Below are positions 1 through 64,000 of a stretch of 64,000 nt of DNA, piece by piece. The stretch is from the NCBI RefSeq assembly GCF_964204865.1, contig NC_135257.1, positions 15,500,001 to 15,564,000 of the forward strand. The letters are read 5' to 3'. This stretch comes from Styela clava (lineage: Eukaryota). The notes beneath the pieces are model-generated. The model saw only the letters and a program-made list of their open reading frames with translations, was not told the origin of the DNA and made no database searches. Both the position numbers and the translations under genes were made by a program. Numbering within the stretch: position 1 is the stretch's first letter; each line of letters begins with the position of its first letter.

Positions 1-3000
1 TATTCTGTCCATGCAAACCCAGCGTCAAATCCATCGTATCTATATTCTTCTATGTTTTCAAATGGATTCCAAATTCTAATGTTCTCTCCCGGATCTGTCA
101 CACAACTATTTTGACATTCATACATGGTGGGAAAGTTGTTGTCGTTAGGGTAGCAACCTCCCCACAAAAATGAATGGCATCTTCCATCATGCTTGTCATA
201 GAAAAAACGACGAACGTTGTGTTGACATGGCCCTCTTTTCATTGGTAGAGAACATTTTGGAAAGCATCTTTCTTCACACAATTCCGCGGTTTTGAAGTTG
301 TTCTTGTTACCATGGCAACCCCCGTACGCGAACTTTTTACAGGTTTGTGTGGAAGCATCAAAGTAATATTTTCTTTGGAGCATACGACACGGGCCTGGTT
401 TCATTGGGAGAAAACAGATGTCATGATCTAAATCAGAAAATGTTTTGCATGATAAACGTGCTATTTTAGAAGGATTTTCATTTGCCATCGCGATGCTATA
501 AAATGTTGCCAATAAGTACATATTAACTTTATATTCTGAGCTCAGTTTGCACTAGTGATATTTTTCTTTAAAATCCATTTTATGCCCTATGATGACTTTA
601 CAGCGCATATACGAAAAATCTTATTAAGAAAATGGTATTTTTACATACTTTTTTCATGTTCGTCTTCATTTCTTCGTTCTTTTTTTCGACACGATTTCTC
701 GCATTCTCGTCTTGTCAAAAACCTGTTGGAATTTCCTCCGCAACCACCATAATGAAACATTTCACATCTTTGCCAATTTTCATTGAAATACCATCTTGAA
801 TACCAAGCTCTGCACTCACCAATCTTCACGGGTAACTTACATCGAGCCGGTGTATCTTAATTATAGTGGACATTTCTGTTATTTTTGCAAGAATAGGTAA
901 TAAAATTGGTATAGATTTAGAGATACGTCGCTGTCTCAGTGATCATGATCGATTCAGAAGAATTGCAATGTTTTATAAAACCGATTATTGGGATTTTGAC
1001 AGCAGATTTTCCAGCAAATGATCATCATTAGACTCTCTTGTTTTAATAACCGTGCCAATAGCTCATTTGGCCTATGGTTCGCGTAGATATAAAGTAGAGA
1101 AATTTGGTCAGGCGCGAATTTTTAAAATGAAAACTGAGTGCTAATCGTCATAGAAATATATATTAAGCGCTTTCATTTTGCCAAGATTAGATTGAGTGCT
1201 TCTCACCTTAAGCTTCAGAGGTTATACACATTGAGTTGGATTCGCTCTTATAAAAGAAATCAGTATTTCACCCGGCAATGCGATAGTTGTCTATACTCTT
1301 GTCCAGGCACCGGCAACCTTTTGTCGCTCGTGGGCCAAAATTAATGGTTGTAAGTCATTGGCGATCCACACAAAATTTTAGAAAGTTCAAAACCGAACGT
1401 ATGGCCGATGAATCACAATTTTTCACACAGATCAGAAGTTAAATTTAGAGCAGCGCGCGAAGACTGCGCCAACTTGCGAATTCAACTTGGTCGTCTTACA
1501 TGAAGAGAAAAAGTTACAAATGACATTTCATGTGGCACTTTTTGTTGCATCACGCTTTTCCAAATGGGATGTAGGATGAAGCCACGATTAAAACATTGCA
1601 TAAATGGGAATCACTAATCCGATTTCTCAGCTTGTTTCTTCCTAATGTTCATTTTTGAAAATAATTGTTCGCATGCATATGTACTACAAAACATCGATGT
1701 GAATTTTTTTGCGTGGTTTGTCAAATTTGGATGGAGTTTTCTATGAAGAAGATACTTTTAATAAAAGAGGTCAAGCAGTAATACATCTCCCAAATAGAAT
1801 ATAGATTTACTTCTTCATTGCATCTCAAAAAATTCCATTTGAATATTTTCTGCGCCATTGAACCCTTTGCACTTCTGAACCCTCAACTTTTCTGCGTTAG
1901 GTTACCATTTGTCTAATTATAATTAAATTATAGACCCATCAAACGATCAATTGTGAATTGTATACTTGTTAGATTATAATATAATTTAGTCTACACATGT
2001 CATAGAATGAATTCTATTACTTGAAAAATATCATCGTCAAAACAGCAGTTTTATTAATATAATTCAGTGAAGCGTGGTGGACCGGGTTACATTACTCCGC
2101 GGGCCGTAGGTTGCCGACCCCTGCTCTAGTCTATAGCATGTATTTTAGCAGCTTTGAAGTAACTGGGGATTGTAAAAGTATGTCGTTTTAAAAAGTGTCT
2201 TTCACCTTCAGGGATGCTTTCTATTTTTAATATTAGTAGTAGTAGATAGTGCGGACAGTAGTACATACAAAAAAGTGACATCTTTTTTTGATTTCGTTTA
2301 AAAATATGAACGACAACGTTGCCCTTACAATATACATGTAGTAATACACGAGATATTATTTTTAAAATTGCTAGTTTTGAACTCATTATTACGCTTCGTA
2401 ATGGAGCATGTCACATTTGAATGAGCCGTGTTAATTTAAAAAAAAGTTAATGTCAGGGTAAACAGCTACGTTTGAAATATTGAAGTAATAGTCAAGGTTT
2501 CATGCTGATTTCTGTAATTCGTGTCCGGGTGGAAATGTTACGTCATTAAAAATTTATTGTGACCTTCTGGAACTTGAAATTATCAGCGCCTTTGTAGCGC
2601 ATTGAACTAGACCTAACATCTGTTTGTACGATCTTCGTGTCAAAATAACATTGCGGAAATAAGGCAATATGAGCCCGATTAATGACATCAATGCCAGATA
2701 AATGTTATCCAGCAGGTGTTTAACTTGACACTAAAAGTTGAAATATTGTAAGTCACTGATTATTGCTAAAAAAATTTCCCACGACTTTAAATAAATTTAA
2801 TTGCAAAATAAATTGGCATTTGTCCTTCGTTGTCACGCTATCTAAAGAATCTTTTGAAATCTTGAATATATTGATGGTAAAAATGTCGAGCAACACACTG
2901 GGAAAAAGAGACAATGAAATGATGGGTATGAGAAATCATATTCAAGAAATAAACAAAATTGTTCTCATATCGTGGGAGAATAATGTGGACTGTTTCATAC

Positions 3001-3991
3001 AGAGAGTGTCGGCAGTGAAGATTTCACTGATTTGAAGATTTCACTGATTCACTTCAAAACATTTAGGTACCAACTATCACGCTCATGCAATCGAATTCTA
3101 TTATTGTAAACAAAGGAGGGATGATCAAATATATGTACAAGAAGGTACCACGCTAGTACCAGTAATGCCTTATCTGAGTTAAGTGTTCTCATACGTCATG
3201 AAAAGTGTTCCCATAAATTGAAATAAACGGCAACGTTTTGGTTGAAATATTAGATTTTTTATCACCCAGAGGAAATTAAAAACAGTACTAGAATTCTTGC
3301 AACTATTTTCATCCCTAGGTACCATAAATTTGGAATCGTAAAAAAAAGCAACGTTTTCTCAACGACAACCACAAACCCTACTAACAACAAAAATAATGAC
3401 AATTTGGCTACCCCGACCCCGACTAATTACGGTAACTAAATTTACAGGCCCGAGCCAAAAAATTCATATTTAGGAGTTCTTTGAATTGTGGAGAACATAA
3501 GGGTATAACATGTTCCAGTGCAAACGTAAAGATCTGATCTTGAGTATTTGTGGTTCAACAAATCCTGATAAAATTATATTTTGTATAAAATATAATCTGG
3601 TAAAAAATGACTAAAAGTTAGTATACCCATGCAATCAGCATTGCAGTTACTTTAGATACCATGCAAGCATACCCACCTTTCGATGAGTTACATGTTCATT
3701 ACACCCTGTATCAGCTTGATAAAAAATATTGCTTTCATCGAACATTTTTTAAAATCTATTGTAAAAAAATACTTAAATATACTGTAAATATACTGTATTG
3801 TGAAAAAATTCCTCATTCTCACGCAATACTTAATCTAACATTCAAAATACTCGGATAAATAGGATAGCAAAACAAAGAAAAAAAGACGGATTAAAATATC
3901 AGTAAAATAAATTCTTACCGTGTATGGAAGATACGATCGTTAGATAAGAGATGAACAGCAAAATTGGAACTCCATAAACTGAAATACTCAT
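1..3991 (-). CDS. Secreted three-Kunitz-domain serine protease inhibitor (TFPI-like architecture); 3' end outside the window
   Basis: Coding exons 3991-3919 (signal peptide MSISVYGVPILLFISYLTIVSSIH, donor GTAAG), 855-649 (Kunitz 1: CKLPVKIGECRAWYSRWYFNENWQRCEMFHYGGCGGNSNRFLTRRECEKSC) and 427-1 (Kunitz 2 CFLPMKPGPCRMLQRKYYFD...YGGCHGNKNNF...C; Kunitz 3 CSLPMKRGPCQHNVRRFFYD...WGGCYPNDNNF...C; then a tail). Both introns are phase 1 with canonical sites. A 5'UTR donor (GTGAGT) lies at 4140. Confidence 0.93.
1304..2123. mobile_element. Non-autonomous hAT-type element in the Kunitz gene intron
   Basis: Ends CAGGCACCGGCAACC ... GGTTGCCGACCCCTG; flanks CTCTTGTC / CTCTAGTC (8-bp TSD, 7/8 match). Confidence 0.7.
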
Positions 3992-6175
3992 AATTTTAAG
4001 CAGATTTCTGTCTGAGAAAATATAAAATAGTACTTGAACATTTTGTGCATAAACTCGGGCACAGTATTTCTAACATAGGTAGCCAACAGTACAATAAACT
4101 TGAATTGTAACTTGATCGAAAAACCTAACCAGTTACTCACGAATTACAGAAATATGAACTACTAGCTGCCTGTACGCTTTTAATGTGTCAGCGTTGCTGT
4201 TATTGCAATCGAGAAGTTTGAATCGAGTTATGAATGAAAGGTCTTCCAAGAAGGTCCAGTTCATTGAAACTGGTCATTACGAACTCGCTCATTCCAAATT
4301 TGTATGAGCGACCTTTTATTACTTCCTCATCAATAACTATATTATGTTGTTTAGCATTGGGCAAAGATGGTTTGCTTTTGTATATCCATGAAACTTCCTA
4401 AACATTTTGATTACTTCCTCCATTTCATCAAAGTTAAAAGAAAGTAATAAAAATATGGAATGCATAATATTAAATGAATGTGTAGGTCTTTTGATGCAAA
4501 AATGGGTTATGGCTTTAATATGAATTATATTTATTTTTTGGAATAGGCTGGATATGAAAATCCGAATAAACTTTGAATAAATAATTTTTTGACAAATATT
4601 TGGTAGTTTCAATTTCCAATAACCCAAGTTTTATTTTTTGATAAAAACTTTAATACATGCGCTATACGCAAAGAACAACTATGGCACAAAGAATTGAAAG
4701 GACAGTTATTTTCCACATATTCAGACTATCGTGTCAATATGACCATGTTTTCCCACTGAATTTGAACTTCAAATAACTGGTTGATACTGAATGTTTTGCA
4801 CTCTTACATTATATCATAAAATTTCAAGTCCAAGTCAATATCGTTATTTGGTCTAACCCAGCATTTAGCCAGGTGTACAACATACTGATGATTATTTTCT
4901 AATTAAAGATATGGGGGGGGGGGTGACTATCGTATCGGTAAACAACAATTTTCCCACGACTCAAAACAAAATTGTAATAATAGTTTGCAAATGGAACGTT
5001 ATCACGCATCTGAAGAAAAAAAATCATTATGCAAAAAGTATAAAAACAGTTGTCAGAAATCACGAAAGTCGACAAAAATATTTCATGTATGAGAAGCGTA
5101 GTAAGATATGAAGAGATTCCGAGTTGCATTTTAAAGCAATAAACTTTTGAACAGGTCTGGTAGACTCAAAATCCTGTTATTCTGTGATGCCAGCCGCGCT
5201 ATGCAATTTTATTAACTCCACTAACTCCTGCAAATGTAACTAAATACTTGTTACTGGCTTAGTTTATGAACCCAAGTCTACTGGAGCATGTAGGTTATTT
5301 ATTCAAAGTCGCAAATTAAAACAAAAAATCAGAAATACTTTTTTCAAATAAACATTAAAACAACATCAAATAACCTTTGGCAGTGTGTGAGATCTGTACC
5401 ACGATTGAGATGACTTGAAAACACGAGTTGAACGTTGAACATAAGACGTTGACCAACTAGTTTTGTGCAGAATTACTGGAGACAATTGTAATTGATATTA
5501 AACTCACTTGTGTGAACCTTAGTACTTGTCATTTTGAAATAATTCTGACATTGTGTAAGCTTCAATATGCTTGGGCTGAGTTTGAAAGCTAGCAAACACC
5601 TTACACGAAAACGAACAAGGGCATTTTTCGTCAAGGAAAAATTATTGGACGCAAAGTGAACCTCTGGATCGGTTTGTTGGATTGTTGTTGCTGTTGGTAT
5701 TCCTCATGTTGTCGTTGGTGTGAAAACATCGCTGCTACAGGACTAGTTACTCTGACATTTTTAGTGGTTAAAGATTGTTGTTATCGCTAAAAGACTACAA
5801 CTTTTATTTATGTCTTGAATTTCTGTAGATGGGATTCGTTTTTTTAATTTAAACGTTCGCGTGATGATGTCATCAACATCAATAACTGAGTTTTTGTTAA
5901 GGTTATAGAGATATATAAGATATAGAGATAGATAATGTAAGAGATATGATGCTACTTTGGTTTGGTATTCGTGCTCATATATTTGAGCATTTCTCTCATG
6001 TTTCAATTAGGAAAATTTGGTTAGTAATAACTAGATTATTCCTCAATGATTTGCTGATCATATTTTACATTGCTTTCTTTTTGAAATATATATACAATAT
6101 ATATACAAACAATTTAATATATATTTTTCAATTATATCAAGATTCTTGAGCAATTACAAGAAATAAATACATTAA

Positions 6176-7568
6176 ATGGAGAGGTTCATCGTTGAAGGCC
6201 ATCCCGAAGAAAATGAGTTCGAAATTGCACAACCAAGTTCTGAAGATTTGCGTATTTGGAGCAACAAAACAATCCTTATTTTTTCTAGGACTGTTTCGGT
6301 AAAAGAATCTCCCGAACATCGTAACTACTGGCATCTGGAAAGAACAAAACATGACAATATGGTTTTTTGGAGTTTTTATCTCATGCGTGGCTCTAAGAAA
6401 TATTATCTTACGTTCCGTAAACGTGAATTAATGTTCCTGGCTGAGGACAAAGGGAAATCGGAAAACAGGTGACGGTGAATTAAAACACAATCTCTTTTTT
6501 CTTTGTTTTTTAATTTCGGTATTTGTTATATTTTACTTGTCCAATCTATGATTTTATTAAAGAGTAGAACAAGATGAACCATAAAACTTGATTCGTTTTG
6601 TCGTAGGTAGTTTATTTAATCTACTCTTTGTGTAATAATCAAAGTTTGTTTTCTAGATTGTTTCAATTACTCTTGCGATCTAATGGGAGTGTGTGCATCA
6701 GACAGGTCATTCTGGTTACCACCACAGTCAGACAAGATTTTTGAAGACCGACCAGGAAAATCAGCTTGTTATGGTTCCAGAAACAAATCTTGGGACAGAA
6801 TATGAGTGGTTTATATTAAAAAAACGCAGTGACATAGAAAAGTAAGTAGTTCAATCTTTTGCGTACTTCAAACTTCAATAATTCTTTTTTGCTTTTTCAT
6901 ACTATAAGTGTTAATATTTTAGTGCCACCAAAATGCTCCATTATGTTGAAATGGTTGCCTCCCATGAATCAAAAAAGTGGATAAGTCAAGGTGTGCTTCC
7001 TCATTCCGAGATTCAAGTGAATCAAACCGGCATCAAGCATGAATGGGAAGTTACAATAGGAGATAAATGGACGTTTGCCGCCGGACGTTATCACGCAATT
7101 CAAACTACAATTAGTGAGATTGACGTAGTGCACTTGGAGGAAGTTGCTGACGAAAATCAAGAAAGGTTGGTTATATAATATTTTAAATGACACGTCTTGT
7201 TTTATTTATTTTCCTCTCTTAATTTTTCTCCCCCTTTATGATATTCCTTTGATGATCTTTTTACTTTGTCTTTTTCAGTCTTCATTAATTATCATTTGAA
7301 TACAATTGACAACAGTTTTATACTATTTTACAGTCGATTGTTTCCTGCGGAGGGAGTAGAGTCAGTAGAGTACTTGTTTCAATCTCCGTCCAATACTGAG
7401 AAATATCTTGCTCTCGGCAATACGGTCGTTGTGTTGAGACCTGGCAAGACCAATGCTACGAGATGGCAACCAATAGAGGCGCGAATATCATATTTCGGAG
7501 AAAATGACGAAACGTTATTTTATCCTCCTGTCGGTGGTCGGCGTCACTCGTCCTCCTCCTCTTCATCT
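6176..7568 (+). CDS. Leaderless protein with two putative beta-trefoil domains (IL-1/FGF/fascin-like fold); 1-nt frameshift in exon 2; 3' end in a gap
   Basis: Exons 6176-6468, 6657-6841, 6923-7165 and 7334->7568 are joined by three phase-2 GT-AG introns. The product has six ~40-aa repeats of trefoil pattern (e.g. WSFYLMRGSKKYYLTF...RLFQL, TRFLKTD...EWFIL, YLFQSPSNTEKYLAL...TRWQPI). The frame breaks between 6684 and 6742. The fold is assigned from pattern only. Confidence 0.6.
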
Positions 7569-7758
7569 NNNNNNNNNNNNNNNNNNNNNNNNNNNNNNNN
7601 NNNNNNNNNNNNNNNNNNNNNNNNNNNNNNNNNNNNNNNNNNNNNNNNNNNNNNNNNNNNNNNNNNNNNNNNNNNNNNNNNNNNNNNNNNNNNNNNNNNN
7701 NNNNNNNNNNNNNNNNNNNNNNNNNNNNNNNNNNNNNNNNNNNNNNNNNNNNNNNNNN
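7569..7758. other. Assembly gap (190 N)
   Basis: Run of N directly after a TCC/TCT Ser-codon repeat. Confidence 1.
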
Positions 7759-9183
7759 AAACGTAAATTTAAAGTATGAATTACATGTTGCAGGTTCAAC
7801 GTAAATATTGTACTATTTCAACCTTGTTTTAAATTTGGTTCAATTCCGGCAAATTACATCAATTTAACTAGTCGAAATAAAATGCTTAGTGTATTTTGAA
7901 CACATCCATTAGTTAATCCAAATTATTATTTCAGTATAAAACAACTGAATGCTATTTATATATATATTGGCAAATATGAGTTACCTTCATTTTCTGATGG
8001 CTAATTGTACTATCGTAGGCCTTTATTTGGCGCAATGCTGTCGCATTGATTTCAAGCATTGCTGAAGGTTTGCCTCGACGATTTAAAAGCCTAATGGTTT
8101 CCAAAATTTTATCCCTGATAAGGATCTATATATATATATGTTCAATATGTTTCAACTTGTGACGACTGAAGAGTGTAGTATGCTCATCATATTTATTTGC
8201 TGATGTATACAATATCCGATACATCGAATGTTGCTCAAGGGTTACTTTTCATTGTGTCGAATGAATATTCTTTGAGCTAATGGTATTTTTGTATTGGTAT
8301 AAAATATTTAAACTCACATATACTCCTATCTGCAATTGATTTTGTTTTATTCATGTTCGTTTTTTTTGTCAGTAAATGAACGAATGGTTTATTTCAACAT
8401 GTATTAGCTTTTCATCAATAGCTGTATTATTCTTGTTTTTGATGGTATTATTTCAAAACCAGGTTAAACCTGCTTGATATTTTTTATTTAATTAATCTAT
8501 CACATATATTTGTAATTAGTCACAGGTAATACTAACAATAAATTCAACAGAATAATGGAAAGTCAAGCGTATGGTATCTTCATGTATTCTATACAAGTGG
8601 TTTCTGAATAGGCAGACAGGCTTTTTAATTCTATAAAAGATAGTTAGTTGCTTCCAGTCATATTTAGCGTAATTACATTCAAAAATAAGTTTCGGAAACT
8701 GATCTTTCAATCCGATTCCATGTCCAATTTATGTGTGTTGCCATAGGCAACTTGACCCTCTAAAACTCCTAAGTCTTGTTACTTACCAGTTACACGTTTA
8801 TTTGCTGAGTATTATGAATACTTTTTCGCGGTTGTGAGACATTGATTAAGCCAATAAACGCTTGTGGTAGAAGGTAATAGATCAGAGAGAAAGCAAATAG
8901 CAGGCATCATCTTTTTTGCATCCATGTTGGCAGTTATTAAATCGCAACTGTAGTATAGTCTACTCTAGACCAAGGTTTCTCAAACTGCCTCCACCTCCGC
9001 TTGGGCGACAAATTGATTTTCCGATGTCCCATAGACAAAGGTCTTCAAAAGGAGCGTACGGATCATGCAAGTTTGAGAATAACTGGTTTTGACAGAACAC
9101 TAGCCACTAGACCCTGTAGAAAAAGATCGATCGGTTTTGAATTCGAAATTCGAAACGATCTTCTTGTTTTACATTCCCTATAT

Positions 9184-9338
9184 CAGTGCTTCCCAGCCTG
9201 GGGCCCGTGTTCCATCGGATTTGGAATCTACCAATCAAAGTAACACTATAAATACCACTGGAATGATAAACAAGAATGCCATGAGGGCTAAGATCCTCCA
9301 GCAAGGTGCCACGAGATATAAAAGGTTGGGAACCAGTG
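9184..9338. mobile_element. Short hAT-type MITE
   Basis: CAGTGCTTCCCAGCCT ... AGGTTGGGAACCAGTG; degenerate 8-bp TSD CCCTATAT/CTCTATAC. Confidence 0.55.
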
Positions 9339-12300
9339 CTCTATACCTTTACATACACTCAAAACGTTAAACTGTATATTGTATATTAAATTGTACATTA
9401 AATGGAATAAAGATATTTTCAGCGTGTTGGACTAGGCTTGATCTTTTTATAACCGGGGTTGATATACTGTTTTGATATTGCTTCATAGTTATCGTGAAAC
9501 CGGCAAAAAGTAGGATAAGGAGGAATTTGCAATTCGACCAACCCCCACCTCCCTTTTTTTTAAACTTCGCCTTAAGATTCAAAGCAATCTTGACCTACAA
9601 GATGTAAAAAGCACAAAACTCAGCAGGATCGAATCGAACATTCCGATTTGAGACTTATATTATCTGTAGGCAAATGCAAAGCAAGTAATAGTTCGACAAT
9701 TAGTTTTGCGCAAGTTTTTTTGCGTTTAATGTGATCTACGCATATAAATGATGTGATTGCGATTTCAAAATGCTTCAATGCACTTTCAATCATATTTTTA
9801 AGAATTCCATACAAGCTGGAGAGTTTATAATATTTGAAGTAGATTTCTGCAAGCATAACATCACGCGCTTTATCGACTTATTATTGAGCGTTATGTTAGT
9901 GCAATTAATTGATTATTATTATTTCCGTTAGCAAGAAATTATTTTCAAATATATTTACCAAATTTTGACCACTGGCCTCTTTTTAACAATATTTTTTTTT
10001 CATCAAATAACATCAAATAATTATTATGGAGCAAAATTTAGTAAAATAAAATGGAAAATTGCATGCAGCGAACAAAATCGTTTGTCGGTTTACGTACCGT
10101 GCTTGTCAGGGCTCTGTATTTGTCGGTCTAGGTTCCCGCCTGATGTCTAATATTAATTCTACCATGCAGATTTCTACGTTCGGGCATATAAATACAACCG
10201 CAACAAACATTATTTCAAATCTTGCGGCATGAGACAGATATGATAATGCACATGACATGTTTACTGTCGTTAAATTCACGCACGAATATGAACAAATAAT
10301 AGAATTTGTCTCTTTGAATTCGTACATCGTCATAAACTACGAGAATTTCAATTTTTTTTTTTTTAGTTGTTTAACAATTCAGCGAACAGACATAATTGTA
10401 ATGTAGCATTTCTGAAAAGTATGTTGTACTTCTAAATCATCTCACAAACCTATAATGATTTACGTCATTTGCAATTCATAATACTGTAAACAACGTGGTA
10501 CCGCGGGCATACAATTTATTGAATGGGCCTACACTAGGTCCCAAGAAAAATGTATGGCTGAAATTGAACCGGGGATTGGGAGTTCAACTTGACAATATGA
10601 TAATCAGACTTCTGGATTTAGTTTAGTCATTAACACTTTTACCACTTTTACTGTGTTTTTCGTATTAATAAAAAGAAAACGTTTTCGTAATCCTAAAAAA
10701 TTGTTAATAAAGATTGTGTGGGTTTAAGATTTCTTTTGGCACTGAAAATGTGCCACAAGAGAACCGTTGGTTTATTTTATGATATGCACTTGCGCTGGCC
10801 AAGCGGGGAGGGACCCCCAACTTGATTTGTCAAATCCAATTAAAAATAGGTTGTATAATGTATAAAGTAAAAAGGTTACTTTGTTTATCCTTGCTTCAAT
10901 AACAGAAAGTGAAGTAGTATTTGTATTTGCTCCCCCCCCACAACTATCCAATTCGGCTCTGTACGTACAAGCGTTATCATGTACATTTTCATGGAATGTT
11001 CGGAGGCTATGTAGGGGATCGTGCAGTTGGACGTTGACTTAATGTGAAGTGTTGGCACTAATCGCGATGGAACACAGAATTTCAACTTACAATTTCCATT
11101 CTCGAGACGCAATCGCTATTTCCTGGCGTTTTCGGAAAATGGAATAAAAATGTTTCATATTTATCATGAATAAGTTTTGATTGAGAACCAAAACACTTAA
11201 TGGAGCCAATTGATTTTTTGTTTTGTTTTTTTTGTTTTTCATATACACCAAATTTATCACAATAAGTAGAAAGCACAATTTAATTGGTTAAAACAACTTC
11301 ATAAAAACACCTAAATTCATTATTTACTACTCATCATAAATATGGGTTTCACATCAAAGCATACGAGTTTTTATAAATATTGAATAAAGTTGTTATTTTA
11401 ATGTTTTCAGAGATAGGATGTTTAATAATTTGTTATATTGCAACCCTTAACTACGCTTTTCGCTCAGAGCAAGGCTCTATGCAATTAGCTATAGGGTGAA
11501 GTGCGTGCATGGGATTGAGATGAGTCAACACAATTAAGCCTAATGCTTCAACCGCTCAGCCATCCAGTCATATTTTCATGCGAAATGAAAACAGCAATGT
11601 TGAACGTTCGGTCGTTATTTCAAGCATCCAGTGCAATATCTTCACATACTAATTTGATATATTCTAATTGCATTAGGTAATTTCTTTTGGAATCCTTATT
11701 TCTGTTGAAAACAAGATCCCATGGTTCGAAAGACTGTGACGTCATACTATATTCCCTTATGTACCTATGATGTCTTGTGATTTCCATCGCGAGGTGTCAG
11801 AACCTACGCTTTATGTAAAATTAATGATTGCTATATTCATCAAAATTTTGAAAAATCACTAACTATAATTAAATCAGGAAATTGTTTTTGAATATCCGAA
11901 AAATTTAATCCCAAAATTATTTCTACGAGACAATTCACACAATCCTATGTATTGGATGACGCCATTTTACCTCATATTTATTTCATGAGTAATTCAATAC
12001 AAACCAAATTAAATTCATCGAGATTGAATTTCGTGGATTTTATTGAATCAGAAACAAATAATCGGACAAAAAATCTCAGAGCATACTCACGAAAAGGATT
12101 AGAAGATTTAACCCGTGTTTTCCAGTTATTCAACATAGAAATATAAATATTTTACAAAATTTTCCAGATCTTCATAATAAGCAATTGTTTGGGTGTAATT
12201 TTTGAACCATGACTTGGTTTTGAATGTGAATAGTTTAGTTGAGTGTACTGTAATCATGTTTTCACTTTTCGCTTCTCCCCAAGGAGAAATTAAGATCGTG

Positions 12301-15300
12301 TAATATTTTGTTACTACGATTTCAAAGCAATTCGGTAAATGTAGAATTTAGTAATCCAGACAAAAAAAAAATTTTTTTGGGGCATCTAAATATTGAAATT
12401 GTGGAGATTTAAAAGTAATTAGTCCTTTTTTTGAAAAAAGAGCATTCTTTCAACAACATCACTAAAACTAATTTTCCGAAACGACCTAGAAGCCTACTTC
12501 GTGGCCAATATCCTGAAGTTGCAATTGATTCGCTATAGAAGTAACCACGAACTCCGAATTTCAATTATTGTAAGGGCGGCAATGGGTCCAACATTTTTAT
12601 CAAATACGGGACGATATCAGGGGGTCATGATTTAGTAATATGACATCTCATTATTTATTTGTTTTTCATTACAGGGAATATAGATGCAACATGCAAGTAT
12701 AAGGTGACAACAAAAAACAGAATCCATAAAATTTCTTAATTACTACTACAAAAATAAAGAAAATTTAAATAACATTTAAACTTCTGCTTAAGTATAATTT
12801 GTCACAAAAGTTTGAGTAATCTAGGACGTTTTGCATAAATTTCGTGCCCTCTGTAGAATATGTTCCAAATGACCTGGGTTATATAATAATATTTCAAAAC
12901 GCCAGTCATTCTATTTATCATTGTTCAAATTTATTTACTCGATTCAGATACATTTTTGAAAAAAGAAAAATACCAGAGCAAGTGACAAAAAAAGGTCTTT
13001 TCCAAAAAATGCTTCTCTGTTTTCGATCAAAATGTAGGATTAAGCAGCAAATGAACCGGTAATCTCCGACAGGGTAGACACAAAATGTCGATATCCAACT
13101 TTAAATTAGGTTAAATTTGCCAGAAATGCATTTATATATTTCAGTAAGTACGTCTACGTACGACTGCGAGTAAAAGGATGAAATTGCGCAGACTGAAGGA
13201 TTTTTTCTTAAAGAAAAATGAATATTTGAAGAAAACAACCCAACTTTACAACATGCCAATTTACAATGCAGATATTATCCCCTGACAGTAACTATTATTG
13301 GGGATTTGTGTGGAAATTTCGTACCCCCAATCTTTTGACCAAGTCTTCCAATTAGAAATCTATTAAACTTGTGCGAATACCCTTTATCATCTAAAATTTA
13401 CAAGACTTAGATGTGATGCGCACATAAGTCAATTTAAAAAATGTCTTTTTGAGGAGTCTTAAATGCCTAGAATATTTCATTTTGGGTTTAAATTAGCACT
13501 TTTATTATACACGTTCCTTTTGAATGGTCTTGCAGCGTCAGTGCTGTATGCCTGGTTAAGCAATATCATAGCTTTGTTTGAGATGTCGTTGCGAATTCTA
13601 TCGAAAATAATATGCTGTATATACACGTGCAATATTACAACAAATCAGTCGTGAAAAAGTGGTAGTTAGTTCGGTACTCACCTGGAAGTTAGTTTGATTT
13701 GTAGGGCGTACTAATCTCTAGGCCGTAAATGTGAATTATTATTTGGTAGAAGATATAAGCCGACAACCGTCCTATAATCCATTTTAGACTAGGAGATCGG
13801 GCATCGATTTTTGTCCTATTAGTCAAGAGATAATATATTGTAAGCTCAGTAAAGAAGGTAAGATTTTACAGTGAATTGATCATCAAACATGGCGTTGTTT
13901 TGAATGAGAGTTTTCGTTAAGCTAGCCATTACCAGTATGGCGCAATTTATCGGGATTAAATTCAAAAGGATTCGCCGGGTTTGCTATAAATGGTACATGT
14001 GTTGATTTCAAATCGCATCGATAAAAAACCGCCACGTCAACGTTTTTCGAGAACATTTTTCTTTTTTTAAATCGTTTCCCAAGTCGGAATATTTAACCCC
14101 GACACATCTCTAAACCCTGAGCAGTCACAGTATAAGCTACTTCTGTATAGTCAAGTGAGAGAATGTGACGATAGATCTGAGTTAATGGAAAAATATAGTG
14201 TTTCATGCGCAGATGAAAATAGCTTTTCATCAGTCTTATTTAAATCAAATGGTGTTACCATCTTGAAAAGATCCATTCAGTCTTCGAATTTTAGTTTCAA
14301 GTATAAAAATGATTTGTAGATGATCTATCTCAGAAAGTTTATGCATTGTTGTCGCAAAATTATTTTTAGAGCATTTTTGATCATCTTTCTGTTATTCTGA
14401 AATTTAAAATTATTAACACAAAATTCCAACTTGCAGGTTAGAAATTTTCGAGTTTATTTGATTCGAAGATGGCATATTAGAATTACTTAACTAAACATTA
14501 TCAACTCAAACGTGAGATGGGTTTCAGTAGTTGTCGAGAGAAAATGCAGACAGACCTTCAATTACTGGGTTATTGGACACGAAATGTACAAGCGGATATT
14601 TTGTTATCATGTTGTTGTTCTTCTTGTTCTTTTTGGTATTTTTCTTCTTGTTGATATGGAAAAATAGCTTTTCTCGTTAACTATTGGACCAATTGCTTTG
14701 AAATGATCAGTGGTTAAATAATTGTGTTTTTCGCTGGATTTATTTGTATTTGTTGATTTGTTTGTAGCGGATCTGCGACCTCTCTCGTGTTATGCGAAAG
14801 TCGGAATTTTTTTTACCTTACCGTCCAGTAAACTGGGTAAGGTACTGTAAAACATAAGATAGACTACTTCTTCGCGTTGATCATCGTGTCCATATATTTG
14901 AGCATCGCTCACTTGTTATTTTATTTGATGATGTTTTGAGACAATTTAGCATTTTGCAGCCCCCTTGTGGATAACCCTGACTAGTCTCTCGAACTACAAG
15001 ATAGGTTTTCATTTTTCCGCTTCCATCTATTTTATGTAAATTTTATGTAAATAATCACCAACGTTTACATGATATTGAAGCAGTCAAGTCGTAAAATCGT
15101 TCAATTTTTTTTCAATTCACCGAAATCTACCATATTTTCTTGCTAATTTATCGCCTTATTTTTCACTTTTCTACACAATTAACTTGTTTCTTTGAATATT
15201 TAGGATTATGTTTTGTTGTGAATTAATCGTATTCGACCAGGAGTATGAAATTAAAATGTCTTTCATACTTTTTCATTTCCCTATGTTATGTCGAACTTAC

Positions 15301-15660
15301 TTTTTTACATACCGTAATTACTTTCAGGGTCATATATCGTGGTTACACAAATCATGCAAAACAGTTTACTGTTGGGGTTAAAACGCAAGTACTAGGTAGT
15401 TAGGTGTTGGATTAAATCTGAAAACAATTGAGAGTAAAGTGCACAAAATCGTAGGCGACAAGTCACAATATTAGAAAATGTATTATGTATGGGGTAATAT
15501 TGGCGTCCACGTTACATGTTTAACCTCATAAGTTTTTTTTTATTTTTAAATTGTAATGGGTGATAAATAATTCAAATTTGAAAATTGCAGAAATAATAGT
15601 TTTTGGAATACCTATAATCACTCATATTTTTGCAAGTGCATTATATCGTCTAGAAAGAAA

Positions 15661-16519
15661 ATGACTCTGTGCTGTACATTACTGTTTGGTGAGTATGCTT
15701 ATTACGTTAATAGATTTTACAATTTATTAGATAGAAAACGGTCAATTAACTTAAAAATTATAGAAATCGGCTTCTGGCTTATATTTTTTCATAGGCCCGG
15801 AGTTTAGAAATCGTGACCTAAATGGCTTTATTTTTGTAGTTTTGTTAGCAACAAGTTTCTTCAGCGAAGACGTCGACGCAAGATCGTTTCCGACATTTTG
15901 TTCCGATATTTACAACACATTGCCTTCTCCGATGTGGCGACAGCTATGTGGTGAGTGCAAAATTTGTTGGTTTTTGATGCTCCGACGTAAATTCTGACGC
16001 TAGTTTGAAATCGTGTCAATAAATTCTCGTTTTTTATTTTTTGTTGAATAAAAGAATTATTAGAATGAACCTTATTTGCAAATAAACTGTTGGCCGGGAT
16101 TAGTATTAGAAATAGTATTAATAGCACTTCGAATATATTTTTTCCCTTTTTCTGTCGCCTAAGGAACTATCTACTCTGGGGTATGAGTTTTGAATCATGA
16201 CTGATATCCATGCTTATTTTGAGTCCCTCCGCGTGTATTTTTGTGTTGAGGCTGATGGTTTCTATTAAAAATGGTTGTAATTTTAATTAAAAGAGTTTTT
16301 TTTTTTTTAGGTTATGGCAACCCAGGACCATTCAATCCTAGAACTGCAATGAAACGTGACGAAGAAAAAGAAGTTTCCCGCGCGCTTTTAGAAGAATTAG
16401 CCGAGCTACAGTCAGATGGAGAAGTAGAGAAAAGAGACGGATTCTTTGCTCCAAGTGACGACTACCTAAACAACATGATGCGTTGGTTAAAGCTAAATTC
16501 CTACAATCGACGATATTAA
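15661..16519 (+). CDS. Putative neuropeptide/peptide-hormone precursor (130 aa), family unassigned
   Basis: Exons 15661-15688, 15795-15950 and 16311-16519 (phase-1 GTGAGT donors, AG acceptors) translate to MTLCCTLLFGPEFRNRDLNGFIFVVLLATSFFSEDVDA-RSFPTFCSDIYNTLPSPMWRQLCGYGNPGPFNPRTAM-KR-DEEKEVSRALLEELAELQSDGEVE-KR-DGFFAPSDDYLNNMMRWLKLNSYN-RR-Y*. It has a hydrophobic signal core ending VDA, dibasic sites and an acidic spacer. AATAAA follows at 16589. Confidence 0.75.
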
Positions 16520-16588
16520 TTTAAAAAATTGATGAGAAGTGTTTTTGGACGAAATACAGTTCGTGTAAATTTTGAATGTGATTGATTT

Positions 16589-16594
16589 AATAAA
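16589..16594 (+). terminator. Polyadenylation signal of the peptide-precursor gene
   Basis: AATAAA 70 nt after the stop codon. Confidence 0.55.
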
Positions 16595-19500
16595 GGATTG
16601 TGATATAACAATTTAATCTTGAATCTTGATTCATCTGGGATACGAAATACCTAGCGCTAGCCTAAAATTCTATTTTTTGAGAAAAATGAACTGTCTAAAG
16701 AACGATCAGGGGTGCTTAAAGTTTTGTCGATGCAGGCCGCATTACACTTTTCGTGAGCTTTCGAAGGTCGCAGAATTGCTCATACACTCTCTTGTATTCC
16801 GGAAGTTGTCCCACAAAACTAAATACAAAACAACAAATTACAAATATTTTCATCTTTTGTCTGACTGCGATTATTTCAGAAAATCCGTCTCAATAGCATT
16901 AGACACTAAATCATATGTATAATCCGAGCCTCACGTTCGATCTTTCATACTACAGAGAATTGGTTCCGAGTATGTAAAAATGTCCGTTTCTAACAAAAAT
17001 TTCTGTATTATATATATGAAACATAACATTCTAGGATATGTCATTATCTCTTAGCCAGATATTGCAACTTTTAGTGCATTAATATTCATGCCAATGTGAG
17101 TGTTTCGACTGGGAACAAAAGTGTCTGCTACTTCTCAAATTAGTGGATAATTACCTATTCCAGAAGAATACAGTTTTTATAGTTTTGGTTTGTTTAAAGC
17201 CATTTCTGCACGGATTTTGCAAATCTGACGGCGTGTCAACAAAATAGCATTTAACTTGACTGTTGGCTTGTTGGCTTTAACTTGGCCTTTTCTGAGACAC
17301 CCAATTATAATCATGACTGTAATTTCATAAAATAAAATTAAGAAACTTGAAACCAAATGGCAAGTAATAACATTTATCACTTTGTTGCTGAGAGTTTCAC
17401 ACTTACTCCTATGTAAGAGTATCATATGTTTTCAAAAAGTTCTGGCAGATCATTAATAATTACAAAAACTTCAAGGTCAAAAACAGTAACTGTTATTACA
17501 ATCTGTTGACAAAACACCTGAGCTAGCCCTAAATCAGGTATGTTTGTATTTTGTTCCTAGTTTAATTTGTTGTTGATGTTGCGGTCAGCAGTTGTTGTAT
17601 GTTTTGACAATTTACACACTCTGTTGTCTGTTACACGGGTAGTGCACACTAATATGTAACTCTAATATGCATTTCACGGATGCACAGACTGCTGTTTTGA
17701 TGCCTGCTAAATTTAAAAAACACAGATTCCAAAAAGTCATGCAGGTGGGCGAGGTCGTTACAAAATCTGCTTGGAAGGCTGGCGATTGCAAGTAATACGA
17801 GTGAGTGATCTGACAGGGGTTTTGTTCAACAACGACCTTGCGTGCGAGTTCGAGAGAATGTATCTGACTACGCGACTAACTGTTTGTAAGATCTTTCATG
17901 AATCACACATACGGAATGAGAGACACAGTTACGTCTCGTAAACCTTGCTTTTTACGAAGCAAATGCCCACCGTTCTATAAAAATTACCGATAGGCTTACG
18001 CCTTACCTGTTAATATAATCTGATTTAAGAATACAGGAACGTGATTGCTCGAAACTGAAATAAATGACCACGATGGAATGTAATTCATGTTTAAAATAAT
18101 ACCATTCAGCATGTTTTTGTGCCAGAGAATGATTTATTGCCATAAAAAAGTCAACACTATTATAAAATAAGTCAATAGCGGAAATAATTAACAGTGATTG
18201 ACTTTTTTCTATGCGGTTCAGTGTCCAAGACCGACCGAAGAGACCATTTTCATGACGAAGCATGAATATCGCGATTTCAAATGTATGCATTTCACAAAGC
18301 TGTAATATAATAAAATGTCGATACATCTGGAGATTGATTAAACGTTTTTTTTTCGAAAAGCATACACCTCAATATTTTATTTTACAAAACTTGTATTGGC
18401 TTGTATCAAAAATAATTCGGGGATAAACAAATTATAGATGTTTTTATACATGAGATACATGAGCGTAAATAAATTAAAGGTCAAGTAAGAATGTAATGTT
18501 CGTATTATTATTGAATAAATCAATAAACTAAGCAGCGAACTCTTCTCTACAACGTGCTGGTCTGTTGCACGAAGGTCCTCTCAAAGCATTCCCTTGGCTG
18601 CAATAAAGACTTATTATAACCCCAACTAAATATGCAATATTGTAATCGCGAGTGAAATAAACTATTTTGAGTGTTTCAAAGTTCAAAATATTCCTCAAAT
18701 CTGTAAAATATTCCTACAGTTTGAGATGATTCAGTTCGGATAATTCAGCAACGGGTGAATTTCGTGTATATTGGGCCATCCAGTGTAACAATGACTATTT
18801 AATATTTTTGGTTCGGTTATTGCCCAAATCTACTCTAAATTGGTCAGTTCACGCGTTGAAAAATAGCGACCAAGAAAGAATGAATGGTTTTCCTCGAGCA
18901 TTTATCTACTTTCTTGTTTATTTCCGTAACTTGATCTAATCAATTGGTTGCTTAATGCTTATAATGACGCACCGATGGAAATTTTTTATTTTTGTTATTA
19001 TATTGGATGATTTTGTTTATATATATTGTTGCAATGCTTGTTGGCAAAACACTAAATCTCTATATAATACCTCTAGCCACTCAGACACTTTTTTCACATA
19101 GTCATAGTCAAGTTTATTTTTTCCCATTCAGTAAAAATAACATACCTATTTAACAAAATACAAAACTGAAAACACATTTTTACTGGGAAAGAAAATTCGC
19201 GGGGAACCAGGAATGGTTATCGAGCAGCGACACCCGAGATTCAATATCTAACTTAATTTGTAAGGAAATTACGTTTTTAGAACGCTTTTAATATGAATGA
19301 GCATGGCTTTGGCAGCTGAGCATTAGCTCGTTCTCGTGGTTTTTCTGAATGTTTGTCAGTTTTTAGTCGTATTCCCAAAATTTAGGTATAAAGTGATTAA
19401 TTGAACAATCATTTCGTTTTCTGAAGAAATTTTAGTTTAGATGCCGTAATCAAAAATTAGTCCCGAAGCGGCGATAGACTATGTTGAAATATTCTCCCAG

Positions 19501-20780
19501 TACCTACTTTTGAACGGCAGGTGGTTGAAAATTTCAAATAAAAATGATAACTTGAAACATACAAATCAAATTGTATGCGCTAACTCGCAAAAACAGTCTT
19601 GTAAAAGCATCAGACATTTTGCAAGTAAAATGTAAAGAATTTTTCTGGGTCAAAGGTCGGGGACAACTCATCAGTCGTCACAGGGCTGCCACTCTAGATG
19701 TTTTATATCTAGATCTAGATGTTTTTTTCAAGATCTAGATGTAAAATTTGGAGCATGTATGTTAGCTATAAAATCTAGATATATATATTTTTCAAGGTTC
19801 TAAATATTATTTAGTGGGAAATAAATAAAGAGATGTGTGTAATACTGTAATAGGTGAATGAATATTATTTCATTATTTAGAAGTATTGATGTAAGATTGA
19901 TAAAACAGTACCGGTACCGGTTTTTATTTACGATAAAACTTATTCATATTGTATTCGTCCACGGGTACCATACAGCCATATGTACTTAAAATATTTGAAT
20001 AACGAATTAAACATGTTTAAAACATGTGACGTTTTAATTAACGTTAAGTAGAAAGGACGACGTTGGTCCGATGATATTGTTGCCAAGGCAGCAAGGGGTT
20101 TTCAAAATTATTAAGTTATTTAAGTCTATAAGTCGGTGGTTCTCAACCGGGGGTCCGCCAAGCATTTCCAGGTGGTCCCCGATTAAATTGTGATTTTAGG
20201 AAATTATTTGCAGTTTAATATCGTTTTTTTGTAATACGCTCGAACATTTGCTGCCTATGACAATGTGACAATAGCCTACAAAAACTATTTTGATTCATCT
20301 CCCGTGAACCTATTGTGACAAATACAAGTTATGACAGCACAATGATAAATACGAGAACGCAGCTACAGTGATCACTTTCTCCGTTTTGGTGCGCCATTTT
20401 GCCGTCCTACCCATAAGTATCGATGGAAGCATTACGTGTTATTGCAGTATTGTTCCATTCGCCTCCCCTTACCTTTGTGAAAGCGAATTTTTTGCTCTCG
20501 TTCATATCAAATTCAAGGCTCGTCACCAACCAAACGTCGAAGACGATTACGTGTTATTGTTCCATTTGCCTCCACTTGTGTTTGTGAAAGTGGATTTTCT
20601 GCTCTTGTTCATATCAAATCCAAGGCTCGTCTCCAACTAAACGTCTATGCGTGATGCGTCTATCGTTATCAAAAACACGACCACGCATTTCAAGACTTGC
20701 TTCTGATATACAACAGCAGAAATCCCATTGAGTGTATTCGATTTGACAAAATAAATGGAAATGTCCACTGGGTCTGGTTT

Positions 20781-21476
20781 GAGGGTCTTACTACTTACTG
20801 AATACAGCGCAAAACCGCACGAAACAGTGCAAAATAGCGCAAAACAGCGCGAAACAGAAGGAAACCAGCGCAAAACAGAGGGAAACAGCGCAAAACAGGA
20901 GACGCAGTCATTACCACCTCCTGCCACGAAAGAACCACGGCGCCTCTCGCCATGGTTTTATGGCGCTATTTCCGGTATATTTACAAGGTTTTGTACCGGA
21001 TTATAGGTCATCATGCGAAATTTTATCTACCTTTTTGGTGCTCCAGGAGTATGTGCAGCAATATGTCGCACAACCTGAATCCGCTACACACACACATACT
21101 ATTTTCAGGTTGTGCGCCATCTTGGTGCACATACTTCTGGAGGTCCATTTTTACCTAACCCCTGACCCTAAAGCCAACCATATCCATATGGAAAATGTTT
21201 TAAATTATGGTACCCAAAATGTGTCACCAGCAGGGGCAGACCTGCCATTACAGCATTACTGGCTACATACGTTGGTTTGTGTTTTTAATTTGCTGCCGAG
21301 GTACTCCAACTCAAAACAAGGTGCCCCGAACTCATTGCAAAATTTTTTTCTGCTTCATACTGTTTCCCTCTGTTTTGCGCTCTTTCATGCTGTTTCCCTC
21401 TGTTTTGCGCTGTTTTCACTGTTTCGCACTGTTTTGCGGTGTTTCGCGCTGTATTCAGTAAGTAGTAAGACCGCTC
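20781..21476. mobile_element. Foldback-like element with ~30-bp TIRs and 10-bp subterminal repeat arrays
   Basis: GAGGGTCTTACTACTTACTGAATACAGCGC ... GCGCTGTATTCAGTAAGTAGTAAGACCGCTC; arrays of AAAACAGCGC-like units inverted at the two ends. Confidence 0.8.
21036..21147. mobile_element. ~110-bp hairpin MITE, copy 1 of 3
   Basis: Palindromic arms ...CAAGATGGCGCACAACCTGAA / TTCAGGTTGTGCGCCATCTTG...; homologous to 56157-56268 and 60423-60537. Confidence 0.8.
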
Positions 21477-23497
21477 TCTGGAGTTTGGTGTTATTTTTTA
21501 CTTGGTTAAATCTGTATGGAACATTAGGTTGCTGTTTAAGCTATAAACTAAATTTCAAATAAAAAACTTTCGAGGGGTCCGCGACCGCTTTGAGAGCACC
21601 AAAAGGGTCCGCAAAGACAAAAAGGTAGAGAAACACTGCTATAAGTGCTATTGAATGTGTCTCTCTTTAAAAGTCAACTTTTCAAAATGCCAAAGTGTAT
21701 ATACACTACCAGCAAAAATTTAGAAAAGATTGGCTTAAGGAATGGTTTGCCCATTCGGATGATAAGAACAAGGTCTTTCGTAAGTTCTACGGGTGGGAAT
21801 TGAATTCTAGGTGATGTTAGCTTCTTCGACATCTAATATTACTGTATTATGGTTACTTTTCATTAAATTCAATGACTTCATATCTAGATGTTTTATTTTT
21901 CAATCTGGATGTTTTTCGAGGTTAATCTAGATGTTTTTAGTCAGGCAAAAGTGGCAGCCCTGAAGTCCTCTTGGTAGCAGAGTTGTCTCTGGGAGATTAG
22001 TACAAATTTTAAACATAATTTCAAAATCCTCCAATAAGAGCAGAGATATGATATAACACTGGTTGATAGTTGAACTTATATAGATGGGATATTATTACAA
22101 CAGAACAATAGTGGCACATCTTGACGTGACCGGTACGGTACGGTACCGTATATCAAGGTACCCTCGACATGACATACTGTACAGACATAGGCTAGCCTAT
22201 CTCAGATGAGTTTTGTATTTCAACTGAATTTACTATGGTAACTAGCCTAAATCAGCAATTACTGTACCGTTTTTTTACCTTGCCATCAATCTATGAAACT
22301 TGTAAGTTGCGGAGAGTATAAAACAACAAAAAAAATTTTTTTGTGCCCCCCACTTTCTCCTGGTCTCATTCTGATATTTAAGAATGAGAGTTTATTGTTT
22401 TAATCAGTTTTTAACGGAAACTATATAAAGCCTTTAGGTATTTTAACTTTGCTTCCCGAGAAATAACGTGGTATTTTCTCATCTTTGTTTGTGTAATGTC
22501 GCTTAGAATTATACTCTTTTGTGACAGACTAGACACTGAGGTTCAACGTTCTTACTACTTCTATTTAACTTGGGATAAGTTTTGAAGTTGCGGAGAGTTA
22601 AAAATAACAAAAAACACTATAAGCCCTCAGATTTTTTTCAAAATTTTTTTGTTATTGAATGGGCTATTTTTCGAAACTGCCAATAAAAGCAGCATCACAA
22701 TACACTAGGTGAAAAGAAGAACATGTTTAGATTTGGTTTTATTATGGCAACCAAACATTGATTCTTTTTTCGTTTATTCTTCAATTTTATGAACAATGTA
22801 GATGTAATATAACATATTTCAAACAGATTTAATATTTCAACCCAATTACCTAATGATTCAATAATTGTCCATCTCAATTGTCGTACATGGATACTGTAAA
22901 TTTTTTAGAAACCACCATTCTCAATGGATTTTCGTCTTAAAACTAGAAGCCTTAAAAATTTGATAAGCCAGTTATGCAAGTCGATGCACAAAGTAAATCC
23001 ATTACACAATTTTTTTATTATCGAGTTTGAGAATTGCTGTTCTAGGTCAAGCATCTGAGCTAAATTATTTGTTTTATTCCGTTATTCCTCCAGTTCTGAC
23101 TGAAATTATTTGGATATTCTGAATAAGTTTGCTTTTCTAAAAAATTATAAATGTAACGATTCAGCAATTGGGTAAGGTAAGGTCTATTACAATATAGTAT
23201 GAAATCTTACTCAGGCTGGTTCTATAGAGCGAGGTCTCTGTTAGGGCAGTAGGGTAAAACTTCTTCTGAAATATTTTGATTAGTCCTCGCAATTTGATGG
23301 TAACTACCGGTACTTCAGGCCCTGGAGGAATATGAGACTGTACGAGAATGCATATGGTGGTAGACCTCGCTTTAGGGCAGCACCTAACTTCATTTCAATC
23401 TGTCAGTTACTATATTATGTTGTTTTCAATCTAGTTGATAAATTATAATTATTCACAATTATAATTCTCTGAACAAGACCTACATACATGATCCACA

Positions 23498-26400
23498 ATG
23501 GAACGCGGAGGAAAGAAATTTAGGAAGAAACGTTCTGGGAAAGTGAGTCTGCCTTTTTCGTCTTACACTCTTCATTGTTACTGTATTATGTCAAAATAGT
23601 ACCATATGCTATTATTTCCTTCCTGATATTGTGGAACGGTGCTGTCACATCCCGCGTCAATTATATTTAGCGTCTGCATATCACGGTTCTGAAGTGCCTG
23701 CCGTTTCAATTAATGTTGTGTTGTGGTTGTGGTCTTGTTGAACTAATATGGCTGCTGTTTTTGCATTACCATTTAATGAGAATGTTGGGAAGAAAAAATT
23801 AGAAGAGGAAAATAAAAATGATTTTCTTGATGAATGTATTGTGGTGAGAGAATTGTGTAGTTTAATTTGAATTTTCAACCTACAAATATTCAGAAAGCAT
23901 GCACTATGATTACTGCATTACTAGTTTGTATAATGTAGAATGTTGATTTCGGATCATCAACCGAAGTGTTCTTTTGCCATTCTTTTCTGAATATTTTTTG
24001 TAAAATTAGGTTTAAATTCAAATTCTCTTTTTTAATATAGAGCACAAGTCTGCAAACAACAAAACTTGATATGGAAATCACCAAGTTTTTGAGGTTTAAT
24101 GTCCCAAGAAAAAGTACAGTAATGCAAAAACAAGCAGTGGAATATTTTCTAGGTTTGTTTTATATAATTCCATATTTCAAAGATTTTTATAGATTATTGC
24201 TTCATTATTTATCGACTAATATATTCACATCACTATAATATTCAAGTTTATATTGGGTTGTGATTTGTGAATTATTGTCAGCCAGCTCGTTACTAATTAC
24301 TTGTAGAACCTGTTTAATGATTTGATAATTGAAGCAATCAAACCACAACTTCAAGAGATGAGAAGTCTAATTTGATTGATTCAATGAAAACAATTTTATT
24401 TAGCTGTCTGACTGAGCTGTCTCTCTACTTTTCAGATGTTTCTTGACTTAAAAATGACTTTTTTGGTTTTTATTAGAGCAAACTTTCCAATACATATATT
24501 AAAATAAGTTTTCCACTTTTACCTAGGAAATAAAGCAGTCGATACTTTATTGGAGTCAAAATGGGCTACTCGCAAAAAAGGAGTCGATCAGTTATTTGTT
24601 TGTAGAGAAGATGCAATTACTTATTTGGATGAGTAAGTATTTCAATTCGTAACCGTAAAAGCAGTCAAGTAGTTGATAATTTGATTCAAATAATATAATT
24701 AAATAAATTAATTGTAATTAAATGGATATATACTTGAACACTTTATTTGATGCTTCTAAATAGCAACAGTCTTATGGTGACCATGATCATGAGTCCCCAA
24801 ATGGTATTCTATAAAACAAAAGTCGGGATTAGGCTATTTTATAAACAACCGCGATGTTTAATTCTGAAATATTTCTCTTTCAAAAGTGCTTATTAATTTA
24901 TTGATTTGACCTGCTTTTACCGGATATGCTATATTATCTGTAATAGTAAGGAACTAGTAGTTTCAATTTCAAACTTTTTTACTTACTCATCAGACTACTG
25001 CGGAAGAGCTTATTCTATAGAGTGGAAAAAATCGAGCTGGGGTCAAAAAACAAAGGCGATAAAAATGAAGTGTCAAAAAATAAGACAGACAAAACAGAAC
25101 AACAATCTGACAAATCTTCTGAAAATAAAAATGTTGTAGAGGAAGTACCTGCCATACAAGAAACAACTTTAAGACAAAGAAAAAAAGATAAAAAAACTGA
25201 AAATACTGAAGATGACAAAACTGAGGATTCGGAATCAAATAAACCAAAGTTGAAATTAAAAGCCAAAGACAAGGTGTGATTGGTTTATATTTTTGTGGAA
25301 ATTTTACCTTAATAATGTTGAGTGCACTAGAAGATGTCATAGAGGTCTAATTTGACTAGGCGAGCTTTATATCTAATTATACCCTCGAAACTTGTCATTT
25401 TCTCATTAAATTGTTGCTTCTCTTATAATTATTGTCAATTGAAAATCTGTAATAACTTTCAATACTGTGAACAAGACAGTGCTTTTGGTGAAATCCTGTT
25501 CCAAATCGGACAATTTGATGGCCAGGCATTTCATCTAATATTGTTCCTCCAATAAATAAAACTACATATTCCAGTTTTGCTGTCGGCTTTGGGAATGTTT
25601 TTATTGATATTGTATCCGAAACTGAAGATCGAATTTCAGGCTTTAATAAAGGATGATGTTATGAGAAATAAAACTTGTAACCAAAACTCAAAAAAGTTCA
25701 AATAAGCATTCTCAACAGATAAAAATTGCTAACATTCGCCAATGTTTTCGCTGGCAAAATTTGGTTTTCTTGGTGCTAGACTGCTACAATTGTGATCGAA
25801 AGAAGTCAGCCAGAAGTTTTCGAAATGGCTCGAGAGTCTGGATTTAGATTCAGGTGTAAAATTACCCCAACTCATAGTCATCAGCTTGCATTTTTTTTGT
25901 AAAATATTCCGACATCAACTTTTTTCTCTAAATCAAAACAGTTGATTTTTCAAAAACTTTCATCAAAATTACAAAACATTCAATTACAAAATTTGGGATG
26001 ACGCAATATGTGTACTCTTGACATCCATTTTACCTTAACCTTCTCACACAATTGAACGTAACCATGACAATCATATGCACACAATCGAACGTTCGATGTC
26101 CTTTACTATACCCTAGTTGCCTCGCCATGACAACCTTGTGAGACTGTCTCGCACTATAATTCCCATGGTTACGCAGGCTGTGGTTCCTTAGTCGATTTTT
26201 TTTTGTTGAAACGACCCGCCTGATGCTGTCACAATCAAACTAAAACCAAATTTTCAAACAATTTGTTGAGATTACGAATAAATTTAGTTCTGGCACGAGG
26301 CTTATTGTTTTCCAATTTTACTCATGTAACACTGTAAATATTTATCATAAAATGTAACTTTTTACGTCACACTTACATGGCCCGCCAGTCTAGGCAGGCA

Positions 26401-29003
26401 CAATTTTTGGCCCCTGGTCCAAAAACCTTGCCCATCCCTGATTCATCCTGTACTTCATTTATCTAGAAAACCAAAGAAAAGCAAGTCACAAAAGTAAAGA
26501 AGAGATATAAGTTGATTCCTCATAATGAGCAGAAATTTTTTGATTCAAAAGATATTTACATTTGGACATATAATCCTGTCAGTTGGAAAACAATTATCAT
26601 GGGTAAGTGGGATTTAATATCAAGAATGTCATGCAATCAACAGTCATTTGGAGCATATTTTCAAGGAAACCTACCGTAGTTTTTGTACAAAGCCTCCTAG
26701 ATTTTTGAAACTTCCGGGTATAATCATTCACAAACAGAAGTTCAAGAAGTTTAATTTCAGTCAACCACAAATCTCAATGTTGAAAAGCCAAAATGCCCAA
26801 AAACTATGAGGTTATGCTTTGAGCCGCATCGTTCAGAGTAAAATAGTATGTACTATGTATACAAGATTGTTGCAGCATAGTCGTCCAATTTTTGACTCTT
26901 GAGTGGTGAGGTATTCACTGGATATAGATTGATCTCTGTTCACTGACATCTTTATATTTCAATGCAAAAGATCCCAATATTCTTGCCGGATGCCTGTATA
27001 ATTTTCAATCTATTGCTGATTGTTATCTATTCATTTCCTAGGTATAGCCGTATTACTTTGTGTTGTTGCTGCAACTTTATTTCCACTATGGCCACCAGAA
27101 GTTCGACTCGGAGTTTATTACTTATCAATTGCCGGTGGAGTATTTATTGGAGCTATATTTGGAATCGCACTTGGTAAATTATTTTATGACAATAGATTCG
27201 ATATAAAAAAACTTATTTCAGTTGCTGATTGTAATAACAACAAAATACTTTTATATAGAAGTACATTAATTTTTTATTCAGGAGCAAAACCGTGGAACTT
27301 TGGTTGTCAAAGACTATAGTTTGTAGTTGACCATTTTTTATACAGGGCATTGTTTTTCACTTCAAAGATCTATTTTATATTACTCAAAAACCACCAATTA
27401 CAAATTCATTTATTGCCTTATTTCATCAACTATTTTTTAAGTAGAAAAATATGCCTTGGGCATTTTAAAACTACAATAATTCAAGTTTAATGAATAATAA
27501 AGTAACGTTGGGGGCTTTATCAACCAAAAATGCCAAAACTTGAAATAGACAGCATGAGAAAACAGAGAATACTATGCATATTTTTGATTTTTAACATGTT
27601 CTGAAATACCATTACTTTGCTTAATATTGATTCAATCTACGATTGGACACTAGCTTAGAGAATATCTGTTTCTTTACAATATTTTCAAATAAATTTTATT
27701 TCTTCATTTTAATAACACTTGTCTTGAATCCCTCAACTTGGTTTAACATTTTCCCAGCAAATAATGATTAAAAATATTAAGATGTTCAAAATGTAAGTTA
27801 CATCATAAGTGACGTTATCATTCTGTATATCCATTTGATAATTTTTAAAAAAGATAAAAATCATAAAATATCACAGAATCCTTTTTCCTATATCTTATCT
27901 TGGTGATATTGCTTATCACAGAGTTATTCAAAATATATTTCTTTTAATTTAGACACTTATAAAACATGTTTTTCATCTATTACAGCTCGCTCTATATTAT
28001 GGACGATTATTTGGGTATTCACTGGAGGGAATCATCATTTATGGATTCTGCCGAATCTGCTGGCTGATGTCGGTTTTTGGGAATCGTTCAAACCGTATTA
28101 TACATATGAATACAAAGGATCCAAAGATAAAAAAGATGAAGATGAGGAAGATGACGAGAATGAGGATGAGGAAGAACAGAGAGAGGGAGAAGATGAGAAT
28201 GAAGAGAATAAAGAAGGTCAGTGTGATACTAAATAAATAGTTTCATTGATTTGTGTTTAGCTGGAAATAAGTTTATCAAATTGTGACAACTTTATAGATC
28301 ATTATTTCTCATCTACTGGTGGTACATACCGGTACCTACCCAACTCTTTTTGGTATATTATTTTTTTTGTCATAGCTAGTGTTACAGGTAGCTCCCATTC
28401 TAACTTTTGAACAATTGGAGTAGTTTATAATGTGTGCATAAATATGTATTACAATAATAATGATTAACTAACCAATATTAGTAATACTACAGTGAATACA
28501 GAGAAAAATTTCTTCATTTCGTCCCCCAAAACCAAAAAAATTACTCCCTGGACAGGAAGCTATATTGTGACGGAGCAAGGATTCAATTTTTAGCTGATGT
28601 AGTCATGTTACAGTCAGGAATGACGTACACAAAAATTGTTATTCCACGCCTACTAGATGTATTTGTGGTACTGAGCTATACACTACACCCACAGGTATGG
28701 TAATCGTACCATAACTAGTTCCAGCTTTGTTCAGAATATTGTTTTGGGGAAATTATGGATGAAATATTTCGTTTTGGATTCATGTCCATTTATTTGAGCA
28801 TTGCTCTCTTGTAATAAATTGAAATTTCATCTGACTGGCAATTTTATGATACATCCTTGTTTTATACAGATGGTGATATGCAAAAGAGTGGGCTTTATAA
28901 TGAGGAGAATCAGGAAAATGAATCTCTTGAAGAACGTAAAACTGATACTGGAGCTACCACAAGATCTGAAGCCTCTACGGAACGCTCCGGAAGCGAATCG
29001 TGA
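23498..29003 (+). CDS. SEC62: Translocation protein SEC62
   Basis: Eight exons: 23498-23542, 24041-24152, 24527-24632, 24994-25273, 26467-26602, 27042-27173, 27986-28216, 28870-29003, with consistent phases. Motifs KFLRFNVPRKST, KAVDTLLESKWA, YIWTYNP, TLFPLWP, HHLWILPNLLADVGFWESFKP match Sec62. Two TM helices and an acidic tail; AATAAA at 29145. Confidence 0.97.
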
Positions 29004-30649
29004 CGCAACAAAAATTTGTTTCAGTAACATTGAGGTTTGCCTAAATCCTGCCTTAATATATTTGCTGTGAATGTGCTAGTGAAAAGTACGCGAAACTATT
29101 AAAACAATTTATCCTCTGCTTAGTAGCGTTCGATACTCACTATAAATAAACATGTACATTGGTGTGTTATTAATACCAAATTTTGACTTTTTTCAATGAA
29201 TATAGTTGAATTTGACATATGGTTTTGCTTGTAATTCAAATTACAATTGTCTAAAAGATGGGAATCTGAACTCATTTTGGTGATTATTTGGCATGGACAA
29301 AATACTCCACATTCTTAGGCTATGGAGTTGCAAAGTGTGAGTTGGGCATATTTTTTTTATTGATATTGGAATTTGAGTCATATTGCGAACAGCTCACCCA
29401 CCAAGAGTCGTCAGTTTAAGTTTAATTTCAGATTTTTAATGGTGCTAATCAAGTCAAAATTCATCTCAATAATTCCAAGACTTGCGCATACACCAAATTT
29501 TTTGTGAAAGTAGTGTCGTTTTTTACTTGGTACCTTATTTCGGATTGAGTTGAGTCTGCTTCAGCTTTCATCTTCCTCACCTTCAAAGATTATTGAAATA
29601 TTCACAATCATCAGCAGATTCCGGTCATTCTGACTCTGTTTCTGTCTTGAATTGTCTTTTGTTTATCTTATCATATGGTACAATGATGGTATTTGATTTG
29701 TCGAACAGTAGCAGATTGAATTATGAAGCGATATGGTGGTGAACACATGACTATTCCATTGTGTTCCAAGAATGCTTCCAGTATGCACATAAAGTTAGGT
29801 CATGTTTTGTTGCCCTGAAGCAATTTGCTGCATATTTGCAGATCAAATACTATTTGGATATTTCAAAATATTGTGAGAATCAGACTTGACACTGAAAATA
29901 TTGCGTTTGTTACCAATTTGTAATTTCAAGACTATGCCTGAATGCATTCTAATATATTATATATATATTATGTGGATGAATTTCAATTGATTATCGCAGA
30001 CATGTGTAAACCTTGAGAATCTGTCTCCACATTTTTTCACAAGATTACTATTATTTGAAATTATATATTCACACAAATAGTTTAGTTCTATATTACTTGT
30101 TTTTGTTTCTGTTCAAACTGCTGCTTTTGGTCATATTTTAGCTGCTAAAATTGAGGGTAAAATTTGATAATGTATATTGAGTTCAAACTCCCTTTCAAAT
30201 TGTTGTCATGATAGAGAACCAATTTCTCATGATTTTTCTTGCAATGCATGTCAGAAGTCTGAGTGTTTCCTGTTTTTTTTTCTTCTGACATACCAGATGT
30301 GTTTCGTATCATATATGGTGGTGTTCTGTTCTAGTGAACATGAGGATATATAAATTCTTGCTGGATGGAATATTGTTTTGTTAATTATTTTGCGAAATAT
30401 TATTAGAGTCCTGCCGAACTGTTGTGTCAACTCGGAGCGTTAGAAAGATGCTCGCTATCGCACCACAGATTAACAGATTCAGATAATATATTTCTATCAT
30501 GCAAGAATCAACACAAAAATTAAAGCACGTAAAATTTACAAACGTGTATAATGACATTAGTAAAAAATGTAATTATACACATAACTTGCGCGGAATCGAC
30601 AGTTTGCACATTCTGCTAAGCTTGGGAAACACATTTGCCATCGTACCTT

Positions 30650-31072
30650 GCTCGGTCGACGGTGTGGCGATCATTAGGAATACGCTCGCCATTGCACCTA
30701 TGTTTTTACCTTGCGTGGTTTCGCAGGTTCGAATCCCGTGAGGGAATAAATATGTGCGAGAGGATTGTTGTACTCCTCGCCAGCTTACAGTGGTACACGT
30801 AACTGCTGGTCGGTTACATCTTCCTCCGACATCAAGTCCATGTATCTGAAATAAATAACAGGCAAACTAATCCCATGCCCGACATGGACTGGTTTATCAT
30901 TGACGTACATGACATGTGCTGTTACCAGGACGGGAGCCTGTCGCATCTGTAACAACTGGGTAACTGATCCCTACCCGACATGGACTGGAAGCCGAAAGAG
31001 AGGCGTGGTTTGCCATACGAAGAAAGCTTTATCGACTCGCCCCATACAATAAATGTGAAATTCCTATCCTAT
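30650..31072 (+). mobile_element. tRNA-derived SINE-like element (boundaries approximate)
   Basis: Pol III B-box GGTTCGAATCCC at ~30726; CCCGACATGGACTGG occurs twice; the 3' part recurs inverted at 53408-53528. Confidence 0.6.
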
Positions 31073-32679
31073 TTCTTGATTCCCCCGTAACGTGCATCAC
31101 CTAACTACACATTCTAGATCAGGGATGTGCAACAAGCGGCCCGCGGGTCACAAGCCGGCCCGCCAAGTCATTCAGTGTGGTCCTTGTCAACACTCAGATT
31201 TGTCCCCATCAAGCGTGAAATCCAAATCCCGACAATTTATGTTTAAAAGTCGCTCACGTGGGTAAAAATACATAATATTTTTTGCTCTTGTCGCTGCGTT
31301 GAATCTTTCGTCGATTTGCCCGGTTTCTTTTTTATCGCTAGGGCTAAGCAACAGCCACATTTTCTTCTCTTTCTTTCCCGCATGGATGAACTAAATTTTA
31401 TGTGTGGCGCGGGTAGATGTCTCAAGTTGGTTATATGGTCCACCGACAAAAAATGTTGCACACGCCTGTCCTATATTAGCTATTGCGGTACCCGCTCTGC
31501 ACCTATGGATTGTTTTGTTATAATGTTGTCTTGTTTTTGTTGTTCTTTGTCATAGAATTTGATCGTTATACGAAAAATCGCTTTCTGGACCCATTGCTTC
31601 GAAATTTTCGGTGGTTAAAGATTATATTTTTCGCTACAAGGCTATTATTTTTATTTATTTCAAATATTTCTATGACGTCATCGAAATATGCGCACCTTGT
31701 GGTGGTTCCGCGAATGCATATCAGCGCGTCTCGTGCTCAGCAAACGCCGGCGGATCTCGTGTTTAGCGAAAGCGGGAAGTTTTTTTGGGAGCGATAGACT
31801 GTGGGATACACCGTAATCTGGTAATACAGAAGTTACTCGGATCAGTTGATATATATTTCAATTCACGTTGAAACTGGATCAAGAAGAATGAATCATCGCC
31901 ACAGCACATGGAAAAGCTATGACAGTCTCTGTACCGTCACCGGTACCCCGATACAGGTAACTGGTAAGTACCGCATATGGTTTCCGGGGAATTGGTGATA
32001 AAATATTTCGTTTTGCTCCCCGTGTCCACATATTTTAACATAGCTCTCTTGTTCTCTACTCCATACCACACTCTCCCCTTTCCAGTCAGGATGAACTGCA
32101 ATTGCTTTGCGAGTCGGTTGCTCTCAACCTGATTCGATTCTCGTTTTTTTGTAAAGCGAGACTCCGTGAATCTGACGCAATGTCAAAAATAGAAACAATA
32201 GTAGGAGTTATATGAAAACATGTCTATTTGAAAATATGAACAATAGTCCTAAATAAACTAACACCAATAAAATATCAGTATTAGGAGGTGTTACAATGTT
32301 TTGGGGGATTGAACATTGGTAGTCTGTAAAGAGTGCCACTGTAAAGTCTCACGATGTATAATCGCCGTCAGTTCAAATTCCATGAACAAATATTTTTTCC
32401 GCTGTTATTTTTGAGATAATGATTGGTATGGATTTTTTTAGTTTGCACTAAGCAAACCAACAAATTATTTCACTGTTGTATATTGTACGGAAGATAAAAA
32501 AACAAACAGCAGAAATTTAAAGAACAGTCAGTAAGTCTCTGACAAAGATAACAATAAACTAGCAAATATATACTTTCCATTCAATAAAGGGGTAAGAAAA
32601 GGAAGAAATTATTTTGTTGGTTCTCCAATCAGTTTAACGTGTAATTAATTGCATTTTGTAGGCTATTTATTTGTCGCAG

Positions 32680-44706
<12,027 letters not shown>

Positions 44707-47032
44707 TGCTCAAGAAGTCTACTCTAAATGTCCACAAGTACCCTAGCTTCAGAGACTTATTACATCCGTCGCCTTATTACATGCCTCTTTGTATAGGCTT
44801 TGAACCAGAGTGAATAAGATTTGTCTTGATTTTCCACAAATTATAAACGTCGTCGTTCACTGCATGGCAATAAGCTACATATAATGTAATAAATTGATTT
44901 TCTCTGAAATTAATGAAACTAATGGACGTACATAACCTGTCATAATAATCGATTTTGCGTTTAAAAATTGTACCATAATCACTTCTGTTATCTTTTAGCC
45001 TATTATATTCAAATACTATATTACTTTAATTCACTGCTGTTGATTTCCCCTTGCCATATGTTGTTAACACGTGATACATTGGTAATAACAAGATAAAAAG
45101 TTCATAAGGAAATAATAAAGAAACTGAAAACTATTAATAATTCCTGTCAATTTTAGCGCAATAACCAATAATTATACCCCTGCGTGTTTGCTTATACTAC
45201 GCTAATTTGATGACTGAACGTACAAAAGCAGGCTCTCCAGAAGTGTGTGTACCAATATGAAGGTAACTAATTTTTTTCGCCTACTTTACATCAAGTTGTG
45301 TAAATGAACTGAAACCTATAGGCATATTGGGTATATCACTTGGCTAACACAGACAATCCCCGAACTCGTAATTGAACTAAAATAAAGAAAATCGGAATAA
45401 AATTATTGCCTAATTTTACCCAAGAGCATCTACCTAACCTCAGTTTACTCATTGAACTTCCCAAATTGATTGTATGAAATGTCATCAATCATTATTCTCA
45501 ACATTTGTTCAAAGTCCGTCCTAAAGCCTCATTTGAACAAACTCAAGGCAATTTTTATAGACATTTTTTAGTATCCTAACTCTGAGACATTCCCACAAAA
45601 GAACTTTACTATCCTCTATATATAAACTTGCAAGTGGCCTGCTTTGCATGAACCTCAACTGCTCGAAAAGCATCACATCAGAATAGCATCATGCAACGTT
45701 TTGAAACAGAGAAACAACCTACAAGACAGCAGCGTTTTAGAAATCAATTTTGAAGCTCATTGAGTTTTTTAATCATAGATTAAATCACACCTTGCTTTTC
45801 CCATCTTAAAAACGATTGATTCTGATTGGGGAAATAGTCGTATCAGTCTAACTGGAGCCAAATGACCTATTGATTGATACATGATATAAAGAATCACTTT
45901 ATCCGTGTTCATGTTTATCAATTTCAGTGATGTTTTTAATGGCTGAACTGGTACAGTAGAGATTAGGCACAAAATTATCACTCTAGCAATACGGTGAAAG
46001 GATTAAATACAGCGTTGAAACATGATACAAAATGCGATTAAATGCAATGATTGATTTTCGTATTTTTACGAATTATGCAATATCGAACACGAATCAGTTC
46101 CGGCGATGGAAAATGGTATGTGGAATTCAGCACTCAGAATCCATCATTTAACAAAACCTCGATTACGTTCATTACTTTAAAAACACTCTGAAGCAAAAAT
46201 CGGGTATGGTAGCAAAGAGATTGTGCAAACAACGCATGCCACTAGATCAATAACCAAAATTTTGGTGACGCAACTACTATTAGAGCTTATGTTGAATAAA
46301 GGTGCGGCCCGCGGTTACATCCAGTTATTCTGTCGTTCCCTTCTGTATTAAGGTTGCACACCCTTGCCTCCTTTCCCCTGCAATGGCCAACAGCAAACTG
46401 AAATTTGTGGAAATTGTAGGAGAACTAAATGGCAGACTTGCTTTGAACATGGATGACCACTTTGATGAAATCGCACTAATTCAAGAACATTATAGAATAT
46501 TTTGAAGTCTTAAACCACTTGCAAAATGCAACAAACAGCAAGTAGTACACAATCCTAAAAAGTTCCACTTATAAGTGTGTTATTATTCTCGAAGTACTTT
46601 CATGCGTGCTTTTAGTCGTCGCAGGAAAGTCAGAGTATACAAAGCTTGATCAACAGTAGTGCTAAAATGCAGTATGAATATTTTTTTTCGTGTTTAGAGT
46701 TTAGCATTTAATTTATCTGAAACTTATGAATATGTGTCATAACTCATAGTGTCCTTTATTAAAATTTGTCAAAGTTGGCAACCCTGTGTGTACAGTTAGT
46801 AATACTTCCCAGTTCTATAAAGATTGTTTCCCAACATGGGTATGTCTTGAAAATCGCATGAAAACGTTTTAGTGCTAATAAAATCGATATCTACGAATAT
46901 TTGGGTGAGAACAATTGAAAAAAATGCAATTAGTCTCCCTACAATCTCAAGTTCACGCTTTTTAGAAATTAACATTGAACATTTACCTAATAACATTGGG
47001 CTATATAATTATTCTACAAGTTTTGTTATGTT

Positions 47033-47746
47033 TAGGGTTGCCAACCGTACTTTATTTCAAAGGACAGTCCTTTATTGAGATTTTTTGTCTTTGCCCTCTA
47101 AATAAAAAAGGACGAAAAGGTCCTTTATTTCTGACATGGAAATGACTATAAGAGCTGTAAAACATTAAAAAATAAATATATTATTGAATAAATAATTACT
47201 GGATACCGCACACTAAACAACCGCGTGCCTAAGTAGATCGCTACAAACGCTTTTAATGATCCGAGAGGACCAATCAGAAGTTAATTCAAGTTCATTTAAA
47301 ATGTTGAGAACCATAACTGGTTATGAAGCAGCGACACCCAAGGTTCTAATTTTCAATTATAACATTGTTAATTTCAGTTTTCAGGGTACTGTTATTGTGG
47401 GGGAATATGTCTTTGTCTAGCTAACGAACAACGGTAAATAGGAATTAAAACTAAACGACAGACTTTGAATATGCATGACCTCTTTTTTCATGAAATCGCA
47501 CTAATTCTATAAAATTATAGCATTATTCAAAATTATAAATCACAAGTGTGTTAATATATCCTCAAAATATTTTCATGAGTTTTCATACAAAGCTTAACTG
47601 ACAGTTGCTGAAGTCGGCAAAAATTCATAAGAATTAGTTTGTTTTGATTTTTCTATCTATTCCGAGATTAGCAGTGGATTAAATAAAAATTTAGAGATAT
47701 ATGCAAAAGTGTCTTTTACTGAAATTCGTCAAAGTTGACAGCCCTA
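47033..47746. mobile_element. hAT-type MITE; a related right-end fragment lies at ~46420-46785
   Basis: TAGGGTTGCCAAC ... GTTGACAGCCCTA; perfect TSD GTTATGTT. Confidence 0.85.
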
Positions 47747-48125
47747 GTTATGTTACATTATCTATATATTTTTCCTAGAGTCTTAACCTATCGATGAAGC
47801 AAGCAATGCAATTTACCTAACATAATGATAAGCATTCGATTAGCCCGAGATAAGTCTGCTAATTTTCTTTTATGACACGCAGACAATTGACTTGCCATAT
47901 ACCATACCACACATTAGCCAGTTAATGCCAACAAATCTAACATAGGGGAACCCGCGACCTGATAGGGGCTTTGGCGACCACGTGGCCCATTGCCAAACAT
48001 TTACAAGTGCAAAAGGAAAGTGTTTGAGCATGTCGCACGTGCCTGCCTGTTCAATCTTGTCCACCAGAAGAAAAAAAAACTCTCAAGCTAATCCTATTTT
48101 GTTACCATATCCTAAGTTATTCAAC

Positions 48126-48328
48126 GGTGACCGTACATTTGAACCCATGTACATTTGAACCCATGCGTATATCCACGGGTTCAATCTATATGCGGGTGCT
48201 AAAACCCATGGGTTAGGGTTAGTATGGGTTTAACTATCCGTGAAACAAAACAAATTCCATAGGTGCAATAGCATACAGGTGCAATTGTCATGGGTTCAAA
48301 TGTACGTGGGTTCAAATGTAATGGAACC
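48126..48328. mobile_element. MITE with a 9-bp TSD (Mutator-like)
   Basis: TSD TTATTCAAC on both sides; inverted TACATTTGAACCCA repeats; internal GGGTTAGGGTTAG. Confidence 0.85.
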
Positions 48329-48609
48329 TTATTCAACATCACAAAGTCTAGTCTTCTCTAAACTGGAGAACAATCTAGTTTTAAGCAAATATTCCTGAAT
48401 AAAACCTCAATTCTGTGTCATGAAATCTCACAGGAATGATTTATAAAACGAGAGAGGGTTGTCCGCTGTAATTCCTGACAATATAAGCAATTTTTTTTAA
48501 ATTCAACACTGCCTTCATATACCTTTCCTACACTGAAGCGTTCTACCTAATTTATTTGTGAAATAAGTTAATTATTTGCTGTTAGGATTATTAAAGTGTC
48601 GTCACCCAC

Positions 48610-48715
48610 CTGCAAAACGAATTTTTTTAATCCATTTGTGACGTTGGATCGTTGAATGCTTCGCGCAAAGATAAACGTAGTTTTCGGCAATATCCTCGAT
48701 TAATGCAAAATCCAT
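48610..48715 (-). CDS. GRK1/7: Duplicated alternative coding exon 1 (exon 1b) of the GRK1/7 gene
   Basis: MDFALIEDIAENYVYLCAKHSTIQRHKWIKKIRFA + G|GTGGGT; same 106-nt length, phase and donor as exon 1a (44706-44601); 22/35 aa identical. Confidence 0.85.
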
Positions 48716-50210
48716 CGACTCCTCGATTCACAGACCATAATGATGTTCTTGTCCATAAGCGTATTTCATAAATCACACAGACCAGGTTGAGGAGCGCATA
48801 TCAATTTACATCAACTGCTGATCAATGTGGTTAATGTTTATGTTTGGTGGGGATTACACGTGTAGGAGAGATCGCTGCAGGATATGCAAGGATATAATCA
48901 AATATATAACCAAAAATTTTTAATAACACGGGATTTTTCATCAATCGACGAATGTTCTACCAGTATCAGTTAGGTTACTTTCTTTTTCTTGCTTGTAATT
49001 GTCTTTAAAAACCCTCCTGATCTTAATCCCCTGCCCTGCGATGCTGCGTTTTAGGAGACGCACAGCATCGACAATTAAAGTTTCAAATTTACAGTATGGC
49101 CTCTACACTACAGTTTATTTTACAAAATAGTACATATACAGTATTTTTGCATATGCGTCTCATTATCACCTAATAAAATTCCGCTTTTTCATTCATTTTT
49201 TGAATTCTGCCTGGTAAAACACCGTGATGAAAAACATATAATATTTGTACTTGGGTGGTTCAAGCTTCATCATATTTAGTCATATATTATTGTACGGTTT
49301 AAATCAATTTTAAATAATTAAATAGTACGTTTAAAGGTTATTTGAGCAAGCGAGTGATTAAATATAAATACCTATTACGATGGAGTGACACCAATCGAAT
49401 TTAAACGATTCCATCGATTTCTGAATCTGTGAATAGCATTACATCGATTAGGTCGTGTTTAGTTTCAGAAATTCATTTGTACGAAAATAATAGAAATTTG
49501 TAATATATTCGAATGCATATATACATATAATAACAACAACACGGTTGTTTTCATTCATATTTTCAAAATTTCTTGTGGTATACAGAGATAAAAGTAAAAT
49601 TGTGCATTGAATAAACAAAATGAAAATATTTCCTGTCCTGTATTTATCAATAACAACTCCCTTTGTGAAAGTAAAATGAGCATAGGTTATTTGTTTTTCA
49701 GCATCCGATTTTGACTCTCAATTTTTACAATATGATAAATATAATGGAATTGGCCTAAATCGATTCTTGGTGTTTTAGATTCATTTTCTAACTGACTAGC
49801 AATGCTGAGGTGGTGAATAACTGTCCGCTTTTTTTTTTATTATGCCAAAAGTAGTTTTTTAACAAGATAATAAAACTGCATTTAGCATATTATCATTTTT
49901 GTAACAATGCTAAAAAAACGCGACATTGAAAGATTAAAAGTATTTTTAGGCAAAAATTATTTTCGTGTTTTTACAATACTAAGATAGCTCCACCACCCTT
50001 CCAAAAGACATTGTGACGTGACAAGAAAATTTCCGAACCAAAAAGGCAATGAATGTGAGTTAAGATAATAGGACTTTTGAATAGGTGGTTAATGGCTATG
50101 CAGGAATTCTACAGTTGACCCAAACTACACGGTTTTTCGAACGTGATTTCTCTTCTGATATAGAGAATATGTAGACCGCGACACATGAGATTATTGTGAG
50201 TACAGATATA

Positions 50211-50403
50211 CAGGGTGTCCAAAAAGTTTCGCCCGATTATAAAGTCTTTATAATCAAATGTTTTTTTTTTTCAATTTTTAAAAAGACTTATGGTCAAGCC
50301 TAAGATGTTGAATGTTGTAGTCCCCATTTATCATACAACCAAATTTATTCAAATTTGCAATTGGTAATGCTATGAAATCGGGCGGCACTTTTTGGACACC
50401 CTG
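50211..50403. mobile_element. Tc1/mariner-type MITE
   Basis: TA|CAGGGTGTCCAAAAAGT ... ACTTTTTGGACACCCTG|TA. Confidence 0.85.
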
Positions 50404-52261
50404 TATATTCAAACAGTAGCTTTCAATTTACTTTCGGGTGTAGAAATTGTGGTATGGTTTTATTTTGGCCCTCGTTCGGATATGAAGTGGTTTAGAAGTA
50501 TAGTTGCTTATATCAAAGCCAAATGAATGTAAGCCATGTAAATTTCAAGTTGATTTTCGATATGATTATATACCATTCCTCATTATTTGCTAAACTTGTC
50601 AAAAAATTGAGATAAACTTATATAATTATGAAGTTGAATTATAAACTATAAACAGCAGCACAGCTCGATTAATTTTCGTTCGTATATGAAAAACCATAGC
50701 TTTCAAACATGTAGTTACCGCAACGAAGTTCTATGTTGCATCTCCACCTAGCGGTTGTCGTGGCAATATTTTAATACTCTTTTTTATGTAGTGGTAGGAT
50801 TGCAGAATACCAGAAAAAGCGGTTTTTATAATTTTGCTGGAATGTATAATGTGAAAAAATAATCTTGAAGATTATTTCGTAGATTTTCATTGCATAATGT
50901 AAAACTAAATTCTTGACTAAATGATCAATCGTCCTCTGTCAAAGCCTATACAAAATATTACTTTGGGCTCATGACTGCATAGAAGATAATGCATTGTGGC
51001 TCATCAGCATGTTGATTATTCCAATTGCAAAGAGTTATATTAATAGTGGATATATTTGTGCTGATTTAGGCGTTTAAACTGATTTGCATTCGCATTGCAA
51101 CTGAGTCGCCTATTTTAGACTAATCTGTGGAGACCGCACGTCGTACTAAAAATAATTGTTCTCGCAATTGAAATCTATATCTTAATGCCACGTTTTTAAC
51201 TCTATACCCTTAAAATTTATATTCCATAAATAAATGAGCTTCAACGGACAAAATATTAGTAAGTGAATGAGGCTTATAGACTTGCTCCAACAATGATTTA
51301 GAACAATAATTGTAAGACTTATATATTTTGAATATAGTCGAGGCTTCGTTATGACTCAAATATCCGTTAAATTTTGCGCTATTGTTTTTAATCACGTTTC
51401 GACGAGCCGACTGGTAGTGAATACCAAGCGAGAGATGTACCCCCATCTTACATATTGTAATTACAATATGTAAGATGCCAAAAATTTCCCCGTACTTCGT
51501 AAATGTTTGTTCAACGTATAGCTCTGCACTAATTAAAGTATTTGTAAGGCAAAATCTTGAGATAGATGCCGATCATCAGTGAAGCTAATGGCGTACAGAT
51601 TTCAAAGTGATCCAAATCTAAGAGACCAAAAGGGGATAAAAATAAGTATTTTAATATTTAAAAGTTACTCACAATTGTAACCCTTTTTTAAACCAGATAG
51701 CACGTACCGACAAAAGGGTGAAAATCGACAGTGCAACATTAATAGAGTATAATATACCTTTGAGCTATGTGTGTGTCTCATATTACATATAACTATGGAC
51801 CATACTGTAGACAGGAAATTAATTGTCAATACTTGAGCCTTAAATATGTATTCTTTATGTGGCCAAAATAACATTGTCACAATTGCTGTCAAATCAATAA
51901 GCTTCTATGTTTGCAGCTCAGGTAATTTGATGTAAGCGCTCTACAGTGTAAAATGTGCATGAATCAGTTTAAAATAATTGTCGAATCGTAAACAATCGGC
52001 GAATCTATAAGGTTGGAGTATAGCGTATAAAGTTATAATGGGCAACATCAACTTTTTTTGAGTTCCAATTCGTCAGCCTGCCATTTAGGCTTAGTTGTTT
52101 CTTGTTTTATGACGTAACAGTGGATAAGAGCTCAGCATCATCTGAACAATTTCTATCGGTAATATCCTCGACGGCGACGGTCCTTACAATCTACAATCAC
52201 ATTGCATGCTTTTATGTTTATAACTTCAGTGTTTTTTATCCACGATATGCATTATTTAAAC

Positions 52262-52577
52262 CAGAGGTGTGCAACCTTTAATACAGGAGGGCCAAATACA
52301 AATAACTGGTGTACCCGCGGGCCGCACCTCTATTTGACATAGGCTTTCCAGTAGTTGCAGGCACAAAAATTGTAGGTATTGTAGCGTCATAGGCATAGAT
52401 AATAAATTGGCATTAAAGGTATAGGCTTTGTAACGCACAGATTACTCGCAAGTACCAGATTCAACTAAATTAAAAACTTATTTCGCGGGCCGGACACCAT
52501 TCAAAATTGGCACTTACCAGCGGACCGCACCCTTTTTCATTGCGGGTCGCATTTGGCATTTAGGTGGCACACCCCTG
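52262..52577. mobile_element. hAT/Charlie-like MITE
   Basis: CAGAGGTGTGCAACCT ... AGGTGGCACACCCCTG; perfect TSD ATTTAAAC. Confidence 0.85.
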
Positions 52578-53407
52578 ATTTAAACGTTACTTGTTGACAT
52601 GCTTTGAATAAACGTATGAATTACCTATTCAGGATTTTGCAAAAGACTATCCTAAGTGGCTCTAACCATTTCATATAAAAAGTCTTGTCAACAATTTTGT
52701 GGCTATTCATTATCAAAATCGCAACTAAACTCGGTTATTCATTTTCACTTTCATGTTACACGACAATAGTGGAAAATTCACTTCGGAAGCACTAGTTACA
52801 GTGCCTTCCATTTTAAACAAATTTTTGCAATTCATATGCATTAATATGGTCCATTGTCAGGAATCGTCTTTTCGACTTGCAAAAATTTGAATGGAACAGT
52901 AAGACGTTCGTTCATATTCACCGCACGCTTAAACCATAGATAAAAGTGTCGTTTAGCTTTAGCTAGATGCAACTCATGCTGCACAGATTATAATAATCCA
53001 GGCAACTTGGCTCCTGTACGGTAAATTGCCAACATCCTTCCGGTGGTGTACGCAGTTGGAGCTCATCAATTGATTTTGAATATGCACGTATTGTCGGTGC
53101 GACACTATTAGCAGCAGTCGTGATTTGAATTTACTTCTCTGCAATTTTCCAGTTTCGTGCTACTATTTCGAGTTGAGTCGATAGGTTTAGTCAGCTAGAT
53201 AAGATGTTTAGAAAAGATTTTTTCAACATTGAGAGGTTTTGAATGGCGAGAACAATAAAAATTTAAATATTTAAAATTTTTCTCGCATGTCTATGATCTT
53301 TATCCGCGGATTGAAATCTTCCAAATACTTTTCTCCACTGCCAGCAGACCTAAATGTGGGATGTACAAGAAGAGGCGTAGATTAGGATTGCAAAATTTCA
53401 GTGACTT

Positions 53408-53528
53408 GGAATAGGATTTTCATATTTATTCCGGGGAAAAGGGAAGTAAATAAGAAGGTGCAACAATGTGGCGTACATTGGCTTCTCGTCTGGTTACCAG
53501 TCCATGTCGGGTATGGCATTTGTCAGTT
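53408..53528 (-). mobile_element. 3' fragment of the SINE-like family seen at 30650-31072
   Basis: Reverse complement shares TACCCGACATGGACTGG and the AATAAAT(A/G)TGAAA..CCTAT tail. Confidence 0.55.
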
Positions 53529-55837
53529 CTTATGGGGTCTAAGTTTAATTTAAATATATTCGCGGAAAGTGTGAAGGAAATTTCGAAAATTTGGCAAATA
53601 AAGCTCCACTGACCTGTAGTATAGTTGCTATTCTGTATTTCTATTTTAACATTAAAAAGGCTATGATTAGCAATTGATTTCTGGGTCTCCAACTTTAATT
53701 AATACTTTTGTATTAATTTAGCTTTCTGTTAAACACTTCAAATTATTTTAAAATGTAATATTTATCGGTAATTAACATTAGGGTTATAAATTATATTAGA
53801 GTCCAGGACTGCATTTGATATTATATCGTGGGTTTAATTTTAGCTTTCAAACCATTGGTTTCAAATCTAATACAGTTTTCTTCTTTCATTTCAACTGCCA
53901 AAATGATACTACAGTAGGCTACAGTACAGTACAGTACAAAACTACAATACAGTACTACATACATTTAAATGCTATTAGATTGGGTGTTAATTTTCTACTG
54001 TACAGCGATCAGTACATTTTAAACTTTATTGAAAACGGAAATTTTGTTCCATCAACCTCAATCATAGGAAATGAGAAATATTTAACATCAAGGACTAACA
54101 ACTTTGGAACCAATTATTTTTTATTGTTGACAAAAAAAAAATGGCGTAGGGCATTCAACTTTATACTCAATACCGATCTCCTTATAAGACAATTCATTAC
54201 CAGTAGTTTGATTATGCTTGTTTCAACATGAATGTAATATATATTTTTTTAATATTGATGTTCTCACAGTTTGTATAATAGTAACCATGGCTTCCTGGTA
54301 TTTAATGAATGCGTAATAATAATCTATATATTCAATATAATATTAAACTATAATTTAAATATAATTAATATTATTGTTGGCCATTACGCAAACTCATTTG
54401 GGTCTGCTACAATATGTACACTGGTTTGAATCATTCCATCCGGCGCATCCTGTGTTGTTACCAACATTGTTAAAAAAAACAAAAAAATCACAGAATTAAC
54501 CAGGAATTATAATGAAATGCATGCCGTCGTGAATAGCCAAGCAAGATTGAAAGACTACTTATGCAATTAACCAAAGATATATACTAGAATCATGTTCGAT
54601 TGGGTGTTTTGAAGTGGGAAGTTTTTCACTGTTTTTCTTGTAAAATTTACTGAAGTAATTATATTTACGCATCAATTAATTCATCGCTGCCCAAACTCTA
54701 TTGAAATCGTGACCAGGATTATTTATTTTGGTGAATCGAAAAATATAAGTCCGATCAAGCATGGAAACTAGCATTTGAATTAGGATTTTTGTGTTCCACG
54801 TATGGAAGAGGGTGCTACTCTGCGTCGTAATTTTCACGCAGAAGTAATAAATACGCTATGCCGGCTCGCAGCCCATTAACAAAACAACAATTTTAATATA
54901 AGACCAGGCTGACTGTACCCTATTATTAGTGTGGTGGGGGTACGGCTGATGACAAGATTAGAGAAAAGGAGTCTGCTAGTCTTGATGGTAAATGAAGAAA
55001 ATAATCACGAGTTAAAACGGTTTTAATTTGGACGTGTGAAAATATTTACTCATTTGCTACAAGCGGTCAATACATATGGTAGACTATTAATTTAATTTGA
55101 CTATTAACTATTTATTAATACAGCTAATGCATACATACCTTTTTCTTCTTTGCGCTTGGTAAAAATTGTGAGTCTGATTTCACGTGAATGGAAGTATACG
55201 ATAAAGTACGACTGGTGGGTTACATTGATAAATGTTCTACATTCAAAAATTGTCCATGGTTTAATTTGCGATATAGAATTAGCTAGAGAGATAAATATTT
55301 ACTGTGGTTTATCGTGAATAAGTAGTATTCTGACTGAGAAACAAAAAATGATTGTAAGAGAGTAAAACGGGTGATCGCCAAATGTGTTAAACAATAATAT
55401 CCGTGTCATAGTGTACGAATATTTTATTAATCAACAAATTTTGTATGACGGGCTCCGATTTTGGAGAAACTTTTCATAAACTGAACATTATTTTTAGGGC
55501 GTTTGTTCTGTGATATTTCGTTGTCATAAGATTATCTACTTTTCAAATCTCATGTTTTTACATAAGTGGCGGGGACTTTGTACAAAAGACCCCAATATTT
55601 TACAATGCAAAACGTATATGAGCAATGTGTAAACTTATTTCAATTTTTTTTAACGTGGGCGAGAATTGAAAGGATGTCAGACTGAACGATTGTAGATTTG
55701 AAATTAGCTCAGTGGTTATGTATGGAAGTTGTTGTCAAATCCCGTCTGAAAAATTTCGTTTTTTGTATTCTTACAGGGCACATAAACAATTCCTATTGAA
55801 TAACGAGCATGAGATTGCAACCCTTGCAGCCAACGTT

Positions 55838-58800
55838 ATGAATAGTACAGCATATTCAACTGGCAATGACAGCACTTATGGAAATTATAGCTTGTTCAAC
55901 GACACTTCCAATCATACTACAAACATTACAAATGAAGAAATTGTGCAATCTAAGAGACAGGCGATAGGAGTTGCTTTAGCTGTGTCCGGAAATATCATGA
56001 TTAGTTTGGCACTAAGTGTACAAAAATATGCTCACAACAGGTAAGATTTGCATATCAAATAGTAGACTATACTAATGAATTAAAATATTGCACCTAGCAA
56101 CATATTGAGCTATCAGTTACATGCCATGCCTAAGCGCCTTACTTATATTATATTTTCGGTACTTCCGAAATATGCGCACCAAGATGTCCCACAACCTGAA
56201 CTCTAACCTGCTACAAAACCTGAGTTCAGGTTGTAGGCCATTTTGGTGCGCATACTTCAGGAGGTCCATATTTTCAATATTCTGGTTCCTTATTGAAAAC
56301 GAAATTAAATATGGATCGTTTCGTTATTATGTTGTTGTTAGAATTCTTGCCGGTGGTCTACTGTTACAGATTGCATTCCCGTACTACTTCGTTTTGGTCT
56401 TCGTGTCCAAATATTTGAAAATCACTCCATTGTTTGTTACATCATATTTCAGGGATATGAAATATACGTCGTGACCCAAAAAACAGAACCCATAAATGAA
56501 CATTTATTAGATTTTACACATAAACTTCTGTTTGTGCAGGATTGTACGCAACTTTCAGTAGTCTAGGACGTTTTGTCCAAAAGTCAATTTTTTTTGAAAT
56601 ATTTTGTAAATGGCCTCCTATAGGGAATGCAATCAATGATGTACGATCTCTGATTATCCGACACCAACGCTTCTGTAACAATGTGCCTATAGGCATTGGA
56701 TGCCGACTTGTATTGATTTTTTGAGTGTTTAAGAATGTTTCCTTCATACAAACTGAAATATTCATTACTTTTAAACGATTGTTTTTGACTCATTATCAAT
56801 TTTTTGACTGCAGACTTGGTGACGAGGGAAAATACTGCTTGGACAAATGGTGGTGGTTAGGAATGGTAATGATGGGATTAGGAGAGTTTGGGAATTTCAT
56901 GGCATATGGATATGCTCCTGCTTCTTTGGTTGCACCTCTTGGAAGTGTGGCGGTTTTGTCTAATGTTTTCATAGCTTTTATTTTTCTACGTGAAACTGTC
57001 ACACCACACAGCATTGTAGGAGTCAGTTTAGTCATAGTAAGTTGAATTACATGTTTCAAATTTAGATTTATTATTTTGCCTTAAAGCACAATTGAGTATT
57101 TTTCAATTATACAGTTTCGGTGACTATCTGACTGACATAAACAAAAAAAGGATTTCAGTTTAGTTTAGTGCCTTCTTTCTGCATTTTCTTTATCAATTTC
57201 TAAAAACAAATCTAAACTTGTCTATAAAATGGGTGAAAATATAGTGCTTTTCACGTACGTTTTAACTTACTTGTAAAGAACGAAAAACCTGTTGCGAGCT
57301 GCCACATAATTCAATTAGACTCGTTAATATATTCTTTGAGGATTTTAAAATAGCTATTCAACTATAAGTGTTATCACATATAAATTTTGGAAAACACCGT
57401 AATTTTTACTAAATACAAGATAATATTGTGTATTGTTCACAACTTCATAAAATATTATTAAATGAAAACCTATTGGTCGCCTCTAAATCTTTAAAATAGA
57501 AGAGAGTCTTAGCTTAATAACGCTGGCTTTGCAATGTTCCAATTTGGCTAGTTATTCAGATTCTGGTATTTTCAAGTACAGTATATAAAGCTTTATATTC
57601 AAGATACTGCTTTTGTTGAGCTTGTTTTGTTTATTGTGATCAGTGATCATCTCATAAAGTGGAATCTAACAATGTTCTTCTATTCCGTCTAGATTGGATC
57701 TATATTTCTCATCAGTTTTTCAGCATTCAGTCAGCCTCAATTAGATGTACCAACAATATACGAATATCTGAAAGCATGGAGCTTTTTATTATATATTGGA
57801 ATTGAAATTGTTGCTTTAGGAATTTTATTTTATATATAGTAAGTAAAAATATTTGTAAAACAATAATAACTACGTTTTGAATAAAAATTGTTTTAGAATT
57901 ACAGTAGATCATTTTGTAATTCGATTTGAACTAAACTTTATTCCTCTGTTATTTTCAGTTTCTACAAGAATGTTGAACATTTGTTAATTCTTCTACTCTT
58001 CGTCGCTATTTTTGCGTCAGTCACTGTCATTTCAGCAAAAGCGGTGTCGACTTTACTATCAGAAACCATACGCAGTGGTGTCAAATATATTGCGAATCCT
58101 GTGTTCTGGATCATGCTATTTCTACTACCAGTCACAACAGCAATACAAATTCGTTTTTTGAATAGGGTAAGTTTGTAGATGATTTGTTTGTAGTCATTAT
58201 ACAAACCAGGTTAAATAATAGCTTTCTGGTTGTGAGTAGTTTTTCAAATGTTTGATGTTCTGTACAAATTTTCTTTTCTTATCAATGTCACAACAATTCG
58301 CTTGTAACAGCCATAGCAGGATATGAGTAAGCTTATCATTGATTTTTGCGTATATTTAGACACGAAATGGACCCATGTATCTAGGGATTTGTTCAAAAAG
58401 AATTGTTTTGAAACAATTGTTTTAAATCAAGTTTTTTTTGCCTGTTTTGTTTTAAAATGGCTGTGCTATTTGATATTTTTGTATAAAATATGTTGAAGAA
58501 AACTGGATGTAAAAACTTGCCAAGCGCTTCTTATATGCAATAAATCCTTCAAAACTCCAAAAATATTGATAGAGGCTCATACACACCTTCTCAAGCTGTA
58601 GTTCAGTGGTTTGCGCAGTAAAACGCAACCGGTAAGCCATTACGTTAAAGACCCTGCTACGACGAAATCACTTTGCGAAAATTGAAATGCGATCGAATAA
58701 ATGAGTTTGTAACTTTGTATAACCTTGAAAAACTCTATCGCTTCAACCTTAAAAACAAAGTATGCTAAGCATAAATCACCCGAACAGTATTGACCGTAAT

Positions 58801-60980
58801 ATTGCCATCATTTTATGAGAAAAATGCCAACACATGAACTCGAAATCCATATTATGCGTCATCATAACAGATTAATTGTGAACTTGTGGGTAGTGGCGTC
58901 TTTACATCAGAGGTCTTACAATTAGCATAGGCTAGGCTAGGGTGTCCCATCGTTTATATCAGTATGCCGCCGATGTAAGCATATTCTTCATTATCGCAAC
59001 CCACTCGTTTTGCCGAAGACTGCCCTTGATCTAATAGCCTTTGTAGTAGGCTCGTGACCTACGTTTCATGATTTTTCTTACTCAAAACGTCTCTCTGATA
59101 TTTCGAATGAACATTTCAGTTAAAATCTTATGACATTGGTGAAGATACAAACGTGGCAATAAATGTACGCAATATAAGTAAAAGTCGAAATGAGAATTTT
59201 TACTTACATTTTATGAAATTATAATTCCGGCTGCGTGTGCAGCTGCCAGAATGCAACGTTTTGGCGTAGTTTCGCGGCGATGCAGGGAGTAATTCAACAA
59301 AAAATACAGAAAAATATTGATTCAAAACAAGCCCTCGTTTTTAAAACACGATGTTTGTTTTAGAATTGATAAAAAGCAAAACCCTACATGCATCGTTTTT
59401 TTCATTTTGTATTCTTATTCTTGTTGTTACTGTATGAAAAACCGGCTTTTCTCCTTAATTACAGGACTAATTGCTTTGAAATTCCCAGTGGTTAAAGATT
59501 GTATAATTGAGACAGATTGCATATCCGTACTACTTCGATTTGGATTTCGTGTCCATATATTTGAGCATCGCTATCTTGTTTTAATACTTATGCTTTCATT
59601 ATATAATTAGTGCAAATATTGGTAAATTTGCATATTTTTGTATGAACTTCAATAAACCAAGAAACTGAATATTTGTATTTAACTATGTACTATATTAATT
59701 TTATACATAGAGTGAACCCGCCTCCAGATGTTAAAAGGAAAGACATTTCATCAAAAAAACAAATTTTAACCCCCATTCCTCTTCAACCAAGTTTTACTCT
59801 TATTTTTTATTATTTGAACATTTTATTGAAGCAAAATATAGATTAAAATGACCAGAAATCAGTAAAAGTGGTCTAAGTGTAGTCGTTAGATACCACAAAT
59901 ATACATGCATACACGACAATGAATATAAACATAAGTACTGAATGTACATTTTCAATGTTTAATTTCTGTAAATTCGATAATTTTTTTCATTAATAATGCA
60001 CAGGCAATGCAGCTGTACAATGTTTCTGATGTTGTGCCGGTCAACTTTATATTCTTTACTGTGAGTGCGATATTGGCTGGATCTATATTTTATCAAGAAT
60101 TTTACGGAGTTCCTTTTCTACGTGTATTCATGTTCTTATTTGGATGTTTGTTGTCGTTTATTGGAGTATACATTATTTCTCATAAGTAAGTGTCGATTGT
60201 GAGTTTACAATGTATTTTGAGACATTGTGTGAAATGGATATACGGTATATATATATATATATATATATGAGAAAATTACGTACCTACGTGCAAGTTATAT
60301 CTGTAATTTTTACCGATTAAGAGTGTTATTAGCGTTGATATAACACGTTTATCTGTTTTTTATTTCTATCAAATTGATCTGTTTCACAGAATGCTTACAT
60401 ACGCCACAATACGTACAATTTTGGGAGCTCCCGAAGTATACGTACCAAGATGGCGCACAACCTGAACATAGTATGTGTACCAGGTTAGGGCTGTTCAGGT
60501 TGTACGTCATCTTGGTACGAATACTTCCGGAGCGCCCAATTTTGAATATAGAATGGCCGTAAACAGTCAATCAATTATAATTTTCGATTTGGAATTGGTT
60601 ACGGAGTTATTATGAAACTTGATATTTCTGAAACATAATATAAAAAATAAATATAAGCTTTGTTTAATTAAATTTTCTATTGTTGCTTTTATCGTACATA
60701 AAACCTAAAACCTTATTTCAGAGGTAAAACACTTCCCAAGTGCAGTTGCTGGTGCGGAAAAGAAGAAGACACAGCTAACATTATTGAAAACAAAGATAAA
60801 GATGACGACACCCAGTTGAGTGATATAGAAATTGAAGACGAAAACGATTTAAAAATACCTGAATCGGCTGAAACTTCATCGAGCAATAATCACGGCGATT
60901 TTAGACTTATTGCCAGACTAGCAAATTTTCTGAAACAGACTGAAACCATTTCAAGAGTGCAACCAAAATCGAATGATTAA
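55838..60980 (+). CDS. NIPAL2/3: NIPA-like magnesium transporter (NIPAL2/NIPAL3 type)
   Basis: Exons 55838-56040, 56814-57036, 57693-57838, 57959-58166, 60004-60185, 60722-60980, phases consistent. Motifs IGVALAVSGNIMISLALSVQKYAH, WWLGMVMMGLGEFGNFMAYGYAPASLVAPLG, SVTVISAKAVS, QIRFLNRAMQLY, VVPVNFIFFTVSAILAGSIFYQEF. Confidence 0.95.
56157..56268. mobile_element. ~110-bp hairpin MITE, copy 2
   Basis: Palindromic; flanked by (A)TATTTT on both sides. Confidence 0.8.
60247..60268. repeat. (TA)n microsatellite
   Basis: About 11 TA units. Confidence 0.85.
60423..60537. mobile_element. ~110-bp hairpin MITE, copy 3
   Basis: GGGAGCTCCCGAAGTAT ... ATACTTCCGGAGCGCCC; flanked by (C)AATTTT on both sides. 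Confidence 0.85.
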
Positions 60981-63900
60981 TGTGATACTGGATGTTGAAA
61001 TAATAAAAATAGTACCTATTAGATATGATGTATTACTCCATGCCTCCACCCGCCTCAATGATTGTTATATATGCAAACAAATATTAGACCATTCACATAT
61101 GGGCAATCTTGTAAACTTCTCTTCATTATTGTAATTTCACCCATTCATTATTTTTGTTGCCAAATTAAAGAAACTATAAGTGTTTCTGCTACACTTAAAT
61201 CCCAAATTAAGTTAATTGAGAAAATAAATAACATATTGACTGTATCCCAGAATTTAAATCGATTTCATGCCACCCAACTTCACGTTCTTTTCATGTCAAT
61301 AAAGTAAAATGCTGGTATTACACGTCCACATCAAAATCAACCGAATGTTGAGTTTTGCATTTCAGTAGTTCTTGTGTGTTCGTATTTTGGTTCTGCACAC
61401 TTAGTGATCTTTGGCGCCACCTCAGAGGAGCGTCTCAGGCGAATCTTGTTTCAGAAATTCCGCTATTGTAGTGCATGTTTTATATTAGACAATAAACTTT
61501 TGAATATTGAAAATATTCGAGTAAAAACATCGATTGCCTTCGCACGTGAAGATAATTCTTATTTTGCTTAGCTGGCAAGTATACATTGTAGCCGGGTATA
61601 ACTCAATTATAATTGTCGAAAACTAGATTTAGGTTTGCAAAACTACTTCCGTCAACGAAATAAAGCTACACTTAGTTAACGCCAATTTTCCAAATATAAA
61701 AACGGATTTGATCGTTTGCATCTTTTCCACCAAAATGTTTTTTCGTGCTCAAGCTATGTAATCTCAACCGCAAACTGCAAAGGTTCCCGCTTGTCAACTA
61801 AATATCTATGGCAGGCTATATTTTTTTCTAAAGAACCTTCGCTTTTTGTATTTTTTTCATCTAGTTGTTTTTCTGACCCCATCGACATGGGTTGTTTCAA
61901 GGATCGTGTTAATCTAATGATATCTCCGTCCTATATTTATGTGATAGGTTGCGGACTCAGTTCTCCAGTAACGTTCAGTTGCGGACTTATTAGCCTGTTC
62001 TGTGCAAACTTTTATATATACCGGGTAATAATAAAACTCTGTTTCGTTATTCTCATTGAATTCATCTCGGACAACAATCAACAACAAGATCCCTTCAAAC
62101 TTAATGGTGCTTTTACAAAACGTTAACTTTCATCAGGTCATATGTAGGAAGAATAAAAAAACTCACAGAGAACATACATATTTATTGTGAATACTAAATC
62201 ACTAAATGATCCCATTGGGTGATGTAGTCAGTATAGATCGAGTTTAGGAAATTTGCGAACTGCGAAAGGTGAAGCTCATCTAGCGTTAGACTGACGGCAC
62301 TGATTTAAACAACCAACAGTAGAGTACGTGATTTGCGGTTGTTGAAACTATTCAATTTAGTTGGCTTATATTAAATGTTTTAATTTTTTTATTATTAGCA
62401 TAAATATTAAAATCACGGCAATTCCAAATACGGAAAATAATGAAGCTGATAGTTATATTGGGGCGAAAAGCAAGGCATTGATTGATATCATATATATATT
62501 ACTTCGATTTATCAAAATTTTGGAGAATAATTATCTTCAGAGATAGTATCACTGTTAAAATTTAAATTTATGCAATGATTATCACAAAATTAGAATATTG
62601 ATTCCGAATCAAACATGCTAAACCAGAAGCAGGTGATCTTAACGAGCATTACATACATTTGAGACTAGAAACGATGAAGCGTTATGCAAAGTCAACCAGT
62701 GGTTGCATCATGTTTTTTTAAATCGGTATACATCGAAAATAATTCGATTCTCTAAAAATATTCAAATCTAGATAATAGAGCGATATTAAGCTTCGGGTCA
62801 TAAGTTGGAGGGTGATGATGGAAGGTATCTAAGCCATTAACTTGTTTCTGATCCATCGTGCCTTTATATATATATAAGCAATGAACAACGCTAATCTAAC
62901 CCTAGATGGCGCTGTAGTAATGAAAAGTTTCACGATAGAGAATACATTAGTGAAGTTCAAAAGTCGGCTTTTGTGATCATCGTAATGGCTTACAATTATG
63001 TACAAGACTAATAAATATATAACAGGGCAATCTTACGACCAATACATGTTTCGTTTTGATAGCGTTCTATAATGCTTAACAATTTTTAGAGTTAATTCTA
63101 TTGTATCTTGGAAACAAATTGCCTATAAAACACGACCCTATTGTCACACGAAAATAAACGACAATAATGAACTTGTCTGGGTTGGTGGCCGTGGAGAACG
63201 ATGGAATTGAATGACGGCATAATGAGTAATTTTTACGCAATTACATGTTAAGTTCAATTTCAACTCATTGTTATTTGGTTTGAAAATGAAATTAAGTAGC
63301 AACGAGGCAGTTGGGGGCATAAATGTAATTTGGTGCATATGTCTAAGGCCGGACACGATCGATGACAAAGTGAACAAAATGAAAGGGCATCAAGAGTTAA
63401 AACTGGCAGAGTAATTACAGTGGAGTTATGATGTCGAAAAGTATACGAAAACTTTCAATAGGTACAAAACCAAAACAATTTTACCGAAACTTTCATTGCC
63501 TACATGACCTCTATTCTCTCACCCTGAAGTAATGTGCCAGTGATTTTCAAACTTTCCGGATTAATGCCCCCCTTCCGACGACTCTCAACATTTGTGACTC
63601 TCTGCTCTTCTATAAAACTATTTAATATAGTCATCGAGAATTATATCTAATTGAGTATTTTGTTCGTGGCCTCCAGGTAATCACTCCGTGGACACCCTAG
63701 TGAGCCGAGGGGACAGTGTGAGAGACTCTGGGATATGCAAATCATCAGATCTTGAAAATAACTGAAATCTTGAATAATACGTACAGTGAGAGGGCGAGAA
63801 CGCCAGAAACTCATTTGCGTCAGTCCTGTCGAAAACCTCAAATATCTTGCATGTCCCTGAGCTATCATTCATTTCAAATGTAAAAAAAATTCCAGCTTCA

Positions 63901-64000
63901 CAGAAATTTTGCGCAACTATGTGCTATAAAACAAAAACATATCCCTATTCTCTTTTATTTTTATTCAACTCATTATAAATTGAAATCGGAGAAAGAATTT

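What the first reader, a model, noticed from the sequence alone, without database searches (positions are those of the whole stretch)
6176..7568. Leaderless tandem beta-trefoil protein with an IL-1/IL-18-like last repeat
Seen: a four-exon product with no signal peptide and six ~40-aa beta-hairpin-type repeats. A phase-2 intron sits at nearly the same place in each half (SEN^RLF, NQE^SRLF), which suggests internal duplication of a 3-repeat domain. The last repeat, YLFQSPSNTEKYLAL...VVL...TRW, resembles IL-18 FESSSYEGYFLAC and IL-1 FESAQFPNWYIST but does not fully match the IL-1 signature. Established: IL-1 family members and FGF1/2 are leaderless beta-trefoils too divergent for BLAST. Inference: a candidate IL-1-like cytokine in an invertebrate chordate, in an unusual double-domain form. 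A lectin, fascin or toxin-type trefoil is also possible.
Basis: partly seen in the sequence, partly recalled or inferred. Interest (0 to 1): 0.7.

Follow-up and report, generated by a model that had tools for sequence, protein, structure and literature searches.

The report
Sea squirt double beta-trefoil gene family
This is a spliced sea-squirt gene from an unannotated family of about 25 fast-changing copies whose proteins are predicted to fold as two beta-trefoils without a signal peptide; they likely work as sugar-binding defence proteins rather than IL-1 cytokines, and the copy in this genome is frameshifted.

Summary
The gene is real. One RNA-derived contig shows all three GT..AG joints and reads exon 2 in frame; the assembly and a matching DNA run carry a one-base frameshift that stops the protein at 126 aa. 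It is a lone, divergent copy of a family of about 26 loci in this genome; database paralogues are 'uncharacterized' Styela clava proteins. All three introns are phase 2, and the two halves are homologous. AlphaFold2 of a paralogue gives two beta-trefoils plus a C-terminal hairpin. Structural matches are a tie among ricin-type lectin domains, HA33, MytiLec-type, fascin and IL-33, so the fold does not name a family. IL-1 family features fail: [F/L]ES in 0 of 32 domains, PROSITE signature in 0 of 16 proteins, no PDZ or propeptide, intron phases 2/2/2 against IL-1beta's 1/1/0. The FQS motif that prompted the IL-1 reading is confined to the window's small subclade. Best reading: a birth-and-death family of leaderless, lectin-like defence proteins (0.45); IL-1-like cytokine about 0.10. 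Function is untested.

The parts
6083..6175 (+). 5' untranslated leader, in-frame stop directly before the ATG
   Evidence: X1 contig starts at 6083 and is unspliced to 6468; TAA then ATG
6176..6468 (+). Coding exon 1: strands 1-7 of trefoil A, no signal peptide
   Evidence: strand assignment from paralogue models
6469..6656 (+). Intron 1, 188 nt, GT..AG, phase 2, just before strand 8 of trefoil A
   Evidence: joint in X1; phase
6657..6841 (+). Coding exon 2: strands 8-12 of trefoil A and the linker
6704..6705 (+). One-base frameshift in the assembled allele; premature TGA at 6742-6744 gives 126 aa
   Evidence: assembly and DNA-like run X6 agree; the X1 contig has one more base and an open frame
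6842..6922 (+). Intron 2, 81 nt, GT..AG, phase 2, between the two trefoils
   Evidence: joint in X1
6923..7165 (+). Coding exon 3: strands 1-7 of trefoil B, homologous to exon 1
7166..7333 (+). Intron 3, 168 nt, GT..AG, phase 2, same alignment column as intron 1
   Evidence: joint in X1 and X2
7334..7484 (+). Coding exon 4, first part: strands 8-12 of trefoil B; FQS at 7377-7385 is strand 9
7485..7540 (+). Family-wide C-terminal beta-hairpin after trefoil B
   Evidence: strands 281-288 and 291-296 in the P0005 model; alignments
7548..7568 (+). Start of a poly-serine simple-repeat tail found only in this copy

Best explanation
This gene is a divergent, transcribed member of an ascidian family of leaderless proteins predicted to fold as two beta-trefoils, which likely act as lectin-like defence proteins that bind glycans at two linked domains. 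Shown: splicing, no signal peptide, duplication of one trefoil, about 26 loci with many broken copies, and fast protein change under purifying selection. Predicted from a paralogue model: two trefoils and a C-terminal hairpin. Inferred: the protein is made in the cytosol and meets microbial or exposed host glycans there or after non-classical release, as leaderless MytiLec-type lectins do; two domains give avidity, as in HA33; gene gain and loss track changing targets. Several paralogues begin with Cys-rich or basic segments that would tether them to the inner face of a membrane (inferred); the window copy lacks this. The assembled allele stops inside trefoil A, would not fold and is likely a null allele; another individual makes an in-frame transcript.
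Confidence: 0.45

Rival explanations
1. A highly diverged IL-1 superfamily cytokine that lost the PDZ domain and doubled its trefoil; it would be released without a leader and signal through an Ig-TIR receptor.
Against: [F/L]ES in 0 of 32 domains; strand 9 of domain A has Arg at the Glu position in 16 of 16. PROSITE signature 0 of 16. One phase-2 intron per trefoil, against two conserved central introns in IL-1anc and phases 1/1/0 in IL-1beta. No PDZ or propeptide. Two trefoils, whereas IL-1anc has one. ESD maps to C18 and the eIF2A-family matches to C3 and C17, while the family lies on C2, C6, C8, C9 and C14; weak, since tunicate gene order is scrambled (recalled).
Confidence: 0.1
2. A fascin-like intracellular adaptor: the trefoils would bind F-actin or another cytosolic protein, with N-terminal Cys/basic segments holding some paralogues at the membrane.
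Against: The Fascin profile finds the genome's own fascin (C18) and an FRG1-like gene (C3) but no family locus. The family profile scores a fascin exon at E 0.011, no better than an unrelated ORF at 0.025. Two trefoils, not four (recalled for fascin). Rapid birth and death is unusual for actin bundlers (inference).
Confidence: 0.12
3. A beta-trefoil protease inhibitor (mycocypin, I66 or Kunitz-STI type) that would block host or pathogen proteases through its variable loops.
Against: Only tied or lower structural scores; no Pfam inhibitor match; those inhibitors are single-domain in the matched entries.
Confidence: 0.1
4. The binding half of an aerolysin-type pore-forming lectin that lost its pore domain; the C-terminal hairpin would be the stub, and the protein would agglutinate or regulate a partner.
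For: Atlas feature hits are Agglutinin+Aerolysin/ETX_MTX2 clusters (0.92, 0.91) and a chordate Fascin+ETX_MTX2 cluster (0.90). Mytilectins lost their pore domain several times (PMC10744619). A conserved hairpin follows trefoil B.
Against: Shared features are below the same-family level (143 of 256). The exon-4 profile finds no aerolysin-type chain in the PDB. All whole models stop 15-40 residues after the hairpin, apart from the window's poly-Ser tail.
Confidence: 0.08

Closest known systems
HA33 (Clostridium botulinum haemagglutinin; PDB 1qxm, 3win) and other tandem R-type lectins
   Different: 10-14% identity, different domain orientation (rmsd about 15 over both domains), extra C-terminal hairpin, no Pfam ricin match, only a degenerate QxW; sugar binding untested.
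MytiLec/Mitsuba and SeviL marine invertebrate beta-trefoil lectins
   Different: No HPxGG motif; two domains; mytilectins were reported absent from tunicates (PMC10744619).
Amaranthin-type agglutinins (PF07468)
   Different: No Pfam match; plant family; no fused aerolysin domain here.
IL-1 superfamily: IL-33 and IL-1anc (PMC13736523)
   Different: Two trefoils; no [F/L]ES, PROSITE signature, PDZ or propeptide; different intron pattern; no linkage to ESD or eIF2A.
Fascin (PF06268)
   Different: Two domains; not found by the Fascin profile, which does find the genome's own fascin.

Membership tests
beta-trefoil superfamily | 12-strand, three-foil fold | tested here: met
IL-1 superfamily / IL-1anc | No signal peptide | tested here: met
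IL-1 superfamily / IL-1anc | Trefoil structurally nearest to IL-1 members | tested here: inconclusive
IL-1 superfamily / IL-1anc | [F/L]ES in strand 9 ('often conserved') | tested here: not met
   0 of 32 domains; window has IR(x) in A and FQS in B; feature from PMC13736523
IL-1 superfamily / IL-1anc | PROSITE IL-1 signature | tested here: not met
   0 of 16 proteins; pattern from PMC4880838. PF00340 scores no family locus, but that search had no positive control.
IL-1 superfamily / IL-1anc | Two conserved central introns in the trefoil (IL-1beta last three phases 1, 1, 0) | tested here: not met
   One phase-2 intron per trefoil in the window gene; phase-2 acceptors or donors at the same places in 10 paralogues examined and open phase-2 models for 14 (which assumed phase 2). 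The IL-1anc figure itself could not be read.
IL-1 superfamily / IL-1anc | N-terminal PDZ domain or propeptide, single C-terminal trefoil | tested here: not met
   14 residues before strand 1 in the window protein, 17-34 in most paralogues; two trefoils. A small subset of IL-1anc lacks PDZ.
IL-1 superfamily / IL-1anc | Linkage to GCC2, ESD, EIF2A, TRAF3 or IL-1R | tested here: inconclusive
   ESD on C18, eIF2A-family matches on C3 and C17, family on C2, C6, C8, C9, C14; window neighbours are Kunitz, SEC62, a kinase and a NIPA transporter. GCC2, TRAF3 and IL-1R not searched.
IL-1 superfamily / IL-1anc | Immune induction, caspase processing, receptor signalling | not testable with these tools
   Only assembled contigs; no tissue or treatment labels
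R-type (ricin-B) lectins | Match to ricin-type Pfam profiles | tested here: not met
   No match for exons or 12 database proteins; PF14200 finds nothing in G000, with one control genome positive
R-type (ricin-B) lectins | QxW repeat | tested here: inconclusive
   Before strand 4 in 11 of 32 domains, none in the window protein; degenerate or absent in some lectin classes
R-type (ricin-B) lectins | Carbohydrate binding | not testable with these tools
   needs glycan arrays
Mytilectins | HPxGG motif | tested here: not met
   0 of 23 sequences; motif from PMC9468336
Fascin | PF06268 match and four trefoils | tested here: not met
   Profile finds C18 fascin and a C3 FRG1-like gene only; two trefoils
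Aerolysin-type pore-forming lectins | Fused aerolysin/ETX_MTX2 domain | tested here: not met
   Models end after the hairpin; no such Pfam match

The most novel reading that the evidence does not exclude
The family is the missing tunicate branch of the IL-1 superfamily: IL-1anc lost its PDZ domain, doubled its trefoil, rebuilt its introns and expanded to about 25 genes, giving a candidate molecule for the IL-1-like activity reported in tunicates decades ago.
Probability: 0.1. Interest if true: 0.8.

Novelty: new variant of a known kind. Interest (0 to 1): 0.38.

Why it matters
It defines an unannotated, fast-evolving family of double beta-trefoil proteins in a tunicate, invisible to Pfam, with a segregating null allele at this locus. 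If lectin-like, it adds a leaderless glycan-recognition family to chordate innate immunity and offers about 11 intact paralogues for glycan-array tests. It is also a concrete, testable candidate set for the open question of whether tunicates keep an IL-1 relative, although the present evidence argues against that.

Tried and rejected
Pfam scans of window exons, paralogue exons and 12 database proteins: nothing above cut-off. PDB sequence searches with five profiles and P0005: only chance-level hits; designed symmetric trefoils at E 1.2-1.4; antibody light chains for P0005 (best E 0.0025) were rejected because the model is a trefoil. IL-1beta, IL-18 and IL-36 chains are not among the listed rows of either Foldseek search or the top 50 of either VIA search; lists are capped, so this does not exclude the family. 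Word-index searches for longer forms found none (173-2000 aa with exon 1; 574-2000 aa with the family alignment): weak evidence. The profile search of 1.84 billion representatives gave 14 hits at E <= 0.001; 10 are family members, and I dropped 4: P0012 and P0014 as unrelated repeat proteins, P0011 (2883 aa) without reading its sequence, so a fused form there is not excluded; of the 10, P0005, P0010 and P0013 are unnamed and divergent. ETX_MTX2, DUF7910 and IL1 profiles found no family locus in G000, without positive controls. No RNA holder was on record as RNA. Exon-2 against exon-4 profiles were weak (1.8% with a misregistered alignment; 21%, E 0.001 with a corrected one). Polarising the 9 amino-acid differences between alleles was inconclusive: 2 favour the assembled allele as derived, 1 the RNA allele, 6 uninformative. 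Whether the sequenced individual is heterozygous for the frameshift is not settled. The window protein and the VIA 'pdb_via' re-ranking were not obtained. Literature: six paralogue gene ids are in no paper; searches listed no description of this family (listings only). Four look-ups of earlier findings returned nothing.

Full report
Gene structure. The window holds four coding exons on the + strand: 6176-6468, 6657-6841, 6923-7165 and 7334 onward. One 1841-nt contig of run X1 joins all three introns (188, 81, 168 nt, GT..AG), and run X2, from a second study, shows the third joint. The tool only guesses that these runs are RNA, but the DNA-like run X6 covers the stretch in one unspliced piece. 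X6 may be the source of the assembly, so it is not independent. An in-frame TAA precedes the ATG, the contig is unspliced from 6083, and the N-terminus is not hydrophobic, so there is no signal peptide. The N run after 7568 is not a gap: the genome copy continues as a serine-codon repeat to a stop, for about 382 aa in all.

The frameshift. As assembled, exon 2 shifts frame at 6704/6705 and stops after 126 aa, inside trefoil A. The X1 contig has one more base there and is open, and paralogues have the open length. The break is therefore allele-specific. The X1 allele differs at 10 coding positions, 9 of them non-synonymous. That has probability 0.33 under neutrality, 0.08 at dN/dS 0.5 and 0.0025 at 0.2, which fits relaxed constraint on at least one allele. 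Which allele carries the changes could not be settled.

The family. Searches of the own genome with exons 1, 3 and 4 and with P0005 found paralogues on C2, C6, C8 and C14. Profile scans of the fetched regions give about 26 loci counting the window gene, a lower bound. I built 14 four-exon models: 11 look whole and 3 doubtful; about 11 more loci are broken or partial. Phase-2 splice sites stand at the same places in the 10 paralogues examined without assuming a phase. The window gene is alone in its window and groups with two C8 genes at 100/100 support, on a long branch, 38-40% identical to them and 20-27% to the rest. dN/dS over 14 pairs is 0.25-0.77, none above 1 (own Nei-Gojobori script; pairs with the doubtful models may be inflated). 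A profile search of 1.84 billion representatives returned 14 proteins, 10 of them family members. Seven of the 10 looked up are 'uncharacterized' Styela clava proteins; three are unnamed. P0005 is at most 60% identical to any exon-1 match in G000 and P0010 at most 37%, so the family likely extends to other species.

Duplication and fold. A domain-A profile scores the window's domain B at 20.7 bits against 4.6 for the best of 320 shuffles, and introns 1 and 3 share an alignment column; hhalign agrees for exons 1 and 3 (87.9%) and weakly for exons 2 and 4 (21%). The spliced window protein could not be folded, so I folded two database paralogues. P0005 gave pLDDT 81 with two trefoils, a linker helix and a C-terminal hairpin. 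P0004, the nearest paralogue, gave a confident domain A only; its domain B had pLDDT about 30. Foldseek ranks HA33/HA17, fascin, cytolethal distending toxin subunits, designed trefoils and FGFs. VIA-align against 48,161 chains gives a tie. For P0005: a galactanase carbohydrate-binding domain 15.9, MTX 15.9, IL-33 15.8, Symfoil 15.8, HA33 15.7, Mitsuba 15.3, SeviL 15.3, fascin 15.2, macrocypin 15.2. For P0004 domain A: a dehydratase domain 16.7, Mitsuba 16.3, Tpp80 16.2, HA33 16.2, fascin 16.0, IL-33 15.3. The fold is a beta-trefoil; the subfamily cannot be read from it.

The IL-1 question. PMC13736523 (read: parts 1-2 of 13 of the text, keyword passages, and a keyword search of 7 supplements; figures not readable) defines IL-1anc by a C-terminal trefoil with an often conserved [F/L]ES in strand 9, usually an N-terminal PDZ, two conserved central introns and linkage to GCC2/ESD/EIF2A/IL-1R. 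It found none in Ciona, Botryllus or S. clava and notes that divergent members may be missed. [F/L]ES occurs in 0 of 32 domains. The PROSITE signature (from PMC4880838, passages; PMC7144542, passages) matches 0 of 16. IL-1beta's last three introns are phase 1, 1, 0; here each trefoil has one phase-2 intron. Only 14 residues precede strand 1. ESD and eIF2A map to other contigs. It is not a member of the IL-1 family by these tests. It could still work like a leaderless cytokine; nothing here tests that.

Most likely working. The architecture (two trefoils, about 300 aa, no enzyme or pore domain) is that of HA33 and amaranthin; most tied matches bind carbohydrate; a degenerate QxW survives in 10 of 16 B domains (motif per PMC9468336, passages); leaderless trefoil lectins are the rule among mytilectins (PMC10744619, passages); and clusters with many broken copies are what defence families show (inference). 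I therefore favour a lectin-like recognition protein, made in the cytosol and acting there or after non-classical release, at 0.45. Against it: no Pfam lectin match, no HPxGG, no QxW in the window protein, and no binding data. Fascin-like (0.12), IL-1-like (0.10), protease-inhibitor (0.10) and pore-less aerolysin-lectin (0.08) readings remain, with 0.15 for something else. The Fascin profile finds the genome's own fascin but not this family. The Atlas feature hits to agglutinin-aerolysin proteins (0.92) are a lead that the exon-4 profile did not confirm. Cys in the first 12 residues of 9 of 23 sequences, often with basic residues, suggests membrane tethering for some paralogues; this is untested and does not apply to the window copy.

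Verdict. This is an unannotated family of a known fold, not found described in the searches named under Tried and rejected: a new variant of a known kind, interest 0.38. PMC9020223 (passages) notes IL-1-like activities in tunicates without a known gene, which is why the 10% cytokine reading would matter.

Noticed in passing
window 15780-16519 (+): Small multi-exon gene that looks like a secreted peptide precursor: hydrophobic leader, a Cys pair about 15 residues apart split from the rest by an intron, two Lys-Arg sites and an acidic spacer; no Pfam match. Possible neuropeptide or defence peptide; the first exon was not located.
   Followed up: partly
window 3-551 (-): ORF with two Kunitz/BPTI domains (E 1.7e-36), 5.6 kb upstream of the trefoil gene.
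   Followed up: no
window about 24900-28300 (+), 34600-45100 (-), 55600-61000 (+): Exons of SEC62, a protein kinase (GRK-like by eye) and a NIPA-type Mg transporter.
   Followed up: partly
window 20640-21560 and L064:341-1158: A dispersed repeat with long overlapping open frames occurs in the window and near the C14 cluster.
   Followed up: no
window 5956-6011: A short high-copy repeat just upstream of the gene draws many contigs in all four runs.
   Followed up: no
P0001, P0003, P0006, P0009: Database isoforms skip exon 2 or exon 3; because all introns are phase 2 the frame is kept. Skipping exons 2 and 3 together would give a single hybrid trefoil (inference). Some may be annotation artefacts around broken exons.
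   Followed up: no
N-termini of P0008, P0010, P0005, P0003 and C2 paralogues: Cys clusters and basic stretches at the N-terminus (9 of 23 sequences with Cys in residues 1-12), possible S-acylation anchors.
   Followed up: partly
L008:478-653 (G000 C8 8.745 Mb): A paralogue has its own frameshift at nearly the same place in exon 2 as the window gene.
   Followed up: no
L067:427-1590; L056-L058; L060:8267-9551; L061:7538-9693: Neighbours of family clusters, named by eye: a single-exon sushi plus trypsin-like protease after the C2 cluster, a tandem array of sulfotransferase-like genes around the C8 18.99 Mb copy, and transposon remnants inside the C14 cluster.
   Followed up: no
P0011 (2883 aa): Hit of the exon-1 profile with 8 matched stretches (E 5e-7); its sequence was not read.
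   Followed up: no

What the first reader, a model, noticed from the sequence alone, without database searches (positions are those of the whole stretch)
15661..16519. Orphan prepro-peptide with a 17-residue disulfide ring and a second helical peptide
Seen: three short exons give a 130-aa precursor. It runs signal -> (R)SFPTFCSDIYNTLPSPMWRQLCGYGNPGPFNPRTAM -> KR -> acidic spacer -> KR -> DGFFAPSDDYLNNMMRWLKLNSYN -> RR-Y. Established: a signal, dibasic convertase sites and an acidic spacer are the hallmark of neuropeptide/hormone precursors. The C-x15-C ring has natriuretic-peptide size but lacks CFG/DRI. The C-terminal peptide is amphipathic and only loosely NPY-like (AP.DD...MRWLKL...RRY), with no amidation Gly. 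I cannot assign it to a known family, so it may be an undescribed signalling peptide.
Basis: partly seen in the sequence, partly recalled or inferred. Interest (0 to 1): 0.78.

Follow-up and report, generated by a model that had tools for sequence, protein, structure and literature searches.

The report
Orphan sea-squirt two-peptide prohormone
An expressed, single-copy gene of the sea squirt Styela clava encodes a small protein built like a hormone precursor that likely releases two signalling peptides with no detectable relatives, and a weak resemblance to the glucagon family makes it a testable candidate ligand for the animal's glucagon-receptor-like gene.

Summary
RNA contigs join 15688 to 15840, not 15795 (5 of 7 runs), and 15950 to 16311 (7 of 7). 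This gives a 115-aa precursor identical to S. clava uncharacterized LOC120346361, with a clean signal-like N-terminus. The mRNA appears to carry a trans-spliced leader joined near 15590.

The anatomy is well above chance: signal, peptide 1 with a 17-residue Cys ring, KR, acidic spacer, KR, amphipathic peptide 2, RR (7 of 20,000 shuffles). Alleles show purifying selection. No homologue was found in searches of 5.8 and 1.84 billion proteins, Pfam, the PDB or the genome. Natriuretic, NPY, MCH, orexin and PrRP membership tests fail.

New lead: a published glucagon/secretin prototype aligns best, without gaps, at the first residue after the predicted signal (T5, F6, S8, D9, L14; p about 4-9e-4). 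It aligns more weakly to peptide 2, and the genome holds a glucagon-receptor-like GPCR. His1 is absent, and the prolines and ring argue against a glucagon-like helix.

Verdict: orphan prohormone (0.8); glucagon-superfamily ligand (about 0.2).

The parts
15589..15590 (+). AG acceptor at which a spliced leader is likely trans-spliced
   Evidence: Contigs of 3 runs start aligning at 15589-15590. One run has a 19-nt loose end before 15592 whose first 18 nt have 108 genomic copies and none in the window. 6 of 6 array copies read are followed by a GTAAGT donor.
15591..15688 (+). Exon 1: 70-nt 5' UTR without upstream ATG, start codon at 15661, codons 1-9 plus one base (phase-1 intron follows)
15689..15839 (+).
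   Evidence: joint in 5 of 7 runs
15840..15950 (+). Exon 2: rest of the predicted signal peptide (to Ala23, 15880) and residues 24-46 of peptide 1
   Evidence: hydropathy
15899..15949 (+). Cys30-Cys46, predicted 17-residue disulfide ring; no amino-acid change among alleles seen
   Evidence: the disulfide itself is inferred
15951..16310 (+). Intron 2 (360 nt, GT..AG, phase 1, splits the Gly47 codon)
   Evidence: joint in 7 of 7 runs
16311..16357 (+). Tail of peptide 1 (residues 47-60, no amidation Gly) and KR 61-62
16358..16435 (+). Acidic spacer (residues 63-86, net -8) and KR 87-88
16436..16519 (+). Peptide 2 (residues 89-112, amphipathic helix 96-107), RR 113-114, Tyr115, stop
16520..16614 (+). 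3' UTR with AATAAA at 16589; the end is not fixed (one run reads on to about 16800)
   Evidence: contigs cannot show RNA ends

Best explanation
A spliced, single-copy Styela clava gene encodes a 115-residue protein that is predicted to enter the secretory pathway and is likely cut at its KR/RR sites into a Cys-ring peptide and an amphipathic peptide, which would act as hormones or neuropeptides on G-protein-coupled receptors. Shown: transcription, both introns, the open frame, the layout of Cys, dibasic sites and acidic spacer, purifying selection among alleles, and convertase-domain genes in the genome. Inferred: trans-splicing of the leader (strong), signal cleavage after Ala23, the Cys30-Cys46 bond, convertase cleavage with carboxypeptidase trimming to give non-amidated peptides 24-60 and 89-112, regulated release, and receptor action. 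The receptor class I think most likely is class B1, because peptide 2 has the flexible-N-terminus-plus-amphipathic-helix build of such ligands and both peptides carry parts of the glucagon/secretin motif. The first receptor to test is the glucagon-receptor-like gene at G000:C2 about 15.777-15.787 Mb. The stated confidence is for the prohormone; that specific pairing is about 0.2.
For: Junctions in RNA-type contigs of three studies; product identical to the NCBI protein. Hydrophobic core of residues 1-17 followed by V-D-A at 21-23. Architecture statistics. Allele differences: 7 synonymous against 4 amino-acid changes, p 0.003-0.015 depending on transition bias; none in the ring, the Cys, the dibasic sites or the helix of peptide 2. 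The language-model neighbours shown with a family are nearly all short hormone or neuropeptide precursors (neuropeptide S 0.91, DH31, PDF, galanin, CCAP, NPF, NMU), with no one family favoured. The genome has 11 convertase P-domain matches. Ciona-specific neuropeptides without homologues have proven GPCRs (PMC6475428, passages). Class B1 lead.
Against: No peptide, tissue or activity data were obtained. SignalP and NeuroPred could not be run. The signal lacks a basic n-region and has an acidic c-region. Neither peptide has an amidation Gly. No orthologue was found in any other species, so conservation of the Cys pair and KR sites beyond one species is untested. The allele list is incomplete because sites near contig ends are not listed. 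An Atlas score of 0.9 or more arises for 4-10 in 100 shuffled proteins. The fold model is poor (pLDDT 53).
Confidence: 0.8

Rival explanations
1. It is a highly diverged member of the glucagon/secretin (PACAP/GCG) superfamily with two tandem family-derived peptides, and supplies the ligand of the tunicate glucagon-receptor-like GPCR. This is a specific form of the best explanation.
For: The family was picked because of peptide 2; the test then found the best ungapped register of the published prototype (PMC2880984) at residue 24, the first residue after the signal site fixed earlier. T5, F6, S8, D9 and L14 are identical there. Anchored shuffles: 42 of 100,000 (14 positions) and 76 of 100,000 (26 positions); background 59 of 150,510 and 73 of 80,649 k-mers. 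The next-best mature register puts D3, G4, F6 on peptide 2, with S-D, Y and W-L following in order (gapped: 154-1,180 of 10,000 shuffles). Each core lies on its own exon. A class B1 receptor in the genome has a TM5-7 exon closest to the glucagon receptor (78 bits, against 61 GLP-1R and 44 PTH1R). Ciona has two GCGR-like receptors, and that study found no tunicate PACAP homologue; proven amphioxus ligands share only 10-15% with human PACAP (PMC7251081).
Against: His1, called a key residue in PMC2880984, is absent in both peptides; G4, F22 and W25-L26 are absent in peptide 1; peptide 2 needs gaps. Unanchored, peptide 1 gives only 242-522 of 10,000 and the whole mature region 559-1,302 of 10,000; 13 of 599 post-dibasic 24-mers score as well as peptide 2. 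Pfam PF00123 does not list the locus; the PDB holds no match. Pro38, Pro40 and a ring from position 7 to 23 do not fit the long single helix of these ligands (established knowledge). Both introns are phase 1, whereas I recall phase 2 for vertebrate family genes (recalled, not checked). About ten families were tried by eye and several gave partial look-alikes. Two other exons of the receptor rank secretin or VIP receptors first.
Confidence: 0.2
2. It is a diverged member of another known family (natriuretic, NPY/PrRP, MCH, orexin, PTH or granin type).
For: The ring size equals that of natriuretic peptides (15 residues between the Cys; PMC6878697). One allele scores Pfam Orexin at E 0.23. The Cys ring after the orexin peptide in both Ciona prepro-orexins has S-P five residues before the second Cys, as here (by eye, supplement of PMC10987541). 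Peptide 1 follows the signal and has a phase-1 intron, as in PrRP genes (PMC7314547). The genome has a PTH-receptor-like exon.
Against: Each family fails a defining feature (see membership table). Genome-wide family searches for orexin, MCH, NPY, ANP and PrRP do not list this locus. The other allele has no Orexin score. The PTH and chromogranin likenesses are recalled only and were not tested beyond the general Pfam scans.
Confidence: 0.1
3. It is a secreted non-signalling peptide precursor, for example a defence (antimicrobial) or structural peptide kept inactive by the acidic spacer.
For: S. clava is known for antimicrobial peptides with anionic pro-pieces (recalled; reviews appear in the listing). 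Peptide 2 is amphipathic.
Against: The peptides are not cationic (net +2 over 37 residues and -1 over 24). The gene is single copy and under purifying, not diversifying, selection.
Confidence: 0.08
4. It is a spliced RNA whose frame is incidental or not translated.
For: No homologue anywhere; the protein is known only from gene prediction.
Against: Synonymous excess among alleles, no frame-breaking indel in the coding part while the 3' UTR has them, and the non-random precursor layout.
Confidence: 0.02

Closest known systems
S. clava uncharacterized protein LOC120346361 (XP_039272008.2 / .1)
   Same: It is this gene: identical under the RNA-supported splice model; version .1 differs at 3 residues.
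   Different: The record gives no function; neither its id nor a 10-residue stretch of the ring was found in the paper library.
Proglucagon-type and amphioxus PACAP/GCG precursors (secretin superfamily, PF00123)
   Same: Tandem peptides between dibasic sites with a spacer; F6, S8, D9 register at the start of peptide 1; D3, G4, F6 in peptide 2; a glucagon-receptor-like gene in the genome.
   Different: No His1; a disulfide ring and two prolines inside peptide 1; peptide 1 directly follows the signal; no Pfam score.
Ciona-specific neuropeptides (Ci-LF, Ci-NTLP, Ci-YFV/L; PMC6475428, PMC12441681)
   Same: Lineage-restricted ascidian precursors with no homologues; a precedent for orphan peptides with their own GPCRs.
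   Different: Those described in the passages read are short or repeated peptides; here there are two unlike peptides of 37 and 24 residues, one with a Cys pair. The unnamed Ciona peptides BR000878-BR000886 could not be compared (supplement not readable).
Natriuretic peptides (PF00212)
   Same: Two Cys with 15 residues between.
   Different: No sequence likeness inside the ring; the ring sits at the front of the precursor; no Pfam or PDB match.
NPY/NPF and PrRP
   Same: A helix followed by a terminal R-Y; for PrRP, a peptide next to the signal with a phase-1 intron.
   Different: No amidation Gly, wrong length and position, no phase-2 intron in the terminal Arg codon.

Membership tests
Convertase-processed prohormone (general kind) | N-terminal signal peptide | tested here: inconclusive
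   Hydropathy 2.2-2.9 in windows starting at residues 1-9 and a V-x-A site at 21-23; no signal-peptide predictor on hand.
Convertase-processed prohormone (general kind) | Dibasic sites flanking peptides, with an acidic spacer | tested here: met
   KR 61-62, KR 87-88, RR 113-114; 7 of 20,000 shuffles.
Convertase-processed prohormone (general kind) | Mature peptides exist in tissue and activate a receptor | not testable with these tools
   Needs peptidomics and receptor assays.
Glucagon/secretin superfamily | His (or Tyr) at position 1 | tested here: not met
   Arg24 in peptide 1; peptide 2 begins at the D3 position (feature from PMC2880984).
Glucagon/secretin superfamily | F6 and S8-D9, L14 | tested here: met
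   In register in peptide 1; in peptide 2 F6 is in register and S-D is shifted.
Glucagon/secretin superfamily | G4, F22, W25-L26 | tested here: not met
   Pro, Leu and Tyr-Gly in peptide 1; peptide 2 has G4, and W-L only with a gap.
Glucagon/secretin superfamily | Scores with Pfam PF00123 | tested here: not met
Glucagon/secretin superfamily | Each peptide on its own exon; intron phase shared with family genes | tested here: inconclusive
   The cores lie on exons 2 and 3, but intron 2 cuts peptide 1 at Gly47; both introns are phase 1; the family's phase is recalled only.
Glucagon/secretin superfamily | Cognate class B1 receptor present and activated | tested here: inconclusive
   A glucagon-receptor-like gene is present; activation is not testable here.
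Natriuretic peptides | Ring of two Cys enclosing 15 residues | tested here: met
   Cys30, Cys46; feature from PMC6878697.
Natriuretic peptides | Conserved ring sequence (PF00212) at the precursor's C-terminus | tested here: not met
   No Pfam, PDB or genome-search match; the ring follows the signal.
NPY/NPF | 36-40 residues ending in RF/RY-amide; phase-2 intron in the terminal Arg codon | tested here: not met
   24-27 residues, no Gly, no intron there; features from PMC7314547; PF00159 does not list the locus.
PrRP | Peptide next to the signal with a phase-1 intron | tested here: met
PrRP | C-terminal RF/RY-amide | tested here: not met
   Peptide 1 ends in Met60 before KR; PF15172 finds nothing in the genome.
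MCH | C-terminal position; Met/Ile after the first Cys; Lys/Arg penultimate to the second Cys | tested here: not met
   N-terminal position, Ser after Cys30, Gln-Leu before Cys46; features from PMC4772807; PF05824 does not list the locus.
Orexin | Four Cys including a Cys-Cys pair; G-I/V motif and Gly-Lys-Arg amidation site | tested here: not met
   Two Cys and no Gly before KR; compared by eye with the supplement of PMC10987541; PF02072 E 0.23 for one allele only.
PTH and chromogranin families | Family motifs | not tested
   Likeness recalled from memory only; the general Pfam and PDB scans list neither.

The most novel reading that the evidence does not exclude
This is the ligand gene of the tunicate glucagon-receptor-like GPCR: a two-peptide glucagon/secretin-superfamily precursor in the vertebrates' sister group whose first peptide has lost His1 and is closed by a 17-residue disulfide ring, a form not seen in that family.
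Probability: 0.2. Interest if true: 0.8.

Novelty: new member of a known kind. Interest (0 to 1): 0.5.

Why it matters
[quoted passage not shown] An expressed, selected precursor with no detectable relative adds a defined pair of peptides, with calculable masses, from another ascidian lineage. If it pairs with the glucagon-receptor-like gene, it would bear on where the glucagon/PACAP ligands came from, a question the papers read here leave open for tunicates, and would show a ring-closed ligand for a receptor class that normally binds one long helix. If it does not, it is one more lineage-restricted ascidian peptide: useful, but a known kind of thing.

Tried and rejected
Acceptor at 15795: not seen in RNA.

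Homologue searches: exon 3 and residues 22-63 gave 1 candidate each, the gene's own allele; longer proteins gave 0 of 298 candidates at E<=10; phmmer over 1.84 billion representatives gave only itself at E<=0.001. These miss short diverged peptides, so absence is not shown. Atlas searches gave no single family.

Paralogues: the only other genome hit (E 0.128) has a stop inside and was dropped; none in the window. Internal duplication of peptide 1 into peptide 2: not significant (1,359-4,161 of 10,000 shuffles, where peptide 2 was cut one residue short).

Family searches of the genome: the orexin matches were 3 copies of a repeat. An orexin C-terminal pattern gave 7 matches, none precursor-like, so no separate S. 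clava orexin gene was found. MCH, NPY, ANP, PrRP and glucagon profiles gave nothing over cut-off.

Structure: the AlphaFold model from a single sequence had pLDDT 53; its fold search had no match at E<=0.001. No complex was predicted, because no whole receptor protein was in hand.

RNA families: Rfam found nothing useful on the leader array. The run search listed no holder on record as RNA; the RNA nature of the runs rests on their spliced contigs.

Literature: earlier scan notes gave nothing. Two papers that bear on novelty (Mirabeau and Joly 2013; On et al. 2015) are not held, and the main supplement of PMC12441681 could not be read.

Full report
What is there. The window comes from the ascidian Styela clava: the only database match to exon 3 is that species' uncharacterized protein LOC120346361, held in two versions of 115 aa. 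Of 9 RNA-like runs listed I laid 7, from three studies, plus one DNA-like run. Five of the 7 join 15688 to 15840, and the other two have contigs starting at 15841. All 7 join 15950 to 16311, while the DNA-like run is continuous. No joint to 15795 is listed; the joint table was cut, that was whole. The corrected product equals XP_039272008.2 letter for letter.

The 5' end. One contig has a 19-base loose end before 15592. Its first 18 bases are absent from the window but occur 108 times in the genome, against 0 for the reversed control, many of them in a tandem array on contig C4. In 6 of 6 array copies read they are followed by a GTAAGT donor and a word close to the Ciona Sm site quoted in PMC7986045. 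The Ciona leader starts and ends with the same four bases (PMC1488885 Table 1). Three other contigs start aligning at the AG at 15589-15590. So the mRNA is very likely trans-spliced there; the exact join is uncertain by about one base. The ATG at 15661 is then the first in the message.

Is the layout more than chance? The precursor reads signal (1-23), peptide 1 (24-60, Cys30 and Cys46), KR, spacer (63-86, net -8), KR, peptide 2 (89-112), RR, Tyr. Three dibasic sites alone are unremarkable (1,830 of 20,000 shuffles). A dibasic-flanked segment this acidic arose in 7 of 20,000, and acidic and bulky residues are sharply sorted between spacer and peptides (p about 1e-4 each). The helix moment of peptide 2 was reached in 24 of 5,000 shuffles. 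These features were chosen after looking. Among alleles, the 9 coding sites listed are 7 synonymous and 2 replacements, and the second database version adds 2 replacements; p is 0.003-0.015 for 7 of 11. None touches the ring, the dibasic sites or the helix. Sites near contig ends are not listed, so the count is partial. The gene is single copy, and the genome has convertase P-domain genes (11 matches).

Relatives. None was found in three word-seeded searches, in phmmer over 1.84 billion representatives, in Pfam, in PDB sequences, or by fold search with a poor model. The Atlas places it among short hormone and neuropeptide precursors without favouring a family. Short diverged peptides escape all these tools, so restriction to this lineage is not shown.

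Family tests. The natriuretic ring size is met (PMC6878697), but the sequence and position are not. NPY fails on length, amide and intron (PMC7314547), and that paper and PMC5818035 report NPY lost in urochordates. PrRP shares position and intron phase but not the amide. MCH fails all three features given in PMC4772807. Orexin fails on Cys number and amide, although one allele scores E 0.23 and the ring faintly resembles a Cys pair downstream in Ciona prepro-orexins. That so many families give partial look-alikes is a warning for what follows.

The glucagon lead. Peptide 2 opens with D-G-x-F and then has S-D, Y and W-L in order, so I tested the secretin-family prototype printed in PMC2880984. 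Peptide 2 scored weakly (154-1,180 of 10,000 shuffles; 13 of 599 background segments did as well). Unexpectedly, the best ungapped register in the whole precursor fell on residue 24, the start of peptide 1 as fixed earlier, with T5, F6, S8, D9 and L14 identical. Anchored, this arose in 42-76 of 100,000 shuffles and in 4-9 per 10,000 background k-mers; unanchored, in 242-522 of 10,000. The genome has a class B1 receptor gene on C2. Its TM5-7 exon is closest to the glucagon receptor by 17 bits over GLP-1R and its extracellular exon narrowly to GLP-2R, while two shorter exons rank secretin or VIP receptors first. No glucagon-like ligand scored over cut-off in the genome. PMC7251081 reports two GCGR-like receptors in Ciona, no PACAP homologue in tunicate data, and functional amphioxus ligands at only 10-15% identity to human PACAP. 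Against this reading: no His1; no G4, F22 or W25-L26 in peptide 1; two prolines and a ring from position 7 to 23 that do not suit a long helix; no Pfam score; and phase-1 introns where I recall phase 2 (unchecked). I put membership at about 0.2 and do not file it in the family.

How it most likely works. Shown: trans-splice evidence, splicing, frame, layout and selection. Inferred from established prohormone biology: entry into the secretory pathway, closure of Cys30-Cys46, cleavage at the two KR sites and at RR, trimming of basic residues, and release of two non-amidated peptides that act on GPCRs, with class B1 the first guess. Tissue and function are unknown; nothing here shows neural expression.

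Novelty and literature. Ten library searches were made. The gene id, the protein id and a ring stretch gave 0 papers; topic searches (listings only) showed no catalogue of Styela peptides. Of 15 papers opened I saw passages of all (outline or keyword hits), whole named sections of PMC10987541, PMC12441681 and PMC7251081, parts 2 and 5 of the body text of PMC7314547, and two of three parts of one supplement of PMC10987541; none was read whole. Mirabeau and Joly 2013 and On et al. 2015 are not held. I recall that the former proposed tunicate glucagon- and PTH-like candidates; if one matches, this is an already predicted family. The table of Ciona peptide sequences in PMC12441681 could not be read.

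Verdict. A real, expressed, selected orphan prohormone gene, with one junction corrected. The kind is well known and lineage-restricted peptides are expected in ascidians, so the novelty is a new member of a known kind. Interest is 0.5, lifted by a cheap and decisive receptor test.

Noticed in passing
G000:C4 about 23.29-23.48 Mb (L016, L017) and dispersed copies (L008-L015): Probable S. clava spliced-leader RNA gene array, with units of about 831 bases, a GTAAGT donor and an Sm-like word. The 8 dispersed copies read are followed by other sequence without that array context and may be retroposed trans-spliced mRNAs. The leader may be about 21 bases, since several copies share three more upstream bases. 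I did not establish whether this leader is in print.
   Followed up: partly
G000:C2 about 15.777-15.787 Mb, minus strand (L044, L048, L049): Class B1 GPCR gene closest to glucagon-family receptors; its last exons appear twice, about 8.85 kb apart, in L048 (partial tandem duplication or assembly artefact).
   Followed up: partly
L043 (G000:C14 about 6.724 Mb, minus strand): Exon of a PTH-receptor-like class B1 GPCR (best PDB match PTH1R, E 1.4e-11).
   Followed up: partly
window 24950-28236 +: SEC62 exons (Pfam PF03839), a possible synteny anchor for finding orthologues.
   Followed up: partly
window 644-856 -, 42817-43194 -, 55670-56044 +: A Kunitz-domain exon (E 2e-19); an exon that looks by eye like a G-protein-coupled receptor kinase (recalled, no Pfam call); a weak NIPA-type transporter exon (E 0.016).
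   Followed up: no
window about 14570-14920: A very high-copy short repeat about 700 bases upstream of the trans-splice site (word depth of about 18,000-37,000 in the DNA-like run).
   Followed up: no
window about 5400-7560 +: Several exon-like frames of an upstream gene with no Pfam match.
   Followed up: no
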